Below are positions 1 through 64,000 of a stretch of DNA of 64,000 nucleotides, in pieces. Below the pieces are notes generated by a model. The model was given only the letters and a program-made list of their open reading frames with translations, did no database searches and was not told where the DNA came from. The stretch's first letter is position 1; each line of letters opens with the position of its first letter. The position numbers were made by a program, and so were the translations under genes. The stretch comes from an uncultured Acidimicrobiaceae bacterium (GTDB taxonomy: Bacteria; Actinomycetota; Acidimicrobiia; Acidimicrobiales; RAAP-2), in contig CAWGEX010000002.1 in the NCBI GenBank assembly GCA_963821755.1, positions 864,717-928,716 of the forward strand. The letters are read 5' to 3'.

Positions 1-379
1 CATCGCCGGTGGGCGGGGCCAAGAAGCCCGGGTCGCCGCTCGGGACGAAGGCCAGCCAGTTGCAGATGAGGATGAAGAAGAACACGGCCACGCCCAGGCC
101 CACGAAGGGCCGGCCTCGCGGCCCGATGGCCGAGTCGGCCAGGTCGCCCACCTGCTCGACCATGGTCTCCCAGAAGAGCTGCAGCTTGCCAGGCACGCCC
201 GAGGTGACCTTGCGCACCATGAGGAAGGCGAAGGTCAACACGATGGCGGCGGCGATCAGCGTGGTCCAGACCACGTCGAGATCGACGGTCAGGCCGGCGA
301 TCTTGACCACGCCGTGGTGGTCGCCGATGGTGATGTTGCCGCTGGCCAGGATCATCTCCTTGGAGGCGGTCAGGATCAT
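1..379 (-). CDS. atpB: F0F1 ATP synthase subunit a, N-terminal part (gene runs off the window start)
   Basis: Not in the ORF track (no stop in window). Reverse translation from ATG at 379..377 gives MILTASKEMILASGNITIGDHHGVVKIAGLTVDL...KLQLFWETMVEQVGDLA...FFFILICNWLAFVP, typical of a subunit a N-terminus. ATGA overlap with the atpI stop. Position after wecA/atpI matches actinobacterial atp operons. Confidence 0.75.
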   Translation of the reverse strand, partial: MILTASKEMILASGNITIGDHHGVVKIAGLTVDLDVVWTTLIAAAIVLTFAFLMVRKVTSGVPGKLQLFWETMVEQVGDLADSAIGPRGRPFVGLGVAVFFFILICNWLAFVPSGDPGFLAPPTGD

Positions 380-795
380 TGCAGCCCCGATGACATGACC
401 ACGCGGCCGACGTTGACCACGAAGAGAATTTGGAAGATGACCAGCCCGATCACGCTCCCGATACCCAGCGGCCCGTTGAGGAACAGCAGCCCGATGCAGA
501 TGGCCGTGATGACGGCCAGCCGGGTCACGCTCTTGGTGCCCATGGCGCGGCGCAGGACCTTGCGATCGGTCTCCCCCTTGGTCTGCACCTTGGCCACGCC
601 GGCATCGAGGAAGCGCAAGTTGAGAATAGCCAGGCCGAGGCCGATGAAAATGCCCAGCGCGCCCCAGGGCTGCGACAGCAGCAGGGCGATGATGATGGCG
701 CCGATCCCGACGATGATGGCGGAGACCACCGTGCGCCGCAGCACTTTGGCCAGGGCCGTTCCTTCGAGATCGGAGAGGCCCGACATCATGCTCAT
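376..795 (-). CDS. atpI: ATP synthase protein I-like small membrane protein
   Basis: ORF 376..855. Likely start is MSMMSG at 795, with GGAG a few nt upstream, just after the stop of the preceding ORF. Several hydrophobic helices. Directly upstream of atpB and translationally coupled to it. Confidence 0.55.
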   Translation of the reverse strand: MSMMSGLSDLEGTALAKVLRRTVVSAIIVGIGAIIIALLLSQPWGALGIFIGLGLAILNLRFLDAGVAKVQTKGETDRKVLRRAMGTKSVTRLAVITAICIGLLFLNGPLGIGSVIGLVIFQILFVVNVGRVVMSSGLQ

Positions 796-805
796 CGTCC
801 CGCTC

Positions 806-1084
806 CTACAGGTACTTGCGAATCTGAGCGACCACGCTGGCCGCGGCGGCGGCAAGACCCAGCACGAGCCCCACCACGAGCAGGATCGGGGAGGTGTGCC
901 AGGCGCTGTCCGCCCACAGCCCCAGCAGCAGCCCGGCCCCGACGCAGACGGCGGCGGTCAGTCCCATGTTCAAAAAGGCCACCGCTCCGGGGAGGGGTTT
1001 GGGCTCGTCCGTCCCCGTTGGCCGAGGCGGGGGTTCTGATTCCGTCACCGACCCGGGCGCGCACAGCGACGCCGACTTGTCCAC
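806..1084 (-). CDS. AtpZ/AtpI-family small membrane protein (F0F1-ATPase associated)
   Basis: 92-aa ORF ending in two hydrophobic helices (FLNMGLTAAVCVGAGLLLGLWAD...ILLVVGLVLGLAAAAASVV), as in AtpZ-type proteins that precede atp operons. GTG start, with AAGGAGAGG upstream. Confidence 0.5.
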   Translation of the reverse strand: MDKSASLCAPGSVTESEPPPRPTGTDEPKPLPGAVAFLNMGLTAAVCVGAGLLLGLWADSAWHTSPILLVVGLVLGLAAAAASVVAQIRKYL

Positions 1085-1118
1085 GCACGCGAATTCCTCT
1101 CCTTTACGCGGTGCGTGG
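1081..1118 (-). promoter_or_regulatory. GC-rich RNA hairpin covering the SD and start codon of the first atp-operon ORF
   Basis: Minus-strand RNA: CCACGCACCGCG-UAAAGGAGAGGAAUU-CGCGUGCGUGG (8 bp, 1-nt bulge, 3 bp). The SD-like AAGGAGAGG sits in the loop and the GTG at 1084 sits in the 3' arm. No U-tract follows. Confidence 0.3.
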
Positions 1119-1232
1119 CGAGCCAGAGTCCAACGCCCGAGGGGCCGCGATCGCGGCGTCGGGCGAGGCGAGGTGGACGAAAAACACGGCCACCATCATC
1201 GCACCCCGGTCCCGATCCCGTCCAAACGCCCC

Positions 1233-2426
1233 CTAGGTGAGTTTGACCACCTCACCGACCTCATCCCTGTCACCTGAGGAGGGACTGAGGTTCCCGGCCT
1301 CTCCGCCGGGAACCTCATCGACGACGCCCTTGCGCAATCCGGGATGGAAGAGCGTGTAGAGACCGACGCCCAGGGCGGCCGCCCCCAGGGGGATGATGGC
1401 GTTGACCTGGTGCACGAACAGGGGGAACAAGAGGAAGCCGGACAAAATGGCCGTCCAGGCCCACAGGATCACGACGGTCCGGCGCGGGCCGTGGCCCAAC
1501 CGGAGGAGGCGGTGATGGATGTGCTCCTTGTCGGGTGTGTGGAAGCTCATCCCGCGGGCCGTGCGCCGGACGAAGGCGAACGCCATGTCCACCAAAGGCA
1601 CACCCAGAATGAAGAAGGGAATGAGGAGCGGGGCGAAGAAGAAGTAGGTCACGCCGCTGGTGGGCACCGCGGTGGGCACCCGGCCGCCGATCACCATGGT
1701 GGAGGCCGCCATGAGGACGCCCAGGAGGAGGGCCCCGGCGTCCCCCATGAAGACCCGGGCCGGATTGAAGTTGAAGGGAAGGAAGCCCAGGCAGATCCCG
1801 CAGGCGATCACGGCCACCAGGGGGCCGATGTTGTCCGTCGGGAGCACGCCGAGGCCCATGAGGCGCACGCCGTAGATGGCCAGGGCCCCGCTCCCGATGG
1901 CCACCACGCCGGCGGCCAGGCCGTCGAGCCCGTCGATGAAGTTGATGGCGTTGGTCAGGGCGATGACCCACGCCGCGGTGATCAGGGGGATGATGCCCGG
2001 GGTCAGCACCACGAACCCGGCCAGGGGCAACTTGAACTCGTACATGGTCACGCCCATGAAGTACAAGATGCTGGCCGCCAGGACCTGGCCCGCCATTTTG
2101 GCCGGCGCCGACATGTCCCGTACGTCGTCGATGAGCCCAACGGCGAAGATGGCGCCGGCAGCCAGGACCACCCCGAGCGCTTCGGAGGAGTCCTGGAATA
2201 TCGGCCGCAGCGACGGCACGGTCATCGCGACCAGCATGGCCACCAAGAAGCCCAGGAACATGGCCGCTCCGCCCCCGTAGGGGATGGGCTTGGTGTGCAC
2301 CTTGCGCTCGTCCGGCATGGCCACGTAACCCACCCGCACGGAAATCCGCCGGGCCGGCGTGGTGAGGGCCGCGGTCCCTCCGGCCGCCACCACCAGGACG
2401 AGCAGGTACCAGCCGAAGTTGGGCAC
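1233..2426 (-). CDS. wecA: UDP-GlcNAc:undecaprenyl-phosphate GlcNAc-1-phosphate transferase (MraY/WecA family, GT4)
   Basis: 397-aa polytopic membrane protein with MraY/WecA-like motifs (IDDVRD, NAINFIDGLDGLAAG, VFMGDAGALLLG). Sits between glyA and the atp operon, as rfe/wecA does in mycobacteria. Confidence 0.85.
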   Translation of the reverse strand: MPNFGWYLLVLVVAAGGTAALTTPARRISVRVGYVAMPDERKVHTKPIPYGGGAAMFLGFLVAMLVAMTVPSLRPIFQDSSEALGVVLAAGAIFAVGLIDDVRDMSAPAKMAGQVLAASILYFMGVTMYEFKLPLAGFVVLTPGIIPLITAAWVIALTNAINFIDGLDGLAAGVVAIGSGALAIYGVRLMGLGVLPTDNIGPLVAVIACGICLGFLPFNFNPARVFMGDAGALLLGVLMAASTMVIGGRVPTAVPTSGVTYFFFAPLLIPFFILGVPLVDMAFAFVRRTARGMSFHTPDKEHIHHRLLRLGHGPRRTVVILWAWTAILSGFLLFPLFVHQVNAIIPLGAAALGVGLYTLFHPGLRKGVVDEVPGGEAGNLSPSSGDRDEVGEVVKLT

Positions 2427-2432
2427 CGACGC

Positions 2433-3716
2433 CTATCTCGGCAGGTCGGGATAGGGGGGAAAGGTGGCGCAGAGGGCGGCTACCTCGGCCCGGACGGCGG
2501 TGACGACGGCCTCGTCGTCGCGGCCCCGCAGGGTCCGGCCGATCAGCCGGGCGATGGTCTCCATCTGCGGGCCACCCATCCCGGCCGTGGTCTGAGCCGC
2601 CGTGCCCAGGCGCAGGCCCGAGGTGATGAAGGGCGTGCGGGGGTCGTCGGGGATCGTGTTGCGGTTGCAGGTGATCCCGGCCCGGTCGAGCACTTCTTGG
2701 GCCACCTTGCCGGTGAGCTCGGCGTCGAAGGGGCGCAGGTCGACCAGCAGCATGTGGTTGTCCGTGCCGCCCGAGACCAGGCGGAAGCCCTCGGCCGTGA
2801 GCGCCCGGCCGAGGGTGGCGGCGTTGGCCACCACCTGGGCGGCGTAGGTGCGGAACTCGGGGCGGGCCGCCTCGGCGAAGGCCACCGCCTTGGCCGCGAT
2901 GACGTGTTCGAGCGGTCCACCCTGCAGGCCCGGAAAGACGGCGCTGTCGATCTTCTTGGCCAGGTCGGCCCCGCACAGGATGGCGCCGCCCCGGGGGCCA
3001 CGCAGCGTCTTGTGGGTGGTCAGCGTCACCACGTCGGCCACGCCGACCGGGCTCGGATGAGCACCGCCGGCGATGAGCCCGGCCGGATGAGCCGCATCGA
3101 ACATGAAGAGGGCGCCGACCGAATCGGCGATCTCCCGGAACGGTTGGGGATCGATGATGCGGGCGTAGGCGGTCGAGCCGGCCACGATGAGCGAGGGCTG
3201 CTCGGCCTTGGCCAGGTCGGCCACCTGGTCGAAATCGATCACCTCGCCCGGGCGGTCGAGATCGGGGCTGGCCGGCGTCACGCCGTAGGCCACGAAGCGC
3301 CAGATCTTCGAGGTGATGGAAGCGGGCGAGCCATGGGTCAGGTGCCCGCCGTGATCGAGCCGCATGGCCAGGATGGTGGCGCCATGCGGGATCAGCGCCT
3401 GGTAGGCGGCGAGATTGGCATTGGCGCCGGCGTGCGGCTGCACGTTGGCGTGGTCGGCCCCGAACAGGGCGGTGGCCCTGGTGCGGGCCAGTTCCTCGAC
3501 CTCGTCAATGATCTGGTTGCCGCCGTAGTAGCGCTTCCCGGGGTAGCCCTCGGCGTACTTGTTGGTCAGCACCGATCCCGAGGCGGCCAGCACGGCCGGG
3601 GACGTGAAGTTCTCCGAGGCGATGAGCTGCAGTGTGCTCTGCTGCCGGTGCTCCTCCTGATGGATGAGTCCGGCCACTTCGGGATCGGCCGCCAGCGCGG
3701 CGTCCAGTGAGGTCAT
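2433..3716 (-). CDS. glyA: serine hydroxymethyltransferase
   Basis: 427 aa. LIASENFTSPAVLAASGSVLTNKYAEGYPGKRYYGG and TTHKTLRGPRGG (PLP-lysine motif) are canonical for SHMT. Confidence 0.96.
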   Translation of the reverse strand: MTSLDAALAADPEVAGLIHQEEHRQQSTLQLIASENFTSPAVLAASGSVLTNKYAEGYPGKRYYGGNQIIDEVEELARTRATALFGADHANVQPHAGANANLAAYQALIPHGATILAMRLDHGGHLTHGSPASITSKIWRFVAYGVTPASPDLDRPGEVIDFDQVADLAKAEQPSLIVAGSTAYARIIDPQPFREIADSVGALFMFDAAHPAGLIAGGAHPSPVGVADVVTLTTHKTLRGPRGGAILCGADLAKKIDSAVFPGLQGGPLEHVIAAKAVAFAEAARPEFRTYAAQVVANAATLGRALTAEGFRLVSGGTDNHMLLVDLRPFDAELTGKVAQEVLDRAGITCNRNTIPDDPRTPFITSGLRLGTAAQTTAGMGGPQMETIARLIGRTLRGRDDEAVVTAVRAEVAALCATFPPYPDLPR

Positions 3717-4228
3717 GGGGATGGCATCCCTTCGAGGTCGAGGCCAGGTTCGAGGGCTGGGTCGAGGACAGGTTCGAGGCCAGGTTCGAGGCCGAGGTCG
3801 AGGTCAGCCAGCTTGTCGATGCGCACGTCGTGACGACGCTGCTCGGTGGCGGAAAGGAAGGAGGCCAACGCATCGAGGGCGACGGCGCCGCCGAGCACGC
3901 GGCCGCCCAGGCAGATGACGTTGGCATGGTTGTGCTCGCGGGCCAGCGTGGCCGTCATGGTGTCGTGGATCACGGCCGCGCGGACGCCGGGGATCTTGTT
4001 GGCCGCCATGGCGATACCGATACCGGTGCCGCAGGTGCAGACGCCCAGCTCGGCCCGCCCCGACACCACGGCCCGCCCGACCGCCGCGCCGTAGTCGGGG
4101 TAGTCGACCGATGCCTCGCCGTTGGCCGTGCCCAGGTCATCGACCTCATGGCCCCGCTCGGTCAGTTCGGCCTTGAGCACCTGCTTGAGGGCGAAACCGG
4201 CATGATCCGAACCCACGGCGACGCGCAT
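3713..4228 (-). CDS. rpiB: ribose-5-phosphate isomerase B with a C-terminal LEPG-type repeat tail
   Basis: C-terminal 171 codons of shadow ORF 3713..5863: MRVAVGSDHAGFALKQ...GVCTCGTGIGIAMAANKIPGVRAA...HNHANVICLGGR. Start ATG at 4228. Stop overlaps the glyA ATG (ATGA at 3713-3716). Confidence 0.9.
   Translation of the reverse strand: MRVAVGSDHAGFALKQVLKAELTERGHEVDDLGTANGEASVDYPDYGAAVGRAVVSGRAELGVCTCGTGIGIAMAANKIPGVRAAVIHDTMTATLAREHNHANVICLGGRVLGGAVALDALASFLSATEQRRHDVRIDKLADLDLGLEPGLEPVLDPALEPGLDLEGMPSP
3733..3805 (-). repeat. imperfect 12-nt tandem repeat (caggttcgaggc-like) encoding the (L-E/D-P-x)n tail of RpiB
   Basis: cgaggtcgaggccaggttcgagggctgggtcgaggacaggttcgaggccaggttcgaggccgaggtcgaggtc. 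It translates on the minus strand as DLGLEPGLEPVLDPALEPGLDLEG. Confidence 0.8.
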
Positions 4229-4291
4229 TGCGCCCAAGTCTACCGACGCTCCCGGACCTCCTTCGGGCGTGAACCGGTACGCTCCGCGTCC

Positions 4292-5857
4292 ATGGCCCTC
4301 AACCCCCGTACACCGGTCGTCGTCGGCGTGGGCCAGGTGGTGGTGCGGCCCGATGCCCAGAGCGAGCCGGCCGACCGGCCCGAGCCCCTCGACCTGATGG
4401 TTCGGGCCCTGCGGGCCGCCGCCGAGGATTGTGACGGCGTGGCGGAGGGGGCCGGGGCGAGGGCCGGCGGCGCCCTGATCCGCCGGGCCCAGAGTGTCCG
4501 GGTCGTGGTGCCACTGGGGTGGCGCTCCATCAATCCCGCCCAGCTGGTGGCCGACCGGCTCGGGACCGAGCCGGGCCAATTGATGGTGTCGGCCATTGGT
4601 GGGAACACCCCGCAGGCGATGATGCACGACGCCTGCCTGGCCATTGGCCGGGGCGATCTTGACGTGGTCCTGGTGACGGGCGCCGAGGCCATGTACACCC
4701 GCACCCTGTCCCGCCGTAACCCGGCCAAGTCGTCCCTCCACTGGGTCAGCCAGCCCTCCGAGACAACGCCCCCACCCACCGCCTTCGGGATCGAGCGGCC
4801 CGGGGCCACCGACCTCGAGATGTCCCGCGGGGTGATCCTGCCCATCCACGCCTACCCGCTCTTCGAGAACGCCCTGCGGGGTGCCCGCGGATGGTCGCTG
4901 GCCGAACACGCGGCCCGCATCGGGGCACTCTGGGCGCGCTTCTCCGAGGTGGCCGCGGCCAATCCCAACGCCTGGATCCGCCACGCCCGAACGGCCGACG
5001 AGATCATCACCCCGTCGCCCGGCAACCGCATGATCTCGTTCCCCTACCCCAAGCTGGCCACGGCCAACATGCAGGTTGACCAGGGGGCGGGCTACATCGT
5101 GTGCTCGGTCGAGGCGGCGCGCTCGGCCGGCGTGGCCGAGGACCGCTGGGTCTTCCCCCTCTCGGGGGCCGACGCCAATGATCACTGGTTCATCTCGCAC
5201 CGGCCCGAGCTCCACCGCTCCCCCGCCATCCGCCTCGCCGGGCAGGCGGTGCTCGACATGGGCGGCGTCGGGATCGACGATGTCGGTCCGATCGACCTCT
5301 ACTCCTGCTTCCCCGCCGCAGTGCAGATGGCGGCGCACGAACTCGGGCTCCCGATCGACGACCCGGCCCGGCCCTTGACCTTGACCGGCGGGCTGACCTT
5401 CGGGGGCGGCCCCGGCAACAACTACACCTCCCACGGCATCGCCCAAGTGGTCGGGGCGCTGCGCGCCGATCCGGGCACGGGCGAGGGCGCAGGGCTGGGT
5501 ACGGTCGGGATGGCCACGGGCCTGGGCTGGTACGCCACCAAGCACTCGGTGGGGCTCTACGCCAGCCGCCCGCCCACGGGGGGATTTGCCTGGCGCAGCG
5601 TGCAAGACGAGGTGGATGCCCTGCCCCAGTGCCGGGTCGACTCCGATGCGACGGGCGCCGTACGGATCGAGACCTACACCGTCACCTTCGACCGCGACGG
5701 CAATCCGGAACGGGGCATCGTGGCCTGCCGCACGGAAGACGAGAGCCGAGCCTGGGGCAACGTCGATGACGTCGAGACGTTGCGTTCGCTCTGCGCCGAA
5801 GAGGGAATCGGGCGCACGGGCTGGTTGGCCGAGGGTGGGTTGCTCGCGCTCGACTGA
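4292..5857 (+). CDS. thiolase-like protein (acetyl-CoA acetyltransferase family) with OB-fold-like C-terminus
   Basis: In-frame part of ORF 3707..5857 starting at MALNPRTPVVVGVGQ (ATG 4292). Thiolase-like pattern throughout (IDLYSCFPAAVQMAAHELGL, LTLTGGLTFGGGPGNNYTSHGIA). About 521 aa. Confidence 0.7.
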   Translation: MALNPRTPVVVGVGQVVVRPDAQSEPADRPEPLDLMVRALRAAAEDCDGVAEGAGARAGGALIRRAQSVRVVVPLGWRSINPAQLVADRLGTEPGQLMVSAIGGNTPQAMMHDACLAIGRGDLDVVLVTGAEAMYTRTLSRRNPAKSSLHWVSQPSETTPPPTAFGIERPGATDLEMSRGVILPIHAYPLFENALRGARGWSLAEHAARIGALWARFSEVAAANPNAWIRHARTADEIITPSPGNRMISFPYPKLATANMQVDQGAGYIVCSVEAARSAGVAEDRWVFPLSGADANDHWFISHRPELHRSPAIRLAGQAVLDMGGVGIDDVGPIDLYSCFPAAVQMAAHELGLPIDDPARPLTLTGGLTFGGGPGNNYTSHGIAQVVGALRADPGTGEGAGLGTVGMATGLGWYATKHSVGLYASRPPTGGFAWRSVQDEVDALPQCRVDSDATGAVRIETYTVTFDRDGNPERGIVACRTEDESRAWGNVDDVETLRSLCAEEGIGRTGWLAEGGLLALD

Positions 5858-5920
5858 GGGCACCGTGGCGTGGCGTCGTGGCCTGGTTGCGACCTCGTTC
5901 CACCCCCTGACCTCATGTGG

Positions 5921-6535
5921 TCACGATCTCGACCTCCACCGACGGCGCCCTCCAACGATCAGCGCGGCTTCGATATAGGTTCGCGGCAAGGCACCAACCT
6001 CGAACACCGCCGGTGGGGTCACCCGGCAATCGAGCACGCTCGGCCCGGGACCCTCGCACGTCCCCCCGTCCACCACGAGGGCCACCTCGGTGGCATCGAA
6101 TGCTGACCGCACCTGTGCAGAATCGGTCAGCGGTCGCCCGTCGGCACCATGCGCGGCGGCCATGACCAGGGGACCCTTCCGGCGACAGAGCGCCCTGAGG
6201 GCGCGCCGGGGGGGCATCGTGATGCGCACGGATCCATCCGTTTCACCCACGATCAGGACCAACGGTCCGGGCCAGAATCGGATGGCCACCCGGCGGATGA
6301 CCTCGGACCAGTACGAGGTCACGTCGCCGGCCTGGGCGATCCGGCCAATGGCAATGAAGGGCACCGCGTCGTGGCCTCCGGCGGCGGCCAGGGCCAGCAG
6401 GGCCGTCACGCCCGGAGCACCGTGTCGAGCCGCCAACTGGTACCCGCCGACGCCGGGGACAACGATCACGTGCCCGTCGTCCAGGGCATCCCCCAGGGCG
6501 GCGGCGCCGGCCCGGACGAGGGGCGGCCCGGTCAT
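5921..6535 (-). CDS. L-threonylcarbamoyladenylate synthase (Sua5/YwlC/TsaC, YrdC-domain only)
   Basis: 204 aa with YrdC-domain features (RFWPGPLVLIV, VRITMPP, PLVMAAAHGADG). Follows prmC with a 4-nt overlap, as in prfA-prmC-sua5 operons. Confidence 0.8.
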   Translation of the reverse strand: MTGPPLVRAGAAALGDALDDGHVIVVPGVGGYQLAARHGAPGVTALLALAAAGGHDAVPFIAIGRIAQAGDVTSYWSEVIRRVAIRFWPGPLVLIVGETDGSVRITMPPRRALRALCRRKGPLVMAAAHGADGRPLTDSAQVRSAFDATEVALVVDGGTCEGPGPSVLDCRVTPPAVFEVGALPRTYIEAALIVGGRRRWRSRS

Positions 6536-7401
6536 CGGACCCGGCCCACGAGGACCCGGGAACGACCGGCCAGGTCGGGGACGGCGTCGACATCGAGGTA
6601 GCCGATGGACCGAGCCATGCGGACGGCCGGCGGGGCCTGATCGGGTGCCATCTCGATGACCACGGCACCCGGGCGCGACAGCCAGCCCCAGGCCTGGCGC
6701 AACACGGCCTCCACGTCACCGAGTCCGGGCGTGCCGTCGGTGCCGTCGCTGGCCAGGAGGGCGCCGGCGGGCTCGTGGCGCACCTCGGCCTGGAGGCCCG
6801 TCCACTGCGCGGGTTCGATGTAGGGCGGGTTGGACACCACCAGGGTGATCCTGCCCTCCAGGGCGGCGGGCAGGGCAGTCAGCCACGAGCCCTGCACCAT
6901 GGTGACGGGCAGCATCGGACCGCCGTCGTCCCGGCGCACTCGTTCGAGGTTGGACCTGGCCACGGCCAGGGCGTCGGGGCTGCAGTCAACCGCCCACACG
7001 CGCCCTTCGGGGTTCGAGCGCGCCAGTTCGGTGGCCAAGGACAACGCGATGGCGCCCGACCCGGTACCGGCATCGACCATCACCGGATCGGTGGCGCCGA
7101 GGTGGGCGATCTCGCGCAGGGCGACCTCCACCACCTGTTCGGTCTCGGGTCGTGGGATGAGCACACGGGGATCCACCAAGAGATCGAGCGAGCGAAAGGC
7201 CCAGTGGCCGAGCACGTACTGCAACGGCTCACCCGTGCCACGACGGGCCGCCAGCGCCCGAATGAGGTCGACCTCGGCCGGGCCCAGCGACGCGTCTGAT
7301 GAGGAGGGGCCGACTCCCAGCACGTCCTCGACGATGAAACGGGCCTCGTGCCGTGCACCCACGGTGGCAGTGAGCTCGGCGACCAGCTCGCTCCGGGTCA
7401 C
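6532..7401 (-). CDS. prmC: peptide chain release factor N5-glutamine methyltransferase
   Basis: 289 aa. SAM motif VDAGTGSGAIAL and catalytic VVSNPPYI (NPPY). 4-nt overlap with prfA. Confidence 0.9.
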   Translation of the reverse strand: MTRSELVAELTATVGARHEARFIVEDVLGVGPSSSDASLGPAEVDLIRALAARRGTGEPLQYVLGHWAFRSLDLLVDPRVLIPRPETEQVVEVALREIAHLGATDPVMVDAGTGSGAIALSLATELARSNPEGRVWAVDCSPDALAVARSNLERVRRDDGGPMLPVTMVQGSWLTALPAALEGRITLVVSNPPYIEPAQWTGLQAEVRHEPAGALLASDGTDGTPGLGDVEAVLRQAWGWLSRPGAVVIEMAPDQAPPAVRMARSIGYLDVDAVPDLAGRSRVLVGRVR

Positions 7402-8477
7402 GGCCCGAGGGGTTCGTCACCCGCCAATTGTCGGGCGCGCTTGTCCGCCATGAGGGCGTCCGTCAACTCGATCAAATCGCCGGCCAGTACCTGGTCGAGC
7501 TTGTAGAGCGTGAGGTTGATGCGGTGGTCGGTGACCCGGTTCTCTTTGAAGTTGTACGTGCGGATCTTGTCGACCCGGCCTCCGGCACCCACCTGCCCTC
7601 GGCGCTGGGCCGACAGTTCAGCGGCTTGGCGGTCCTGCTCGGCTTTGAGAAGGCGGGCCCGCAAGACCACCATGGCCTTGGCTCGGTTCTGAATCTGGCT
7701 CTTCTCGTCCTGCATGGCCACGACGGTCCCGGTGGGCAGGTGGGTGATGCGGACGGCCGAGTCCGTCGTGTTGACCGACTGCCCTCCAGGGCCGGTGGAG
7801 CGGTAGACGTCGACCTTGAGATCGTTCGGATCGATGGCGATCTCCACCTCCGCCGCCTCGGGGAGAACGGTGACCGTTGCCGTCGACGTGTGGATCCGGC
7901 CCTTGGCCTCGGTCACCGGGACCCGCTGCACGCGGTGGGTGCCGGCCTCGTGTTCGAGCCGGCTGTAGGCCTCTTTCCCCTTGACGAGGAAGACCGCTTC
8001 GTTGATGCCGTCCCGGTCGGATGCATCCACGGAGAGAATCTCGACCTTCCATTTCTCCAGGGCGGCGAAGCGCTGGTACATGTCGAAGAGCACGCGGGCG
8101 AAGAGATTCGCCTCATCTCCCCCCACCGCACCGCGGATCTCCATGATCACGTTGCGGCCGACGTTGGGGTCCTTGGGCAGGAGGAGCGATTGAATGCGTG
8201 CTTCCAACTCGGCCACCGACGATTCGGCCTGCTCGATCTCTTGGCGCATCATTTCCCGCTCGTCACCCGACGCTTCGGTCAGCATCTCCCGGGCCACGAT
8301 CAGGTCGGCGCGGGAGTTGCTCAACTCGTGCCAGGCCCGCACGATCTCGCCCAACTCCTTGTGGCGTCGGGAGAGGTCGCGTACCCGGTCCGAATCAGCC
8401 AGGATGACCGGGTCGGCCAGGTCGGCCTCAAGGGTGTCGAATTCCGCCTCGAGCGCGGCCATCCGGTCGTCGATCAT
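7398..8477 (-). CDS. prfA: peptide chain release factor 1
   Basis: 359 aa. RVQRVPVTE, the GGQ motif in STGPGGQSVNTTDSAVRITHLPTG, and IRTYNFKENRVTDHR. Confidence 0.97.
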   Translation of the reverse strand: MIDDRMAALEAEFDTLEADLADPVILADSDRVRDLSRRHKELGEIVRAWHELSNSRADLIVAREMLTEASGDEREMMRQEIEQAESSVAELEARIQSLLLPKDPNVGRNVIMEIRGAVGGDEANLFARVLFDMYQRFAALEKWKVEILSVDASDRDGINEAVFLVKGKEAYSRLEHEAGTHRVQRVPVTEAKGRIHTSTATVTVLPEAAEVEIAIDPNDLKVDVYRSTGPGGQSVNTTDSAVRITHLPTGTVVAMQDEKSQIQNRAKAMVVLRARLLKAEQDRQAAELSAQRRGQVGAGGRVDKIRTYNFKENRVTDHRINLTLYKLDQVLAGDLIELTDALMADKRARQLAGDEPLGP

Positions 8478-8542
8478 GGGAACACGCTAAGGAGCGACGG
8501 GGGTCACGGGGCGGGATGGCTCCCCGCGGCGTCGCGGCGTGG

Positions 8543-8785
8543 TTAGTCCTGCGGCGTCGTGGTCGGCGCAGCCTTCGCCTTACCCTTGCGCTCACCGTAC
8601 CGACGCTGGAAGCGCTCCACCCGTCCACCGGAGTCGACCAGCTTCTGCTTGCCCGTGAAGAACGGGTGGCACTCGTTGCACAGCTCGACGTGGAGATCGG
8701 CCTTGGTGGAGTGGGTCACGTAGGTGTTGCCGCACGAGCAACGTACGGTGGCCTCTACGTAGTTGGGGTGGATGTCAGCCTTCAT
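8543..8785 (-). CDS. rpmE: 50S ribosomal protein L31
   Basis: Last 80 codons of ORF 8543..9286: [67 protein letters not shown] at 8785. Confidence 0.95.
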
Positions 8786-8864
8786 GGTGTCTCCTGCGTC
8801 GTTTCGGTGGTCCATTGTATGGGTTGGCCTGTCGCTCCCGGCCGGGGCGCCGGCAGGGGCGTCC

Positions 8865-10652
8865 TCAGGTGGCGGGTCCCTTGGCGATTTCAGCCAGGAA
8901 CTCGTCGTTGCTGTTCGTGGTGCGGATCTTGTCCATGAGCAATTCAAGTCCGGCCGCTTCCTTGCCGTCATTGGCCAGGGCATTGAGCACCCGGCGCAAC
9001 TTCCACACCTGGGCCAGCTGCCCGCGATCGAACAGCAACTCCTCGTGGCGGGTCGAGCTGGCGTTGACGTCGATGGCCGGGTAGAGCCGACGCTCGGAGA
9101 GACGGCGGTCGAGACGGAGCTCCATGTTGCCGGTTCCCTTGAACTCCTCGAAAATGACCTCGTCCATCTTTGATCCGGTCTCGACCAGAGCCGAAGCCAG
9201 AATGGTGAGCGAGCCACCCTCTTCAATGTTTCGGGCCGCACCGAAGAACTTCTTGGGTGGGTAGAGCGCACCCGAGTCGACACCACCGGACATGATCCGG
9301 CCGGTCGCCGGTGCGGCCAGGTTGTAGGCCCGGGCCAGACGTGTGATGCCGTCCAGGATGATCACGACGTCGCGACCCACCTCGACCAGGCGCTTGGCCC
9401 GCTCCAGGGTCAGTTCGGACACCTGCGTGTGCTCCTCGGCCGGACGGTCAAAGGTCGACGCGATGACCTCGCCCCGTACCGAGCGTCGCATGTCGGTGGC
9501 TTCTTCGGGGCGTTCGGCAACCAGCAGGACCATGAGGTGGACGTCCGGGTTGTTGGCCTCAATGGAGTGGGCAATCTGCTTCATGACCGTCGTCTTGCCC
9601 GCCTTCGGCGGCGAGACGATCAGGCCACGCTGCCCCTTGCCGATGGGCGAGAGGAGGTCGACGATGCGAGCGGTCAGGTTGTCCTTGTCGCCGTGGTCCT
9701 GCATTTCCAGGTGCAGCCGGGAATCGGGAAACAGCGGGGTGAGATCCTCGAAGTGGGGACGGTTGCGAGCCTCTTCGGGGTCCAGACCCGAGACCGAGTC
9801 GATGCGGAGCAACGCCGGGTACTTCTCATTGTTGGACGCCGGGCGGCAGGCACCTTCGACGTAGTCGCCGCGACGCAGCGCAAACCGTCGGGCCTGACTG
9901 ATGGAGATGTAGACGTCCTTCGGGGACGGCAGGTACCCATCGCAGCGAAGAAACCCGTATCCCTCATCGCGCAGGTCGAGCAAGCCCTTCACGTCGACCA
10001 GTTCGCCTGAGTACGGTTGCTCCTGTCCGCCGCCACCTTGGAGTTCACCACCGGGTCCACGCTCGCGGCCACGCCGGCGGCGACTGCGCCGGTTGCCGAC
10101 ATCGCCACCGTCACCCTGCGACTGGTTGTTCTGGTTGTTCTGGTTGTTCTGGTTGTTCTGGTTGTTGCGGTTGTTCTGGTTCTGGTTGTTGCGGTTGTTC
10201 TGGCCTTGCCCCGATCCGGGTCGATTTCGAGTCTGCTGCTGGCCCGACGTCGCGCCCTGCCCGTTCTGTGCCGACCCGTTGTTCTCGCTCCCGTCGGCGA
10301 GATCAGGAGGCTCCACGAAGACGGCCGGGCCGGTGTCGACCGGGGCCGCTTCCTGCGGTGCGGTCTCGGCGGGAGGTTCGGCGCTGGCGGATGCCTCAGT
10401 CTCGGCTCCTTCGGCCGTGGCCGTCGCGCTCACCCGGGGGCGCCGAGCGGGCTTGGTGCCATTGCTATCCCCATTGCCGCTGGCGGCGTCGCCGTTGGTG
10501 GTCACGCCGGTGGCGTCGAGTATTTGAGAGATGATGTCGGCCTTTTTGGTCCGGGTCGTCGTCTTGAGCGACATGGCCTGGGCGATGGCGTTGAGCTCTT
10601 CTCGCTCTTTGCCTTCAAGTACCGATCTTTCGAGCTGCTGCTCCGCAGTCAT
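8865..10652 (-). CDS. rho: transcription termination factor Rho with a long low-complexity N-terminal insertion
   Basis: 595 aa. N-terminal [22 protein letters not shown]-binding domain GYGFLR, Walker A PPKAGKT, C-terminal [24 protein letters not shown]. An insertion of about 160 aa rich in A/E/P, then N/Q, then R/G lies between them. Confidence 0.97.
10122..10199 (-). repeat. 9-nt tandem repeat (ctggttgtt, i.e. AAC-AAC-CAG) inside rho encoding (NNQ)n
   Basis: Five perfect consecutive ctggttgtt units, then gcggttgtt / ctggtt / ctggttgtt / gcggttgtt. Protein reads [27 protein letters not shown]. Confidence 0.9.
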
Positions 10653-10864
10653 CGGGCTCCTCTTCCGTAGAGGGTTAACGCCTGCTCGGGATATCCGCGC
10701 GTGGCGAGGGTAAATAGGGAGGCGAAGGGATCCGTGCTGGATGCCCTCCCCCGATCACCTCTGCCAAAAGCACCCCGGGACCATTTTTGGTACCCGCGGA
10801 GAGCGCTGCGTCGCGCAGAGGGGATGAGTACACATTAGCGGTCGCGAACACCCAATGCCAACAT

Positions 10865-10886
10865 CCCCAGGTGGCGGTGCCTGGGG
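10865..10886 (-). terminator. hairpin between thrC and rho (possible thrC terminator or rho-leader element)
   Basis: ccccagg-tggcggtg-cctgggg, a perfect 7-bp stem starting about 20 nt after the thrC stop. The downstream tract on the minus strand is only weakly U-rich. Confidence 0.3.
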
Positions 10887-10908
10887 AATGGGCCTTGCGG
10901 GGGCTGAT

Positions 10909-11952
10909 TCACAGGGAAAGCTCGGCCAGAATGGTCCTGAGATTGAGGTCGATCACCGTCGGCACGGAAATCTGGCTGATGGCCAGGTCCGGATCCTTCA
11001 AACCGTGACCCGTCAGGACGCACACCACCTTTGACCCCTCGGGCACGCCGGTCTTCATGAGCCCGGCCACCGAGGCCGCCGAGGCCGCCTCGCAGAACAC
11101 GGACTCCTGCTGGGCCAAGAAGGTGTAGGCCGCCAGGATCTCGGCATCCGTGACAGCGGTAATGGAGCCACCCGACTCACTGGCGGCGGCCGCGGCCGAG
11201 TACCAGCTGGCCGGATTCCCGATGCGGATGGCGGTGGCGATCGTCTCGGGATTCTCGACCACGTGGCCGAGCACCATGGGCGCGGCCCCAGCCGCTTGGA
11301 AACCGAGCATCCGGGGCAGCCTGGTCGAGCGACCGGCCTCCTTGTACTGCAGGTAGCCGCGCCAATAGGCGGTGATGTTGCCGGCGTTGCCAACCGGGAT
11401 GCAGTGGACATCGGGAGCGTCCCCCAGCACATCGACAATCTCGAAGGCACCGGTCTTCTGTCCTTCGATCCGGTGGGGGTTGACCGAGTTGACGACGGTG
11501 ATCGGCGCGTGATCCGGCAGTTCCCGAACGATCGACAACGCCTCGTCGAAGTTACCCCGGACCTGCAGGACCCGGGCACCGTGGACGAGGGCCTGGGCCA
11601 ACTTGCCCAAGGCAATGTGCCCGTCGGGGATCAGAACGGCGCAGGTCAATCCGGCCCGGGCGGCGTAGGCCGCGGCCGAGGCCGAGGTGTTGCCGGTCGA
11701 GGCGCAGACGACCGCCTTGGCCCCCTCCTCCACGGCCTTGGAGATGGCCATGGTCATCCCCCGGTCCTTGAACGACCCGGTGGGGTTGGCCCCTTCCACC
11801 TTGAGCCAGACCTGTGCGCCCATCCGCTCGGACAGGCGCGGCGCCGGCAACAGAGGTGTCCCACCTTCGCACAGGGTGACCACCGGCGAGTCTGGTGTCA
11901 GGGGCAGGAAAGGCCGATACTCCTCCATCACTCCCCGCCAGCCCCGTGCCAC
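10909..11952 (-). CDS. thrC: threonine synthase
   Basis: 347 aa. [10 protein letters not shown], the PLP site [15 protein letters not shown], and [18 protein letters not shown]. Confidence 0.94.
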
Positions 11953-11954
11953 GG

Positions 11955-13280
11955 TCAGTCTCCCTCTTCGCCAATGACGCGTAGGACACCACTGACCCGG
12001 TCCACCGCCTGGAGCATGCGCAATTCGTCAATGGTGGCCAAGAGGTCGCCCTCACGCGCCACATGCGTGAGGAAGATCAACCGGGCTTCGTCCGCCAGGC
12101 CGACCTGCTCCATGGCCCGGATTGACACATCGTGAGTCCCGAAGACATGGGCCACGGCGGCCAGCACGCCCGGACGATCAGCCACGTCCATGCTCAGGTA
12201 GAAGGCCGATCGCAACTCGGCCTGAGGGCGCACGGTGGCGCTGGAGCGCTTCGGCGCCGGCGCCGGGGCCCCGGCTCGTAGATTTCGAGCGGCGTCGACC
12301 AGGTCACCCAGCACCGCGCTGGCCGTGGGACCGCCGCCGGCGCCGCGCCCGTACAGCATGAGCTCGCCGCTCACCGCGCCTTCGACGAAGACGGCATTGA
12401 ATTCCCCCCGCACCGAAGCCAGCGGATGGGTGCGGGGCACCATGGCGGGGTGGACCCGGACGGAGATCTCCGGGCCACCGTCGACCAGTTCGGCCACGGC
12501 CAGCAGCTTGACCGAGTACCCGAGGCGATTGGCATAGGACACGTCGGCGGCGCTGATCGTCGTGATGCCCTCGCGGTGCACATCGGCATCGACGAGATCG
12601 ATGCCAAAGGCCAGCGCGGCGAGAATGGCCGCCTTGGCGGCGGCGTCGTGGCCCTCGACGTCGGCCGCGGGATCTCGCTCGGCCAATCCCAACTCCTGCG
12701 CCTCGGCCAAGGCGTCGGCGTACTGAATACCGTCGTCTTCCATCCGGGTCAGGATGAAGTTCGTCGTCCCGTTGACGATCCCCATGACCCGTACGATCTG
12801 CTCGCCCGCCAACGACTCTCGCAGCGGGCGGATGACCGGGATGGCCCCGCCCACCGCGGCTTCGTACAGCAGGTCGACGTGGTGGGCCGCGGCCACATCG
12901 GCCAACTCGGCCCCCGCCACGGCCAGCAGTGCCTTGTTCCCCGAGACCACGGGCTTTCCCGCTCGAAGAGCGGCCTCGATGAGCTCGTGGGCCGGGTGGA
13001 CGCCGCCAATGAGCTCGACCACGACGTCGACGTCGGGGCGGACCACCAGGGCCGCCGCGTCGCTCCCGATGAGATCGGGTGGGATGAGCGGGGACCGCGG
13101 CCGGGTCACGTCGGCGACGGCGATGCCGGCCAGCTCGAGGCTGATGCCGGTCCGGGCGGCGATGTCGTCTCCATGGGTCAGCACGAGCTCGGCCAGTGCC
13201 CCGCCCACGTTGCCGCAGCCCAACAGGGCGACCCGCACCGTCGACGATGCTGGGGGCGCGTCAGCGCCGGTGTTGGCCAT
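11955..13280 (-). CDS. hom: homoserine dehydrogenase (with C-terminal ACT domain)
   Basis: 441 aa. [11 protein letters not shown] Rossmann motif, [33 protein letters not shown], and an ACT-like C-terminus. Confidence 0.93.
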
Positions 13281-13325
13281 GTGACAACGGTACAGGCTGC
13301 CCGTTCCGGTGTTCGTGAGGCGGGT

Positions 13326-14634
13326 TCAAGAATCGAGGCGGATCAAATCGTCGAAGGTCTCTCGCCGCACGACCACGCGTGCACTCCCGTCCGCCACGAA
13401 CACCACGGCGGGGCGGGGCACCTTGTTGTAGTTGGATGCCATGGAGTAGCCGTAGGCGCCGGTGACCGGCGTGGCCAGGATGTCGCCGACCCGGAGATCC
13501 TCGGGCACGAAGGCCTCGGGGACGATGAGGTCTCCACTCTCGCAGTGCTTCCCGACCAGTCGGACCGAACGTGGCCGCGCCGCGCCGACGGCACGGGGCA
13601 GGAATGCCTCGTACCCGCTGCCGTACAGGACCGGCCGCGGATTGTCGCTCATGCCGCCGTCGACGCTGACATAGGTGCGGATGCCCGGGAGGTCCTTGAT
13701 CGTTCCCACCGTGTAGAGGGTGATGGCCGCCGCCGCCGCGATGGATCGACCGGGCTCGGCCGAGATCCGGGTGGCCGGGTCGACCCCGACCCGCGCGCAT
13801 GCAGCGCGGGTGACCCTCGCCCACTCGGCCTGGGTCGGGGCCGACTCGCCGTTGACATAGGGGACGCCGAGTCCGCCGCCGACCACGAGCTCGGGGAGAG
13901 CGAGCGGGGCGAAGAAGCCGCCCAGTACCTCGGCCGCCTGCTCGAACGAAGACGCTTCGAAGACCTGGCTGCCGATGTGCGCATGGACGCCGACGAGTTC
14001 AGCCCCCGGCAGCAGCTCGAGTGCGCCGACCGCTTGGGCGGCCGCGCCGGACAGCACCGAGAACCCGAATTTGGAATCCTCCTGTCCGGTCCGCACGAAT
14101 TCATGCGTGTGCGCCTCGACTCCCGGGGTGACCCGGACCAGGACCCGGGGCCGCTCACGACGTGCCGAGGGCCCGTCGAGCAATCGCCCCAGCCGGGTGA
14201 TCTCGTCAAAGGAGTCGACCACAATGCGGCCCACCCCACAGGCCAGGGCGTGGGCCAGCTCCTCTTCGGACTTGTTGTTGCCGTGGAGGACCAGCCGGTC
14301 CGCCGGCACACCCGCCGAGAGGGCGACGTGCAGCTCACCCCCCGACGCGAACATCGAGGTGCATGCCTTCTTCATGGGCCAACCGGGCCATCGCCCGGCA
14401 GAGGAAGGCCTTGGTGGCATAGGCCACCCCATCTCCCCAGGCCGCCACCGCCTCACGACAGGCGCGACGCAAGTGGTGCTCGTCGTAGACGAAGAGAGGT
14501 GTCCCGAACTCGGCGGCCAGGTCGAGCAGGTCGATATCGCCGACCCGCAGATGCCCGTTCCCCTCAACGGTTGAAGTCAGGGGCAGCAATGCTCGCTCGA
14601 CCGGGGCCGCGGCCACGGCAACATCTATAGGCAT
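13326..14634 (-). pseudogene. lysA: diaminopimelate decarboxylase interrupted by a 1-nt frame change
   Basis: ORF 14335..14634 encodes the LysA N-terminus, including the PLP-lysine context AYATKAFLC, and ends ...EGMHLDVRVGG-stop. ORF 13326..14567 is LysA only from FASGGELHVALSAGV onward (in-frame ATG at 14354). The two frames meet at gatgttcgcgtcgggggg (about 14338-14355), which contains a G6 run. Confidence 0.85.
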
Positions 14635-14712
14635 GGGAGAGCAGGATACGGCAGCCCATGCTGCCCCTGGGACTGGACCAGGACCCGCCGACTACGATCG
14701 TCCCCTGCTCTT

Positions 14713-14787
14713 GCCCCCGTAGCTCAGCGGATAGAGCACCGGCCTCCGGAGCCGGTGGCGCAGGTTCGAGTCCTGCCGGGGGCGCCA
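14713..14787 (+). tRNA. tRNA-Arg (anticodon CCG), CCA encoded
   Basis: gcccccg ta gctc agcggata gagc a ccggc ctCCGga gccgg tggc gcagg ttcgagt cctgc cgggggc g cca. Full cloverleaf with a 7-bp acceptor stem and a GTTCGAGTC T-loop. Confidence 0.9.
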
Positions 14788-14913
14788 AAATTTCTTGCGG
14801 CGGACATCGTGGAGGTGGAGTCAAGGGGCGCTTCGAACGAGAACGCAATGAACGTGCGCAGCTCATGTTTGGAGCTACTTCCGTGCGAAGTGAGCCAGTT
14901 GCCTGACCGGCGA

Positions 14914-15591
14914 TCAGCCTCGCTCGATGCCGGCCAGGATGGGATGTTGCCCGAACCAGCCGGGAATGCGACGCGTCAAATCCGGGGGACCCGAGAGCGC
15001 GATGCGACCTTCGGCCAAGGCATCGACGAAGCGCGCATCGCCCATCCACACCTGGGTGAGACTTCGCAGGTCCGCGTCGAGCACCACATCGACCTCGAAC
15101 CCCGGATCGGTCAGGCAGAGGTCGACCTCGGCTGCATCGACGACGACCCAGTAGTAGCGACGTCTCGCAGGTACCGACGGGAAGATCATCTGGATGACGA
15201 CCCGACGCTCGCCGAACGCTCCGGGAGCGAGGAAGCGGCGGACGTCCCACAGCAGCAATCCGGGATCGAGGTCTTCGGGCCCGTAGTCGCTGCGCGCCCA
15301 ACGCTGCCCCCAGACCCCGAGGCCCTGGATGAGCGGAAACAGTTCGATTCCTGCCTCGGTCAAGGAATAGACGGGTCCCTGGTCCGTGGTACTCCGGACA
15401 ACGACGCCTGCCTGCTCGAGTTCCTTCAGGCGTTTGGACAAAAGAGCAGGCGAGCAGGTCGGCACACCACGGCGGATCTCGTTGAAGCGTGAGCTGCCCA
15501 CGAGGAGCTCCCGCACGATCAGAGGTGTCCAGCGCTGACAGAGGATCTCGGTGGCCTTGGACACCGGGCAGAACTGGCCGTACCCGCCCAT
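14914..15591 (-). CDS. HxlR-family winged-helix transcriptional regulator with C-terminal extension
   Basis: 225 aa. CPVSKATEILCQRWTPLIVRELLVGSSRFNEIRRGVPTCSPALLSKRLKELEQAGVV is a typical HxlR/MarR-like HTH. Confidence 0.8.
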   Translation of the reverse strand: MGGYGQFCPVSKATEILCQRWTPLIVRELLVGSSRFNEIRRGVPTCSPALLSKRLKELEQAGVVVRSTTDQGPVYSLTEAGIELFPLIQGLGVWGQRWARSDYGPEDLDPGLLLWDVRRFLAPGAFGERRVVIQMIFPSVPARRRYYWVVVDAAEVDLCLTDPGFEVDVVLDADLRSLTQVWMGDARFVDALAEGRIALSGPPDLTRRIPGWFGQHPILAGIERG

Positions 15592-15687
15592 AACGCCTCT
15601 GAGGCTATCCGCGCTTCAGATCTTGTACTAGCCCCAGTGACCGCCTCGGGTCACGATGGCTGCAGATCGGTCACCCAAAGGAGGCAG

Positions 15688-16503
15688 ATGATGAATCCGA
15701 ATAAAGCGCTCTGGGAGAAGGGTGATTTCACCCGCATCGCCGAGAGTATGAGAGAGAGTGGCGAGGCACTCGTCAAGGAGCTGGGCGTCACCAACGGGCT
15801 CGACGTCTTGGATCTCGGGTGCGGCGATGGAACGACGGCGCTACCAGCAGCCATGCTCGGAGCCAATGTCGTCGGTGTGGACATCGCCAGCAACCTGGTC
15901 GAAGCCGGCAACGAACGGGCGCGACAACTGGGACTCGCCAATTGCCGGTTCCAAGAAGGAGACGCCTCGGACCTGTTCGAGATCGACGACGAGCATTTCG
16001 ATCTCGTCATTAGCATTTTCGGCGCAATGTTCGCTCCGAAGCCCTTTGACGTGGCCAAAGAGACAGTTCGCGTAACGCGGGCCGGTGGTCGGATCGTCAT
16101 GGGGAACTGGATCCCCGGTGACCCGACGTTGGTGGCCCAGATCCTGAGGATCAGCTCCGCCTACTCGCCACCACCTCCCGACGGGTTTGTCAGCCCGATG
16201 ACCTGGGGGGTCGAGGACAACGTGATCGAGCGGTTCGCCGCCGCTGGAGTACCCGACGACCACATCTCGTTCGAGCAGGCCACCTATACCTTCACCTATA
16301 CGGGCACACCGTCGGAGCTTCTCGCCCAGTTCCGGACGTATTACGGGCCGACGATGAATGCCTTCGAGGCTGCGTCCGCCGACGGGCGCGAAGTCGAACT
16401 GCAGGCCGAGCTGGAGGTGCTCTTCAATGCGCAAAACGACAGCCCGAGAAAGGACGTCACTTCAATTCCAGCCACCTTCCTGCTCGTGACAATCGCCAAG
16501 TGA
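15688..16503 (+). CDS. class I SAM-dependent methyltransferase
   Basis: ORF 15637..16503. Preferred start is ATGATG at 15688, preceded by AAAGGAGG. SAM motif VLDLGCGDGT and post-I motif VVGVDIA. Confidence 0.8.
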   Translation: MMNPNKALWEKGDFTRIAESMRESGEALVKELGVTNGLDVLDLGCGDGTTALPAAMLGANVVGVDIASNLVEAGNERARQLGLANCRFQEGDASDLFEIDDEHFDLVISIFGAMFAPKPFDVAKETVRVTRAGGRIVMGNWIPGDPTLVAQILRISSAYSPPPPDGFVSPMTWGVEDNVIERFAAAGVPDDHISFEQATYTFTYTGTPSELLAQFRTYYGPTMNAFEAASADGREVELQAELEVLFNAQNDSPRKDVTSIPATFLLVTIAK

Positions 16504-16589
16504 CTGCGACACTCGTGGCCATCGGCGATCCCGGCGCCGCCCTGCCGGGGGTTCAGGTGAGAATGCCGCTTTCGATCCTGACGGTGCGA

Positions 16590-16985
16590 GGGATCGGGCG
16601 GGCAGTGCTCCGCTCTCCCCTGCCTCGTTCAACTTACCGGCAGATCCTCGGCCAAGGGACGAGCCTCGCCGCCGTACGGAGCATGCCAGATGAGCTGATC
16701 GACATCTTGCTTCTCGCCTGCCGCAGGAAAGGCAATCCAAAGACGGTGGCCTCGCTCATGCGCGCCATCGACGGGTTTCGTCGCCCGCGACCCGAAACGA
16801 TGATGAGCGACAGCGAGTTGGCGCGGATCCAAATACCCGCTTTCTATTGGGGCCGAGAAGATCCGTTCCTCACACCGCACAAGGCACGGCCGTCAATAGC
16901 AAAGATCCCAGGTGCCGTATTGCACGAGGTGACCGGAGGACATGCTCCTTGGTTCGAGAACCCCAGTCGACTGCGCCAAATTGAT
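16590..16985 (+). pseudogene. C-terminal fragment of an alpha/beta-hydrolase (no N-terminal nucleophile part)
   Basis: Within ORF 16500..17375: ...MSDSELARIQIPAFYWGREDPFLTPHKARPSIAKIPGAVLHEVTGGHAPWFENPSRL matches the C-terminal lid and His-loop region of alpha/beta hydrolases. There is no GxSxG segment upstream. Flanking sequence has lower GC and poor codon bias. Confidence 0.45.
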
Positions 16986-17218
16986 CGACGACCACCAGAG
17001 GGCGCGGACGTAAGCGGAGAGAAAGGACGTCCCCATGGGACCACCGCATACCTCAATCGGCGAGCGCTTCGTTCGCTCCCTGCTGGCAAGGGATTGGACG
17101 GGTGTCGCAAACGTCATCGACCCCGCTATCGACTTCCGTGGATTGACACCTGGCTCTCCCTGGGAAGCCACTTCGAGCGAAGTAGCGGTGGCGAGGTTCC
17201 CTTGAGCGCGGCACGCCT

Positions 17219-17893
17219 TTGCGAACGCGGATGCGGCAAGCTTGTCTCGTGCCAGAGATGTCGGCTTCGGCCAAGACGTTTTGTACCAGCAGTCCATATC
17301 GCCTGCTCGCCCGTCGGGTGGTGCTTCCCTGGGTCCTCCAAGGGCTACGGCCCACCGGCGAGGTCTTGGAGGTAGGAGCCGGCAGCGGCTCAATGACAGC
17401 TGGACTGCTGGCGCGGTTCCCGGATCTGACGGTGGTGGCCACCGATTACGACCCGGAGATGGTGGCTGGCGCCAGCCGCTCTCTCAGCTCCTGGTCCGGG
17501 CGGGTCACTGTGGAGGAGGCTGATGCCACCGACCTGCCATTCGACGATGGTCGGTTTTCCCTGGTCTTGTCGTGCGCGATGCTGCACCACGTCGTCGGCT
17601 GGGAGCAGGCTCTATCCGAAGCGACCCGTGTACTGAGACCGGGAGGGAGTCTCGTCGGCTTCGACCTCTTGCATGTTGCAGGGACGAAGTTGCCCCACCA
17701 CCACCGGCACCATTCCAGCGACCAAGCAGGCCAGACTGGCCATACTTCGCCCAGCCACGATGCCGGCGCCAAACGCCTCGTCGACACCAAATCCTTCGAA
17801 CGAGAGCTGACCCGCCTCGGGATGAACTCGGTACTGGTGAGACGATCGTTGGGAGGTCTGACCTTCAGATTTCTTGCGACCCGAAGTAGCTGA
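17219..17893 (+). CDS. class I SAM-dependent methyltransferase
   Basis: 224-aa ORF. VLEVGAGSGSMTAGL, VVATDYDPEMV, DLPFDDGRFSLVLSCAMLHHV, LRPGGSLVGFD. The exact start is uncertain (17219 or an internal Met). Confidence 0.7.
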   Translation: MRTRMRQACLVPEMSASAKTFCTSSPYRLLARRVVLPWVLQGLRPTGEVLEVGAGSGSMTAGLLARFPDLTVVATDYDPEMVAGASRSLSSWSGRVTVEEADATDLPFDDGRFSLVLSCAMLHHVVGWEQALSEATRVLRPGGSLVGFDLLHVAGTKLPHHHRHHSSDQAGQTGHTSPSHDAGAKRLVDTKSFERELTRLGMNSVLVRRSLGGLTFRFLATRSS

Positions 17894-17929
17894 CCTGCAT
17901 CCCAAGGACACCGACGTAGGTGTGGTGGG

Positions 17930-18676
17930 TCAGTGTCCGGCGGCTTGACCTCCATCGATATGCAGCGTCTCGCCGGTGACAAAGGTGGCGTGTTCGAGGT
18001 AGAGGACCCCGTCGACGACGTCGCCGATTTCGCCGAGTCGGCCGAGAGGGTGGAGCTCTGCCATGCCCGCATAGGAGGCGGCGTCGTCCCTCGTCCTGAT
18101 CACCCCCAGGGCGACAGCATTCACCCGAATCCCGCGTGACGCGTACTCAATGGCCAGCGAGCGTGTGGCGGCGGCCAATCCGCCCTTGGTGAGGGCGGTC
18201 AGCGCGGCGGGTGTCTTGCTGTCGGCGTTGTCCACCAGGCTGGTGGTGACGTTGACCACGTGGCCCCTGCCCTGCGTGACCATCTGTCCAATGACGCGTT
18301 GGGTCAAATAGAAGAACCCGGCCAGGTTCACGGAGGTGATGAGGAGATAGTCCTCAAGCGTGTAGTCCGTGAAGGACTTGCCGATGAACACTCCCGCGTC
18401 GTTGACCAGGCAGTCGATCCGTCCGAACCGATTGAGAGCTTGCTCAACCACGTTCCGAGCGGTCTGGGCCTCGGCGATGTCACCCCTCACCGTGAGGAAG
18501 TCGTCCTCATCGGCCGGGCCGATGGAGCGCGAGGTGGCCACAACGGCATACCCCGCACGTCGGAAGCCAGAGACGAGCCCGGCGCCGATACCTTGGGAGC
18601 CGCCGGTGATGATCGCGACCCTCCGGCCCGACGGTGAAGGAGCCGGTTGTCCCGTGCTGTCGAGCGGTGAGGTCAT
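17930..18676 (-). CDS. SDR-family oxidoreductase
   Basis: 248 aa. VAIITGGSQGIGAGL (TGxxxGxG), NDAGV, and a C-terminal PLGRLGEIGDVVDGVLYLEHATFVTGETLHIDGG. Confidence 0.88.
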   Translation of the reverse strand: MTSPLDSTGQPAPSPSGRRVAIITGGSQGIGAGLVSGFRRAGYAVVATSRSIGPADEDDFLTVRGDIAEAQTARNVVEQALNRFGRIDCLVNDAGVFIGKSFTDYTLEDYLLITSVNLAGFFYLTQRVIGQMVTQGRGHVVNVTTSLVDNADSKTPAALTALTKGGLAAATRSLAIEYASRGIRVNAVALGVIRTRDDAASYAGMAELHPLGRLGEIGDVVDGVLYLEHATFVTGETLHIDGGQAAGH

Positions 18677-19146
18677 CCGACGAGGTAGACCTCGTAGATC
18701 ACACCTCCGGGTTGACGTCCGGCGACACCGACGAACACGCCCTTGTTCAGCCAGTCGAGCTCGGATGCCGCCGTCTCGATCTGCGTTGACGTGCGGAACA
18801 CGTATTCACTCGCGTCGACCTCCTCACCGCGACCGAGGCGGGCGAGAACCTCCGCGCTGCCGTGGCGCACTCCCTGAGAACGTACATACAGCAAGTCCCC
18901 GTGATCGGTCCGCAATGTGTAGCGGATGTCTCCGAGTGCGGTGCCGTCTGGTAGGACGATCTGCCAATCGGCGCTCGCTCCGGGGAGGAGCGTGCCGTTG
19001 AGCTCGGGCCCGGCGAATGTGCCACCGGTCAGGGGGACGATTCGCCGTCGCCCCTGCGCCACGTTGCCCACATCGAGGGCCTCGCCCAGGTTCGCCTCCA
19101 AACGGAAGATCTTCGTCAGGCGTGGTTCGGGAAGCCGATTGCTCAT
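18673..19146 (-). CDS. DUF3237-family protein
   Basis: 157 aa. GRRRIVPLTGGTFAGPELNGTLLPGASADWQIVLPDGTALGDIRYTLRTDHGDLLYV is the typical DUF3237 pattern. 4-nt overlap with the downstream SDR. Confidence 0.75.
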   Translation of the reverse strand: MSNRLPEPRLTKIFRLEANLGEALDVGNVAQGRRRIVPLTGGTFAGPELNGTLLPGASADWQIVLPDGTALGDIRYTLRTDHGDLLYVRSQGVRHGSAEVLARLGRGEEVDASEYVFRTSTQIETAASELDWLNKGVFVGVAGRQPGGVIYEVYLVG

Positions 19147-19514
19147 CGTGCACTCCTGTCGGGGGCCCTTCGGCGTCTTGCGCAGGGCGTTGTAACCGAA
19201 CTATCAGGCGATGGCGCGGGTCTCTGCCGGGTCGTTCGGATGCTGAAGGAGCGGCGTGATCGACGTATGCATCCACTCGCACAGGGGCAGAGCGCCCAGA
19301 AGTCTGTGGCGTAGGCGACACTTGGCCCGAGAACAAGTCATCCGAAGACAATCCGTACTCGACGACCCGCGTCACCTGCAGCGTGTACTCATAGACCGGC
19401 TCTCCCGTCATTCGTACCTCCCCAACCACTTAGGTCTGTCTGTTGACGTTTGCCGAAGGCCTACAAGAGACCGGTCGTTTGTGGCTCTTTTCTCGTTCGG
19501 CATGAGCGTAGTCG

Positions 19515-19630
19515 TTGAGTTGCCCAATCCCCGATCCTTGGGTCAGCGTCTCGCCCGTGACAAAGGTGGCCCGTTCGACACAGAGGACCCGTCGACGACG
19601 TCGCCGAATTCGCCGAGCCGGCCGAGAGGA
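19515..19630 (-). pseudogene. frameshifted remnant of an SDR 3' end, paralogous to 17930..18050
   Basis: 19544-19630 aligns with 17963-18050 at roughly 85-90% identity with a 1-nt gap. It encodes PLGRLGEFGDVVDG / ERATFVTGETL in two different frames. Confidence 0.6.
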
Positions 19631-19932
19631 CCCTGTGACCCGCTTGCGGCGGCCGGTGCTCGATTCGCCGAAGCGACATGTTGCGCCGTTGCCGCCGAGG
19701 TTGGCCCGCCGACCGGTCCGATCCCCGGTACCCATATGGATCTGGTCGCTCCTCCACCGTTCCGATGACGCCCGGCCGATGGTTGCCAGCGCCACGCGGA
19801 CGCTGATCGACGACGCCTCGGCCGTTGGCCGGCGCGAACGCCTCCCTCCAAGCCACACTGGCCTATGGCCAGCGAGAAGACACTTGAGGCCACCAGAGCC
19901 AGGGGGGAGGGCTTCACCGATTTCTCAGCCCA

Positions 19933-20556
19933 TCACCGGCTTCTAGCGGCCTCCAGCGAGTCGACCCAATTCTGGATCCAGTCGAGCAGCTCCGCGTGGC
20001 CTTCGTTGACGTTGGACAGGCCCTCGACGATCATCCCTAACTGAAAACTTGTCACGGCGGCCACAATGACCTTCAACGGGAATTGGGTCTCGTCGAGTCC
20101 GTACTCACGCATGGCCTGGCCGAAATAGTTCTCGAAGATGCCGCGAAACCGGGCGTGGACCTCGGTGAGACGCTCTCGTAACTCGGGCTTGTTCCATCCC
20201 ATGGCTAAGAGTTCCAGCAGAATCTTCGGAAACCGGGAGGTGGGTTCGTCCACCCAGAACCGTGCACCGAGGCGCCACTTCTCAGCAAAGGTCAGGCTGG
20301 GTTCGGCGTAGAGCGCCTCGAGGGCATCGGCGAGCTGATCGACAAAGCGCTGAAGCGTCTGTGTGAGCAACTCATCCATGGAGCCGAAGTAGTAGTGGAC
20401 GAGCCCGTGATTCATTCCGGCGGCTTCCGCCAAAGTCCGGGTGGAGATGCCCGCGTAGCCCACCTCGTAGAGCAGGTGCTCGGCGGCGTCCATCAGCGTG
20501 CTGGTCGCCTGTTGGCGCGCCGCGGAAATCTCCCGCTGCTCCCAGGCACGGGCCAT
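19933..20556 (-). CDS. TetR/AcrR-family transcriptional regulator
   Basis: 207 aa. N-terminal HTH LMDAAEHLLYEVGYAGISTRTLAEAAGMNHGLVHYYFGS. Confidence 0.88.
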   Translation of the reverse strand: MARAWEQREISAARQQATSTLMDAAEHLLYEVGYAGISTRTLAEAAGMNHGLVHYYFGSMDELLTQTLQRFVDQLADALEALYAEPSLTFAEKWRLGARFWVDEPTSRFPKILLELLAMGWNKPELRERLTEVHARFRGIFENYFGQAMREYGLDETQFPLKVIVAAVTSFQLGMIVEGLSNVNEGHAELLDWIQNWVDSLEAARSR

Positions 20557-20601
20557 CAGGACATCGTAGAGAGCTGGAAAGTACCTGAACGGCAGAACTC
20601 T

Positions 20602-20614
20602 TGACTATTAGTCA
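20602..20614. promoter_or_regulatory. perfect 6-1-6 palindrome TGACTAtTAGTCA, candidate TetR operator
   Basis: Lies in the AT-rich tetR / methyltransferase divergent intergenic region and overlaps a TTGACT -35-like hexamer. Confidence 0.45.
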
Positions 20615-20743
20615 TCTGTCCTAGATAGTAGTACAAGTCGAGTGACTCATTCGCTCGACAAAGCCCCAGATCGGCGAAATCGGTGGGACTCCCATCGGTC
20701 GGGGTGGGGCGTCATCCGCCAATGACCAGGAAGGACGGGGGCA

Positions 20744-21790
20744 ATGGACGAGAACAAGATGATGGCGTTCGTCGGGCAAGCAGTCGGTGACGTCGGAGCG
20801 ATGCTCGGTGGGGCGATGGCCGTACTCGGCGACAAACTCGGGCTCTACCGGGCCATGAAGGGCGCCGGCCCCATGACCAGCGCGGAGTTAGCTGCCGCGA
20901 CGGACACCTCCGAGCGATACGTCCGCGAGTGGCTGAGCGCGCAGGCGACCCGAGGATACGTGACCTACGACGGCGACGGTCGCTTCACACTCCCCGACGA
21001 GCACGCCATCCCGCTCACCGACGAGACGAGCCCGGCCTGCGTGATCGGCGCCTTCGAGACGGCTCTCGGTGCGCTCTACGCCACCGACACCATCGCCGAT
21101 CGCTTCCGCACGGGCGACGGCTTCGCCTGGGGCGCGCACGACCAGCACGTGCTCGGCGGCTGCGAGCGCTTCTTCCGTCCCGGATACCTCAATTTCTTGA
21201 CGACAACTTGGATCCCGGCACTCGACGGAATGGAGGCCAAATTGAAGGCGGGCGCGCGCATCGCCGACGTCGGTTGCGGTCATGGGGCCTCGACCTTGTT
21301 GCTCGCTGAGGCCTACCCGGCATCGACGGTGGTCGGTTTCGATGCCCATGAGGGTTCTATCGACGCGGCGCGCAAGCGAGCCGCGGATGCGGGATTGGCT
21401 GATCGAGTCGAGTTCGACGTTGCATCAGCCTCCACCTTCAGCGGGACCTACGACCTTGTGTGCTTCTTTGACTGCCTGCACGACATGGGCGACCCCGCGG
21501 GCGCCTGCGCACACGTCCGGGAGCAGCTTGCTCGGGACGGGTCGGTGATGCTCATTGAGCCATTCGCCGGGGACGACCTGACTGACAACCTGAATCCAGT
21601 CGGAGCCGCCTACTACGGGTTCTCGACTCTGCTCTGCACGCCGAGCTCGCTGTCCCAAGAGGTAGGAACGGCGCTGGGCGCCCAAGCAGGTGAGTCCCGC
21701 CTCCGCGACATCGTCACCGGAGCGGGCTTCACGACCCTGACTCGTGTGGCCGAAACTCCGTTCAATCTCGTGCTCGAAGCGAAGGTCTGA
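20744..21790 (+). CDS. SAM-dependent methyltransferase with N-terminal winged-helix-like domain (Rv2258c-like architecture)
   Basis: 348 aa. N-terminus LGLYRAMKGAGPMTSAELAAATDTSERYVREWLSAQATRGYV, then the methyltransferase core IADVGCGHGAS. Confidence 0.75.
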   Translation: MDENKMMAFVGQAVGDVGAMLGGAMAVLGDKLGLYRAMKGAGPMTSAELAAATDTSERYVREWLSAQATRGYVTYDGDGRFTLPDEHAIPLTDETSPACVIGAFETALGALYATDTIADRFRTGDGFAWGAHDQHVLGGCERFFRPGYLNFLTTTWIPALDGMEAKLKAGARIADVGCGHGASTLLLAEAYPASTVVGFDAHEGSIDAARKRAADAGLADRVEFDVASASTFSGTYDLVCFFDCLHDMGDPAGACAHVREQLARDGSVMLIEPFAGDDLTDNLNPVGAAYYGFSTLLCTPSSLSQEVGTALGAQAGESRLRDIVTGAGFTTLTRVAETPFNLVLEAKV

Positions 21791-22021
21791 CGACCCGAGG
21801 GGGTGACGGAAGGATGCCTCGAACCCTTCCTTGAGGTCTTTGCAGACCACTGCCCCACCGTTCCTGGGTCGATGTTCACCTCAATGGGTCGCGACTCCGG
21901 CTGTGCGTGTCGCTTGGATTCAGGCACTGCCGGTGACGCCGAGGGCTTCGAGTCCAGCAATGCAAATCCCTGACGGACGAGATGATCGGCCGAGTTCGTC
22001 AATATCGCCCGCCTTGCACGA

Positions 22022-22978
22022 TCACTTATCGAGCGCAGCCCGCCACGGACCGAGGTCCAGCGCGGGGTACCGCTCCTGGGTCTGCTCGATCAGCCGACCG
22101 TTCCAGACCGGGTGCCCCGGCGGCGGCCAGCCGAAGAGCGCCAGCTCCCGAGGAGTCGATCCCTCCACGAACACAGTCCACTCGATGCTCGTCGACACGG
22201 ACTGCTGGGTGTTGTACGCGATCCATTCGACGTCTGCGTTCTTGAAGGCGACAGAGGCCACGATTCGCGCTCCCGAGGCCGAGCCAAAGGGGGCGCCCCG
22301 GTGCCAACAGTCGGACCGGTAGGCCAGGTACGAACCCCGGATCCCCGGAGCGGGCCGCTCGGACGCATAGACACCGGGTTCCATGTTGGGCATGACGACG
22401 CCGTAAGGAGACTCGATCGAGTTGGAGTCGCGCCTCGAGACGAGACGAGTGGGGTTATCGGCGTCAGAGATGTCGGAGAGGTAGAGGAATCCCTCGAGGT
22501 TCCACCAGGGGTATTCGCTGCCCGGCGGGAGCCACGAGTGATTGCGGTCGATGTGCATCGGCTGCTCGTAGTTGGTCACCCCGGCATACTTCGCGCTGGC
22601 GCCCGCCTGGTACAGGCGGATGTCGGTGTTTCCGAGAGCGCGCTCGGCAAAGTCGACGATCGAAGGATGGACGCACAGCCGGTTGAGCGTCGTGCCCGGG
22701 AACGGAAACGTGGCTGACCATCGTTGCTGCTCGGGACGGAATCCCGGACCCTCGTCGGGCCACACGAACACCTCCTTGGGTTCGACTGGGTGGCCCTTCC
22801 ACCGTTCGGTTACCCCGTCTGGATCCGCGTGGAGCTCCTCGGCACTCGGAAAGATCTCCCGCAGGTCCCCGGCGGCGGCGTCGATCTCCTCGGCGCCCAC
22901 CAAGCCCTCGATCAGGATCCAACCCTCTTCTCGCCACGTCGTGACTTCGGCGTCGGTCGCGAGTCGTGAAGTCACCAT
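22022..22978 (-). CDS. phytanoyl-CoA dioxygenase (PhyH)-like Fe(II)/2-oxoglutarate oxygenase
   Basis: 318 aa. N-terminal WREEGWILIEGLV pattern. MHIDRNHSW provides an HxD-type iron-binding motif. CWHRGAPF lies near the C-terminal part. Assignment by pattern only. Confidence 0.55.
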   Translation of the reverse strand: MVTSRLATDAEVTTWREEGWILIEGLVGAEEIDAAAGDLREIFPSAEELHADPDGVTERWKGHPVEPKEVFVWPDEGPGFRPEQQRWSATFPFPGTTLNRLCVHPSIVDFAERALGNTDIRLYQAGASAKYAGVTNYEQPMHIDRNHSWLPPGSEYPWWNLEGFLYLSDISDADNPTRLVSRRDSNSIESPYGVVMPNMEPGVYASERPAPGIRGSYLAYRSDCWHRGAPFGSASGARIVASVAFKNADVEWIAYNTQQSVSTSIEWTVFVEGSTPRELALFGWPPPGHPVWNGRLIEQTQERYPALDLGPWRAALDK

Positions 22979-23219
22979 GTGTCATCCCCGTCCGTCTGCC
23001 TGATCGGCGATGGTGGTCGCCGCCTCACTGGCCCCATTGTTACCCGAGGTCGGCGAGCACCGGGGAGGAGGCCACGACCAGATCCAATCACCGGATGCTC
23101 CATCGTCCGGCCAAGCTCACCCGCCGACTTGGCGTGCGGGGATACCCTTGGGCGTCCGGCATCGGCCGGTGACCTCCGATCACTGCGTTGCAAGCCGACA
23201 CACGTCATAAAGTGCCTGC

Positions 23220-23891
23220 ATGAGTACCTCCTATTGGCGTGGCGCGGCCGAGGACGCAGCGATGCAGGACGAGCATGGCTTCATATGGAAGGCGATGCTC
23301 GACACCATCGACACCGACTTGGCGGGCCGGCGGGTGCTCGACGCCGGATGCAATCGTGGGGGATTCCTGCGCCTGCTCGTTGACGCCGAGGGCATCGGCG
23401 AGGGCTACGGGTACGACCCAGCCTCGGGTGCCATCGCTGACGCCCGCCGTCTCGCCGGAGACAGGCCGCTCACCTTCGAGGTTGCCGGGACCGTGCCGGA
23501 CGCCTGGGATGGGTTCGACGTGGCCTTCAGCCATGAGGTCCTCTACTTGCTGGAGGACCTCCCTACCCACGCGGCTCGTCTGTTTGGCGCCATGAAACCC
23601 AGCGGGTCGTACTTCGCCGTCATGGGCGTTCACGGAGGGAGCCCGATGATGTCGTCGTGGCACGCAGAGTGCGCAGTGGAGCTCGGGCTTCCACGGCTCT
23701 ACGAGCTCGACGAGGTGGCGAGGGTCTTCGAGCACGCCGGCTTCACCGTATCGGTGGCCAACTTGAAGTTTGGATTCGTTCCGGTGTCGGCGCATCGGCA
23801 CGGGCACGACCATCGGAGGGACCTTCTCGCGTGGTTGGACTACTACAGCCGGGAGAAGGTCCTGTTGCGTTTCACTCGCCCTCCCTCCTGA
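23220..23891 (+). CDS. class I SAM-dependent methyltransferase
   Basis: 223 aa. RRVLDAGCNRGGFLRLL motif I, and FDVAFSHEVLYLLED. Confidence 0.7.
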   Translation: MSTSYWRGAAEDAAMQDEHGFIWKAMLDTIDTDLAGRRVLDAGCNRGGFLRLLVDAEGIGEGYGYDPASGAIADARRLAGDRPLTFEVAGTVPDAWDGFDVAFSHEVLYLLEDLPTHAARLFGAMKPSGSYFAVMGVHGGSPMMSSWHAECAVELGLPRLYELDEVARVFEHAGFTVSVANLKFGFVPVSAHRHGHDHRRDLLAWLDYYSREKVLLRFTRPPS

Positions 23892-24203
23892 GCGCCTCCT
23901 CCTTTAGCCACGGGCTCGTAGGCTGAAGGTCGGGTGAGGTCGAGGAACTCACCGGTCTCGCGCTCAACAAGATTGTCTGAACGGGGGAAGACATTCACAA
24001 ACTGTTGAACCGGGTGGCGCCGCAATTGGTTGTGAACGTGCGATCCCCGTCGCGCTTACGCGCTGTCAGGGTAAGACGTAGAAAACCCATCGTCGCTCAC
24101 GCGTGCTGCGACCCCAGGAAAACCCGGACATTGGGCAACCCGTGTCCGGCGAAGGGCGCACGTTTCGTCGGGCAGCCCGTGGGCTACGCCGAACCAGTTG
24201 CTC

Positions 24204-25188
24204 CTAGTAGATCGCGAAACGGATGACCGAGACGAACCCGAATACGAGCGAGTACACGGCAAAGGGGATCAGAGTTCGAGTCCGGAAGTAGCGAGACAAA
24301 AAGATGATGGCGAAGAGTGAGCTGGCGGCCGCCGCCAGGCTCCCTACTATCACCTGGGCCCGGATGCCGTTGCCCAAGGTCCCCAGGAGATCGGGGATCT
24401 TGAGCACACCAGCCGCGAGGATCACCGGCGTCGAGAGAAGGAAGGAAAACCGAAGGGCGTTCTCGTTGGTGAGCCCGCGGAATAGGCCACCCACCATCGC
24501 TACACCCTCGCGGCTGATCCCGGCCAGGAGCGCCAAGGCCTGAGCGGCTCCGATCACGGCGGCACTGACGTACCCGACGCGCGCCAAGGCGTGCTCACCG
24601 TCTTCGTCCAGGGGGACGATTCGCTCATCACGCCACGAGCGCGCGGTGACTCGAGCTGAGGAGGACCGATCGGCTGGTCGACGAAGCCTCGGGTTCGACG
24701 AGGACCGGCTCGGTCTTGGCCGCCAGGTGTCGGCGACGGAATACTTCGCCGGCGCCCAGGATCAACCCGTTCACCATGAGGAAGATCGCGGCCGCCAGCG
24801 GCTTGGCGAACAACACCCGAAACTGGTGCTCGAAGATGATGCCAAGCGCCCCGACGGGAATCGTGGCAATCACGATGAACCAGGCCAGTCGTTCCTGATC
24901 GTTGACCGCTCTGCGGTGGAGCAGCGAAGTAACGAAGCCCCGCACGAGACGCACCCACTCGCGGAAGTAGAAGCCGAGCAGCACGACGGCGGTCGCGAGA
25001 TGGAGCCCAACCACGAAGGCCAGGTACGGGCTCTCAGAAGAAGACTCCTGGCTCACGAGAGTGGCCCAGCTCCCGCCGATCCACGACGGCACCAGAACGG
25101 TGTGGCCGAGACTCGAGATCGGGAAGAGCTCCGTGAACCCCTGGAGAAGGCCAATCACGATGGCCTGCAAGAAAGTTATGTGGTGCAT
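24204..25188 (-). pseudogene. uppP: undecaprenyl-diphosphate phosphatase split into two ORFs by a frame change
   Basis: ORF 24628..25188 is the UppP N-half (LQGFTELFPISSLGHTVL). ORF 24204..24587 is the C-half (AAQALALLAGISREGVAMVGGL...RFSFLLSTPVILAAG) in the +1 frame. The C-half frame is open upstream across the stop of the N-half. Confidence 0.8.
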
Positions 25189-25424
25189 GACCGGGCCATC
25201 TCTCCTGTGGCGGCGACTGAATCAACCATTGTGACCGTCGACGACCTGATGGTGACAATCCAACATCTGCGTCACCCCGGGCATCGAGCTCTATCGGCGC
25301 GGACAATCGAGGCGGCCGGCCGCGCGGTCCCTGCATCGCCGCGACCGGCCCTCGATGGAGGGATCGGCTGACCGGCCACGGACATGGTCAGACTACGCAC
25401 TGGCGACCACGGCTGGTGAGGCAT

Positions 25425-25441
25425 ATACTCCATGGGGGTAT
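25425..25441. promoter_or_regulatory. CsoR/RcnR-type operator-like pseudo-palindrome ATACTCCATGGGGGTAT
   Basis: ATAC...GTAT arms flank a C/G tract with a G5 run. From memory this closely resembles the B. subtilis copZA CsoR site (ATACCCTACGGGGGTAT-like). It lies upstream of a csoR relic and the YHS-permease. Confidence 0.45.
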
Positions 25442-25448
25442 TGGGTAC

Positions 25449-25593
25449 ATGGCAGGAGAGGAGGAGAGGCACGCATCAAACCAGGCTACGTCGATGACAA
25501 AGAGGCGGTTCAGATGCGCCTTGGCGGGATCGAGGCGATACGAAACTCCGTGAAGCGGCTTCGGCCGCTATCGCCCGCTTGGTGCGGTCCTGA
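25449..25593 (+). pseudogene. internally deleted, frameshifted remnant of a CsoR/RicR-family (DUF156) metal-sensing repressor
   Basis: Frame of ORF 25355..25621 reads KPGYVDDKEAVQMRLGGIEAIRNSVK (GY-x3-K-x5-RL-x2-IE spacing of the CsoR N-terminal helix). At about 25550 another frame reads EAASAAIARLVRS-stop (25552..25593), like the C-terminus of actinobacterial RicR-type proteins. The middle segment that carries the Cys/His ligands is absent. Confidence 0.4.
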
Positions 25594-25636
25594 AGCGGTT
25601 CGAACACCTGGCCGCGCCTGAGATCGGGGATAGGTC

Positions 25637-26914
25637 GTGTTGCTAGCGAGCACCTCGCTCGATGCCATTGGACGGAGCTTGCGAGAAAGCTTCTTCATGT
25701 TCTGGGAGACCCTCTGGCCGCTGGTCCTGGGCTTCGGCCTGTCTGGGGCGGTGCAAGCCTTCGTCAGTCGCGAGGCCATGCAGCGCAAGCTCGGCGATCA
25801 CAACCCGCCAGCCGTCGCCCGGGCCTCGTTCTACGGGATGGTCTCGTCCTCGTGCTCGTACGCCGCCTCGGCCATGTCGAAGTCTCTTTTCGTCAAGGGC
25901 GCCGACTTCGTCTCGGCCAATGTCTTCATGTTCGCGTCGACGAACCTGGTGGTCGAACTGGGCATCGTGCTCGTCGTGCTGATGGGGTGGCAGTTCGCAG
26001 CCAGCGAGTTCATCGGCGGCGTCATCATGATCGTGCTGTTTACCCTGCTCGCCAGCATGTGGTTGCGGGGTCGGCTCGTCGTACAGGCCCGGGAGCGCTT
26101 GGCGAGCACTGTCGATCACGGGCATCAGCACGGTCCACCCGAAAATGTGGCGCTCCAGCATGAGCCGTGGAGCACGCGTCTCCGGTCCAAAGCGGGTTGG
26201 GCCGATGCGGCGATCTACACCATGGGCGATCTGACCATGATCCGCAGAGAACTGGTGATCGGCTACGTCGTGGCCGGATTCGTGGCCAGCCTTGTGCCAG
26301 TCCACCTCTGGAACGCCGTGTTTATTCACGGCCACGGATTCTGGACCAGTCTCGAAAACGTGATCGTCGGGCCCTTCATCGCCATGATCAGTTTTGTGTG
26401 CTCGGTCGGCAATGTCCCCCTGGCCGCGGCATTGTGGAAGGGAGGCATCTCCTTCGGCGGGGTGATCTCCTTCATCTTCGGCGACCTCATAGCGCTTCCG
26501 CTCCTCCTCATCTACCGCCGCTTCTACGGCGGGCGACTCACGCTGAAGATGTTGGCCGTGTTCTGGACCGTGATGTCCGCAGCCGGGCTCATTACCGAGG
26601 GCATCTTCCGTGCGCTCGGTCTCGTACCGACCACTCGGCCGACCCAGATCGTGGCCGACCACTTCTCGTGGAATTACACGGCATATCTGAATCTTGTCTT
26701 CCTCGCCCTGTTCGGACTCCTCTACTGGACCTACCGGAACCGCGAGCGGCTGGGGGGAGGCGGAGGCCTCGCCGTCGATCCGGTCTGCGGAATGCAAATC
26801 GACCAGACCAGCGCGCCGGCATCGCTCGTGTATGCGGGAGAGCGCCTGTATTTCTGCTCCGACGGTTGCCGCAGCACGTTTGAGGCCAATTCCGCAAGGC
26901 TTGCCGCGGATTGA
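25637..26914 (+). CDS. permease (YraQ/ArsP-like, DUF318-type) fused to a C-terminal YHS/TRASH metal-binding domain
   Basis: 425 aa with about 8-10 hydrophobic helices. The C-terminus VDPVCGMQIDQTSAPASLVYAGERLYFCSDGCRSTFEANSARL is a YHS-domain signature. GTG start. Confidence 0.75.
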   Translation: MLLASTSLDAIGRSLRESFFMFWETLWPLVLGFGLSGAVQAFVSREAMQRKLGDHNPPAVARASFYGMVSSSCSYAASAMSKSLFVKGADFVSANVFMFASTNLVVELGIVLVVLMGWQFAASEFIGGVIMIVLFTLLASMWLRGRLVVQARERLASTVDHGHQHGPPENVALQHEPWSTRLRSKAGWADAAIYTMGDLTMIRRELVIGYVVAGFVASLVPVHLWNAVFIHGHGFWTSLENVIVGPFIAMISFVCSVGNVPLAAALWKGGISFGGVISFIFGDLIALPLLLIYRRFYGGRLTLKMLAVFWTVMSAAGLITEGIFRALGLVPTTRPTQIVADHFSWNYTAYLNLVFLALFGLLYWTYRNRERLGGGGGLAVDPVCGMQIDQTSAPASLVYAGERLYFCSDGCRSTFEANSARLAAD

Positions 26915-26918
26915 AATC

Positions 26919-26933
26919 TGCGAACGGTTCGCA
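26919..26933. promoter_or_regulatory. perfect 7-1-7 palindrome TGCGAACgGTTCGCA between the permease and the CDF gene
   Basis: Starts 5 nt after the permease stop and about 58 nt before the inferred CDF start. Could be an operator for a dimeric regulator or a short hairpin. Confidence 0.25.
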
Positions 26934-26990
26934 ACGTGCCGTGCGGTGCGTTCGGTACGAGACTGGCGATTGAAGACGGAGACGCACACC

Positions 26991-28034
26991 TTGTCAGAGA
27001 TCCACCCGCACACTCATGAACACAGCGGTCGAGACCATGATGAACACACGCGTGGGCTTGGCCACCTGGTGCGTGACCTCTTTGCACCCCACTCCCACGA
27101 TGCCAAGGACTCGCTTGATCAGGCGCTCGAGGGCAGCAGGGACGGCGTTCGGGCGGTCGCCATCTCTCTCGTCATCTTGCTTCTCACGGCCGGTGTCCAG
27201 GCCCTGGTGGTTGTGGTCAGCGGTTCAGTTGCTCTTCTTGGCGATACCTTCCACAACGGAGCGGATGCACTGACCGCCCTCCCGCTATGGATGGCCTTCA
27301 GTCTGGGCCGCCGGCCGGCCACGGAGCGCTTCACCTACGGATTCGGGAAAGCCGAGGACATTGCGGGATTGGCGGTCGTCGGATTCATCGCCCTGTCGGC
27401 TGCGCTGGCCGCCTACGAGGCCATCCACCGCCTCTTGCACCCTCAAACGATCACCCATCTACCGATTGTCATGGCCGCGGCGATCGTGGGGGCACTGGGG
27501 AACGAGGTCGTGGCGCAGTACCGAATCCGGATCGGACGGCGGATCGGATCAGCCGCTCTCGAGGCCGATGGGCTTCACGCCCGAACGGACGGCATCACAT
27601 CATTGCTCGTTCTTATCGGAGCCATCGCCGTCGCGTTGGGACTCCCGTGGGCCGACCCGGTCGTGGGACTCCTGATCACGGCCGCCATTTTGATCGTCCT
27701 CTTCCAAACGGTACGAAGTGTGGGTCAGCGCTTGCTCGATGCCGTTGATCCTCAGGTCGTCGCCCAGATCGCCGAGACGGTCGGTGGGGTCAATGGCGTT
27801 CTCGCTGTGAGCGAGGTCCGAGCTCGCTGGGCCGGTCATCGCCTGTTGGCCCAGGTGCGCCTGACCGTCGGCGGTGATCTGACGGTGGCCGAAGCCCACA
27901 AGGTTGCCGAGTTGGCTCACCACGAACTGCTCCACCATGTGCCGAATCTCTCCGATGCCATCATCCACGTCGATCCCGACGTCCCGGGAGCCGACCCCCA
28001 TGCCCTGACCGCTCACCACCTCCACGCTGACTGA
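26991..28034 (+). CDS. cation diffusion facilitator (CDF) family divalent-metal efflux transporter with a His-rich N-terminus
   Basis: In-frame part of ORF 26694..28034. The TTG at 26991 (GGAG about 10 nt upstream) gives LSEIHPHTHEHSGRDHDEHTRGLGH.... CDF motifs SGSVALLGDTFHNGADALT and RFTYGFGKAEDIAGL. Start is uncertain. Confidence 0.75.
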   Translation: MSEIHPHTHEHSGRDHDEHTRGLGHLVRDLFAPHSHDAKDSLDQALEGSRDGVRAVAISLVILLLTAGVQALVVVVSGSVALLGDTFHNGADALTALPLWMAFSLGRRPATERFTYGFGKAEDIAGLAVVGFIALSAALAAYEAIHRLLHPQTITHLPIVMAAAIVGALGNEVVAQYRIRIGRRIGSAALEADGLHARTDGITSLLVLIGAIAVALGLPWADPVVGLLITAAILIVLFQTVRSVGQRLLDAVDPQVVAQIAETVGGVNGVLAVSEVRARWAGHRLLAQVRLTVGGDLTVAEAHKVAELAHHELLHHVPNLSDAIIHVDPDVPGADPHALTAHHLHAD

Positions 28035-28229
28035 GCCGCTGAGGAGCTCACCGAAGCCAGTGAGCGCGAACCTTCGGTAGGAAATGACGGGTCGGTTGAC
28101 CCATCTGGACAAATCAAGCGATCCTTCAGCTAGTCAGGAGAAGGGCAACTGACTCCCGTCCCCAAAGGTGCGAAACCCAACCGGGCCTGGGGCGCCAACC
28201 GGCAATCGCCGGGAACCCTGGTCTCGCCG

Positions 28230-28658
28230 CTACTCGATGAAGACTTCGGCGATCCAGGACGGCAGCCTCGACGCCTTGCCGTTGACATCGATGCAGCCGT
28301 GCACCGTCACCGCCGTGGCCCGAACCTCTCCGGTGACCGTGAGGAGATACGCCAGCTGGAACGTGGTGCGGGTCACCGCGCCACCCCACAGGTGGATTTC
28401 GACCTCCTCATCGAAGTCGAGGGGACGGCGGTACTGCACGGCGATCTCCAGCACGGGAGCCTCGAGCCCGTCGCGTCTCACTTCGCCGTAGGGATGGCCG
28501 AGCTCGCGGAAGTAGGCCAAACGAGCCTCCTCCAAGTACGGCAGGTACGCCGCGTGATGGATCACCCCCATGGCGTCCGTCTCGGCGAAACGGGTGCGGA
28601 GCCGGTGGACGAACCTGTAGTCGGCCGGGTCACGTGAAGGCTGGAGGGACTGTCGCAT
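28230..28658 (-). CDS. acyl-CoA thioesterase (4HBT/YbgC-like hotdog fold)
   Basis: ORF 28230..28742. Start chosen at the Met at 28658, after the upstream stop. HRLRTRFAETDAMGVIHHAAYLPYLEEARLAYFRELG is typical of 4HBT thioesterases. Confidence 0.78.
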   Translation of the reverse strand: MRQSLQPSRDPADYRFVHRLRTRFAETDAMGVIHHAAYLPYLEEARLAYFRELGHPYGEVRRDGLEAPVLEIAVQYRRPLDFDEEVEIHLWGGAVTRTTFQLAYLLTVTGEVRATAVTVHGCIDVNGKASRLPSWIAEVFIE

Positions 28659-28674
28659 AGCGGCTCCGATCGCC

Positions 28675-29388
28675 TTAGGTGTTGGCGCCGGTGGCCGTCT
28701 CGTCAAAGGCCTTACGCCGAGCCGCGGCCATGCGGTCGACACCTCCCGGGTTGAAGACGGCGAAGTCTCCCTCCGCCTCCACCGTGACCTCTCCCCCCTG
28801 GACGATTCGTCCCTGACTGAAGATCCGCCGCTCCGTAACCTCGGTCACCCAACCCTCGAACACCGCTTCCTCGCTGACCAGGGTGGGCCGGCGGTACCGC
28901 AGCTGCAGACGCACGGTGGGACCGGTGGCGCCGGCGATGGCGTTGGCTGCGGTGAGGATGATGTCGAAGGTGGCGGCCAGTGCGGCGCCGTGGACGCAGC
29001 CGGGTGCCCCTTCGTAACCGACGTCGAACGTGGCGTAGCCCAGCGCTTTGGGAGGGTCGAATTCGAGCCTCACCGGGAGGGCCAGTGGGTTGAACGCACC
29101 CACGATCAGGTCGAACGGCATCGACGAGCCGAGCGGCGGGTCACGCGGCGGGCCATCTTCCGCCGGGGCGATGAACCGGGGCAGCGGGAGTTGGGGGACA
29201 TGGGACTCCATGCGGTCAGCCACCGCGGTCAGCTGCGCGGTCAGCGCCGCTGTCTCTCTCGCCGAGGGCGCCGTGCTCACCGACAAGCGAATGAGGCGGC
29301 GCAACGCATCGGCCAGGTCCCGGGCTTCGGCTTGTCGGCCTTGCAGGCCGGGATGGTCCTCGAATGCGGGTGTCGGTTCAGCGGCCAC
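28675..29388 (-). CDS. PaaI-like hotdog-fold thioesterase-superfamily protein with N-terminal extension
   Basis: 237 aa. GYEGAPGCVHGAALAATFDIILTAA...RYRRPTLVSEEAVFEGWVTEVTERRIFSQGRIVQGGEVTVEAEGDF. Confidence 0.65.
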   Translation of the reverse strand: MAAEPTPAFEDHPGLQGRQAEARDLADALRRLIRLSVSTAPSARETAALTAQLTAVADRMESHVPQLPLPRFIAPAEDGPPRDPPLGSSMPFDLIVGAFNPLALPVRLEFDPPKALGYATFDVGYEGAPGCVHGAALAATFDIILTAANAIAGATGPTVRLQLRYRRPTLVSEEAVFEGWVTEVTERRIFSQGRIVQGGEVTVEAEGDFAVFNPGGVDRMAAARRKAFDETATGANT

Positions 29389-29412
29389 GGTGCTGCACAG
29401 TACCGCTGGAAT

Positions 29413-30879
29413 TCACGCCGTCCCCGTATGGCTCACCACTCGGAAGGTTCCGTCCTGCATGCGCCGCTGCAGGTACCGGCCGATCGTGTGGTGCTCGCTG
29501 ATCCAGGCGTCAAGCTCCGATGGCGCTGACGGCAGGTCCGAGAGCACCTGGCCGAAGGCCCGACGATGCACCGCGATGGCGTGGTGACACGGCTCCGACC
29601 CTTCGCCCTCACCCTGGGACCCCAGGAGGCAGATATCCCAAGGAGTTCCCGTCAGCCCCGCAATGGTTTCGCCGGCCGATCGGGCCTGATCGGCGGCCAA
29701 GGTGATCTCACCTTCGAAGCCGAGCACATGGGCGTAGCCGCGGTGCTCGGCCAGCTCGACCAGGTCCCGCCACGAGAGCACGCACCCCCGGTGGTGGTTC
29801 TCCGGCGTGGGCGTGACCGGCCGCTGTTCGACCCGCCAGGCGATGTCGAGCAGCCGCAATTCCTGCTGCCTCTCATCGAAGCGCTGGGCATCACCGTCGA
29901 AATTGAGGCAGACGATGGCGTCGAAGTAGGTGAACGGGCTGGCGAGCTGGCGCGCCGTCTGATTGAGGATGGCATCGGGATCCGCTTCGGGGATGGCGCC
30001 CAGCATCTCTCGGAAATGGGCCTCCATCGGCTCAATGTCCCAACCGATCTCGCCCCAGCCGATCCGATAATTGCGCACCCGGTCCTCCCAGGTGGGTCGG
30101 TACGGCGGGCCACTCGGCCGGGTGAAGCGGTGCACCCACCCCATCGCCGGATGGCAGAGCACGCGGCCCCCGCCCTGGCGAACTTTCTCGTGCAGGTATC
30201 CCTCCTCGCCCCCGAAACCCCGGAAGCGAGAGTTGATGCCCGGCCAGGCCTCGCGCCGGCAGGCGAACTGGCCCAGACCTTGCATGGGGATCTCGAACGG
30301 CCCAGCGGCGGCGTCGGCGAGGCGCGGGTCGGTGGCCCACTGCCCGTACATCCCATCGCTCCAGATGGGCTCGAAGTGTGTCCCCACCACGCTGGACAGG
30401 TCATCGGACAGCAGTGGCCCTTGGATCATGTCCCGGCTGGTCGGGTTCTCCTCGAAGTACTCCAGGAGGGCCCGGAGGGCCCCGGGCTTCAGGAGGACGT
30501 GCGAATCGAGGCAGCACACCACATCGGCATCGGCTTCTCGAAAGATCAGGTCGCGCGCCGCCGTACTGCGATACCCGCGGAACGGGACGTACCGCAGGCG
30601 GGGCACTCTCTCGTCGAGTCCTTTGAGGTCAGAGGCCGCCGCGCCCTCGGGGTGGTTGTCGAGGATGACGAACGACACCGCGTCGGCCACTTCGGGGTGG
30701 TACATGGCAATGGCCTGGACGGTGAACCACACGCCGTCGAAGTCGTCGAAGGTCGCCATACCGACGCACAGCCGGTGGTGCCCGACCGGAGGGGTCGCCT
30801 CGTGAATCGGGCGCGTGGACTCTTCTTCTTCCGAGAGCTTGCGCTCAAGATCAGCCAAGAACCGACGGGCCTCGGACAT
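29413..30879 (-). CDS. two-domain glycosyltransferase (N-terminal GT2-like; C-terminal GT25-like / unknown)
   Basis: 488 aa. N-domain VGMATFDDFDGVWFTVQAIAMYHP...SFVILDNHPEG...VVCCLDSHVLL (GT-A fold with DxH). C-domain FDAIVCLNFDGDAQRFDERQQEL...NHHRGCVLSWRDL resembles GT25-type domains. Confidence 0.7.
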   Translation of the reverse strand: MSEARRFLADLERKLSEEEESTRPIHEATPPVGHHRLCVGMATFDDFDGVWFTVQAIAMYHPEVADAVSFVILDNHPEGAAASDLKGLDERVPRLRYVPFRGYRSTAARDLIFREADADVVCCLDSHVLLKPGALRALLEYFEENPTSRDMIQGPLLSDDLSSVVGTHFEPIWSDGMYGQWATDPRLADAAAGPFEIPMQGLGQFACRREAWPGINSRFRGFGGEEGYLHEKVRQGGGRVLCHPAMGWVHRFTRPSGPPYRPTWEDRVRNYRIGWGEIGWDIEPMEAHFREMLGAIPEADPDAILNQTARQLASPFTYFDAIVCLNFDGDAQRFDERQQELRLLDIAWRVEQRPVTPTPENHHRGCVLSWRDLVELAEHRGYAHVLGFEGEITLAADQARSAGETIAGLTGTPWDICLLGSQGEGEGSEPCHHAIAVHRRAFGQVLSDLPSAPSELDAWISEHHTIGRYLQRRMQDGTFRVVSHTGTA

Positions 30880-30882
30880 CGG

Positions 30883-31212
30883 CTAGAAGAGACCGTTGCC
30901 GCTGCGGTAGCACGACACGCCCTCGGCATAGGCCGGGTCGTCCGACGGAATGAACCGGCCGTCACGGCACCAGACGCCGTTGAGCGGCAGCGGATCCCCG
31001 GTGATCTCGCCGTCTCGGGTCAGCTCGATGGTGGGGCGGAGGCGGTCCCACCAGACCCCGTACGGCAGGTGCTGGGCCTGGACGACGATCGGTCCCAGAT
31101 GATCGCGGGCGCTCGCGATCGCCGCGTAGGACGTGAACGGAAATGGCGCATCGCTGGGTTCGGTACCCACCACCGCGACGGCACTCGCGGTGTCGTGCAT
31201 CTCACGTATCAT
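30883..31212 (-). CDS. hypothetical protein (109 aa), first gene of the glycosyltransferase operon
   Basis: High third-position GC along the whole ORF. Its stop lies 3 nt before the GT start. I recognise no family. The start may be the second Met (31200). Confidence 0.55.
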   Translation of the reverse strand: MIREMHDTASAVAVVGTEPSDAPFPFTSYAAIASARDHLGPIVVQAQHLPYGVWWDRLRPTIELTRDGEITGDPLPLNGVWCRDGRFIPSDDPAYAEGVSCYRSGNGLF

Positions 31213-31220
31213 GCCAGTCG

Positions 31221-31484
31221 ATGACCAGTGTCCAGCGTCCGTCCCGGTGCGAGGGGCTTGAGGTCAACCAGGTGGCCGACGGGCTCGTCGTGTACCAGGC
31301 GGCTCCCGAGCAGGTGCACTACCTGAACAATACGTCTGCCGTCATCTTCGAGTTGTGCGAGGGTCACCGGTCCATTGAAGAGATCGCCGAACAGGTGCAG
31401 GACGTCTTCTCGCTCCCGGCACCCCCGGTCGACGAGGTCAAAGCGTGCGTGTCGGACCTGGTGGACAAGGCGGTCGTGCGATAG
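31221..31484 (+). CDS. PqqD-family protein (RiPP recognition element-like peptide chaperone)
   Basis: 87 aa from ATG 31221 in ORF 31143..31484: LEVNQVADGLVVYQAAPEQVHYLNNTSAVIFELCEGHRSIEEIAEQVQDVFSLPAPPVDEVKACVSDLVDKAVV. This is the canonical PqqD pattern (x-LN-x-t-a-x-i-x-x-l-x-d-G ... ei). Confidence 0.8.
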   Translation: MTSVQRPSRCEGLEVNQVADGLVVYQAAPEQVHYLNNTSAVIFELCEGHRSIEEIAEQVQDVFSLPAPPVDEVKACVSDLVDKAVVR

Positions 31485-32350
31485 CCGGCTTCCGCCTGCT
31501 CTGGCACCAGGTCGAGCTCAATACCGAGCAGGCCGATCCGGCGGTGGCAGAAGCCTTGCGCTATCTCGTCAACGGCGCCGAACATGACCGCCCCGCCTTG
31601 GCGGTCATGCACTACTCGGTCACCACGATGCCGGACGGTTCCCATGTCGTTTCCGAGGAAGGAGACGCACTGGATGCGGTTGACAGTGCCGACGGCGTGC
31701 TCGATCTCATCTATCGCCGGGTCCACCAGCGCGCCTTCGAGTTGGCTTCGCTGAGGGGCTGGGTGCGACTCCATGCCGCCGTCGTCGACGGGGCCGGGGG
31801 GCGGACACTCATCGTCGCCCCGTCGGGCACGGGAAAAACCACCTTGTCGTGCCGGCTGTTGCTCGACGGGGCGGCTGTCGCGGCCGACGAGAGCGTGATG
31901 ATCAGGGACGGGATCGCCCTGCCGGTGGCCCGGCGCTTCCACCTCAAGTCGGACATCGAAGCGGCGGTCCCCGACCTCCGCCCCTATGCGACCGGCCTTC
32001 CATCGCTCAACGGCGGATCGGTGAGGGCCTTCGATCCCAGTGAAGCGAATTTCCCCTGGTCCGTAAAAGAAGCCCAGGTGGCACACGTCGTGTTGCTTGA
32101 GCGGGGGGTGGAGCGATCCAGCTTGGCGCCCGGCAGCGCCGTTGCCGTGATGCCCGAGATCGTGGCTGAGTCGTTCCCCCATCAAGAACCTACGGGCGCC
32201 CTACTGGCCGAGATTGCCGCTGTGCTGTCACGGGCCCGATGCTGGCGCCTTCGGATGCATTCCGTGAATCGCGCTGCAACATTGGTAGCATCTCTGCCTG
32301 AGAGTCGACCGACGCAGTCGTCACGACCCAAAGGAGCACTGGATTCATGA
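31445..32350 (+). CDS. HPr kinase/phosphorylase-related P-loop kinase (HprK-related kinase type)
   Basis: 301 aa. LHAAVVDGAGGRTLIVAPSGTGKTTLSCRLLLDGAAVAADESVMI matches the HprK C-terminal-domain P-loop region. The start is uncertain (GTG 31445 overlaps the PqqD gene by 40 nt). The stop overlaps the next ATG (ATGA). Confidence 0.72.
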   Translation: MRVGPGGQGGRAIAGFRLLWHQVELNTEQADPAVAEALRYLVNGAEHDRPALAVMHYSVTTMPDGSHVVSEEGDALDAVDSADGVLDLIYRRVHQRAFELASLRGWVRLHAAVVDGAGGRTLIVAPSGTGKTTLSCRLLLDGAAVAADESVMIRDGIALPVARRFHLKSDIEAAVPDLRPYATGLPSLNGGSVRAFDPSEANFPWSVKEAQVAHVVLLERGVERSSLAPGSAVAVMPEIVAESFPHQEPTGALLAEIAAVLSRARCWRLRMHSVNRAATLVASLPESRPTQSSRPKGALDS

Positions 32351-32820
32351 GTGACCAGCACGAAACCGAGTCGACCGGCGATGACCGGCGAGCGTTTTTG
32401 AAGAAGATGGCCGCGGTGGGATTCGCGGTGCCGGTGGTCACGACCTTCGGTGTCGGCGGCGTCCAAGCGGCGTACGCCCAGACGGCCAACGCCTCGGGCA
32501 CCACGACGACCACGACCGCAGCCACGACCACCGTCGCTCCGACGACGACGACGACAACCACCAGCGACCACCGCGCCACCGACAACGACGACGACCACGA
32601 CGACGACTGCAAATCCCCACGTAGACCCCACCGGCGACCACGACGAACACTCGCCTCATTCCGTAGAGCGCTGGACTTCGCTGCGAGCCGGCGCACCGCT
32701 CACTCGACGGAGCAGTGTCCGGTGGCACCAGTGATTGCCCGAAGCCCGAGCGTCGGTGCGTACGCCGCGCTGAGTCGCTCGAACGTGCAGGGGCGATCTT
32801 CCATGGGTAGTTCGATATGA
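32347..32820 (+). CDS. small Tat-signal protein with Thr-rich, Asp/His-rich and Arg-rich low-complexity regions
   Basis: MSDQHETESTGDDRRAFLKKMAAVGFAVPVVTTFGVGGVQAAYA/QTANASGTTTTTTAATTTVAPTTTTTTTSDHRATDNDDDHDDDC.... Textbook RRxFLK twin-arginine motif plus h-region plus AxA. ATGA coupling at both ends. The reading frame of the 3' half is uncertain (see findings). Confidence 0.55.
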   Translation: MSDQHETESTGDDRRAFLKKMAAVGFAVPVVTTFGVGGVQAAYAQTANASGTTTTTTAATTTVAPTTTTTTTSDHRATDNDDDHDDDCKSPRRPHRRPRRTLASFRRALDFAASRRTAHSTEQCPVAPVIARSPSVGAYAALSRSNVQGRSSMGSSI

Positions 32821-33720
32821 CCGATCTCAGCGTCCTGTCTTCGCGCGCTTCGGTCGACCCCCGGGCGCGCCGCACGACCGCCCGAGGACCGATGGGACGG
32901 CGTTCTCCGCCTGGCTGCGGCCCATGACCTGCTGCCCGCCCTGTGGAGCGCGGGGCGGGAGCGGGGCTGGTGGACTGCCCTCCCGGCCGATGCGTTGGCC
33001 CAGGTGGCCGCTCACTTCGCCCCCGGATCGACCCACCCACGGCTGGTCCTGCAGCAGGCCTACGACGCCAACCGGCTCCGCGTGGCCGACCTGAGGGACC
33101 AGGGCGGGGTGATCCTCGAACATCTGGCCTCGGCCGGCATCGTCGCCGTCCCGCTGAAGGGATTGCACGCCCTGATGGCCGGCTGGTGGACCGATCCGGC
33201 GGATCGGGTCATGCGGGATCTCGACATTCTGGTGTCGAAGGATGACGCGGGACCAGCTTCGATATGTTTGGCCGAGCAGGGATACCTGCCATTCGCCACC
33301 GGACACACGGCCGCAGCCGACCACGAGCTGCCGGCCGTGGCGCTGCCCGGGCGCGCCGGTTCGGTCGAATTGCACACCGCGCTGGTGGTGAGTCGATGGA
33401 GTGCGGTGCTGCCCGGAGCCGAGGTCCTTGACCGCGGACCGTTGATGTCGTCCACCGATGCCGTGATCCACTCGATCGCTCACGCCCAACTCCACGATGA
33501 GGCCCACCTCCTGGCCCGGATCCCGCTGCGGGCGCTTCACGAGCTGATGATTCTGGCCGCAGGACCTCGAGGTGATGAGATCGACTGGGCACGGGTGCGC
33601 ACGGCGTTCCGTAGGGTCTCGGCCGAAGCCGCGTTGGACGCGCACCTGTCGCCAAGCACGTTCCCTCTTTGGTGCATCGGTCCCTCCTCCCGTTGGTCGG
33701 CTACGGCCTCTGGCGCATGA
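32817..33720 (+). CDS. nucleotidyltransferase-family protein (PF14907/NTP_transf_5-like) with an ambiguous, apparently frameshifted 5' end
   Basis: The listed ORF 32995..33720 extends upstream in the same frame to 32821 (…DRWDGVLRLAAAHDLLPALW..., VAVPLKGLHALMAGWWTDPADRVMRDLDILV..., ELHTALV) but has no start codon there. The only ATG (32817, ATGA-coupled to the upstream stop) is in the -1 frame. Confidence 0.65.
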
Positions 33721-34015
33721 CCGACTCTGCCGTACCTTCGTGAGCCACCCACCTCTGGCGTCGATCTACGAACGAACCGCTTTCCTTCCCCGTGGCCTCT
33801 CGACGGAGCGCATGCACGAGCTCCATGGCCCCGGGAGTCCGTGGATCTCGCGAGTACGCCATGCCGCCGCACGCCCTTCACCGCATGGCCAGTTCACGGC
33901 GCACTGACACCGGATCGGCCTCGGTCGACCCTCAGCATCGCCATCGTCGACCCTGGCGTCGCACCCGGCGCCGACGCCGGCGGGATCAGCGCCCGCCCGT
34001 CCCTAACATGGCGTG

Positions 34016-34456
34016 ATGCCCACCGACCACGCCGTCAGTTTCACCAGTGGAAGTCCCGAGACCGTGCTCGAACCCTTGAGCCCCGGATTGACTCAAGCCC
34101 TTGAGGCGGCGCTGGCCCTTCCGGCGGGCGAACGGCGGGCCGCCGTCTCGGCGGTGGCGGCGCAAGACCCGCGCTGCCTGCAGGCCTGGGCCACCCTGGC
34201 TGAGTTGGCCGACACCGACATCGATCGCTACGCCTTCGCTCGGGTGGGCTATCACCGAGGGCTGGACGCCCTTCGGGCCGCCGGGTGGCGCGGATCGGGC
34301 TACGTGCGCTGGCGCCATGAGTCCAATCGCGGCTTTCTGCGCTCCCTGCACGCCCTGGAACAGGCGGCCGAGGCCATCGGCGAAATGGACGAGGCCCAGC
34401 GTTGCGCCCTTTTTCTGCGCCAACTCGACCCGGAGTGGGGAGCTCGCGCGCTGTAG
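34016..34456 (+). CDS. DUF3151-family protein
   Basis: About 146 aa. CLQAWATLAELADTDIDRYAFARVGYHRGLDALRAAGWRGSGYVRWRHESNRGFLRSLHAL is typical of actinobacterial DUF3151. Confidence 0.75.
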   Translation: MPTDHAVSFTSGSPETVLEPLSPGLTQALEAALALPAGERRAAVSAVAAQDPRCLQAWATLAELADTDIDRYAFARVGYHRGLDALRAAGWRGSGYVRWRHESNRGFLRSLHALEQAAEAIGEMDEAQRCALFLRQLDPEWGARAL

Positions 34457-34471
34457 TTAGCGACTCTAACT
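34455..34471. promoter_or_regulatory. 6-5-6 inverted repeat AGTTAGcgactCTAACT, candidate MarR operator
   Basis: Ends 3 nt before the marR ATG (34474). Confidence 0.35.
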
Positions 34472-34473
34472 GT

Positions 34474-34980
34474 ATGATGGTCAAAATGTCTGTGTCTCCC
34501 CCCACCGTGACATCCACGCGAACGGCGGCGCGAGCGCGGCGCGACGGACCCACCCCCGGCGCCTACGGCCGGGTGGCCGCATGGCTGTCGAAGCGAGTCG
34601 AAGTGGCGCTGACGCAAGTCGATCTGACCCTGCCCCAATACCGGGTCCTGGGGATTCTGGCCGAGGGTTCCAATGCCGCCTCCGGGCTGGCGGGCCGCCT
34701 GGCCGTGCGGCCTCCTTCGGTCACCGCTCTGATCGACGGTCTGGTGGCCCGGGATCTGGTCGAGCGCAAGCAGGAGGAGGGCGATCGGCGGCGCATTGCG
34801 CTGTGCCTGACTCCCGCCGGGGTGCGCATCGTGGCCGAAGCGGACCTCATGCTCGACGCCTACATCACCTCGATCGCCGCCACCCTGCCCGCCGAAGACG
34901 AAGTGGCCGCGCTCGGCTCGCTCGAACTGTGGGGACACGCTCTGTCCAATTTCCACCAGCAGCGGGCGAAGTCACAATGA
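34474..34980 (+). CDS. MarR-family transcriptional regulator
   Basis: In-frame part of ORF 34402..34980 from MMVKM. LTLPQYRVLGILAEGSNAASGLAGRLAVRPPSVTALIDGLVARDLVERKQEEGDRRRIALCLTPAG. Confidence 0.85.
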   Translation: MMVKMSVSPPTVTSTRTAARARRDGPTPGAYGRVAAWLSKRVEVALTQVDLTLPQYRVLGILAEGSNAASGLAGRLAVRPPSVTALIDGLVARDLVERKQEEGDRRRIALCLTPAGVRIVAEADLMLDAYITSIAATLPAEDEVAALGSLELWGHALSNFHQQRAKSQ

Positions 34981-36956
34981 GCACCACCGAGGACAAGGTC
35001 GACGGCGTCATCACCGACGAACCTTCGGTGGCCGCATCCACCGACCGGGACGTGACCCGTCAGCTCCCTGTGGCCGCCTACGTCCCCATGGGGGTGACCT
35101 CCGAATACGAGGCGCCTCGTGCGACGATCAACCCCGATACCTCGAAGTCCTGGTTGAAGCGGGCCTTCCCGATTGTGGCGTCGCACAAGGGCCCGTTCCT
35201 GATCGCCCTCATCCTCTCCTTCGTGGGATTGCTGCTCCAGGTGGCGGTGCCCCAGGTCCTCAATGACGCGTTGACCAACTCCCTCGGGAAGGTTCCGACC
35301 GTCCCGCTGCACTACTACGTCTACTGGGTGCTGGCGCTCGGAATTGTCGGTGCCATCGCCGGGTACTTCTCACGCACGTACCTGTTCAGAGTGGCCTATG
35401 CCATCGAGTTCGACCTGCGCAATTCCATCTATGAACACCTCACCCGCATGTCGTTCCCGTTCTACGACCGGGTGCAGTCGGGGCAGCTGATCTCGAGGGC
35501 CAATTCGGACATCCGCTCGGTCCAGATGTACCTGACGTTCGCTCCCATGATCCTGGTCCAGTGCTCCATCGCCGTCGTCGCCTTCTGCGTCATGCTCACC
35601 ATCAGCGTCCCGCTCGCCCTCGTCGCCATGGTGACCATGCCCTTCATCTACTGGGTCGGTGTGAGGATGCGGAACAACCTCTTCCCGGTGTCGTGGATCA
35701 TCCAGTCGCGCCTGGCCGAAGTGGCCACGGTGGTCGACGAGAACGTCAGCGGCGTGCGGGTCGTGAAGTCCTTCGCCGCCGAGGAGCAGCAGCTTCGGCA
35801 GTTGGCCGGCGCGGCGGACAAGGTGCAATGGGGCTACATCAAGGATGCCGATCTCCGGGCCCGATTCACGCCGCTGATCCAGAACCTGTCGCAGGTCGGC
35901 CTGGTCCTGGTCCTGATCTTCGGCGGCTACATGGTCATTCAGGGATCGCTGGGGGTCGGCGCCATCCTCGAGTTCAACATCTACCTCCTCATGATGCAGG
36001 CCCCGTTCATGATGCTCGGCATGCTGATCATGATGGGCCAGCGAGCCGCCGCCTCGGCCGAGCGGATCTACGAGATCCTGGACGAGCAGGCCACCATCGT
36101 CGATCGGCCTGATGCGCTCGATCTCACCGACAGCCGCGGCGACGTCCGCTTCGAGGATGTGCGCTTCGCCTACGGCTCGGACAGCCGCGTTGCCCGCTCA
36201 GTCGAAGACGGCGGCAATCCAGACGTGCTGTCCGACTTCAACCTCCACCTGCGCTCCGGCGAGACCGTGGCGCTGGTCGGGCGGACCGGCAGCGGGAAGT
36301 CCACCATCGCCCGACTGGTGGCTCGCTTCTACGACGTCAGTGACGGCACGGTCATGGTCGATGGGCACGATGTCCGCGACCTCACCCTCACCAGCCTGCG
36401 GGCCAACATCGGTGTCGTCCTCGACGAGCCGTTCCTCTTCTCGGTCTCCATCCGCGACAACATCGCCTACGGGCGTCCCGACGCCTCCGATGAGGCGATC
36501 ATGGCCGCCGCCCGCTCGGCCGGGGCCGACGGGTTCATCCAGCACCTCGCCCAGGGGTACGACACCGTGGTGGGCGAGCGTGGGTACACGCTCTCAGGTG
36601 GCCAGCGTCAGCGCATCGCCATCGCCCGGGCCCTGCTGATCAATCCGCCCATCCTGATCCTCGACGACGCCACCAGCGCCATCGACGTCAAGGTGGAACA
36701 GCAGATCCACGGGGCACTGCGGGTCCTGATGGAAGGCCGCACCACCCTCATCGTGGCCCACCGGCTCTCCACCATCAGCTTGGCCGATCGCGTCGTGCTG
36801 CTCGACGGCGGCCAGATCGTGGCCGACGGCACCCACGCCGAACTGCTGGCCTCGACGCCCTTGTACTCAGAGGTCCTGGCCCAGGCGGCCCAGGACGACG
36901 GCGCGGCGGACGGCGACATCATCGAAGACATCGACGCCGAGCTCGGAGCCCACTGA
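34977..36956 (+). CDS. ABC transporter, fused permease/ATP-binding subunit (type I exporter), subunit 1 of a likely heterodimer
   Basis: ATG 34977 overlaps the marR stop. Six TM-like helices, then an NBD: Walker A GRTGSGKST, signature LSGGQRQR, Walker B ILILDDATSA. Confidence 0.9.
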   Translation: MSTTEDKVDGVITDEPSVAASTDRDVTRQLPVAAYVPMGVTSEYEAPRATINPDTSKSWLKRAFPIVASHKGPFLIALILSFVGLLLQVAVPQVLNDALTNSLGKVPTVPLHYYVYWVLALGIVGAIAGYFSRTYLFRVAYAIEFDLRNSIYEHLTRMSFPFYDRVQSGQLISRANSDIRSVQMYLTFAPMILVQCSIAVVAFCVMLTISVPLALVAMVTMPFIYWVGVRMRNNLFPVSWIIQSRLAEVATVVDENVSGVRVVKSFAAEEQQLRQLAGAADKVQWGYIKDADLRARFTPLIQNLSQVGLVLVLIFGGYMVIQGSLGVGAILEFNIYLLMMQAPFMMLGMLIMMGQRAAASAERIYEILDEQATIVDRPDALDLTDSRGDVRFEDVRFAYGSDSRVARSVEDGGNPDVLSDFNLHLRSGETVALVGRTGSGKSTIARLVARFYDVSDGTVMVDGHDVRDLTLTSLRANIGVVLDEPFLFSVSIRDNIAYGRPDASDEAIMAAARSAGADGFIQHLAQGYDTVVGERGYTLSGGQRQRIAIARALLINPPILILDDATSAIDVKVEQQIHGALRVLMEGRTTLIVAHRLSTISLADRVVLLDGGQIVADGTHAELLASTPLYSEVLAQAAQDDGAADGDIIEDIDAELGAH

Positions 36957-38878
36957 TGGGGTTCATGGGTGGTGGTCCGGGCATGGGCGGCGGGGGCGCC
37001 GCCGGGGCGGCGCAGGCCGGACTGCCCTTCGGGGGCATCCCGCCGGAGTTGCAGGCCGGGGTCGACCTCCTGCTGGCCGAGGAGCCCGACCGCGGCGAAT
37101 CCGACATCACGTTCACGCATCAGGCGTCGGCCCACGAGAAGGAGCGGCTGAGCTTGAGGAGCCTCCTCCTCGAGTACCCCGGCATGCTGGTGCTGGCCGT
37201 CGTGCTGGTGGGGATCATCGCCGTGGCCACGCAGCTCGGCCCCAAGCTCACCGGTATCGCCATCGACGGCGGCATGGAGCCGGGCCACCACGACTTCGGC
37301 TTTGTGGTGTTGATCGGATGCCTCTACCTGCTCTCGGTCGTGGTCTCCGCCGTGGCCCAGTGGGGCCAGGTCAGGGTGACCGGCCGGCTCGCCTCCTGGG
37401 TGATGAACGACCTCAGGGTCACCATTTTCCGCCATCTGCAACGCCTCTCCCTCGACTTCTTCACCGAGGAGAAGGCGGGCGTGGTCATGAGCCGGATGAC
37501 CAGTGACATCGAGAACCTGCAGCAACTCCTCCAGGACGGTCTGGCCCAATTCGCCGTGCAGGGCCTGACCATGGTGGTGATCGCCATCTTCATGTTCACC
37601 ACCAACGTGCGGCTCGCCATCATCACCATCGTGGTGGTCATCCCCCCGCTGGTCATCATGTCCGTGTGGTTCAAGCGGGCCTCCGAGCGCGGGTACGACA
37701 AGGTCCGTGACGGCATCGCCCTGGTGCTGGCCGATCTCTCCGAGAGCCTGCAGGGTGTGCGCATCGTCACCGCCCACAACCGGCAACAGCACAACGTCGT
37801 GAACCACCGCAACGTGGTCGGTCGCTATCGCGACGCCAACAACTACACCGGGCGTCTCAACGGCATTTACGGTCCCGGCTCACAGCTCCTCGGCGTGATC
37901 GGCCAGGTCGTGATCCTGGCTGTCGGCGGCGAGATGGTGCTGCACCACCAACTCCAGGTGGGCGCGCTGGTCACCTTCTTCCTCTACGTGAACCGTTTCT
38001 TCCAGCCGATCCAGCTGCTGGTGCAGCAGTACAACTCGTACCAGCAAGGTCAGGCGTCCGTAATCAAGTTGCGCACCCTGATGGAGAACGAGCCGACCGT
38101 GTCCGAAAGTGCCGATGCGATCGAACTCCCGCCCATCCGCGGGGAGATCCGGTTCGACCACGTCTCCTTCGGGTACGACCCGGACGTCCCGGTCCTGAGT
38201 GACATCGACCTGCTCATCGAGCCCGGCGAGACGGTGGCCTTCGTGGGCGCCACCGGAGCCGGAAAGTCGACGATGGCCAAGCTGGTGACCCGCTTCTACG
38301 ACCCCACCGACGGCCGGGTCATGATCGACGGCCACGATCTGCGCACCGTGTCATTGACCTCGTTGCGCAGCCAACTCGGGGTGGTGCCCCAAGAACCGTT
38401 CCTTTTCGCCGGGACCATCCGCGACAACATCTCTTTCGCCCGGCCCGGCGCGCCCGATGACGCCGTATGGGAAGCCGTGCACACGGTGGGCCTGACCGAA
38501 TTGATCCAACAACTCCCCTACGGCCTCGATACCGCCGTGCACGAACGCGGGCAGTCGCTCTCCTCGGGGGAACGCCAACTCATCGCCCTGGCCCGGGCCT
38601 TCATGGCCCAGCCCCGGGTCCTGGTGCTGGACGAGGCCACGTCCAACCTCGACCTGCAGTCCGAAACCATGATCGAGGCGGCCCTCGACGTCCTCTTGCA
38701 GTCACGGACGGCCGTGCTGATCGCCCACCGGCTGTCGACGGCCATGCGGGCCGATCGCATCGTGGTGGTCGGCGACGGGCGGTTGCTCGAGCAGGGCTCG
38801 CACGACGAGCTGATCGCCCTGGGCGGGCACTACGCCGAGATGTACGAAACCTGGATCTCCCAGTCGCACGCCGCCTGA
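36956..38878 (+). CDS. ABC transporter, fused permease/ATP-binding subunit, subunit 2
   Basis: 640 aa. Walker A GATGAGKST, signature LSSGERQL, Walker B VLVLDEATSN. Start overlaps the stop of subunit 1. Confidence 0.9.
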   Translation: MGFMGGGPGMGGGGAAGAAQAGLPFGGIPPELQAGVDLLLAEEPDRGESDITFTHQASAHEKERLSLRSLLLEYPGMLVLAVVLVGIIAVATQLGPKLTGIAIDGGMEPGHHDFGFVVLIGCLYLLSVVVSAVAQWGQVRVTGRLASWVMNDLRVTIFRHLQRLSLDFFTEEKAGVVMSRMTSDIENLQQLLQDGLAQFAVQGLTMVVIAIFMFTTNVRLAIITIVVVIPPLVIMSVWFKRASERGYDKVRDGIALVLADLSESLQGVRIVTAHNRQQHNVVNHRNVVGRYRDANNYTGRLNGIYGPGSQLLGVIGQVVILAVGGEMVLHHQLQVGALVTFFLYVNRFFQPIQLLVQQYNSYQQGQASVIKLRTLMENEPTVSESADAIELPPIRGEIRFDHVSFGYDPDVPVLSDIDLLIEPGETVAFVGATGAGKSTMAKLVTRFYDPTDGRVMIDGHDLRTVSLTSLRSQLGVVPQEPFLFAGTIRDNISFARPGAPDDAVWEAVHTVGLTELIQQLPYGLDTAVHERGQSLSSGERQLIALARAFMAQPRVLVLDEATSNLDLQSETMIEAALDVLLQSRTAVLIAHRLSTAMRADRIVVVGDGRLLEQGSHDELIALGGHYAEMYETWISQSHAA

Positions 38879-38942
38879 CCGGCGGCTGACCGGCGCCTGC
38901 CAAGTCCGCTCCCACTGCGGTCCGGCAACGACACGTCTGACG

Positions 38943-39708
38943 TCATGGGATGCCGGTGGCCCGGCTCCACTCCGCCAAGGTGCCGCGGTACCGTACGTCC
39001 CATTCGTCGTAGGCGACTCGTAGCTGGCGGCCCGGCCACCGGGGTGGCTGCAACTCTTCGGGGAGCAGCGGGTCGGCCTGCAGGTGGCGCAGTACCGCGG
39101 CGGAGAGGGCGAACCCCGGTGCCAGCACCTCGGGCCCGACCGGTGGGAGGGCCTGCAGCCGGTCCAACAGGGCGAAGGAACGCGTCGACCATTCCTCCAG
39201 CTCCCACAACCGCGCCGCCAACCGCCGGGCGTCGGAGGGTCGGGCCGACATGAACTCGACATCACCATCGAGCCCGGGGATGGTCGAGAGAGGACCGGCC
39301 AGGTTGTCGGGGCGCATCCAGACGCCCTCACGCAGCTCGGCCAGCCGGGCGTAGGCGAGGGCGCGACGACGCTCCGACCGCACGTCGGCCGTGCTGCCCG
39401 ACGTCGTGACCACGGCCAACCGCCACTGCCCGGCGTAGTCCGTCGTCACGCCCTGATCGGCTGGCCGACTGGCGTGACCGGCGAGCCATCAGGTGCCCGG
39501 CCAATCGATAGCGCCCCGATCCGTCCGTGGTCGCCTCGCCGCCGGCCACCATGCGGCTCAGAGCCACCCGGGCCCGGTTCTCGCTGATCCCGAACAGGCC
39601 GGTCAGGCGTACCAATTGGGCCACCGGCAGCTCGGGGGGATCCATGCCCAGCAGGGCGCTGGCCAGGACCGAACGGGCCGTGAATGGTGTATTACTCTCT
39701 TGCGTCAC
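38943..39708 (-). pseudogene. PaaX-family transcriptional regulator interrupted by a 1-nt frame change
   Basis: ORF 39328..39708 holds the N-terminal wHTH (ARSVLASALLGMDPPELPVAQLVRLTGLFGISENRARVALSRMVAGGE...GRYRLAGHLMARRSRQSA). ORF 38943..39449 is the PaaX C-domain (DYAGQWRLAVVTT...GVWMRPDNL...) in another frame. The junction is at about 39440-39470. Confidence 0.7.
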
Positions 39709-39728
39709 TTGGCTTAATACTGTAATAT
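39700..39728 (+). promoter_or_regulatory. sigma-70-type promoter for a leaderless desaturase mRNA (-35 TTGCGT, 17-nt spacer, -10 TAATAT)
   Basis: The -10 ends 6 nt before the ATG at 39735 and there is no SD. An AT-rich 26-nt gap lies between divergent genes. On the other strand a TATTAA hexamer sits 5 nt before the paaX-like GTG. Confidence 0.4.
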
Positions 39729-39734
39729 AGAGGC

Positions 39735-40691
39735 ATGGCCACCACCATGGTGCCCGAACTGAGCGCCCGACCCGATGTCCTCCCCAGCGACCGATTGCTG
39801 GCCAACGGGATGGCCATCCCCGACATCCGGCCGTCCTTGCGTCGTATCGACAACGTCCGCAACGCCATCACCGTGGTGTCGGTGTGGTTCTACGTGGTGC
39901 TCCTGGTGGGCGGGGCGGTGTGGCTCGACCGCTGGTGGAGCTACCTGATCGCCTTCGCGCTCATGGGACCGATGTATGCCCGCTTCGCCATCTTGATGCA
40001 CGAGTCGGCTCACAAGCTCCTCTTCACCAACAAGCGGTGGAACGATTGGATCGGCACCTGGATCATCGCCTACCCCGTGTTCACTCCCGTGCAGTTGTAC
40101 CGCCGCGTCCACTTCGCCCACCACCGGGACGAGTTCGGGCCCGACGAACCCGACATGGCCTTCTACGGCCCGTACCCCTGCACCAAGGCCGCGCTGCGAC
40201 GACGCCTCTTCCGCGACGCGGTCGGCATTTCGGGCTGGAAGAACTTCGTCCCGCTCGTCAAGGGCCTCAGGAACAAACCCTTCCGGCCTATCGGGCTCTC
40301 GATCTTCGGTGTCCAAGCGGTGCTGTGGGCCGTGTCCTGGATGGCCACCGGACGGTGGTGGATCTACCCGCTGCTGTGGTGGCTCCCGTGGATGACGCAG
40401 TGGCGGGTCCTCAACCGTTTGCGCTCCATCGCCGAACACGGGGGCCTCGAGCGGAGCAAGGATCGCCGTGCCACCACCCACAACGTGCACCAATCGCTGC
40501 TGGCCCGTTTCTGGTTTGTGCCCTACAACACCGGATGGCACCTGGCCCACCACGTCGACATGGGCGTGCCCTGGCGCAATCTGCCCGCCTACCACGCCGA
40601 GTTGGCGCGGGCCGGGTACGTCACCGATGCCATCACCTACCCGAACTACCGCGCCCTGTGGAAGGCGCTCTCGAGCGCCGAGACTCCCTAA
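39735..40691 (+). CDS. membrane fatty-acid desaturase-family protein
   Basis: 318 aa. His boxes HESAHK, HFAHHRDE and LAHHVDMG. Hydrophobic N-terminal helices. Confidence 0.85.
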   Translation: MATTMVPELSARPDVLPSDRLLANGMAIPDIRPSLRRIDNVRNAITVVSVWFYVVLLVGGAVWLDRWWSYLIAFALMGPMYARFAILMHESAHKLLFTNKRWNDWIGTWIIAYPVFTPVQLYRRVHFAHHRDEFGPDEPDMAFYGPYPCTKAALRRRLFRDAVGISGWKNFVPLVKGLRNKPFRPIGLSIFGVQAVLWAVSWMATGRWWIYPLLWWLPWMTQWRVLNRLRSIAEHGGLERSKDRRATTHNVHQSLLARFWFVPYNTGWHLAHHVDMGVPWRNLPAYHAELARAGYVTDAITYPNYRALWKALSSAETP

Positions 40692-40696
40692 TCGAT

Positions 40697-41635
40697 CTAG
40701 TCGATCCCGAGCGCCCGGCGCAGCACCGCCGTGCTTTCCTTCTGGGAGCGCTTGGAGACGGCGGCCGACAGCACCAGTGCCGAACCATGGAACGTGCCGG
40801 GGAACTGGTGGATCTCCACCGACACCCCCGCCTGGAGCAGACGGAGACCGTAGAGGATGCCTTCGTCGCGCAAGGGGTCCATCTCCGCCGTCGAGATGTA
40901 GGTCGGAGGAAGACCGGACAGGTCGGTGGCGCGGGCCGGAGCGGCGTACGGCGACACGTGGTCGGGGTCCGACCCCGGACCCAGGTAGGCCTTCCAGCTC
41001 TGCACCGCCAACGGTCGATTCCACAGCGGGGAGTCGGTGAAGGCCTGCATGGACGGCGTCTCGAGGCGGTCGTCGAGCTCGGGGATGTGCAGCATCTGGA
41101 AGCAGACCGGGGGACCTCCCCGATCACGGGCCAGCAGCGCCGTGGCCGCCGCCAGCCCTCCCCCGGCGCTGGCCCCGCACAGCGCCAGTCGATCGGGATC
41201 GACACCCAACTCCCCGGCGTGCTGGTACAGGTACGTCAAGGCGGCGTAGCAGTCGTGCAGACCGGCGGGGAACGGGTGCTCGGGCGCCAGCCGGTATTCG
41301 ACCGATACCACCACGGCCCCGGTGGCGACCGCCGTCAGGGCCGAGCCGGCATGCTCCGCCTCGACGCTGCCGATGACGAACCCGCCGCCGTGGATCGTCA
41401 CGATGCCCGGAACCGGCCCGGCCCGCTCCTTGGGCACGTAGAGCCGCACGCCGACCTCGGGGTCGCCCTCCCAGCCCGGAACCATGATGTCCTCGATGTC
41501 GAGCGCCCCGAGCCCGGGAATCTCCACTCGCATGGCCGCCAGGGTCTCCTCGAACGCGGCCCGCGCCGCCACCGCGTCACTGAGATCGATCTTCGGCAGG
41601 AATTCCAGCAACGCCGACAATTCAGGGTCGATCAT
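40697..41635 (-). CDS. alpha/beta hydrolase, HSL-type esterase/lipase
   Basis: 312 aa. Oxyanion motif HGGGFVIGS and nucleophile elbow GASAGGGLA. Confidence 0.88.
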   Translation of the reverse strand: MIDPELSALLEFLPKIDLSDAVAARAAFEETLAAMRVEIPGLGALDIEDIMVPGWEGDPEVGVRLYVPKERAGPVPGIVTIHGGGFVIGSVEAEHAGSALTAVATGAVVVSVEYRLAPEHPFPAGLHDCYAALTYLYQHAGELGVDPDRLALCGASAGGGLAAATALLARDRGGPPVCFQMLHIPELDDRLETPSMQAFTDSPLWNRPLAVQSWKAYLGPGSDPDHVSPYAAPARATDLSGLPPTYISTAEMDPLRDEGILYGLRLLQAGVSVEIHQFPGTFHGSALVLSAAVSKRSQKESTAVLRRALGID

Positions 41636-41673
41636 GCGTGCCCCACTCCCCTGTTCATCGTCTCCTCGTCGAA

Positions 41674-42456
41674 CTATTTGGGCTGCATCCGGATGCCGGC
41701 GTCGAGGCGGATCGACTCGGCGTTCATGTACGAGTTGCCGAGCAGCTCCACCGCCAGGGAGGCGAACTCGGTGGCGTACCCGAGGCGGTGGGGGAACAGC
41801 ACGTCCTGGGCCAGCTTGGCCTTGAACGCCTCGGCTCCCTCGCCCGCTCCGTAGATCGGCGTGTCGATCAACCCCGGGAGGATGGTGTTGACCCGGATCC
41901 CGACCACGGCCAGGTCGCGGGCCACCGGCAGGGTGAGGCCCACGATGCCGCCCTTGGAGGACGAGTAGGCGGCCTGTCCGATCTGGCCGTCCTCGGCCGC
42001 CACCGACGCCGTGTTCACGATGGCGCCGCGGGCGCCGTCCGCGTCGGGCTCGTTGAGGCTCATCTTGGTGGCGGCCAGGCGGATGCAGTTGAAGGTGCCG
42101 ATGAGGTTGATCTCGAGCACCCGTCGGTAGAGGTCGAGGTCATGGGCCGAGGCGTAGTCGCCGTCCTTGCCGATGGTGCGGGTCGCCCACCCGGTGCCGG
42201 CGCAGTTGACCAGGGACTTCAACGGCGACATCTCCCTGGCCGCCTCCACGGCCGCGATCACGTTCTCGGTGTTGGTGACGTCGGTCGGGGCGAAGAGGCC
42301 GCCGATCTCCTTGGCCAGTTCGGTTCCCTTGTCCTCCTGCACCTGCAGGTCGGCCACGACGACACGAACGCCCCGGTCGGCCAACAGGCGGCAGGTGGCG
42401 GCGCCCAATCCCGAAGCCCCTCCGGTGACAACTGCAGACGTGCCGTTCAGATCCAT
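41674..42456 (-). CDS. SDR-family 3-hydroxyacyl-CoA dehydrogenase-like oxidoreductase
   Basis: Start at MDLNGTSAVVTGGASGLGAA (ATG 42456, AAGGAG upstream) within ORF 41674..42624. YSSSKGGIVGLTLPVARDL (YxxxK). Confidence 0.85.
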   Translation of the reverse strand: MDLNGTSAVVTGGASGLGAATCRLLADRGVRVVVADLQVQEDKGTELAKEIGGLFAPTDVTNTENVIAAVEAAREMSPLKSLVNCAGTGWATRTIGKDGDYASAHDLDLYRRVLEINLIGTFNCIRLAATKMSLNEPDADGARGAIVNTASVAAEDGQIGQAAYSSSKGGIVGLTLPVARDLAVVGIRVNTILPGLIDTPIYGAGEGAEAFKAKLAQDVLFPHRLGYATEFASLAVELLGNSYMNAESIRLDAGIRMQPK

Positions 42457-42551
42457 CAGTTCTCCAACTCCTTCACGGGGCGCGGGATGCGCCGCGGGAG
42501 ACATTAGGGCGCGCCTCCGCCCGCTGCCATGTGGGGGCACCGGGCGCCGGG

Positions 42552-44273
42552 CTACATCTGGTCGGGTGCCTCCATCCCCAGCAGGGAGAAACCCTGAGCC
42601 AGCACGCGCGCCGTCAGGTCGCACAGGGCCAGGCGGGACGTGCGGGTCTCCTCGTGATCGACCAGCACCCGGCAGGCCTCGTAGAAGGTGGTGAACGTGG
42701 TCGCCAGCGCAAAGAGATACGTGCAGAGCTTGGCCGGGCTGTACGCCTCGGCCGTGGCGTCGACGGCCGCCGCGAATTCGAGCAGCTGCAACGCCAGGGC
42801 GCGCTCTTGAGGCTCGCTCACTCCAGGGCGCGTGCCCGGCGCCGGAGGTCCGACTTCGCCTCGCCGGAAGATCGACCTGATGCGCGCGTGGGCGTACTGC
42901 AGGTACGGTCCGGTGTCACCCTCGAAGGCCAGCATGCGATCCCAGTCGAAGACGTAGTCGCGCATCCTCTCGGTGGACAGGTCGGCGTACTTGACGGCCC
43001 CGATGCCCAGGGACCGGGCCACCGCGGCCCGGTCGGCCTCGCTGAGATCGCTGGGTCGGGAGGCCAGCGCGGCGGTGGCGCGATCCACCGCTTCGTTCAG
43101 CAGGTCGATCAGCCGCTCGGATCCGCCCGTACGGCTGGCCAGTTTCTTGCCGTCCGTGCCGAGGATGAGCCCGAACCCCACATGCACCGCCGTCGATGGT
43201 GCGGGGAGGTAGCCGGCCAGGCCCGCCACGGCGAAGACCAACCGGAAATGCAGCGACTGCTCCGCCCCGACGACGTAGATGAGCGTCGTGGCTTCACGCC
43301 GCAATGTGCGGTCCCGGATGCAGGCCAGATCGGTGGCCGGGTAGCCGTAGCCGCCGTCCGACTTGCGCACGATCAAGGGGAGCGGGTCCCCGTTGCGGTT
43401 CTGGAAGCCCGGGGGGAACACGCACTGCGCACCATCGTGTTTGACCAGCAGCCCCCGGGCCGCCAATTCATCCACCACCACCGGGAGCAGGGGGTTGTAG
43501 AAACTCTCGCCGACGATGTCGTCGTCGGTCAGCAGGACGCCGAGCAACTCGTAGACCTCGTCGTTGTGGCGGATGCTCTCCGCCACGAAGATCCTCCACA
43601 GGCGCATCGTCTCGGGGTCACCGTTCTGGAGGAGGACCACCCGCTGGCGGCAGCGCTCGGCGAAGGCGGGGTCGCGGTCGAAGGTCCGGCGGGCCTGGGC
43701 GTAGAAATCATTGAGGTCGCGCAGGCTGAATGACTCGGCGTCGTCGGACCCGCCCACGTCGATCAGCTGCTCGATCAGCATGCCGAACGGCGTCCCCCAG
43801 TCCCCGATGTGGTTCTCCCGCAGCACCCGGTGCCCCAGGAACCCCAACACCCGGGCCAGTGAGTCGCCGATGACAGTGGTGCGCAGGTTCCCGACGTGCA
43901 TCTCCTTGGCCACGTTGGGCGAGGAGTAGTCGATCACCATGGTCTGTGGAAGGGAGGTGAGCGGCACCCCCAAGCGGTCGTCGGCGCCCATGGCGGCCAA
44001 CTGGTCGGACACGAACCCGTCGGCCAGCGTCAGGTTGATGAATCCGGGCCCGCTGATCTCGACGGCGGAGCAGACGTCGTCGAGCACGGCCGCGGCGACC
44101 ACTTCCTCGGCGACGTCTCGCGGGGCCCGGCCCACCTGCTTGGACAGGGCCAGGGCACCGTTGGCCTGGAAGTCGGCCCGTTCCGAGGCCCGCAACACAG
44201 GATCGGCACCCGGCGCCACGGTATCGAAGGCGGCCTGGAGCCGCTGGAGGAGGACGCTGTAGGCGTCAGGCAT
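42552..44273 (-). CDS. argS: arginine--tRNA ligase
   Basis: 573 aa. SSPNVAKEMHVGNLRTTVIGDS (HIGH-type motif) and a C-terminal DALR anticodon-binding pattern ending ...LLGMEAPDQM. Confidence 0.95.
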   Translation of the reverse strand: MPDAYSVLLQRLQAAFDTVAPGADPVLRASERADFQANGALALSKQVGRAPRDVAEEVVAAAVLDDVCSAVEISGPGFINLTLADGFVSDQLAAMGADDRLGVPLTSLPQTMVIDYSSPNVAKEMHVGNLRTTVIGDSLARVLGFLGHRVLRENHIGDWGTPFGMLIEQLIDVGGSDDAESFSLRDLNDFYAQARRTFDRDPAFAERCRQRVVLLQNGDPETMRLWRIFVAESIRHNDEVYELLGVLLTDDDIVGESFYNPLLPVVVDELAARGLLVKHDGAQCVFPPGFQNRNGDPLPLIVRKSDGGYGYPATDLACIRDRTLRREATTLIYVVGAEQSLHFRLVFAVAGLAGYLPAPSTAVHVGFGLILGTDGKKLASRTGGSERLIDLLNEAVDRATAALASRPSDLSEADRAAVARSLGIGAVKYADLSTERMRDYVFDWDRMLAFEGDTGPYLQYAHARIRSIFRRGEVGPPAPGTRPGVSEPQERALALQLLEFAAAVDATAEAYSPAKLCTYLFALATTFTTFYEACRVLVDHEETRTSRLALCDLTARVLAQGFSLLGMEAPDQM

Positions 44274-44343
44274 CTCCTATTGTCGCATCCCGTTCGGGTA
44301 CCCGTTCGCCGGACCGGCGGATCTCGGTCCGGGCCGGGGCACC

Positions 44344-45447
44344 TCAGTCGGCCGGCGCACCGACCCCGCCGTCGGTCAACCCGTAGCGGTGGTACGGGCC
44401 GAAGAATCCGTGCTCGAGGAGCCCGAAGCCCACCACGTCGCCGTAGCTGAACCGGGCCACGTGATCGACGATCCCGTACTGGGCCAGTCCCTTGACCTCG
44501 TCGACCTTGAGGACCAGGCCCTGGACCACCTCGTCGGGGCCCTGGTACATCCCGTGGCGCCAGTCGGCGTCGATCCCGTACCCGGTCCCGATGGAGATGA
44601 AGTTGGGCAGGAGTGAGGTGCAGGTGATCTCCAGGCCGGCGTCGGGGAACCGGACCGTGGAACGGTCGATGACCCGGGTCCCCGGAATGAGGTGGTGCTC
44701 GTGCTCGGAGCGACCGAGATCCTCCACCTCCCGTCCCGGGTCGGCCCAGATCCGCTCGCCCTGCACCAGGGGTCGTTGGCCGTCGTCGCGCTCATGGCAG
44801 ATGTACATGATGGCGTGGTCCTCGAACTGCATCGGGAAGTAGTTCCACATCCCGCTCAGGACCAACTCCCCCTGACGGATGCCGCCCGGCTCCGGCTCGC
44901 CCACCGGCCTGATGCCCCAGGAGCGATCCCGGTTTCCCCAGTGGTAGTCCGGGGTGATGGCGATGTCCTTCCCGCCCACCGAGAGGGTGCCCGACCAGGT
45001 GCCCGTCTGGGCCAGTCGCTGGGTGTCGAAGATGACCTTTCCCTTGCTCCGTAGGTACTGGCGCGGTTCGGCGACGGCGGGGGTGTGTCCTTCCCACGTC
45101 ACGTCCATGGCCACGCTGTGCGCGGTGGGCTCGACCACCACCCGTATGCGGTGCAGCGGCTCCAGCACCTCGATGCGGAAGGGCCCGACCGACAGATCGC
45201 TGCGGTCGGTCAGCGGCTTCGACGCCCGCACGACGTGTTGCTCCTCCCCTCGGCGCACGTCGATGAAGGCGTCGACCACGCCCAGATTCGGGTACTGGCC
45301 GAAGCCGAAAATGGCGAACCACTCGTCCGATTTGGCGTGCATGTTGAAGTAGTAGCGATCGTAGAAGTTGCGATCGCTCGTACCGGCGTGCGCGATGAAC
45401 TCCGGTGCCTGGTGCACCGGGAAATCGTCCCAGGACGTCAGTGACAC
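44344..45447 (-). CDS. conserved hypothetical protein (family not recognised)
   Basis: GTG 45447, preceded by AAGGAGG, within ORF 44344..45609. 367 aa with good codon bias. [36 protein letters not shown].... Confidence 0.6.
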
Positions 45448-45623
45448 AGCCCCTCCTTCTCGAGGTCTCGCTTGGTTTCGGACGTACAGACCCTCGATCG
45501 GACTCGACGGCGGGCGCAGCCTATGCGCCCCCAACCCTCGCCGGCGGCGGCGGCGGACGCCCGGTGGCCGACGGCACCACGGTCGATGGGCGCCGTCGGC
45601 CGGCGGCACGGCAGAATGGATCC

Positions 45624-48332
45624 ATGGCCCTCCACCCTGACCCCGCGTCCCATCCCGACAGCTTCGGTGCCCGATCGGTCCTTGCGGTCAACGGCCGCGA
45701 CTACGAGATCTTCGACCTCAACGCCCCGGCCCTCGCCGCCTACGACGTCCGCCGGTTGCCCTACGCCATTAAGGTGCTGTTGGAGAACCTCTTGCGGCAC
45801 GAGGACAGCCCCCACGTCTCGGCCGATGACATTGCGGCCACGGCCGGCTGGGGGGCGAATCCCGAGGCCCACGGCCAGGCTGCCGGCGATGCCGCCCACG
45901 AGATCGCCCTGACGCCCGAGCGGGTGCTCATGCAGGACTTCACCGGCGTGCCCGGAGTGGTCGACCTGGCCGCCATGCGCGATGCGCTGGCCCGGCTCGG
46001 CGGCAACGCGTCGCAGGTCAACCCCCTGGTCCCGGTCGAGCTGGTCATCGACCACTCCGTGATCGCCGAGCGATCGGGTGACGCGTCGTCCTACGACACC
46101 AATGTCTCCATCGAGTACGAGCGCAACATGGAGCGCTACCAGCTGCTGCGCTGGGCCCAGGGTGCCTTCGACGGGTTCCGCGCCGTTCCCCCCGGCATGG
46201 GCATCTGCCACCAGGTCAACCTCGAGTACCTGTCCCGCGTCGTGTTCGCCGCGCCGGACGGCCGGGCCTTCTGCGACTCCCTGGTCGGCACCGATTCCCA
46301 CACCACCATGGTCAACGGGTTGGGCGTGCTCGGCTGGGGTGTCGGGGGCATCGAGGCCGAAGCGGCCATGCTGGGACAGCCCCTCTCCATGCTGCTCCCA
46401 CCCGTGGTCGGATTGCGCATCTCGGGGGAGCTGCGGGAAGGCACCACCGCGACGGACGTCGTCTTGACCGTGACCGAGCTCCTGCGCAATCACGGGGTGG
46501 TCGGCGCCTTCGTCGAGTGCTACGGACCGGGCGTGGCCGCGCTGCCCCTCGAGACCCGCGCCACCATCGGCAACATGAGCCCCGAGTACGGGGCGACCTG
46601 CACCATGTTCCCGATCGACCAGGTCACCATCGACTACATGCGCTTCACCGGGCGCGACGAAGAGCACCTCGCCCTGGTGGAGGCCTACGCCAAGGCCCAG
46701 GGCCTCTGGCACACCGCCGACGGGGTCGAGCCGGTGTACTCCGAGTACGCCACCCTCGACCTGGCCGACGTCGAGCCGTCCCTGGCCGGGCCGTCGCGTC
46801 CCCAGGACCGGGTGTCCCTGGCCGGCGCCGGCGAGAAATTCCGGGCCGCCCTGGACCGGCCGCCCCGCACCTCGGCCGAGGCGCCGAAGGCAGCCCCCCA
46901 CCACCTCCTCAGCGAGGGCGACGTCGTCGTGGCCGCCATCACCAGCTGTACCAATACGTCGAACCCCCAGGTCATGGTGGCTGCCGGTCTCCTGGCCCAG
47001 CGCGCCGCGGCGCGCGGCCTGCGCTCCAAGCCGTGGGTCAAGACGTCGCTCGCCCCCGGGTCCCGCGTCGTGATGGACTACCTGCAGCGGGCCGGGTTGG
47101 TGGAGCCCCTCGAACAGCTGGGCTTCTTCCTGGTCGGGTACGGGTGCACCACCTGCATCGGCAACTCGGGGCCCCTGCTGGCCGGCGTCAGCGAGGCGGT
47201 CCACGCCGACGACCTGTCCGTCGTGTCCGTCCTGTCGGGCAACCGCAACTTCGAGGGCCGCATCCATCCCGACGTGCGGATGAACTACCTGGCCTCGCCG
47301 CCGCTGGTGGTGGCCTACGCCCTGGCCGGCACCATGGACATCGACCTCACCACCGAGCCTCTCGGTCAAGATGCCGACGGGCAGCCGGTCTTTCTGGCCG
47401 ATCTGTGGCCGAGCGTCCCGGACGTGAGCGCGACCATCCAGAGCTCCCTGACGTCCGACATGTTCCGCACCCGTTACAGCGCCGTGTTCGACGGCGACGA
47501 CTACTGGCGACAGATGCCGGTCGCCGAGGGTGAGACCTTCTCGTGGCAGGACGACTCCACCTACGTCAAGAACCCGCCCTACTTCGACGGCATGACCATG
47601 ACCCCGGCTCCGGTGACCGACATCGAGGGAGCCCGGGTCCTGGTCATGGTGGGTGACAGCGTCACCACCGACCACATCTCCCCGGCTGGTTCCATCGGCC
47701 CCGACACCCCGGCCGGGCGCTACCTGACCGAGCACGGTGTCCCCCGCGGTGACTTCAACTCCTACGGGGCCCGGCGCGGCAACCACGAAGTGATGATGCG
47801 GGGCACCTTCGCCAACGTCCGCCTGCGCAACCGCCTGGCTCCGGGGACCGAGGGCGGGTTCACGCGGCACTTCCCCGACGGGGCGGAGACGTCGATCTTC
47901 GACGCCGCCATGGAGTACGCCCGGCAGGGCACGCCGCTGGTCGTCCTGGCCGGCCTCGAATACGGCACCGGGTCCAGTCGCGACTGGGCCGCCAAGGGCA
48001 CGGCCCTGCTCGGCGTGCGCGCCGTCATCGCCCAGAGCTACGAGCGCATCCACCGCTCGAACCTGATCGGCATGGGGGTGCTCCCCCTGCAGCTCTACAA
48101 GGGCGATTCCGTCGAGACCTTGGGACTGCTCGGCACCGAGCGCTTCACCATCGCCGGCATCGAGGCCCTCAACAATGGTGAGCTGCCGAAGGAGCTGACC
48201 GTGGTCGCCACCCCCGACGAAGGCTCGAACAGCGAGTTCAGGGCGATCGTGCGCATCGACACCCCGATGGAGGCCGAGTACTACCGGCACGGGGGCATCC
48301 TGCCTTACGTGCTCCGGCAACTGGCCGGGTGA
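45624..48332 (+). CDS. acnA: aconitate hydratase A
   Basis: ATG 45624 in ORF 45405..48332. 902 aa. [72 protein letters not shown]. Confidence 0.96.
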
Positions 48333-48368
48333 CCGTCCCCCTCGCACCTTGAACAGGTTATTTATCAG

Positions 48369-48396
48369 TTGCTTTATATAAGGGACTTGTTAATAT
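48369..48396 (+). promoter_or_regulatory. sigma-70-type promoter for a leaderless arsR mRNA (-35 TTGCTT, 16-nt spacer, -10 TAATAT)
   Basis: Lies in a 50-nt AT-rich island (48349-48399). The -10 ends 6 nt before the GTG at 48403. Confidence 0.4.
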
Positions 48397-48402
48397 AGGT
48401 GG

Positions 48403-48723
48403 GTGACCACCGCCTTCGACGTGCTCGCCGAGCCCACTCGGCGCCAGGTGCTGACCGTGTTGCTCAACGGCCCCCGGCCGGTCGGCCAACTGTCCACCTT
48501 GCTGGGACAGAGCCAGCCCGGCATGAGCCGGCACCTGCGCATCCTGCGCGACGCCGGCCTGGTGAGCGTGCGCCACGTGGCCCAGCAGCGTTGGTACGAG
48601 ATCCAACCCGGCCCACTGGCCGAGATCGACGCGTGGTTGGCCCCGTTCCGCCGGGAGTGGTCCGATCGACTGGCCCGACTGGAGGATCACCTCCGGGCGA
48701 ACGAGGAGGCGCACATCGCATGA
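48403..48723 (+). CDS. ArsR/SmtB-family transcriptional regulator
   Basis: 106 aa. FDVLAEPTRRQVLTVLLNGPRPVGQLSTLLGQSQPGMSRHLRILRDAGLV. Confidence 0.88.
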   Translation: MTTAFDVLAEPTRRQVLTVLLNGPRPVGQLSTLLGQSQPGMSRHLRILRDAGLVSVRHVAQQRWYEIQPGPLAEIDAWLAPFRREWSDRLARLEDHLRANEEAHIA

Positions 48724-49226
48724 TCGACGACGGCAGCACCCTTGGCGAGGTCACGCGCCTGGCGGCGCACGCCGTCATCCGGTTCGAGCGCCATCTCCCC
48801 GTTCCTCCACCGGTCGTCTGGGTCGCCCTCACCGACCCGGACTTCCTGTCGAAGTGGTGGGGTGAGGTCACCTTGGATCTGCGCCTGGGCGGGCAATTCG
48901 ACGTGTGCTGGTTCAACGCCACGCCATCGGGCGACCGGCTGACCATGCACGGGAAGGTCACCGCGCTCGATCCCCCGCACCTGCTCGAGACCACCGGCGA
49001 CGTCCACGGCATCCTGCGTTGGGAACTCGCGCCCGAGTCGGGCGGCACCGTGCTGGTCTTCACCAGCACGCTCGACCTTCCCGAAGAGTTCCGCAGCCGG
49101 ACGTTGGCCGGATGGCACTTTCATCTCATGGCGCTGCGGCACGCGTTGGCCGGCGGCACGGCCGATCTGGTCGAACTCCCCGAGTGGCCCGCCATCCACG
49201 ACCGCTACGAGATGCGGGGCGCCTGA
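48720..49226 (+). CDS. SRPBCC-superfamily protein (AHSA1/Aha1-like)
   Basis: ATG 48720 overlaps the arsR stop. RFERHLPVPPPVVWVALTDPDFLSKWWG.... The ArsR plus SRPBCC pair is a common actinobacterial operon. Confidence 0.75.
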   Translation: MIDDGSTLGEVTRLAAHAVIRFERHLPVPPPVVWVALTDPDFLSKWWGEVTLDLRLGGQFDVCWFNATPSGDRLTMHGKVTALDPPHLLETTGDVHGILRWELAPESGGTVLVFTSTLDLPEEFRSRTLAGWHFHLMALRHALAGGTADLVELPEWPAIHDRYEMRGA

Positions 49227-49269
49227 CCCACGGCGTCGCCCCGCGCCTTGCCGGACGCCACCGAGCTCG

Positions 49270-50049
49270 TCAGGGGATGAGAGTGACCCGGAAGAGCTCG
49301 GCGCTCGCCCCTTCCGGGAGACCGGCGACCTCGCCTTGGGCCCGCCCATTGGTCGTGATGCGTTCAGTGACTCCGGCCGGATCACCGATCTGGCTCTTGT
49401 GCGAAAGCAGAGCCGCCACCTTCCGCTCGATGGTGGTCGTCGTCTCGACCGCGATATTCGGGCCCTCGCCACCCATGATCCACAGTTCGTTGACGGTCCA
49501 GGGCTCAAGGCCCTCGTCGGCCAGCAACTCGGGGTGGGCGAAGGGATTGCGCGCGTCGGGGTAGACGGCGCAGACCGCGGCCTCACCCGCCGCCAGATGA
49601 TCCGGGTGGCTGGCATAGATGAAGTCCCAGCGCCGCTCCGGCGACGGGCAGAGCACCCGTTCGGGCCGGACCTGCCGGATGACCCGGCTGATGTCACGCC
49701 GCAGCTCGATGGTGGGGAGAAGCCGCCCGTCGGGGTAGCCCAGAAAACGCACATCGGTCACGCCGACCTCCGCCGCCGCGGCCCGCTGCTCGCGTTGTCG
49801 CAACTCGGCCATGTCCGATCGTGTCATGGCGCGATCGGAACCGCCGGCATCGCCGTTGGTGACGATGCAGTACGTGACGCCGATCCCGGCTTTCGTAAAG
49901 GCCGCCACCGTGCCCGCCGTCCCGAAATCGACGTCGTCGGGATGGGCCGCCACGACCAGGACGGGACGGACACCGTCGTCCGGTGACCAGACGTCGATGG
50001 CAGGGTCGATGTCGCTCAGAGGACGCTCTCCTCGGGCGACGGCGTCCAC
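49270..50049 (-). CDS. PIG-L/LmbE-family deacetylase
   Basis: 259 aa. VLVVAAHPDDVDFGTAGTVAAF...TNGDAGG...HPDH. Confidence 0.82.
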   Translation of the reverse strand: MDAVARGERPLSDIDPAIDVWSPDDGVRPVLVVAAHPDDVDFGTAGTVAAFTKAGIGVTYCIVTNGDAGGSDRAMTRSDMAELRQREQRAAAAEVGVTDVRFLGYPDGRLLPTIELRRDISRVIRQVRPERVLCPSPERRWDFIYASHPDHLAAGEAAVCAVYPDARNPFAHPELLADEGLEPWTVNELWIMGGEGPNIAVETTTTIERKVAALLSHKSQIGDPAGVTERITTNGRAQGEVAGLPEGASAELFRVTLIP

Positions 50050-51296
50050 GCGGCGAGGTCGGCCAGCCGCGGATCATTGGAGAACATCTCCACAATGGGA
50101 ACGCGCAGACCGAGGCGCCGCTGGATGACCTCTACTTCGACCAGTTGGTTCCACAAGTTCAGGCTCACGACGACGCCGGCCTTCCCGGCGCGGGCCGTAC
50201 GGCCCGATCGGTGCAGGTAGGCCTTGTGGTCTTCGGGCGGATCGAAGTGGATCACGCCATCGACGGCCTCGATGTGCAGGCCCCGGGCGGCCACATCGGT
50301 GGCGACCAGGACCGGCAGCTTGCCCGAGGAGAAATCGGCCAGCGCCCGTTCCCGGTTGGCTTGCCGAAGGTCGCCGTGGATGGCCGCGGCGCGGATCCCC
50401 TCCTTGCCCAGGTTCTCGACCAGGCGATCGGCGCCCCGCTTGGTGCGCACGAAGAAGAGCGACTTCTCCTGGGACCGACAGATTGCCGCCGCCACCTTCA
50501 CCTTGTCCATCTGGTGCACCTGGATGAACCGGTGCTCCATGGCGGTCACCGTCTGGGTGGAGGAGGCCACCTCGTGGAAGACCGGCTCGGTCAGGTACCG
50601 CTGCACCAGGCGATCGACCGCTCCGTCCAAGGTGGCGGAGAAGAGCAGGGTCTGGTGGGGCGCTTCGAGGCGGCGCAGCACCCATTCGACCTGGGGCATG
50701 AACCCCATGTCGGCCATGCGGTCCGCCTCGTCGAGCACCAGCGTCTCGAGCTGATCAACCGCCAACTCGCCGCGGTCGCCCAGGTCGATCAGTCGTCCCG
50801 GGGTGGCGATGATGACGTCGACGCCTTTGTGGAGCTTCGACACCTGACGATCGATGTCCGCCCCGCCGTAGACGGCGACGGCGTGGAGACCGAGCGTCTT
50901 GGCCAGTGGCGCCAGCACGTCGTGCACCTGCACGGCCAGCTCTCTGGTGGGGAGTAGGACCAAGGCCAGAGGCCGGGCGGGGCGAGCCGGCGCCGACCGG
51001 GCACCTTGGGCGTCCCGGGTCGCTTTGGCCCGCTGCAGCAGCGGGACACCAAAAGCCAGGGTCTTGCCCGAGCCCGTCTTGGCCTTGCCACAGACGTCGC
51101 GTCCGGCCAGTGCGTCGGCGATGGTGAGCGCCTGAATTGGAAAAGCGCTGACGATCCCTTGATCAGCCAGCGCTTTGGTCAGTTCTTCCGAGACTCCGAG
51201 GGACTCAAAGGTCCGAGCCGTCTCGTACAGGTCACCGGCCGAGATATCCCCGTCCGATGTTCCGGCGTGCGCGCCGGTCAATGCTTCGATTGTCAT
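50016..51296 (-). CDS. DEAD-box ATP-dependent RNA helicase
   Basis: Start at MTIEAL (ATG 51296) in ORF 50016..51374. Q-motif FPIQ, AKTGSGKTLAF, PTRELA, VLDEADRM, SAT, HRSGRTARAG. Confidence 0.92.
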   Translation of the reverse strand: MTIEALTGAHAGTSDGDISAGDLYETARTFESLGVSEELTKALADQGIVSAFPIQALTIADALAGRDVCGKAKTGSGKTLAFGVPLLQRAKATRDAQGARSAPARPARPLALVLLPTRELAVQVHDVLAPLAKTLGLHAVAVYGGADIDRQVSKLHKGVDVIIATPGRLIDLGDRGELAVDQLETLVLDEADRMADMGFMPQVEWVLRRLEAPHQTLLFSATLDGAVDRLVQRYLTEPVFHEVASSTQTVTAMEHRFIQVHQMDKVKVAAAICRSQEKSLFFVRTKRGADRLVENLGKEGIRAAAIHGDLRQANRERALADFSSGKLPVLVATDVAARGLHIEAVDGVIHFDPPEDHKAYLHRSGRTARAGKAGVVVSLNLWNQLVEVEVIQRRLGLRVPIVEMFSNDPRLADLAAWTPSPEESVL

Positions 51297-51471
51297 GTCC
51301 CGCTCTCTCTGTTGTCCGGCGGGACCCTGCGCCAACCAGAGGAGGAGGTAACGGCCCCGACTCACCAGCCCCATGCCAGCGGTCGCATAGCTATTGTACC
51401 AGTGACGGGAGCCATTCCGGCCTCATACCTGTGCCGAAGTGGGCAACCCGCTACCTGAAAGAGGACCGAAC

Positions 51472-51939
51472 ATGGCCAAATTGGAAGCTGGCGACAACGC
51501 CCCCGCGTTCACCTTGCCCGACCAGGACGGCAAGCCGGTCAAGCTCACGAGCTTCAAGGGACAGCAGGTCATTGTGTACTTCTACCCGGCCGACGACACT
51601 CCCGGGTGCACCAAGGAGGCCTGCCAGTTCAACGACAACCTCAAGGCGTTCGAGAAGGCCGGCGTCGCCGTGCTGGGCATCTCACCCGACAAGGCCGAAA
51701 AGCACGTCAAGTTCCGCACCAAGTACAAGCTCAAGTTCCCGCTCCTCACCGACGCCGACAAGGCGGTCATGCAGAAGTACGGCGCCTGGGGCGAGAAGAC
51801 CATGTACGGCAAGAAGACGGTCGGCACCATCCGCTCGACCTTCCTGGTGGGGCCCAACGGCAAGATCCAGCGGGCCTGGTACAACGTGAGGGCTGACGGA
51901 CACGCGGCCAAGGTGCTCGAGACCCTCGGCGAAAACTGA
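51472..51939 (+). CDS. bcp: thioredoxin-dependent thiol peroxidase (Bcp/PrxQ peroxiredoxin)
   Basis: MAKLEAGDNAPAFTLPDQDGKPVKL...YFYPADDTPGCTKEAC. ATG 51472 with GAGGA upstream. Confidence 0.92.
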   Translation: MAKLEAGDNAPAFTLPDQDGKPVKLTSFKGQQVIVYFYPADDTPGCTKEACQFNDNLKAFEKAGVAVLGISPDKAEKHVKFRTKYKLKFPLLTDADKAVMQKYGAWGEKTMYGKKTVGTIRSTFLVGPNGKIQRAWYNVRADGHAAKVLETLGEN

Positions 51940-51973
51940 GCTCATCGCTGCTTGGCCGGCTGCTGGGTCGGCC

Positions 51974-52771
51974 TCACACCTGGTGGGTCGGGCACCAGTA
52001 GGTCGTTCGCCCACCCACGACGGAACGTCGAAGCTCAGTGCCGTCGCGGGGGCATCGTCCACCGGCCCGGCGCTCCTCCATGAGCTCGCCCATGTGCGAC
52101 CCACCCCGGCGACCGAGCCGGCGCAGCGTGGAGCGAATGGCTTTGTGCAGCACCCGTAGCTCGGTGTCGCTGAGTGGGGTGCGACGCTCGGGATCGAGGT
52201 CGGCCGCCCACAACATCTCGTCGGCCAGCAGATTACCGACACCGGCCAACCGTGCTTGATCCAACAGCCGGGCCTTGAGCGGGGCCGCGCCGCCGGCCCG
52301 TCCCGTCGACCCGGTGAGAGCCTGCCGGAGCTCGGGCAGGGTGACGGTGAGGGCATCGGGCCCCAGTCGGTCCTCGTTGGGCGCCAGCTCCAGCGAGCCG
52401 AAGCGGCGGGGATCGTGCAGCCAGAGATGCCCCCCGTCGGCGAAGCTGACGCGCGCCCGTACCCACTTCTCGTCGAAGAGCCCGGGGCCGTAGCGCAGCC
52501 GGTCGAGCGCCCGCGCGCCGTCGACCACCAGGCCGCCGGTCATGCCGAACCGGATGCCGAGGGTCGGGCCGTCGTCGGTGTCGAGCAGGAGGAGCTTGCC
52601 CCGGCGTCGAGCCTGGGTGAACGAATGTCCCACCAGGGCGGCAGTGAGGCGCCGGGGCGTGGTGCCGCCCCGCCCGTAGCGAGAATCAACCATCCAGCAG
52701 CCGGATATGTCGCGATGGAGCCCCTTTTCCGCCAATTGCCGGTACAGCTCGACCTCGAGGATTTCGGGCAC
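51974..52771 (-). CDS. Fpg/Nei-family DNA glycosylase/AP lyase
   Basis: The GTG at 52771 gives (M)PEILEVELYR (catalytic N-terminal Pro-Glu). H2TH region and a C-terminal zinc finger CPRDGTELRRSVVGGRTTYWCPTHQ. Confidence 0.88.
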   Translation of the reverse strand: MPEILEVELYRQLAEKGLHRDISGCWMVDSRYGRGGTTPRRLTAALVGHSFTQARRRGKLLLLDTDDGPTLGIRFGMTGGLVVDGARALDRLRYGPGLFDEKWVRARVSFADGGHLWLHDPRRFGSLELAPNEDRLGPDALTVTLPELRQALTGSTGRAGGAAPLKARLLDQARLAGVGNLLADEMLWAADLDPERRTPLSDTELRVLHKAIRSTLRRLGRRGGSHMGELMEERRAGGRCPRDGTELRRSVVGGRTTYWCPTHQV

Positions 52772-52809
52772 GGCCGAGACCGTACCGGACCTCCGCGCGT
52801 GGGCCTTAT

Positions 52810-53949
52810 ATGGTGGACGCCGTGCCACCCGAAAAGCCACAATGGGCCGAACTTTTCTCCGAGGTCGTGACGTCGGGTCTGTGTACCGGCTGTTCCGCGT
52901 GCGTCATCGCCTGTCCGTACGACGTCCTCGAGTATGACGACACCGACGGCCACTACAAACCGTTCCACGTGTTGGCCGAAGGGGGGCCCGACAACTGCAC
53001 CCACGGCCTGAAGGGATGCACGCTGTGCACCCGGGCCTGCCCCCGCTTTCGGACCTGGGAACCGGAGATCGAGGAGAAGCTGTTCGGCCGGACGCGGACC
53101 GACGAGGAGGTCGCGGGCATCTCGCGCCGGACCGTCCTGGCCCGGGCCGTCGACCCCGAAGTGCAGGGAACCGGCCAGGACGGTGGCCTGGTCTCGGCCC
53201 TCCTGATCTGGGCGTTCGAGCACGACGTGATCGATGCCGCTCTGGTCTCGGGGCTCGAGGGCGACGGGTCGACCTGGAAGGCGGTCCCCAAGGTGGCGTG
53301 GAACAAGGAGGACGTGCTGGCCACGGCCGGGTCCCGGTACACCTACTCCGCCAACCCGCTGGCCTATCCCGAGGCCATCGCCGGAGGCGCCGAGCGCATC
53401 GCCCTGGTCGGCATGGGGTGTCAGGCCTCGGCTCCCCCGGTCATGGCCGCCCGCAAAGCGGGCAAGATCGCTCGGCGGTTCGTGCTGTCCGTCGGGCTCT
53501 TGTGCTCCAAGACCTTTGACGACGCCATCTTCCCTGAGCTCTTCGAAGCGAAGTACGGCTTGGCCCGGGCCGACATCCTCAAGATGAATATCAAGGGCGT
53601 CTTCCAGGTCTGGATGCGCGATGGGGCGTACCACGAGATCCCGTTGAAAGAAGCACACGCCTGGACGCGCGAGGGATGCACCACCTGCCCGGACTTCGCC
53701 GCCGAGCACGCGGACATTTCCACCGGTGGCATCGGCGCCTTTGGCGATTGGACGCTCACCCTCCTGCGCACCGAGGCCGGAGAGGCTCTCTTCGACGAGA
53801 TGGAAGCCGGGGGCGTCATCGAGACGCGCCCGATCGAAGACGATCCCGGGGCGGTGACTCTCATGAACCGGCTGAGCAAGGTGAGCCGCAAGCGTTGGCC
53901 GGCGACGGCGGTACCGATGCCGGGGCGTCTGCCTGCGCCGACTGCATGA
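52810..53949 (+). CDS. coenzyme F420 hydrogenase/dehydrogenase beta-subunit-family Fe-S flavoprotein (FrhB/FdhB-like)
   Basis: 379 aa. Ferredoxin-like CTGCSACVIACP...CTLCTRACP at the N-terminus, then GQDGGLVSALL, GSRYTYS, GMGCQ, and CPDFAAEHADISTGGIG. Confidence 0.75.
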   Translation: MVDAVPPEKPQWAELFSEVVTSGLCTGCSACVIACPYDVLEYDDTDGHYKPFHVLAEGGPDNCTHGLKGCTLCTRACPRFRTWEPEIEEKLFGRTRTDEEVAGISRRTVLARAVDPEVQGTGQDGGLVSALLIWAFEHDVIDAALVSGLEGDGSTWKAVPKVAWNKEDVLATAGSRYTYSANPLAYPEAIAGGAERIALVGMGCQASAPPVMAARKAGKIARRFVLSVGLLCSKTFDDAIFPELFEAKYGLARADILKMNIKGVFQVWMRDGAYHEIPLKEAHAWTREGCTTCPDFAAEHADISTGGIGAFGDWTLTLLRTEAGEALFDEMEAGGVIETRPIEDDPGAVTLMNRLSKVSRKRWPATAVPMPGRLPAPTA

Positions 53950-54338
53950 GCCCAGCGGGGCCCGGTCAGGACGAATTCGCCGCCCTCCTCGGCATCGACG
54001 TGCAGCGCAACGGGCCCGGGCACACCGTGGCCACCCTGACGACGGACGGTCGTCACGCCAATCCGCACGGCACGGTGCACGGGGCCGTGTTCTATGCCGT
54101 TGCGGGCGCGGCGGTGGCGGCCGCAGCGAATGATGACGAGCACTCGGGGATCATCTCCTCGGTGCTGGTCGAGTACCTCCAGCCGGCCGCCCTGGGTGAC
54201 GTGCTGTACGCGGAGATCTCCCGGGACGCGTCAACCGAACGAGAGGACATCTTCACCGGGACCGTCCGGCGGGGACCTCACGGTGATCTGCTGGCCTGGG
54301 TGCGCGCCCGGGGCACGCGCCGCACCCGCTCGCGCTGA
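53946..54338 (+). CDS. PaaI-family hotdog thioesterase
   Basis: ATG 53946 overlaps the upstream stop (ATGA). LLGIDVQRNGPGHTVATLTTDGRHANPHGTVHGAVFYAVAGAAVAAAA. Confidence 0.7.
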   Translation: MSPAGPGQDEFAALLGIDVQRNGPGHTVATLTTDGRHANPHGTVHGAVFYAVAGAAVAAAANDDEHSGIISSVLVEYLQPAALGDVLYAEISRDASTEREDIFTGTVRRGPHGDLLAWVRARGTRRTRSR

Positions 54339-54388
54339 ACGCACACCCGCGGCGGATCCGGCGAGTCGGGGATCGAACGGCAAGGCGG

Positions 54389-55834
54389 TCAATCGGACGC
54401 CGCCGCCGCCCGAGCTCCGGCGAATCTCCCGAACATGGTGCTGTCCCCGATGGAGAGCCCACTGGCATAGCCAAAGGCGCACACCCCGGCGGTGGTGCGA
54501 CCGGCGGCGAAGAGGCCCGGGATGGGATCCCCACTCAGATTGAGGACCTCTCCGTCGACCCTGGTCTCGAGGCCGCCCAACGTGAAGGGCGCATAGGGAG
54601 CGGGGCCAATCCGTACGTCAATGGCCCCGAGAGGCGGGACGAGCGGGCGGACCCACTCGGACGCCTTGTGGAAGACGGGGTCGGCGTGAGATTCGGCGTG
54701 CCGGTTGTAGAGCGAGACCGACGCTTCGAGTGAACCGATCGGCAGGCCCATCTCGGCCTCGAGTTGGGCCGGGGTCTCGCACACCCAACTGGCGGCCAGG
54801 CCCATCCAGTTCACCTCGTAGGAAGCCTCGTCGACGATGAGGTACACCTCGCCGTTCTGCTCGTAGAGCGCGGACTGGCCGACCCGGCCCATGTACGTGT
54901 CCTCATTGATGAACCGTTGGCCCTGGCCGTTGACCAGGATCCCGTGAATCAAGGTGCGCGGTGGCGTGATGGGCAGGGACACCTCCCCGGCGTACATGTT
55001 GCGCACCGAGGCCCCGATGGCCTGGGCCATGCGGATGCCCCGACCGTCGTCGCCTTCGGTCCCCACCTTCCAGGTGCCCCGCACCAGGGGCGGGCAGTGC
55101 TGTCGCAGCATGTCGTCGTTGTAGATGAAACCGCCCGCAGTGAGGACCGCGCCCCGTCGGGCCCGCAGAGAGACGGTCTGCCCGAAGCGTTGCCCTTGCA
55201 CGCCGACCACACGGCCAGCGTCGACGACCAGGCGGTCCACCCTCGTGTCGAGCGAGACCCGGGCCCCGGCGTCGGTCGCGGCGGCGGCCAGGTGCTGCAT
55301 GAGCAGCCACCCGGTCGATCGCTTGGTCTTGGCCAGATGCCCTCGCGGCGCCGGCGTGGCCAGCTCGTTGAAGGGGTAGGCGTCCTCGCCGCCGGAGTAC
55401 ACCAACCCCTCGGTGCCGTTGGGTGCCATGGAGGTATCCGGGCAGAAGCTCGGGTCGAAGGGGACCCCCCGGGCCACCAGCCAGTCGAAGTGACCCAGGC
55501 TCTCGGCGCAGTAGCGGGCGATCTTCTGCTCGTCGGGATCGGGCCCGCACGCCGCCATCATGTAGGCGAACATGTTCTCGGTGGTGTCGGCGAAGCCACA
55601 GGCCTGCTGGATGGGCGTGCCCCCGCCCAAATAGACGATGCCCTCCGCCAGCGCGGCGGCGCCCCCGGCGCCCCCCGTCCGTTCGGTGACCAGCACCCTG
55701 GCACCGGCTTCTGCCGCGGTGAACGCCGCTGTCGACCCGGCGGCGCCGAAGCCGACCACCACCACGTCGGCCTCGTCGTCCCACGAGGTGACGTCGGCGA
55801 CGTCGCACGGCGTCACGTCGGCCGGCTCGCTCAC
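54389..55834 (-). CDS. FAD-binding oxidoreductase (3-ketosteroid-delta1-dehydrogenase / fumarate-reductase flavoprotein-like)
   Basis: 481 aa. ADVVVVGFGAAGSTAAFTAAEAGARVLVTER dinucleotide fold and C-terminal GLFAAGRTTAG. Confidence 0.82.
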   Translation of the reverse strand: MSEPADVTPCDVADVTSWDDEADVVVVGFGAAGSTAAFTAAEAGARVLVTERTGGAGGAAALAEGIVYLGGGTPIQQACGFADTTENMFAYMMAACGPDPDEQKIARYCAESLGHFDWLVARGVPFDPSFCPDTSMAPNGTEGLVYSGGEDAYPFNELATPAPRGHLAKTKRSTGWLLMQHLAAAATDAGARVSLDTRVDRLVVDAGRVVGVQGQRFGQTVSLRARRGAVLTAGGFIYNDDMLRQHCPPLVRGTWKVGTEGDDGRGIRMAQAIGASVRNMYAGEVSLPITPPRTLIHGILVNGQGQRFINEDTYMGRVGQSALYEQNGEVYLIVDEASYEVNWMGLAASWVCETPAQLEAEMGLPIGSLEASVSLYNRHAESHADPVFHKASEWVRPLVPPLGAIDVRIGPAPYAPFTLGGLETRVDGEVLNLSGDPIPGLFAAGRTTAGVCAFGYASGLSIGDSTMFGRFAGARAAAASD

Positions 55835-55925
55835 TCGGTCCCTCCCACTCCTCCGCTACGGCTTCCGGCGGAGGGTAGCCGGTCGGACGGCAGGACCCCG
55901 TCGATTCCCCCTACGGTGCAGTTCT

Positions 55926-56714
55926 GTGCCCCGGCTCGACCCGCCTCCCTGGTTGTCGCGGTTGGTGCCCGGGTGGGAGCCGACGCTGGCCTACCAGCTG
56001 GTACCCGAAGTGACGACGTGGCGACTCACGCACCCCGACGGTCGGGTGCGCTTCGCCAAGATCAGCGCCTGCGGGGGCTACCCCACGCTGGCGGGCGAAG
56101 CCGAACGGATGGTGTGGGCCGCGGCCTACTTACCCGTCCCCACGGTCGTCGCCATCGAAGACGTCGAAGGCAGCACCGTGCTCATCACCGAGGGACTCGG
56201 TGGGCACGACGCCACCGACCCGAGGTGGAGCGGCGACCGGCCCGCGTTGGTGCGGATCTTCGGGGAGGGCCTGGCCGCATTCCACCGGGCCGTCGGGGAG
56301 GAATGGTGCCCCTTCGGGTTCGAAGTCGGCGTGGCGCTGGACCATGTCCGCCGCCGCGCCGAGGCCGGGCTGCTGGACCCGGCACACCAATTCCACCCGG
56401 AGTACCGGCACCTGACCGTGGCGTCCGCCGTGGCGCTGCTGGAAGCGACCGCACCCGACGTGGAGGATCTCGTGGTGTGCCACGGCGACTACTGCCCGCC
56501 CAACGTGCTGCTGGCCGACGGGCACGTGACGGGGTACGTCGACCTGGGCGAGCTCGGGGTGGCCGACCGCTGGTGGGACATCACCATCGGGGCCTGGAGC
56601 ACGGGATGGAACTTCGGGACCGAGTACGAGCCGCTCTTCTATGAGAGCTACGGCACCGAACCCGATCCCGATCGCATCGCGTTCTACCGTCTTTTGTGGG
56701 AGTGCGTCTCGTAA
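55926..56714 (+). CDS. aminoglycoside/phosphotransferase (APH) family kinase
   Basis: GTG 55926 in ORF 55638..56714. VVCHGDYCPPNVLL (Brenner motif) and YVDLGELGVADRWWD. Confidence 0.8.
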   Translation: MPRLDPPPWLSRLVPGWEPTLAYQLVPEVTTWRLTHPDGRVRFAKISACGGYPTLAGEAERMVWAAAYLPVPTVVAIEDVEGSTVLITEGLGGHDATDPRWSGDRPALVRIFGEGLAAFHRAVGEEWCPFGFEVGVALDHVRRRAEAGLLDPAHQFHPEYRHLTVASAVALLEATAPDVEDLVVCHGDYCPPNVLLADGHVTGYVDLGELGVADRWWDITIGAWSTGWNFGTEYEPLFYESYGTEPDPDRIAFYRLLWECVS

Positions 56715-57394
56715 CCACCGAGCTGGCGGGCCCGTTCGAACACGGCATCGAACATGGGCTCGGTCAATCGACCGGTGAAGGTGTTCTGTTGGCTCGGGTG
56801 GTAGGAGCACAGCAACGTGCGGCCATCGGGCAGCGGGTGCTCGGCCAGGTGCCCGAAGACCGGGCGCGGGCGCAGCCCCAGCAACCCCGACACGCTCTGG
56901 CAGGCGAACTGGCCCAACACCACGATGACGCGTCGCTCCCCGAGCAGCTCCAGTTCCCGGGCCAGATAGGGGGCACAGGCGGCTCGCTCCGTTGGGTTCG
57001 GCTTGTTGTCGGGTGGCGCGCAGTGCACCGCGGCGGTGATGTAGGCGTCGACGAGCTCCAGGCCGTCATCGAGCGACCGGCCGGTGGGCTGGGAGGAATA
57101 TCCGGCCCGGTACAGCGCGCCAAAGAGCCAATCCCCCGAGCGGTCTCCCGTGAACATGCGACCGGTTCGATTGGCGCCGTGGGCCGCCGGGGCCAGGCCG
57201 ACAATGACGAGGCGAGCCCCGGGGTCGCCGAAGCCCGGCACGGCCCGGCCCCAGTAGGTCTCGCCGGCGAAGGAGGCGCGCGGGTTGGCGGCCACTCCCT
57301 CGCGCCAGCGCACCAGCCGAGGACAGCGGTCGCAGTCCGTCACGTCGCTTTGGACCCGGGCGAGTGAGTCTGCCGGGACCCGGTTCGACGGCAC
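56684..57394 (-). CDS. uracil-DNA glycosylase, family 4/5 (UdgB-like)
   Basis: In-frame part of ORF 56684..57721. CDRCPRL, GLAPAAHGANRTGRMFTGDRSG, SYHPSQQNT. The start (GTG 57394) is inferred. Upstream in-frame codons belong to a tandem repeat with poor codon bias. Confidence 0.8.
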   Translation of the reverse strand: MPSNRVPADSLARVQSDVTDCDRCPRLVRWREGVAANPRASFAGETYWGRAVPGFGDPGARLVIVGLAPAAHGANRTGRMFTGDRSGDWLFGALYRAGYSSQPTGRSLDDGLELVDAYITAAVHCAPPDNKPNPTERAACAPYLARELELLGERRVIVVLGQFACQSVSGLLGLRPRPVFGHLAEHPLPDGRTLLCSYHPSQQNTFTGRLTEPMFDAVFERARQLGGYETHSHKRR

Positions 57395-57435
57395 GCCGCA
57401 GAGCCTACGATGGCTGCCCGTGCCTGCGTCTCCTC

Positions 57436-57535
57436 GCTCTGCCTCTGCTCGCTCTGGCTCTTCTCGTCCCGGCTCTGCTCGCTCTGGCTCTGCTCGGCCT
57501 GGCTCCGCTCGTTCCGCCTCCGCTCGGCCTCGGTC
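57436..57535. repeat. imperfect 15-bp tandem repeat, about 6.7 copies (consensus gctctggctctgctc)
   Basis: gctctgcctctgctc / gctctggctcttctc / gtcccggctctgctc / gctctggctctgctc / ggcctggctccgctc / gttccgcctccgctc / ggcctcggtc. Lies in the divergent UDG / His-phosphatase intergenic region. Confidence 0.85.
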
Positions 57536-57569
57536 AAAGCGCTCCCCCACCCAGGGCCCGGCGCCGACG

Positions 57570-58184
57570 GTGGTGCTGCTGGTCCGACACGGTACGACCC
57601 CGACCACCGGCAAGATGCTGCCGGGGAGAGCGCCGGGCCTGCATCTGGCCGAGAAGGGGCGTATCCAGGCGGGCGTGGTGGCCGAGCGGATCGGCGCCTT
57701 GGAAAAGCCGCCAACGGCCATTTACGCGTCGCCGCTGGAGCGGGCGCGGGAGACGGCGGCCCCGATTGCCTCCGCCCTCGGGTTGCGGGTGCGCACGGCT
57801 GCCGGTCTGATCGAGGCGGATGTGGGTGACTGGACCGAAAAATCGCTGCGCAAGCTGTACAAGACCAAGGAATGGCCCATCGTCCAGCGCTGGCCTAGTG
57901 GGTTTCGATTCCCGGGCGGCGAGTCGTTCGCCGACATGTCGGTACGATCGATGGATGCGGTACTCACCCTCGTGGCCAGCCATCCGGGAGAGACAATTGT
58001 GGCGGTGTCGCATGCGGACCCGATCAAGGCCATCGTGGCGGCCTCGGCTGGTGTCCCCCTGGACCTCATGCAGCGGCTCGTGATCTCACCCTGCTCGGTG
58101 TCGGCCCTGCTCTTCACGAGCGGGGGGCCCGTCGTGCTCTGCGTCAACTCCACGGGATCACTCAGCGAGTTGGCGCCGTCATGA
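57570..58184 (+). CDS. histidine-phosphatase (phosphoglycerate-mutase-like) family protein, MSMEG_4193-type
   Basis: The GTG at 57570 gives VVLLVRHGTTPTTGKMLPGR (RHG motif). ...ASPLERARETA..., ...VSHADPIKA.... The stop overlaps the next ATG (ATGA). Confidence 0.8.
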   Translation: MVLLVRHGTTPTTGKMLPGRAPGLHLAEKGRIQAGVVAERIGALEKPPTAIYASPLERARETAAPIASALGLRVRTAAGLIEADVGDWTEKSLRKLYKTKEWPIVQRWPSGFRFPGGESFADMSVRSMDAVLTLVASHPGETIVAVSHADPIKAIVAASAGVPLDLMQRLVISPCSVSALLFTSGGPVVLCVNSTGSLSELAPS

Positions 58185-58711
58185 GCGACGAAGTCGACTA
58201 CGACGCTCCCGATCACTGCACGGTCGGGGTCATCGGCGAGGTGGGGAGCCGCCTCTTTCTCTTCTACGTGCGCCAGGGGATCTCCGAGACCACGGTCAAA
58301 GTTGAAAAGCAACAGGTGTCGGTGCTGGCCAGCTACCTGGGACGGATCGTCAAGGAGCTGGGCCGGCCGGGTCACCTTCCCGAGGACCTGACCTTTTACG
58401 GAGGCGAGGATCCCGAGTGGGTGGTCGGGACCATTGGCGTCTCCTACGACGAGGAGATCGACCGCATCGTCATCGTGTTCGAAGAAGCCGGCGGGGAGGT
58501 CGACGACGAAGAGGATCTCGACGTCGACGATGACGAGAGCGGTCACGTGCTCCGCATCGCCCTGTCTCGCGAGCAAGCGGCGGCCTTCGCCATCCACGCC
58601 ACCAGCCTGGTGGAAGCCGGACGACCCCCCTGTCCACTCTGCGGCCTCCCTCTGGATCCTTCGGGCCACGACTGCCCGAGGACCAACGGTCACCGTCCCC
58701 CGGTGACCTGA
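58181..58711 (+). CDS. DUF3090-family protein
   Basis: 176 aa. GEVGSRLFLFYVRQG...VKVEKQQV...CPLCGLPLDPSGHDCPRTNGH. Typical partner of the MSMEG_4193 / SCO1664 genes. Confidence 0.8.
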   Translation: MSDEVDYDAPDHCTVGVIGEVGSRLFLFYVRQGISETTVKVEKQQVSVLASYLGRIVKELGRPGHLPEDLTFYGGEDPEWVVGTIGVSYDEEIDRIVIVFEEAGGEVDDEEDLDVDDDESGHVLRIALSREQAAAFAIHATSLVEAGRPPCPLCGLPLDPSGHDCPRTNGHRPPVT

Positions 58712-58717
58712 TCGGGC

Positions 58718-59428
58718 ATGGCCGAAGAAACAGTCGCCCGCATTCTCACCGAAGGCGACATGGAAGTGCACGGGAGGATCGCCGGGAGCTCCAACGCCAC
58801 GCTGCTGGTGACGTGTCGGCTGGGCGACGAAGAACTGATGGCGGTCTACAAACCCCACAAGGGCGAACGCCCGCTCTGGGACTTCCCCGGCGGCCTCTAC
58901 CGTCGCGAGGTGGCGGCCTTCGTGCTCTCAGAATCGCTCGGGTGGGGACTCGTGCCCGAGACGGTCGAGCGGCCCGAAGCACCGTTCGGTCGCGGCTCGG
59001 TGCAGCGCTTCGTGCCCGAGGACGGTACCTCGCACTACTTCACGCTGCGCGACGATCCACAGTGGCACCCCACCCTCGTTCGCCTGGGCGCTTTCGATGT
59101 CGCCGCCAACAACGCCGACCGAAAGAGCGGGCACGTGCTCCTGGCCGAAGGGCGCCTCTGGGCCATCGACAACGGCCTGTGCTTCAACGAGGACGACAAG
59201 CTGCGCACCGTGATCTGGGACTTCGGCGGGGAGGCCCTGGCACCCGACGACCTCGCCGCCCTGGAGCGATTTGTCAAGGGGGGACCGACAACCGCGCTGT
59301 GTGAGCTCTTGACCCCCTCGGAGCTGGCGGCGCTGGGCCGGCGGGTGTCGTGGTTGCTCCGTCACGGTGCGCTGCCCGAATTGGTCGACGACGGCGGGTG
59401 GCCGCCCTACCCGTGGCCACTGGTCTGA
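58718..59428 (+). CDS. SCO1664-family protein (PI3/4-kinase-like fold)
   Basis: 236 aa. SSNATLLVTC...AVYKPHKGERPLWDFPGGLYRREVAAFVLS...DVAANNADRKSGHVL...WAIDNGLCF. Confidence 0.78.
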   Translation: MAEETVARILTEGDMEVHGRIAGSSNATLLVTCRLGDEELMAVYKPHKGERPLWDFPGGLYRREVAAFVLSESLGWGLVPETVERPEAPFGRGSVQRFVPEDGTSHYFTLRDDPQWHPTLVRLGAFDVAANNADRKSGHVLLAEGRLWAIDNGLCFNEDDKLRTVIWDFGGEALAPDDLAALERFVKGGPTTALCELLTPSELAALGRRVSWLLRHGALPELVDDGGWPPYPWPLV

Positions 59429-59469
59429 GCGTCGCCGCAGAGGAGACGTCTGCCGCCACCTTGGGTCGG

Positions 59470-60603
59470 TCAGCCCTGCGCAGCCACGAGCGCCTCGACC
59501 CTCGCGGCCACCTCGCCAGCGGCGGGCATCGTGGCGATCTGACGGGCGGCGAAGGCCGCATTTGCCGCGATTGCCGGATTTGAGAGCACGTCGCCGACGG
59601 CGGCGTCGACGTCCCGGTGGCCGGCACAGTATCTACCGACGCCGGCCGTCTCACATGCCTGCGCCGTGCGAAGCTGGCTCGGCGCGCCCCGAGGGATGAG
59701 GACGAGGGGCACGCCGGCGCTCAGCGACGCGAGAACCGTCCCTGCTCCGGCGTGGGTGATCGCGATCTTGCAGGACGGAAGCAAGGCGTTGAGGCTGACG
59801 AAGTCCCTTGCCTGGACCAGGTCAGGGTCGATCGCAGCGAGCTCATTTCGCAGATCCGCACTGGGGGCCGTGACCACGACCTTCATGCCGCGTTCGGTGC
59901 AGCTTCTGACCGCCGCCGCGAGCTCGGCTAGTGCGTTGGCGAAGGTGGGGACGGTTCCGAAACCAACATATGCGTCCGCCTGCAGCAGTTCACCTTCATC
60001 GTCGAAGGGCGCTGGGCGTATCGGCCACTCGATGCTTGCTCCGGGGGGGCCGAGCTGCAAGATGCGAGGGCAGGGATTCACGAGCCCATGCTGGTAGAGA
60101 CCGGCGAACCCTGGCACATCGAGACCGTTGGACACCCATAGCCCTGACGCAAGTTCCTCAAGCTCGGAGAGCTCGCCCGTCGGGCGCAACGGGCTCCCCC
60201 ACGCATGAGTGACCCAGGGGATGTCTGCCCTGGCTGCAGCCACCGGCCCGGCGTAGTCGCCTTCGTCGTGCACAACGACGTGTGGCCGCCAGGCAGCCAG
60301 GATCGCAAGGAGGTCTCGCAGGGTGCTCGGCGCCATGATCTGCGCCCACATTCGCGTGGCCCAGTCGCTGGCCGGCTGCCGGTCGGTTTCCGGCCAGCGT
60401 CGGCGGCGCTCCTCTTGCATCTCGACCTGGCTCATCCCTGCTTCAAGAGGATGTAGGCCTGCCGTGGCGACGAGTGGGTGGCGGTCCAAATTTGTCGCGA
60501 AGCGAACTTCGTGTCCAGCCAGTTGCATGGCCTGCGCGAGACCCAACAATGGGACGATGTGGCCGACCGCCGGCACGGCACTGACGAGAACGCGCATGCC
60601 CAT
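59470..60603 (-). CDS. GT1-family glycosyltransferase (MGT/UGT-like)
   Basis: 377 aa. MRVLVSAVPAVGHIVPLLGLAQAMQLAGHEVRFAT and C-terminal ITHAGAGTVLASLSAGVPLVLIP. Confidence 0.85.
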   Translation of the reverse strand: MGMRVLVSAVPAVGHIVPLLGLAQAMQLAGHEVRFATNLDRHPLVATAGLHPLEAGMSQVEMQEERRRRWPETDRQPASDWATRMWAQIMAPSTLRDLLAILAAWRPHVVVHDEGDYAGPVAAARADIPWVTHAWGSPLRPTGELSELEELASGLWVSNGLDVPGFAGLYQHGLVNPCPRILQLGPPGASIEWPIRPAPFDDEGELLQADAYVGFGTVPTFANALAELAAAVRSCTERGMKVVVTAPSADLRNELAAIDPDLVQARDFVSLNALLPSCKIAITHAGAGTVLASLSAGVPLVLIPRGAPSQLRTAQACETAGVGRYCAGHRDVDAAVGDVLSNPAIAANAAFAARQIATMPAAGEVAARVEALVAAQG

Positions 60604-60681
60604 GTTCTACTGCGACGCCGGCCGTCAGTCCCTGTCAATGGGCGGGTTCGACCCACCCCGGGCTTGAGATCATCGGGCGCG

Positions 60682-61593
60682 ATGCCCACCTCTGCGGATA
60701 CTGTCCTGGCCATGGGTGACACGGTGGTGATGGACCTGCCCGATGGGCGTGAGCTCGCGTGGCTCGAGTCGGGTGATCCGAAAGGACCGGCCGTGTTCGT
60801 CTTCCACGGGACACCTGGTTCACGCCTCGAGGTGTCATGTGACCAGGTGCCCATCATCTCGTCAGGGGTCAGGTTCATCGCTGTGGATCGCCCGGGCTAC
60901 GGCCACAGCACGTTTCAACGGGGCCGTCGGTTAGCCGATTGGGCGTCCGACGTCACCCGCCTCGCCGATCACCTCACGATCGGTGGGTTCTGCGTCGTCG
61001 GCGTCTCGGGTGGCGGGCCCCACGCCGCCGTGTGCGCCCGGTTCATTCCCGAGCGCGTGCTGGGCGCTGGCATCGTGAGCGGTGTGGGCCCATTGGCCGA
61101 GCCGGGAACCGAGAACGAGATGATGGGATTCAACCGGGCCGTCACCCGCCTGGCCCGCCGGTCTCAATACTTGGTCTATCCACCCTTTGCGCTGAGCGCA
61201 GCGATCTTCCGCCGGTGGCCCGAGCTGGCCCTGCGGGCCGCGTCTGGTCAGATGCCAAACTCGGACATCGAGATACTGAGCCGTCCATCCGTGAGGGCGG
61301 CGTATATCGACACCTATCGACGGTCGCCCTCAACCAGCGCCCTCGCTGCGGCACAAGATTTTGCCCTGTTCGCCGGTGACTGGGGCTTCCGCCTGGACGA
61401 CATCACCGTGCCTGTCGACATCTGGCACGGTGATGACGATCGCAACGTGCCGATGTCGCACGGACGACTCCAGGCCGAACGGATCCAGGGGGCTCGCCTG
61501 CACGAGTGCCCCGGGGAGGGCCACCTGTTGGTCATCGATCGCCTGGAGGAAATTCTGCGGACCGTGAGCGCGCACGGCGCAGGAGGCGGCTGA
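60682..61593 (+). CDS. alpha/beta hydrolase
   Basis: ATG 60682 in ORF 60478..61593. VFVFHGTPGSRL, nucleophile elbow VVGVSGGGP, and HGDDDRNVP...GEGHL. Confidence 0.82.
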   Translation: MPTSADTVLAMGDTVVMDLPDGRELAWLESGDPKGPAVFVFHGTPGSRLEVSCDQVPIISSGVRFIAVDRPGYGHSTFQRGRRLADWASDVTRLADHLTIGGFCVVGVSGGGPHAAVCARFIPERVLGAGIVSGVGPLAEPGTENEMMGFNRAVTRLARRSQYLVYPPFALSAAIFRRWPELALRAASGQMPNSDIEILSRPSVRAAYIDTYRRSPSTSALAAAQDFALFAGDWGFRLDDITVPVDIWHGDDDRNVPMSHGRLQAERIQGARLHECPGEGHLLVIDRLEEILRTVSAHGAGGG

Positions 61594-61735
61594 TCCGCGG
61601 AGGCCACGAGCAGGTGGCGGGATCGGGCCGCAGGCGCGCCGGTTGGGACAAGCCTATGCACGGAGATGGACGCTGCCCAGCACTTGCGGCGACCAGACTC
61701 CGTTCGTCGGGTCGCCCTGCCGGTAGCTTGGTTCG

Positions 61736-62206
61736 GTGGCGATGTCTCCTTACATCAGAAGGCTCCGTGAGCTGGTTGGTAGTGAGCTCTTGGTGCTTCC
61801 CGCGGTGACCGTACTTCCCAGGGATGGCCAAGGCCGGGTTCTTATCGTCCGACTCATCGACTCCGGGTTGTGGGCAACTATCGGCGGCGCGATTGAACCC
61901 GACGAGACACCGGAGCAGGCGGCTCTTCGAGAAGCAGAGGAGGAGGCCGGAGTCAAACTTCAACTCGGTCCCATTGTGGCCGTCCTGGGTGGTCCCGAGT
62001 ACCGCTTGACCTATCCCAACGGCGATCAGACTTCGTACGTCACCACGGTGTTCGGTGCCACGGTGATCAGCGGCGAACCGAAGGCCGACGGTGACGAGAC
62101 CTCAGCCGCGGCGTGGTGGGATCCCGAAGACCTGCCTCATGACCAGATGAGCACCTTGACTCGGGCAGTCCTGAGGGACGCGGGAATCACCGACCACCAA
62201 GGCTGA
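61736..62206 (+). CDS. NUDIX hydrolase
   Basis: 156 aa. Nudix box GGAIEPDETPEQAALREAEEEAGV. Confidence 0.9.
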   Translation: MAMSPYIRRLRELVGSELLVLPAVTVLPRDGQGRVLIVRLIDSGLWATIGGAIEPDETPEQAALREAEEEAGVKLQLGPIVAVLGGPEYRLTYPNGDQTSYVTTVFGATVISGEPKADGDETSAAAWWDPEDLPHDQMSTLTRAVLRDAGITDHQG

Positions 62207-62244
62207 TCCTGATACGTCGAGCCGCCCGGAAGTGCCGAGCTACC

Positions 62245-62565
62245 TCAGCTGCCCGGCGCCCGGTATGTCGTCTGCTTCTTGGCGGCGGCGTCGAGCTCGG
62301 ACGCGGTGAGGAGAACGACCGTGCGCGCTGTCGCCCCACCTCCGGCGCTCACGGCCAGCGCAGCCGCAGCCACCGAGACGTTGTCGGGCATGTCCGCAAT
62401 GACGAAGACGTCGGAGGCACCGAAGCCGAAGTAGAACGATTCGACCTTCCCGCCGAGTCCCTCGATCAGAGCCGTGGCGGCGGCGACACGGGCCGAACCA
62501 CCTTCGGCCTTCAGGCCTCTGACGCCCTCAAGCGTGTAGTTCACTTCGAGCAGGTATTTCGACAT
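62245..62565 (-). CDS. GYD-domain protein
   Basis: 106 aa. MSKYLLEVNYTLEGVRGL...GGKVESFYFGFGASDVFVIADMPDN. Confidence 0.75.
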   Translation of the reverse strand: MSKYLLEVNYTLEGVRGLKAEGGSARVAAATALIEGLGGKVESFYFGFGASDVFVIADMPDNVSVAAAALAVSAGGGATARTVVLLTASELDAAAKKQTTYRAPGS

Positions 62566-62866
62566 GGCGCCTCCTTCTGAACCGTAGGCGCCCCAACGTA
62601 TTCGGAAACGCTCCGGTTCGCACAGGGTGCCCCGTCCTGGACGCGGGCAACGGCTGGAGTGCCGTGCCCGGTCCTCCCTAATCGGTCCCGACCGGTCGCC
62701 CGCAAGGCGGCGTGCATCGCTCGATCAACCGAGGCTCAGGCGATCACCGGGTGAGAGCGGAGTCGTCCTCCGCCTCATATGCCGGCCTACCTTGCCCCAA
62801 GCGGATGATCGGATCCATTTCCCAACATCCTCAAGAGGGCGGTTCGGTCAGACGCGTCGTTCAGCT

Positions 62867-63256
62867 TCAATCTGCGGCGATGTTCAGCGTCACTGAGCCG
62901 GCGGGATCGGCCCGGAACGTGCCCTCTCCTTCGACGGATTTCAGTGCGTCGGTTCCCGAACCTCGAACCACGGTCAGGGACCCAACGGCAGCACCACCTT
63001 CGTATTTTCCGTCGTGTTTCACGACGAAGCTCCCGTCACGTCCCCCTACGGTGCCCGAGATTCGTTCCATCCCGACAAACGTTGCTGATCCGTCCTCGGC
63101 ATAGGACATCAGCCACTCGGTCGTCGAAGTCCCATCGATATCGCCCGAGTATGTCTTGGCGACGACCGCTCGTGTGACCTTGGGAATTTCGACCTCATCG
63201 AAGGGAGTCTCGACCCAGTCCTTGACCTCGAACGTCGCAGATACCGGCGAAGGCAT
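62867..63256 (-). CDS. DUF3224-domain protein
   Basis: ATG 63256 (AAGGAGGGAGG upstream) in ORF 62867..63376. FEVKDWVETPFDE...KTYSGDIDGTSTTEWLMSY...GSFVVKHDGKYEGG. Confidence 0.72.
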   Translation of the reverse strand: MPSPVSATFEVKDWVETPFDEVEIPKVTRAVVAKTYSGDIDGTSTTEWLMSYAEDGSATFVGMERISGTVGGRDGSFVVKHDGKYEGGAAVGSLTVVRGSGTDALKSVEGEGTFRADPAGSVTLNIAAD

Positions 63257-63410
63257 GCGGCCTCCCTCCTTGAGTGTGCGGTTCACCCGTGTGTTCACGG
63301 CCCTCAGTCTTCGACCCTTCAGGGGGAACTTTGAAGAGTCTAAGAACCACGTACCCGGAGGGCCCACTCTACACACGCGCCCGCCGACTTCTCTGATCGA
63401 TCCCCCTCAA

Positions 63411-63764
63411 TCAGTCCTCAAAGGCCTGACGTAACCGCACGGCAATGAGCTCCTCGACCAGCGGTTGGGGAAGTGGCGTGTCGATCGGGAATTGGAGGGT
63501 CCCTTTCGACGTGGCGTACTGGGCGACGTCGTGGCGGAGGGCTGGAATCACGGATCCACTGTGAGGAAAGTAGCTCAGATGGGTCTTGAACGCAGCGAAT
63601 CCCGCAACAATTTTCCCCCGCAGCCTGAAGGCGGGCATGCCATACGAGATGCATTGTTCAGCGTCGGGAATGACGCCAAGAATGGTCTGACGCAGCTCAC
63701 GCAAGGTTGCCCGCTTGGGCTCGTCGAGCGTCTCAAGGTAGGCGTCAACCTCTTCCTTTGACAT
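63411..63764 (-). CDS. DUF1801 (YdhG-like) domain protein
   Basis: 117 aa. VDAYLETLDEPKRATLRELRQTILGVIPDAEQCISYGMPAFRLRGKIVAGFAAFKTHLSYFP. Confidence 0.78.
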   Translation of the reverse strand: MSKEEVDAYLETLDEPKRATLRELRQTILGVIPDAEQCISYGMPAFRLRGKIVAGFAAFKTHLSYFPHSGSVIPALRHDVAQYATSKGTLQFPIDTPLPQPLVEELIAVRLRQAFED

Positions 63765-63780
63765 GGCCTCGGTCGAAGAC

Positions 63781-64000
63781 TCAGCGCGGCGCCTGGCGAC
63801 GTGATCGCTGGAGATGCGAAGGAAACTTGACCCGACTCAGTGGTCCCCTGTGACGACTCGTATGGCGCAGAGGGACCGCGCTCGTGTGCAAGTGGCTGTG
63901 CAGCCAGCGTCGCCGGCCGGTCCAAGAGATGGCGAGGAGGGCCAGGCCGGCGAGCAGCAGACTGGACCCGACCGTGACGAGTGGGAGGAAGGTCGCACCG
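63781..64000 (-). CDS. 3' end of an unidentified ORF (C-terminal hydrophobic helix plus basic tail); gene runs off the window end
   Basis: Not in the ORF track. Minus-strand frame reads ...GATFLPLVTVGSSLLLAGLALLAISWTGRRRWLHS... to a TGA at 63783..63781. Third-position GC is high in the first 40 codons. Confidence 0.3.
   Translation of the reverse strand, partial: GATFLPLVTVGSSLLLAGLALLAISWTGRRRWLHSHLHTSAVPLRHTSRHRGPLSRVKFPSHLQRSRRQAPR

Follow-up and report, generated by a model that had tools for sequence, protein, structure and literature searches.

A candidate RRE-dependent peptide modification gene cluster with a twin-arginine-type leader and a mucin-type-like glycosyltransferase in an uncultured actinobacterium

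Within the window (the whole 64,000-nucleotide stretch of DNA analysed here, from an uncultured Acidimicrobiaceae bacterium), the region described below is probably the gene set of an RRE-dependent system for modifying a ribosomal peptide, comprising a PqqD protein, a glycosyltransferase, a kinase, a nucleotidyltransferase and Tat export; confidence in this reading is moderate. The core module of the system consists of PqqD, the precursor peptide and the glycosyltransferase, and the kinase and nucleotidyltransferase form an accessory pair. Established here are the gene content and protein families, the conservation of the peptide, its co-occurrence with PqqD and GT2, a number of gene fusions and several fold likenesses.

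Gene content of the region

The following features were identified.

28230..28742, minus strand: YbgC/FadM-type acyl-CoA thioesterase (4HBT_2, profile match)
28675..29388, minus strand: hotdog (4HBT) thioesterase (Pfam profile)
29413..30879, minus strand: two-domain glycosyltransferase, 488 aa; N-terminal GT2 (GT-A), C-terminal GT25-like
30883..31212, minus strand: 109-aa protein with homology to residues 1 to ~65 of GT32 (Gly_transf_sug) enzymes (hmmsearch domain E = 6e-13)
31221..31484, plus strand: stand-alone PqqD-family protein, 87 aa (PF05402, 31.9 bits vs gathering score 23.4)
31445..32350, plus strand: P-loop kinase of the HprK/PEPCK fold (Pfam PF27840 'ScmC', precomputed); Walker A APSGTGKTT
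32331..32336, plus strand: Shine-Dalgarno sequence AAGGAG, 10 nt 5' of the precursor ATG, read from the sequence
32347..32624, plus strand: precursor peptide gene, found in all relatives; leader intact, poly-Thr core frame-shifted
32347-32505, plus strand: intact precursor leader, MSDQHETESTGDDRRAFLKKMAAVGFAVPVVTTFGVGGVQAAYAQTANASGTT
32347..32820, plus strand: 157-codon ORF as first read; only the first ~72 codons match the conserved peptide
32817..33923, plus strand: disrupted PF14907 (NTP_transf_5) nucleotidyltransferase gene (80.4 bits vs 31.2); PLKG and RDLDILV motifs

The window sequence and profile matches bear out what the first-pass annotation gave for the PqqD and P-loop proteins, the 109-aa ORF, the GT2 enzyme and the two hotdog thioesterases, including the divergent starts 8 nt apart (31212 on the minus strand, 31221 on the plus strand) and the thioesterases that begin 24 nt past the glycosyltransferase on the minus strand. 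Both the PqqD and the NTP_transf_5 assignments pass their Pfam thresholds. The 109-aa protein lacks the DXD catalytic region, and GT32 enzymes fill its position in other loci. The hotdog (4HBT) thioesterase, present at L001 and L002 and absent at L003, L006, L008 and L009, lies outside the conserved core as a neighbour in the closest relatives only, and the YbgC/FadM-type thioesterase likewise adjoins the cassette only in these.

The precursor peptide and the state of this copy

The peptide has ~93 aa, the first ~45 residues forming a twin-arginine-type leader and the rest being nearly pure threonine. An acidic N-terminus opens the leader; then come the DRRAFLKK motif, a hydrophobic region that includes the invariant FAVPVV(S/T)(S/T)F, and an AxA-type cleavage site (AYA|QT). 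In the window, two frame-shifting indels (at ~32563 and ~32607) break the poly-Thr core, the conserved tail LQIPT plus stop sits in a third frame, ending at 32624, and 'SDHRATDNDDDHDDD' is an out-of-frame reading of 'TT(A/V)PPTTTTTTTTT'. Past about codon 72, the 157-codon ORF is out-of-frame read-through over a former intergenic region. Its length is thus a frameshift product; relatives encode a peptide of ~92-97 aa, separated by a gap of 80-160 nt from the nucleotidyltransferase gene. Of the chain of plus-strand overlaps previously described, the ATGA shared by the kinase stop and the ATG of the Thr-rich ORF stands, and the 3' ATGA coupling to the nucleotidyltransferase falls away as an artefact of the same frameshifts.

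The nucleotidyltransferase gene is also disrupted: one extra base is inserted at each of positions 32844, 33650 and 33869. With these three removed, the product aligns over its full length with homologues of 363-385 aa (MTDLSVLSSALRSTPGR...). The 904 nt of the interval first assigned to this gene, 32817-33720, do not divide into whole codons, and the reading frame opened by the ATG proposed as its start differs from that of the PF14907 body and closes after 36 codons. With frameshifts in both the precursor core and the nucleotidyltransferase, the copy in the window looks partly broken and is either decaying or mis-assembled.

Conservation of the leader and its partners

Kinase-centred loci (L001, L002, L003, L006/L007, L008 and L009) were compared, and a small ORF was found between kinase and nucleotidyltransferase in every relative examined, with kinase identity ranging from 89% down to 35%; at L008 the precursor gene is present although uncalled, and L001 has two copies, preceded by the Shine-Dalgarno-like AAGGGAG and AAGGGG. 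All of these small ORFs have the same twin-arginine-type leader, and behind it lies a hypervariable core, mostly Thr/Ser/Pro-rich. The first-pass annotation had proposed the Thr-rich ORF as the substrate and a comparison of neighbourhoods; each homologous cassette examined indeed has a comparable small ORF with Tat leader and Thr-rich core beside glycosyltransferases, which makes this ORF the likely substrate of the system.

A leader profile search returned 107 small proteins (54-104 aa), with no long ones among them, and 80 metagenomic loci. The leader residues R14, R15, F17, P29 and F34 are invariant and most members have an A-x-A/AQ site; the hypervariable cores contain 26% Thr and ~10% each of Ser, Pro and Ala. 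Many related cores are not Thr-rich but contain N-x-S/T or repeated PNQ motifs; modification may thus fall on different residues in different clades, or on a residue other than Thr altogether. In L085, L088, L089 and L091, the same leader is joined to folded domains of 170-220 aa.

Of the leader-centred loci, 22 have flanks of 1.5 kb or more on each side; in these, PqqD is present in 22/22, GT2 in 20/22, the kinase in 10/22 and the nucleotidyltransferase in 6/22. Of the 45 loci whose sequence continues for 1.2 kb or more downstream of the precursor, 42 contain a GT2. It is from these partner counts that the core module of PqqD, precursor and glycosyltransferase follows, and the accessory role of the kinase and nucleotidyltransferase follows from their absence from about half or more of the related loci. 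The PqqD/kinase/nucleotidyltransferase triad is thus not central to the system: PqqD and GT2 are near-constant companions of the peptide, whereas roughly half of the loci have the kinase and roughly a quarter the nucleotidyltransferase.

The modification enzymes

The stand-alone PqqD protein is a putative leader-recognition element (RRE), and PqqD is fused to a glycosyltransferase in many relatives; such GT-PqqD fusions are common in the >1,200-member family to which the glycosyltransferase of the window belongs. In Frankia, the gene directly after a GT-PqqD fusion is an ORF with a Tat leader and TTTLVP/TTTPAP repeats. The N-terminal GT2 domain of the window enzyme has the invariant D125-S-H127 motif, and the EDD motif of its C-terminal GT25-like domain is degenerate in the window (FEGEITL). 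The AF2 model of the enzyme (pLDDT 87.8) has the collagen galactosyltransferase COLGALT1 as its best Foldseek match (E = 1e-14) and also matches the mucin-type polypeptide GalNAc-transferases ppGalNAc-T2/T4/T10/T12 (E ~1e-12, TM 0.43-0.44). Because the GT-A fold is widespread, the latter likeness (TM ~0.44) is no proof of polypeptide specificity.

Two features of the kinase do not vary within its family: the Walker A motif APSGTGKTT and the pair D148-E149. Sequence relatedness to HprK (PDB 1ko7, E = 2e-4) and the predicted fold (AF2 model, pLDDT 90.6, with Foldseek matches to PEPCK and HprK/P) agree in supporting the HprK-like assignment made earlier. Among relatives of this kinase there are fusions with GT1 and with a mannosyltransferase domain.

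Alternative explanations

It could be argued that the Thr-rich ORF arose by chance as an open frame in GC-rich DNA, or that it encodes a secreted Thr-rich protein of the ordinary kind, which receives its sugars extracellularly and has nothing to do with the adjacent genes: long spurious ORFs are frequent in GC-rich genomes, with dozens in the ORF list of the window, and in Pfam the ORF has only a compositional, sub-threshold match (New_glue, 23 bits vs 31). The conservation of the leader in the 107 proteins and 80 loci, the Shine-Dalgarno sequence, the fixed place between kinase and nucleotidyltransferase or GT2 and the constant presence of PqqD all contradict this. Moreover, leader codons of close relatives differ by 2-8 synonymous vs 0-1 non-synonymous changes; the leader is under purifying selection and the reading frame is real. 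This explanation is refuted by the leader family, the co-occurrence and the codon changes, and we give it practically no weight. A far more serious contender, to which we assign slightly less than an even chance, is that the cassette survives in this genome only as a decaying relic, with precursor and nucleotidyltransferase pseudogenes and no product made. The two indels of the precursor core and the three +1 insertions of the nucleotidyltransferase are all absent from L001, L012, L013 and L014, ~10 kb of flanking coding DNA holds only one further frame-breaking indel, and the clustering of five of six indels within ~1.5 kb has a probability of ~2e-4 (our own estimate under a uniform error model); the degenerate EDD motif points the same way. 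However, each of the four single-base changes adds one base, a pattern resembling systematic sequencing error, and outside the cassette a PaaX-like gene is split likewise. The sequence lies on a contig of >1 Mb, a size that long-read metagenome assemblies typically reach; Thr-coding ACS repeats are difficult to assemble; and the PqqD, kinase, glycosyltransferase and 109-aa genes are all intact.

The first-pass annotation framed the cassette as an HPr-rel-A system (PqqD_rel_X, HprK-related kinase A and nucleotidyltransferase), in which case the Thr-rich ORF would be its long-missing substrate. The three protein families are the same, TIGR04352 is the best NCBIfam match of the kinase, and TIGR04353 is the second match of PqqD after TIGR03859 (PqqD itself). 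Nevertheless, with both scores far under the curated cut-offs (43.3 bits vs 200 and 24.9 vs 35), the cassette is not a member by that standard; furthermore, the kinase is filed in a different Pfam family, PF27840, and the constant partners of the peptide are PqqD and GT2 rather than the triad, which renders this explanation improbable. Less remote, though still unlikely, is that the N-terminal region is an RRE-recognition leader merely resembling a Tat signal and that the peptide exits otherwise, for instance through the two downstream ABC exporters, after proteolytic removal of the leader. The leader might be a recognition sequence only, given that its hydrophobic region (P29, F34 and the FAVPVV motif) is conserved to a degree unusually extreme for a Tat signal, and in the window as well as at L001 and L002 a MarR gene and an ABC exporter pair come after the cassette, with an ABC pair also near L011. 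On the other hand, the ABC pair is absent at L003, L006, L008 and L009, and no leader peptidase or peptidase-containing transporter was found in any locus examined. The Tat consensus is (S/T)RRxFLK, and the leader, with its invariant RR and F at +2, fits it; the A-x-A/AQ site of most members and the folded domains behind the same leader also suit Tat export.

Proposed pathway and comparison with known systems

For the favoured RRE-dependent system we infer the chemistry, the sequence of events, the binding of the leader and export by Tat as follows. In the cytoplasm, the stand-alone PqqD would bind the leader and offer the core to the enzymes. The two-domain GT2/GT25-like glycosyltransferase might O-glycosylate Thr residues in a mucin-type manner, the HprK/PEPCK-fold kinase would phosphorylate a hydroxyl group on the peptide itself or on its sugars, and the PF14907 enzyme could attach a hexose to the phosphate added by the kinase, as reported for PsmN. 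The finished glycopeptide would leave via the Tat pathway, with signal peptidase cutting off the leader. Of the modifications originally envisaged, glycosylation and phosphorylation are thus retained as presumptive steps, and nucleotidylylation of the peptide appears less likely than sugar transfer to phosphate, by analogy with PsmN, because the latter is the only activity experimentally linked to a nucleotidyltransferase beside an HprK-like peptide kinase (PMC6993621).

Literature searches returned no description of a Tat-leader Thr-rich peptide-modification system with PqqD, glycosyltransferase, kinase and nucleotidyltransferase, and the pairing of a Thr-rich peptide bearing a Tat-type leader with PqqD and a mucin-type-like glycosyltransferase apparently represents an undescribed actinobacterial gene cluster. 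In other clades, the adjacent enzyme is a GT2-TPR protein of the GmaR/SunS type, a type that attaches sugars to proteins or peptides. In known lasso systems, the precursors are phosphorylated by HprK homologues (PMC8498205) and the PsmN nucleotidyltransferase is required for hexose addition to the precursor phosphate (PMC6993621).

Gene organization and family assignments

The gene layout proposed in the first-pass annotation is recovered in the ORF table of the window (G+C content about 67%): four plus-strand genes face a divergent set of minus-strand genes, with only 8 nt between the start codons of the 109-aa ORF and the PqqD gene. A Shine-Dalgarno sequence, AAGGAG, lies upstream of the ATG of the Thr-rich ORF, referred to below as the precursor.

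Genes of the cassette and adjoining minus-strand genes (positions in the window)
31221-31484, plus strand: PqqD-family ORF (PF05402, 31.9 bits against a gathering score of 23.4, residues 29-83)
31445-32350, plus strand: P-loop kinase ORF containing APSGTGKTT
32347-32820, plus strand: 157-codon Thr-rich ORF, its ATG overlapping the kinase stop codon as ATGA
32817-33720 as first annotated, plus strand: nucleotidyltransferase, the fourth plus-strand gene (PF14907, 80.4 bits against 31.2)
30883-31212, minus strand: 109-aa ORF
29413-30879, minus strand: GT2 protein of 488 aa (profile match GT2)
Minus strand: two hotdog thioesterases (profile match 4HBT)

The PqqD and PF14907 assignments, originally made from the sequence alone, are both sustained by scores over the Pfam gathering scores, and the PF14907 gene carries PLKG and RDLDILV, corresponding to the G-x and DxD motifs of nucleotidyltransferases. 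The kinase has no match among the Pfam profiles in the copy searched, and the Pfam family precomputed for its relatives is ScmC. Its best NCBIfam match is TIGR04352 (HprK-related kinase A), at 43.3 bits against a cut-off of 200, and the PqqD protein scores 24.9 bits against TIGR04353, for which the cut-off is 35. The cassette had been assigned to the catalogued HPr-rel-A system of PqqD, HprK-related kinase and nucleotidyltransferase genes; since both scores fall far under the curated cut-offs, it is by these criteria a relative of that system and not a member. An exact look-up of the window kinase protein found no record, and its start codon is probably called differently in the records.

Rfam and tRNA scans of the window yielded nothing relevant to the cassette. 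They located tRNA-Met (CAT) at 13747-13830 on the minus strand and tRNA-Arg (CCG) at 14713-14787 on the plus strand, the latter being the only one of the two to reach the Rfam gathering threshold. Upstream of the thioesterases (25637-28034, plus strand), a 425-aa membrane protein with the Cys-rich end CGMQID...YFCSDGC is encoded next to an ORF with a His-rich N-terminus and a cation-diffusion-facilitator-like C-terminal part; judged by their sequences, the two seem to serve metal handling and to have no relation to the cassette. The cassette is followed (34013-38878, plus strand) by genes for a DUF3151 protein, a MarR regulator and two ABC exporter proteins (ABC_membrane and ABC_tran), which are syntenic in the related loci L001 and L002 and not in more distant relatives. 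A link of these genes to peptide export is possible, though not supported, and the thioesterase, DUF3151, MarR and ABC exporter genes were set aside as parts of the system because their synteny is confined to the closest relatives.

A family of short peptides with a Tat-type leader

A word-index search returned 58 homologues of the kinase, nearly all metagenomic, and the gene contexts of six of them, ranging from 89% to 35% identity, were compared. In all six, PqqD is followed by the kinase, the small ORF and the PF14907 nucleotidyltransferase, in this order and with at least one GT2 gene nearby, which bears out the idea that a comparable ORF and a GT2 recur in homologous cassettes; in one context (L008) the small ORF is present in the DNA though uncalled. 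At least two distant relatives (loci L004 and L005) were added by a P-loop pattern search of genome contigs, and the source labels of close relatives name Acidimicrobiia/Acidimicrobiales, Streptomycetaceae, Solirubrobacteraceae and Frankia.

The encoded peptides share a common N-terminal plan, in which an acidic start is followed by (D/G/S)RR(A/G/S/R)F(L/I)K(K/R), by the hydrophobic stretch (F/V)(A/V)(V/A)PV(V/I)(S/T)(S/T)F and, in most of them, by an A-x-A/AQ site; past the leader, their sequences vary, running on as tracts rich in Thr, Ser and Pro. Comparing the leader codons of close relatives gives 2-8 synonymous changes against 0-1 non-synonymous ones. Searching with a leader profile retrieved 107 proteins of 54-104 aa and no long protein, and none of the 107 bears a Pfam domain or a name. 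Among 23 diverse leaders, no variation occurs at the RR pair, F at +2, P29 or F34, and RR and F are invariant across all 107 proteins as well. The window leader reads DRRAFLKK and then MAAVGFAVPVVTTFGVGGVQAAYA/QT (the slash marking the predicted cleavage site), and thereby conforms, as judged from its sequence, to the pattern of a Tat signal, with an (S/T)RRxFLK-like motif, a moderately hydrophobic region and an A-x-A site.

The cores are hypervariable across the family. In the window clade, the core is poly-Thr, and the cores of other clades are either Ser/Thr-rich with PNQ or PNS motifs, of a non-Thr type containing as many as seven xNQ repeats, or very short and ending in an N-x-S/T-like motif, which is found in nearly all short cores. 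Cores with repeated (P/S/G/A)NQ and no Thr tract occur in the proteins P0133, P0135, P0139, P0140, P0142 and P0162 and in the loci L041 (1128-1490), with up to seven repeats, and L048 (522-863). An ANASG motif is kept in the window clade just past the predicted cleavage site. Some members of the family may be modified at Asn. Tandem precursor copies are present in L001 (4125-4409 and 4534-4812) and L053 (two copies within 1325-1887), and L076 has up to four leader-profile matches at 7887-8870; RiPP clusters typically hold several precursor copies that vary in their cores. With a short precursor, a conserved leader, a hypervariable core and a clustered RRE and tailoring enzymes, the loci have the gene content by which RiPP pathways are recognized and would be classed among them.

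Frameshifts in the window copy

Alignment of the window with the relatives L001, L012, L013 and L014 (identity about 93%) revises the annotated extent of two genes. The interval 32817-33720 spans 904 nt, and the PF14907 body is not in frame with the ATG at 32817, so the nucleotidyltransferase gene cannot be read as first delimited. Compared with the four relatives, it contains single-base insertions at 32844, 33650 and 33869; with the three inserted bases removed, the protein begins MTDLSVLSSALRS and aligns over the whole length of homologues of 363-385 aa. The 157-codon length of the precursor is likewise the product of frameshifting indels, at about 32563 and about 32607, the relatives encoding 92-97 aa: its second poly-Thr block, read out of frame, is SDHRATDNDDDHDDD, and the conserved tail LQIPT with its stop codon lies in a third frame, ending at 32624. 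The downstream ATGA overlap with the nucleotidyltransferase gene has no counterpart in the relatives, which have an intergenic gap instead. A programmed frameshift within the poly-Thr tract was rejected as an explanation, since one frame suffices for the whole peptide in the four close relatives.

The remaining alignable DNA (about 10-12 kb) holds one further frame-breaking indel, in a gene for a PaaX-like regulator (38943-39708, minus strand), which is split into the ORFs 38943-39449 and 39328-39708 by a single-base insertion at about 39451 that is absent from L001 and L013. The clustering of frame-breaking indels in the precursor and the nucleotidyltransferase argues for genuine decay of these two genes, whereas an assembly error is favored by the fact that all four single-base changes are +1 insertions, that an unrelated gene, the PaaX-like one, is affected too, and that a contig longer than 1 Mb contains the sequence as well. 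A GC3-based survey of frame switches over the whole window flagged only the precursor and missed the known frameshifts in the nucleotidyltransferase and PaaX-like genes, and is therefore too insensitive to separate an assembly error from a pseudogene. Being frame-shifted, the copy in the window is probably not the best one for study.

Glycosyltransferases associated with the precursors

In most clades, the precursor is adjoined by a GT2-TPR enzyme, the profile of which matches GmaR (E = 4e-39), SunS (E = 8e-27) and the PDB chain 7msk, which we take to be ThuS (E = 2e-26). A close relationship of the window glycosyltransferase to these enzymes was rejected at an hhalign probability of 3.5%; a single-sequence PDB search with the window enzyme gave no match, and no PDB sequence match to SunS was obtained. 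Its N-terminal domain is of the GT2 type, with a metal-binding D-S-H motif invariant in both alignments, and its C-terminal domain is GT25-like: the family profile weakly matches COLGALT1 (E = 3e-4), and PF01755 (GT25) is precomputed on the relatives P0216, P0273 and P0282. For the predicted AlphaFold model (pLDDT 87.8), the best structural match is COLGALT1 (E = 1e-14), followed by the polypeptide GalNAc-transferases T2, T4, T10 and T12 (E about 1e-12, TM 0.43-0.44).

At residues 385-395 or so, the window enzyme has FEGEITL where more distant relatives have LEDDAVF; the EDD motif has been lost from the GT25-like domain in the window, L001 and L002, and the domain is truncated at its C-terminus in the window and in L002. 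Given this substitution and truncation, the second domain is probably catalytically dead in the window clade. The 109-aa protein is homologous to approximately the first 65 residues of GT32 (Gly_transf_sug) enzymes (domain E = 6e-13), which in other clades sit divergent from PqqD, and it lacks their DXD region.

The family of the window glycosyltransferase has more than 1,200 members, many with a C-terminal PqqD domain. In the locus L038 (1338-3932), a GT-PqqD-GT2 protein is encoded in a single frame. In the Frankia locus L092 (GCA_016786355.1, 3485-5687), a GT2/GT25-like-PqqD fusion is directly followed by a 169-aa ORF that combines a Tat-like leader with TTTLVP/TTTPAP repeats, and neither the kinase nor the nucleotidyltransferase is found at this locus, which represents the minimal two-gene form of the system.

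The invariant module and its accessories

A metagenome scan with the leader collected 80 loci from soil, peat and freshwater samples. Partner HMMs were built for each family and searched against the six-frame ORFs of all loci, and co-occurrence was counted in the 22 leader-centered loci that have 1.5 kb or more of flanking DNA on either side.

Co-occurrence of partner genes in leader-centered loci
PqqD: 22/22
GT2: 20/22
Kinase: 10/22
Nucleotidyltransferase: 6/22

Of the 45 loci that extend 1.2 kb or more beyond the precursor on its downstream side, 42 have a GT2. From the co-occurrence counts, PqqD, the peptide and GT2 therefore form the invariant module, and the kinase and the nucleotidyltransferase are accessories, present in the window clade and some others. 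In the variant locus L091 (7614-13651; also in L089), PqqD accompanies a 220-aa leader-bearing protein. There, LicD, a cytidylyltransferase (NTP-transferase)/aminotransferase fusion, a methyltransferase and a GT1 enzyme replace the kinase and PF14907 pair, and this gene content points to the attachment of a phospho-alcohol to a folded protein that carries the family leader.

The kinase is an HprK/P-like P-loop protein of the PEPCK/HprK fold. Residues G128, G130, K131, T132, T133, D148 and E149 are invariant in its family, the profile of which aligns with HprK (1ko7) over the P-loop and the acidic pair (ADD region) at E = 2e-4; the predicted model (pLDDT 90.6) matches ATP-dependent PEPCK (E = 1e-7) and HprK/P (E = 2e-6) in Foldseek. 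In a search of 1.84 billion representative sequences, 157 fall into the kinase clade at E <= 1e-30. In the relatives P0296, P0293, P0401 and P0354, the kinase is fused to GT1, Mannosyl_trans3 or methyltransferase domains; these fusions tie it to glycan building, and it may act on a glycan and not on a peptide hydroxyl.

Proposed pathway and export

From gene content, conservation, co-occurrence, fusions and fold similarities, we infer the leader binding, every chemical step and the export route as follows. PqqD would bind the precursor leader, the GT2/GT25-like enzyme would O-glycosylate the Thr core in the cytoplasm, the kinase would phosphorylate a hydroxyl of the peptide or of a sugar, and the PF14907 enzyme would extend the phosphate with a hexose. 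The product would then exit via the Tat pathway, with the leader being removed by signal peptidase.

The main rival reading is that the leader merely mimics a Tat signal and that export takes another route, for which the unusual conservation of its hydrophobic region could be taken as a sign; however, the RRxF(L/I)K motif is invariant, an A-x-A site is present, a leader peptidase is absent from the loci, and the same leader is carried by folded domains of 170-220 aa, all of which speak for Tat. Along with Tat export, a bolder proposal can be made, tentatively and with more doubt than belief: PqqD could be a new kind of Tat-signal-binding chaperone, with the signal peptide doubling as the RiPP leader. 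It would keep the precursor from leaving the cytoplasm during assembly of a mucin-type O-glycan on the poly-Thr core (in some clades a phosphoglycan, via the kinase and the PF14907 enzyme) and would then pass the finished glycopeptide to the Tat translocon. If true, this would be the first bacterial case in which cytoplasmic mucin-type glycosylation of a polypeptide is linked with Tat export; it would also be a new class of RiPPs, widespread among soil Actinomycetota.

Novelty and significance

Genome mining in RRE-Finder studies has flagged RRE-glycosyltransferase fusions as uncharacterized candidate RiPP pathways (PMC7470986, PMC12710340). In the literature covered, which includes a minority of the subscription journals, neither a Thr-rich precursor family with a Tat leader nor such a gene set was found described. 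We rate RRE-dependent peptide modification as known and the precursor family as new.

The family supplies candidate substrates for the RRE-glycosyltransferase fusions and hints that one sequence can serve as signal peptide and RiPP leader alike, which would join RiPP leader recognition and Tat quality control. It also points to a concrete role for HprK-like peptide kinases and PF14907 enzymes beyond lasso peptides. Poly-Thr peptides carrying dense O-glycosylation, and possibly phosphoglycans, would be the bacterial equivalents of mucins or antifreeze glycopeptides and could matter for the cell surface, desiccation tolerance or ice tolerance of soil and peat Actinomycetota; the enzymes could serve as tools for producing defined glycopeptides.

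Comparison with known systems

Among known systems, the phosphorylated and phosphoglycosylated lasso peptides (paeninodin with PadeK, pseudomycoidin with PsmK/PsmN) share with the pathway proposed for the window the use of an HprK-family kinase for a ribosomal precursor, HprK homologues being known to phosphorylate lasso-peptide precursors (PMC8498205). Their leaders are bound by a PqqD-type RRE, B1 (PMC8498205; PMC6993621), and a PqqD protein is encoded in the window as well. PsmN, required to add one or two hexoses to the precursor phosphate (PMC6993621), is likened to the window PF14907 enzyme through its description as an 'uncharacterised nucleotidyltransferase'. Neither a lasso cyclase (Asn-synthetase-like, C) nor a transglutaminase-like B2 protease was found in the window region scanned or among the called genes of L001-L003, L006, L008 and L009. 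Lasso cores are short peptides with a C-terminal Ser, whereas the core here consists of about 45 residues of Thr; a Tat-type leader and a constant dedicated glycosyltransferase partner further set it apart from lasso clusters.

The glycocin enzymes SunS and ThuS and the Listeria flagellin O-GlcNAc transferase GmaR, which glycosylate ribosomal peptides or proteins in the cytoplasm, are like the GT2-TPR enzymes of most clades of the peptide family. Such a glycocin-type enzyme adjoins the precursor in other clades but not in the window, which has the two-domain GT2/GT25-like enzyme. The window-clade cores contain no Cys, so the disulphide-stapled helix-loop-helix of glycocins is excluded there; the leader is of the RRxFLK type and not of the double-glycine type, and no C39-peptidase ABC transporter was found in L001-L003, L006, L008 and L009. 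To our knowledge, glycocin pathways have no RRE, which is present in the window system. The pairing of a PqqD-like protein with an HprK-like P-loop protein is shared with HPr-rel-A (TIGR04352/TIGR04353) and with the SynChlorMet cassette (ScmC/ScmD), to which the nearest curated HMMs belong. Unlike in the latter, radical SAM/SPASM enzymes are not present, and we know of neither a Tat-leader peptide nor a GT2 in the definition of either cassette.

The best structural matches of the window glycosyltransferase are mucin-type ppGalNAc-transferases (GT27), which use a DxH motif comparable to the D-S-H of the window enzyme, and COLGALT1 (GT25), which has two GT-A domains as does the window enzyme; the Thr-rich tandem tract that serves as substrate in mucin-type O-glycosylation is likewise reminiscent of the window core. 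The window enzyme differs from both in being bacterial and cytoplasmic, with 13-19% identity and no lectin domain. A conceptual parallel, at the level of fold class only, is offered by the alpha-dystroglycan core-M3 pathway, in which a Thr-rich mucin-like tract is O-glycosylated, POMK phosphorylates the sugar, and the LicD-type (nucleotidyltransferase-fold) enzymes fukutin and FKRP build on the phosphate; LicD standing in for the kinase and PF14907 pair in L091, and the fusion of kinase relatives to glycosyltransferases, add to this likeness.

The Tat proofreading chaperones TorD, DmsD and NapD are cytoplasmic proteins that bind a signal peptide before export, and PqqD, though unrelated to the TorD and NapD families, would play a similar role by binding the Tat-type leader while the core is glycosylated. 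Serine-rich repeat adhesins (GtfA/B, accessory Sec) are also modified in the cytoplasm before export; the window peptides are far smaller, and their export by Tat is predicted from sequence. By analogy, the system would work like the kinase/nucleotidyltransferase tailoring of lasso peptides combined with peptide glycosylation of the glycocin/GmaR type.

What the first reader, a model, noticed from the sequence alone, without database searches (positions are those of the whole stretch)
32347..32820. Tat-signal, (ACG)n-encoded Thr-rich ORF with ambiguous internal reading frame
The N-terminus is a near-consensus twin-arginine signal: DD-RRAFLK-K, then MAAVGFAVPVVTTFGVGGV, then AYA/Q. The mature part starts QTANASGTTTTTTAATTTVAPTTTTTTT, encoded by ACG/ACC runs. 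A second ACG run (about 32590-32610) is 31 nt from the first and therefore out of phase. In the called frame it reads DNDDDHDDDC, followed by an Arg-rich stretch that uses two AGA and several CGA codons, which are very rare for this GC content. In the +1 frame the same DNA reads ATTAPPTTTTTTTTTANPHVDPTGDHDEH. Third-position GC in the called frame recovers again after about 32670, and the ATGA couplings at both ends are in the called frame. So either the protein really switches from poly-Thr to an Asp/His metal-binding-like patch, or there are two compensating frame changes. Tat export of a protein that is almost entirely low-complexity is itself unusual.
Basis: seen in the sequence. Interest (0 to 1): 0.7.

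Follow-up and report, generated by a model that had tools for sequence, protein, structure and literature searches.

The report
Frameshifted Thr-rich leader-peptide gene
The 157-codon ORF is a frame-broken copy of a conserved gene of about 91 codons, which encodes a Tat-type leader plus a poly-threonine tail and sits in a peptide-modification gene cluster. Its Asp/His patch and Arg-rich second half are read-through artefacts, not a real protein.

Summary
Comparison with more than 90 related loci shows what they mean.

**The gene.** Relatives encode proteins of 86-97 aa: an acidic N-terminus, RRxFLKK, an almost invariant [AG]FAVPVV[ST][ST]F segment, A-Y-A/Q, Thr blocks, a 4-7 residue tail and a stop. 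The window has a private extra G at 32564 and a second +1 shift at 32606. The conserved reading therefore runs frame 0, then +1, then +2, and ends at LQIPT-TAG (32622-32624). DNDDDHDDDC is the Thr tract read out of frame. Positions 32625-32816 are the intergenic spacer.

**The shifts.** They add up rather than compensate. The downstream NTP_transf_5 gene carries three more private +1 insertions, and uppP, 8 kb away, is also split. Whether the cause is assembly error or recent decay cannot be settled without reads.

**The family.** It looks undescribed. It has a strongly conserved Tat-like leader and a hypervariable low-complexity core. It is almost always next to a PqqD-like RRE and a glycosyltransferase, often with an HprK-like kinase and NTP_transf_5. 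The best reading is a RiPP-like substrate that is glycosylated or phosphoglycosylated in the cytoplasm and then exported.

The parts
29413..30879 (-). GT2-family glycosyltransferase (488 aa), the cassette member in this clade
   Evidence: Pfam Glycos_transf_2. Syntenic at 91-96% aa identity in L001, L004 and L011-L013, and at 45-74% in L005, L006, L017, L024 and L032. No TM-like segment. No PDB sequence match.
30883..31212 (-). Conserved 109-aa protein of unknown function ('unk109'), co-conserved with the kinase-containing cassettes
   Evidence: 28 homologues, none annotated. AF2 model has pLDDT 82, but there is no significant PDB fold match. Syntenic in 17 or more loci.
31221..31484 (+). PqqD-like protein, a candidate RiPP recognition element
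   Evidence: Pfam PqqD E=3.7e-7, above the gathering score. TIGR04353 and TIGR03859 hits are below their cut-offs. Found adjacent to the peptide gene in most loci.
31445..32350 (+). HprK-related P-loop kinase (start codon uncertain); its stop overlaps the peptide ATG (ATGA)
   Evidence: TIGR04352 HprK_rel_A at 43 bits (cut-off 200) and ScmC at 24 bits. Weak PDB match to HPr kinase 1ko7. The P-loop SGTGKTT is visible in the translation. Syntenic.
32333..32336 (+). Shine-Dalgarno GGAG, 10 nt upstream of ATG 32347
   Evidence: Read directly from the sequence. Conserved in L001, L002, L004, L011 and L013.
32347..32562 (+). Intact 5' part of the peptide gene (residues 1-72): acidic N-terminus, RRAFLKK, conserved h-region, AYA/Q, NAS, and the first two Thr blocks
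   Evidence: 95-100% aa identity to P0001-P0003 and to L004, L011 and L013. GC3 is 0.85.
32564..32564 (+). Window-private 1-nt insertion (G) that shifts the conserved reading from frame 0 to frame +1
   Evidence: Absent from L001, L002, L003, L004 (both copies), L011 and L013.
32565..32605 (+). Third Thr block (TTAPPTTTTTTTT), readable only in frame +1
   Evidence: Frame translations. Orthologous to the (A/V)PPTTTTTTTTTT block of all close relatives.
32606..32606 (+). Second +1 shift (an extra A, or equivalently a 2-nt deletion) between the Thr block and the tail
   Evidence: Pairwise alignments to L002 and L004. Removing 32564 and 32606 gives a 91-aa ORF ending LQIPT*.
32607..32624 (+). True C-terminal tail LQIPT plus TAG stop (frame +2)
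   Evidence: Aligns base for base with the L004 A2 tail TTGCCAATCCCCACCTAG (LPIPT*). It matches the family tail pattern: LPIPR, LPIAT, LEIPA, LPVPLA.
32625..32666 (+). Relic of an older C-terminus (TPPATTTNTRLIP-TAG, in frame +2) just after the stop
   Evidence: Shared with L004. Corresponds to the functional end ...TTTTPLIP* of L002 A2.
32625..32816 (.). Intergenic spacer wrongly included in the called ORF; contains a conserved inverted repeat GATTGCCC (32733-32740) / GGGCGATC (32791-32798)
   Evidence: GC3 is equal in all frames. Homologous to the spacers of relatives, which carry indels that are not multiples of 3. The RNAalifold helix is kept in 6 of 6 sequences, but the covariation term is unfavourable.
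32817..33920 (+). NTP_transf_5 (PF14907) nucleotidyltransferase gene, frame-broken by private +1 insertions at 32844 (C), 33650 (C) and 33869 (G); stop lost by a deletion near 33921-33961
   Evidence: Pfam E=2e-22 on the frame-0 segment. Indel list. Deleting the three bases restores an ORF colinear with the L004 product. dN/dS of the repaired gene is 0.22.

Best explanation
**What is in the window (shown).** The DNA holds one copy of a conserved small gene of about 91 codons. Its Thr-coding (ACS)n tract carries two window-private +1 frame changes, at 32564 and 32606.
- The conserved reading is frame 0 (32347-32562), then frame +1 (32565-32605), then frame +2 (32607-32624, LQIPT-TAG).
- The mechanical ORF call stays in frame 0. 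It therefore reads the third Thr block as DNDDDHDDD and runs on through a relic tail and the whole intergenic spacer. It stops at a TGA that happens to overlap the start of the next gene.
- The Asp/His patch, the Arg-rich stretch with rare codons and the last 85 residues are therefore not a protein.

**What the intact gene is (inferred).** It is the substrate or precursor of the adjacent cassette.
- The N-terminal ~45 residues form a leader. It combines a twin-arginine motif (RRxFLKK), an unusually conserved hydrophobic segment ([AG]FAVPVV[ST][ST]F-x-[ML]-x-G) and an A-x-A/Q cleavage-type site.
- The C-terminal ~47 residues (62% Thr) are the core.
- The PqqD-like protein would bind the leader, as RiPP recognition elements do.
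- The cytoplasmic HprK-like kinase, the GT2 glycosyltransferase and the NTP_transf_5 enzyme would phosphorylate and glycosylate or phosphoglycosylate hydroxyl side chains of the core.
- The modified product would then be exported by Tat, which accepts substrates finished in the cytoplasm, and the leader removed at AYA/Q.

**Cause of the frame changes (unresolved).** Local assembly or consensus error is somewhat more likely than recent genuine inactivation.
For: **Frame assignment**
- 31 homologues are 86-123 aa. All cover at most 46% of the called ORF, and the close ones end 4-7 residues after the last Thr run.
- Nucleotide alignments with L001-L004, L011 and L013 (88-96% identity) place private insertions at 32564 and 32606. 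They align the window's CTGCAAATCCCCACGTAG with the L004 A2 tail and stop.
- Removing the two bases gives a 91-aa family-typical protein.
- GC3 is 0.85 in the 5' part against 0.63-0.69 in every frame of the spacer.

**Cassette**
- PqqD, the HprK-like kinase, NTP_transf_5 and GT2 were identified by Pfam and NCBIfam.
- The order unk109 / PqqD / kinase / peptide / NT is kept down to 37-40% aa identity in Acidimicrobiia MAGs.
- Across about 85 metagenome loci, the gene right after the peptide is a GT2-TPR enzyme, or a GT2_488 lies nearby, and PqqD is adjacent wherever the flanks allow.
- The GT2-TPR enzyme matches the protein or peptide glycosyltransferases GmaR (E=9e-21) and SunS/7msk (E~1e-11 to 1e-12).

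**Leader and core**
- In 84 distinct peptides the leader has P at 100%, F at 93-99%, A at 96% and V at 81-90%, and RR is present in 78 of 84.
- The cores are hypervariable: poly-T, TTTTSPNQ, GNQT or PNQT repeats, His-rich.
- Several loci carry 2-4 tandem peptide genes.

**Enzyme location and precedent**
- None of the enzymes has a TM-like segment.
- In lasso peptide clusters an HPr-kinase homologue phosphorylates the precursor, and an NTP_transf_5-type enzyme adds hexoses to that phosphate (PMC8498205).
Against: - Nothing here shows modification, RRE binding or Tat dependence. All of these are inferred from gene context.
- The window peptide itself gets no hit to TIGR01409 or PF10518, and only 17 of 30 relatives get weak hits.
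- Six distant members lack RR.
- The kinase and PqqD score far below the NCBIfam cut-offs of the HPr-rel-A system.
- The window's own glycosyltransferase is not the SunS/GmaR-like type and has no characterised relative.
- If the frameshifts are real, this genome makes no normal product.
- A conserved hydrophobic segment could instead be a membrane anchor rather than a leader.
Confidence: 0.7

Rival explanations
1. The frame changes are technical: a local assembly or consensus error. Possible causes are collapse of two tandem paralogues or a low-coverage, strain-variable segment. The real genome would then have intact peptide and nucleotidyltransferase genes.
For: - There are 10 window-private single-base insertions, all C or G and none a deletion, within 32561-33869. 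There are none in about 4.5 kb of aligned flanks and none inside flanking genes over about 10 kb.
- dN/dS of the repaired NT gene is 0.22, like the kinase at 0.25, so there is no long neutral phase.
- The closest relatives L001, L002 and L004 have two near-identical tandem peptide genes. The window has one, with an A1-type 5' end and an A2-type 3' end, as a collapsed repeat would.
- An unrelated gene, uppP/BacA, is also split between frames at about 24590-24680.
- Other long-contig MAG versions show the same kind of damage: L006/P0013 has frameshifts in the peptide, kinase and GT2, and P0062 has lost its stop.
Against: - The errors cluster in 1.3 kb rather than being spread evenly.
- Most insertions are not in homopolymers.
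- Single-copy arrangements exist in independent contigs (L011, L013), so one copy need not be a collapse.
- Frameshifted alleles also occur in short metagenome contigs (L044, L071).
Confidence: 0.55
2. The frame changes are biological. The peptide gene and the nucleotidyltransferase gene were recently inactivated in this lineage. One of two tandem peptide genes was lost by recombination, while the PqqD, kinase and GT2 genes are still intact.
For: - All five frame-disrupting changes plus loss of the NT stop fall in two functionally linked adjacent genes.
- Window-private substitutions are 3.3 per 100 nt there, against 2.0 per 100 in the flanks.
- Frameshifted alleles of the family recur in independent assemblies.
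Against: - The ratio of indels to excess substitutions is very high.
- The spectrum is only +1 insertions of C or G, unlike the usual deletion bias of bacterial pseudogenes (my own knowledge).
- dN/dS is not raised.
- uppP is also broken elsewhere in the window.
Confidence: 0.4
3. The ORF is correct as called: a real 157-aa Tat substrate whose mature part switches from poly-Thr to an Asp/His metal-binding patch and an Arg-rich C-terminal domain.
For: - The frame is open for 157 codons.
- There are ATGA overlaps at both ends.
- A few database proteins also show D/H-rich stretches after the leader: P0013, P0032, P0038 and P0051.
Against: - No homologue covers residues 73-157.
- The D/H patch is the conserved Thr tract read out of frame.
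- P0013, L044 and L071 are themselves frameshifted copies whose other frame gives the family-typical Thr run, tail and stop.
- The tail has rare codons, and GC3 equals genomic GC in all frames.
- The region aligns with a non-coding spacer.
Confidence: 0.03
4. The shift is functional: programmed +1 ribosomal frameshifting, or a phase-variable contingency tract that switches the product between a Thr-rich and a D/H-rich form.
For: - (ACS)n is open in all three frames.
- Frameshifted alleles recur in about 4% of assembled family members.
Against: - Two separate +1 events would be needed.
- There is no slippery or homopolymeric site, and triplet repeats slip in steps of 3 (my own knowledge).
- The shift positions differ between loci.
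- The neighbouring NT gene is hit by the same kind of insertion.
- No RNA family or convincing structure is present.
Confidence: 0.03
5. The intact protein is not a RiPP-like precursor. It is an ordinary secreted or membrane-anchored mucin-like surface glycoprotein, and the conserved hydrophobic segment is a Tat signal or signal-anchor only. The PqqD-like protein would have another role.
For: - There is a twin-arginine motif and an AxA site.
- Thr/Pro-rich linkers are common O-glycosylation targets in Actinobacteria (my own knowledge).
- The best PDB match of the GT2-TPR enzyme is GmaR, which glycosylates a full-length protein, flagellin.
Against: - Ordinary signal peptides are not conserved in sequence to this degree (P 100%, F 93-99% over 84 distinct peptides). 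Here the leader is much more conserved than the 'mature' part, which is the RiPP pattern.
- The gene is consistently adjacent to a PqqD-family protein, and tandem multi-copy peptide genes occur.
Confidence: 0.25

Closest known systems
Twin-arginine (Tat) signal peptides (TIGR01409 / PF10518)
   Same: - RRxFLK motif.
- Moderately hydrophobic, Gly/Thr-containing h-region of about 24 residues.
- A-x-A cleavage-type site.
- All partner enzymes are predicted cytoplasmic, which fits export after modification.
   Different: - The h-region is almost invariant across the family ([AG]FAVPVV[ST][ST]F), unlike normal signal peptides.
- The residue before RR is Asp, not Ser or Thr, and the n-region is strongly acidic (net charge -5).
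- The window peptide gets no HMM hit.
- A few distant members have KR or no RR.
Lasso-peptide tailoring by an HPr-kinase homologue and a nucleotidyltransferase (paeninodin; pseudomycoidin PsmK/PsmN; PMC8498205)
   Same: - The same trio of protein families sits next to a small peptide gene: PqqD-like RRE, HprK-like kinase and an NTP_transf_5-type enzyme.
- The chemistry precedent is phosphorylation of a hydroxyl side chain followed by hexose transfer to the phosphate.
   Different: - There is no lasso cyclase (Asn-synthetase-like) and no B2 peptidase in the window's +/-10 kb or in relatives.
- The precursor is about 90 aa with a Tat-like leader and a poly-Thr core, not a ~40-aa lasso precursor with a C-terminal Ser.
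Glycocins (SunA/SunS, ThuS and similar)
   Same: - Most family members are followed directly by a GT2 enzyme with a TPR-like C-terminal domain that is homologous to SunS/ThuS.
- The substrate is a small ribosomal peptide with a leader.
   Different: - The window clade uses a different 488-aa GT2.
- The window peptide has no Cys pairs or helical hairpin.
- A PqqD RRE is present, which glycocins lack.
- The leader is Tat-like rather than a double-glycine leader.
HPr-rel-A system and SynChlorMet cassette (TIGR04352/TIGR04353; ScmC/ScmD)
   Same: These are the best NCBIfam matches of the kinase and the PqqD-like protein. They are paired in the same way next to a presumed peptide substrate.
   Different: - Scores are far below the curated cut-offs (43 against 200 bits; 24 against 35 bits).
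- There are no radical-SAM partners.
- The peptide family is different.
Mucin-like or Pro/Thr-rich O-glycosylated regions of secreted proteins
   Same: The core is 62% Thr with Pro/Ala breaks, and it gets weak compositional Pfam hits to Mucin, New_glue and MGC-24.
   Different: Here the Thr-rich stretch is the whole mature product, not a linker. It comes with its own dedicated cytoplasmic enzyme set.

Membership tests
Tat signal peptide | Twin-arginine motif (S/T)-R-R-x-F-L-K | tested here: met
   D-R-R-A-F-L-K at residues 13-19. RR is present in 78 of 84 distinct family members. The -1 residue is D, not S or T.
Tat signal peptide | Moderately hydrophobic h-region followed by an A-x-A signal-peptidase site | tested here: met
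   The h-region is 24 aa with mean KD 1.42, followed by AYA/Q. A-[YF]-A-Q is the majority pattern in the family.
Tat signal peptide | Recognition by dedicated models or predictors (TIGR01409, PF10518, TatP, SignalP) | tested here: inconclusive
   TIGR01409 gives weak hits in 17 of 30 members (best E=0.014), and none for the window peptide. There is no PF10518 hit. TatP and SignalP were not available.
Tat signal peptide | Tat-dependent export | not testable with these tools
   Needs a reporter fusion or a tat mutant.
RRE-dependent RiPP precursor | Small gene next to a PqqD-like RRE and modifying enzymes | tested here: met
   Pfam PqqD is above the gathering score. Adjacency is conserved across about 90 loci.
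RRE-dependent RiPP precursor | Conserved leader, hypervariable core, often several tandem precursor genes | tested here: met
   Leader positions are 90-100% conserved, while the cores range from poly-T to GNQT repeats to His-rich. There are 2-4 tandem copies in L001, L002, L004, L021, L084 and L089.
RRE-dependent RiPP precursor | Leader bound by the RRE; core post-translationally modified; leader removed | not testable with these tools
   Needs binding assays and mass spectrometry.
Lasso peptide cluster | Lasso cyclase (Asn-synthetase-like C) and B2 transglutaminase-like peptidase | tested here: not met
   Neither was found among Pfam hits of neighbours in the window, nor in the precomputed Pfam of relatives' loci.
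Glycocin cluster | SunS-type GT2-TPR glycosyltransferase adjacent to the peptide | tested here: not met
   This is met in most distant family members but not in the window clade. There the only GT is a 488-aa GT2 with no PDB match.
Glycocin cluster | Cys-stapled helical hairpin core | tested here: not met
   The repaired window peptide has no Cys.
HPr-rel-A system (TIGR04352 + TIGR04353) | Kinase and PqqD partner score above the curated equivalog cut-offs | tested here: not met
   The kinase scores 43.3 bits against a cut-off of 200. PqqD scores 23.9 bits against a cut-off of 35.

The most novel reading that the evidence does not exclude
The intact family is an undescribed class of ribosomal peptide products. 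It has a Tat-type leader that doubles as the recognition sequence for a PqqD-like RRE. It has a hypervariable low-complexity core: poly-Thr here, and N-Q-(T/S) sequon-like repeats or His-rich cores elsewhere. That core would be densely glycosylated or phosphoglycosylated in the cytoplasm by a GT2, an HprK-like kinase and an NTP_transf_5 enzyme. The product would then leave the cell through Tat as a small bacterial 'mucin' or proteophosphoglycan. The family is widespread in uncultured soil and peat Acidimicrobiia.
Probability: 0.35. Interest if true: 0.7.

Novelty: new variant of a known kind. Interest (0 to 1): 0.45.

Why it matters
**For annotation.** (ACS)n Thr tracts are open in all three frames. 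A single indel therefore produces a long, plausible-looking chimeric ORF, and its 'metal-binding' D/H patch is a predictable artefact. The same thing has happened to several database entries of this family: P0013, P0038, P0062, L044 and L071.

**For biology.** The underlying gene family and its cassette are uncharacterised. No Pfam or NCBIfam model exists, and I found no paper in the held library. The cassette joins two things not usually seen together: an RRE-guided peptide-modification system and a Tat-type leader. If confirmed, it would give:
- a testable case of Tat exporting a heavily pre-modified peptide;
- a new glyco- or phosphoglyco-peptide chemistry in a poorly cultured actinobacterial class.

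Tried and rejected
- **Window-wide frameshift detectors.** A GC-position HMM and a codon-usage frame scanner were meant to measure assembly quality. Both were too insensitive; they missed even the known breaks. I dropped them.
- **unk109.** The homologue search, AF2 model (pLDDT 82) and PDB fold search gave no significant match. PDB sequence searches for unk109, NT and GT2_488 found nothing, and the kinase matched only weakly.
- **RNA and signals.** Rfam over the whole window found only a tRNA at 14713-14784. The promoter and terminator scan of 30800-34100 found nothing above shuffles. RNAalifold on the peptide-NT spacer gave a conserved long-range helix but an unfavourable covariation term, so I make no RNA claim.
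- **Tat HMMs.** Inconclusive.
- **Literature.** Searches on HprK-related kinase, HPr-rel-A, PF14907, Thr-rich RiPP precursors and RRE plus SunS found nothing that describes this system.
- **Readings rejected.** I rejected a real D/H metal-binding patch, compensating frameshifts, programmed frameshifting or phase variation, and an antisense ORF. The minus-strand ORFs over the tract are poly-Val mirror images typical of high-GC DNA.
- **Not spent.** I did not use the last whole-database protein search on the C-terminal 85 aa alone, because the nucleotide alignments already settle that point.
Full report
**1. Observation**

The window is 67% GC.
- an acidic N-terminus;
- DD-RRAFLKK;
- a 24-residue Gly/Thr-containing hydrophobic stretch ending AYA/Q;
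- QTANASG and Thr runs encoded by ACG/ACC.

A second run is out of phase by +1. Frame 0 reads it as DNDDDHDDDC, and frame +1 reads it as TTAPPTTTTTTTTT. The frame-0 tail has 2 AGA and 5 CGA codons.

GC3 is 0.85 over 32347-32562. It is 0.63-0.69 in all three frames over 32625-32816, which is the genomic GC. The 'recovery' of GC3 is therefore not a coding signal.

**2. Which frame is conserved**

A search of 5.8 billion proteins gave 31 homologues, all 86-123 aa. All match only the first 46% or less of the query. They share one plan:
- the leader;
- QTANASG or ATANGSG;
- Thr blocks separated by AA, VAP or (A/V)PP;
- a 4-7 residue tail such as LPVPLA, PLIP, LPIPR, LEIPA or EGIQ;
- a stop.

I fetched the DNA of close relatives. 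These are L001 and L002, L003 and L004 from Acidimicrobiales/Acidimicrobiaceae MAGs, and L011-L014 from peat and soil metagenomes. They are 88-96% identical to the window.

Nucleotide alignments show the following.
- There is a window-private extra G at 32564.
- There is a second +1 change at 32606.
- The window's CTGCAAATCCCCACGTAG (32607-32624, LQIPT-stop, frame +2) aligns base for base with the tail and stop of the L004 gene (TTGCCAATCCCCACCTAG, LPIPT-stop).
- Deleting the two bases yields a 91-aa protein of the family type.
- Directly after the stop lies a relic of an older C-terminus, TPPATTTNTRLIP-TAG. L004 shares it, and it corresponds to the working end of L002's second gene.
- The remaining 150 nt of the called ORF align with the intergenic spacers of relatives. 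Those spacers differ from each other by indels that are not multiples of 3.

So there are two +1 shifts that add up, not two that compensate. The Asp/His patch and everything after it are not a conserved protein. The 3' ATGA is accidental. The next gene starts with ATG or GTG at that spot in all relatives, whose peptide genes end far upstream.

**3. Why the frame is broken**

Evidence that the damage is local and linked:
- The downstream NTP_transf_5 gene has three further private +1 insertions (32844, 33650, 33869) and has lost its stop. Removing the three bases restores a product colinear with that of L004.
- In a five-sequence alignment, the window has 10 private single-base insertions between 32561 and 33869. 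All are C or G. There are none in 4.5 kb of flanks.
- Private substitutions are 3.3 per 100 nt there, against 2.0 per 100 in the flanks.
- No flanking gene over about 10 kb is disrupted.

Evidence that points to a technical cause:
- dN/dS of the repaired NT gene is 0.22, like its neighbours. Any inactivation is therefore recent, or not real.
- L001, L002 and L004 carry two tandem peptide genes. The window has one, with the 5' context of the first and the 3' context of the second. This fits recombination or a collapsed repeat. However, single-copy contigs also exist (L011, L013).
- An unrelated gene, uppP/BacA, is also split between two frames at about 24.6 kb.
- Other assemblies show the same kind of damage in this gene: L006/P0013, P0062, L044 and L071.

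I weigh a technical cause at about 0.55 and recent genuine decay at about 0.40. Only reads can decide.

**4. What the intact gene is**

*Context in the window:*

| Coordinates | Strand | Gene |
|---|---|---|
| 29413-30879 | - | GT2 glycosyltransferase |
| 30883-31212 | - | conserved unknown protein, 109 aa |
| 31221-31484 | + | PqqD-like protein |
| 31445-32350 | + | HprK-related kinase; stop overlaps the peptide ATG |
| 32347-32624 | + | the peptide |
| 32817 onwards | + | NTP_transf_5 |

The order is kept down to 37-40% aa identity in Microthrixaceae and other Acidimicrobiia MAGs.

*Context across the family.* In about 85 metagenome loci:
- the peptide gene is followed within 200-500 nt by a GT2-TPR enzyme, or has the 488-aa GT2 nearby;
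- it is preceded by PqqD, often with the kinase;
- NTP_transf_5 is frequent.

The GT2-TPR enzyme is homologous to the protein or peptide glycosyltransferases GmaR and SunS/ThuS. None of the enzymes has a TM-like segment.

*The peptide family.* It comprises 84 distinct sequences. The leader is strikingly conserved: RR in 78 of 84, [AG]FAVPVV[ST][ST]F with P at 100% and F at 93-99%, and A-[YF]-A-Q. The cores are hypervariable and low-complexity: poly-Thr, TTTTSPNQ, GNQT or PNQT repeats, His-rich. Several loci have 2-4 tandem copies.

A conserved leader, a variable core, an RRE and tailoring enzymes together form the RiPP pattern. The kinase-plus-nucleotidyltransferase pair has a direct precedent in phosphorylated and phosphoglycosylated lasso peptides (PMC8498205). 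Here, though, there is no lasso cyclase or peptidase.

My best reading is that the leader is bound by the PqqD protein. The Thr-rich core is then phosphorylated and glycosylated or phosphoglycosylated in the cytoplasm. The finished product is exported by Tat and cleaved at AYA/Q. The gene context is shown; the chemistry, binding and export are inferred.

**5. Comparison and novelty**

- The leader meets the sequence definition of a Tat signal. It is not recognised by TIGR01409 or PF10518 in the window copy, and it is far more conserved than signal peptides normally are.
- The kinase and PqqD fall far below the cut-offs of the HPr-rel-A system.
- The system is not a lasso cluster and not a glycocin cluster (see the membership table).
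- No Pfam or NCBIfam model covers the peptide. All database copies are 'hypothetical protein'.
- Seven literature searches found no description.

I file it as a new variant of a known kind: an RRE-guided peptide-modification cassette with a new, Tat-leader precursor family.

**6. Verdict**

- The flagged frame ambiguity is real. It is explained as a frame-broken gene whose called second half is an artefact, and that part is ordinary.
- The underlying family is the interesting part, but nothing about its function is demonstrated.
- Interest is 0.45.

Noticed in passing
window 32817-33961: The NTP_transf_5 gene downstream of the peptide is frame-broken by three window-private +1 insertions (32844 C, 33650 C, 33869 G) and has lost its stop through a deletion. 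Removing the three bases restores a full-length ORF.
   Followed up: yes
window 24204-25188 (minus strand): The uppP/BacA gene is split into two ORFs in different frames. Pfam BacA profile positions 1-136 fall in 24628-25188, and positions 144-257 fall in 24204-24587. This frame break has nothing to do with the cassette, so it bears on assembly quality.
   Followed up: partly
L001 6001-6569; L002 1461-2147; L004 4125-4812 versus window 32347-32624: The closest relatives carry two near-identical tandem peptide genes. The window, and also L011 and L013, have one. The window copy has the 5' context of gene 1 and the tail and downstream region of gene 2.
   Followed up: partly
window 32625-32666; L004 about 4813-4855: A relic C-terminus (TPPATTTNTRLIP-TAG) sits in frame right after the working stop. 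It is the functional end in L002. The current LQIPT/LPIPT tail and stop therefore look like a roughly 45-nt insertion into an older gene end.
   Followed up: partly
L006 8001-8339; L044 665-; L071 2833-; P0038; P0062: Other database copies of this family are also frameshifted in the Thr tract, or have lost the stop. They are called as D/H/R-rich or very long proteins. About 4% of the assembled copies are affected.
   Followed up: partly
L008 7977-8654; L070; L090; P0027; P0048: A subfamily ends in ..SDVN(R/I)KENIV(P/S)V(A/V)W. In L008 it is followed by an ORF with a Peptidase_S74 (endosialidase chaperone) hit. These may be one gene: a peptide fused to a self-cleaving intramolecular chaperone domain.
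   Followed up: partly
family cores, for example L039, L040, L053, L060, L061, L082, P0041, P0045, P0052: Many cores are repeats of G/P-N-Q-(T/S). 57 of 84 peptides have an N-x-S/T motif within 22 residues after the hydrophobic segment (NAS in the window). This looks like a sequon and hints at Asn-linked as well as Thr-linked modification.
   Followed up: no
window 32733-32740 and 32791-32798: A conserved inverted repeat, GATTGCCC / GGGCGATC, lies in the peptide-NT spacer. It is kept in all six aligned relatives, but without convincing covariation.
   Followed up: partly
window 30883-31212 (minus strand): A conserved 109-aa protein has many invariant aromatic residues (a PYGVWWDRLRP motif) and co-occurs with the kinase-type cassettes. 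The AF2 model is confident, but it has no PDB fold match.
   Followed up: yes
L002 2540-2630 and 3409-4383: L002 has a run of N (a scaffold gap) inside its NT gene. It also has an extra TauD-family dioxygenase gene between NT and DUF3151 that the window lacks.
   Followed up: no
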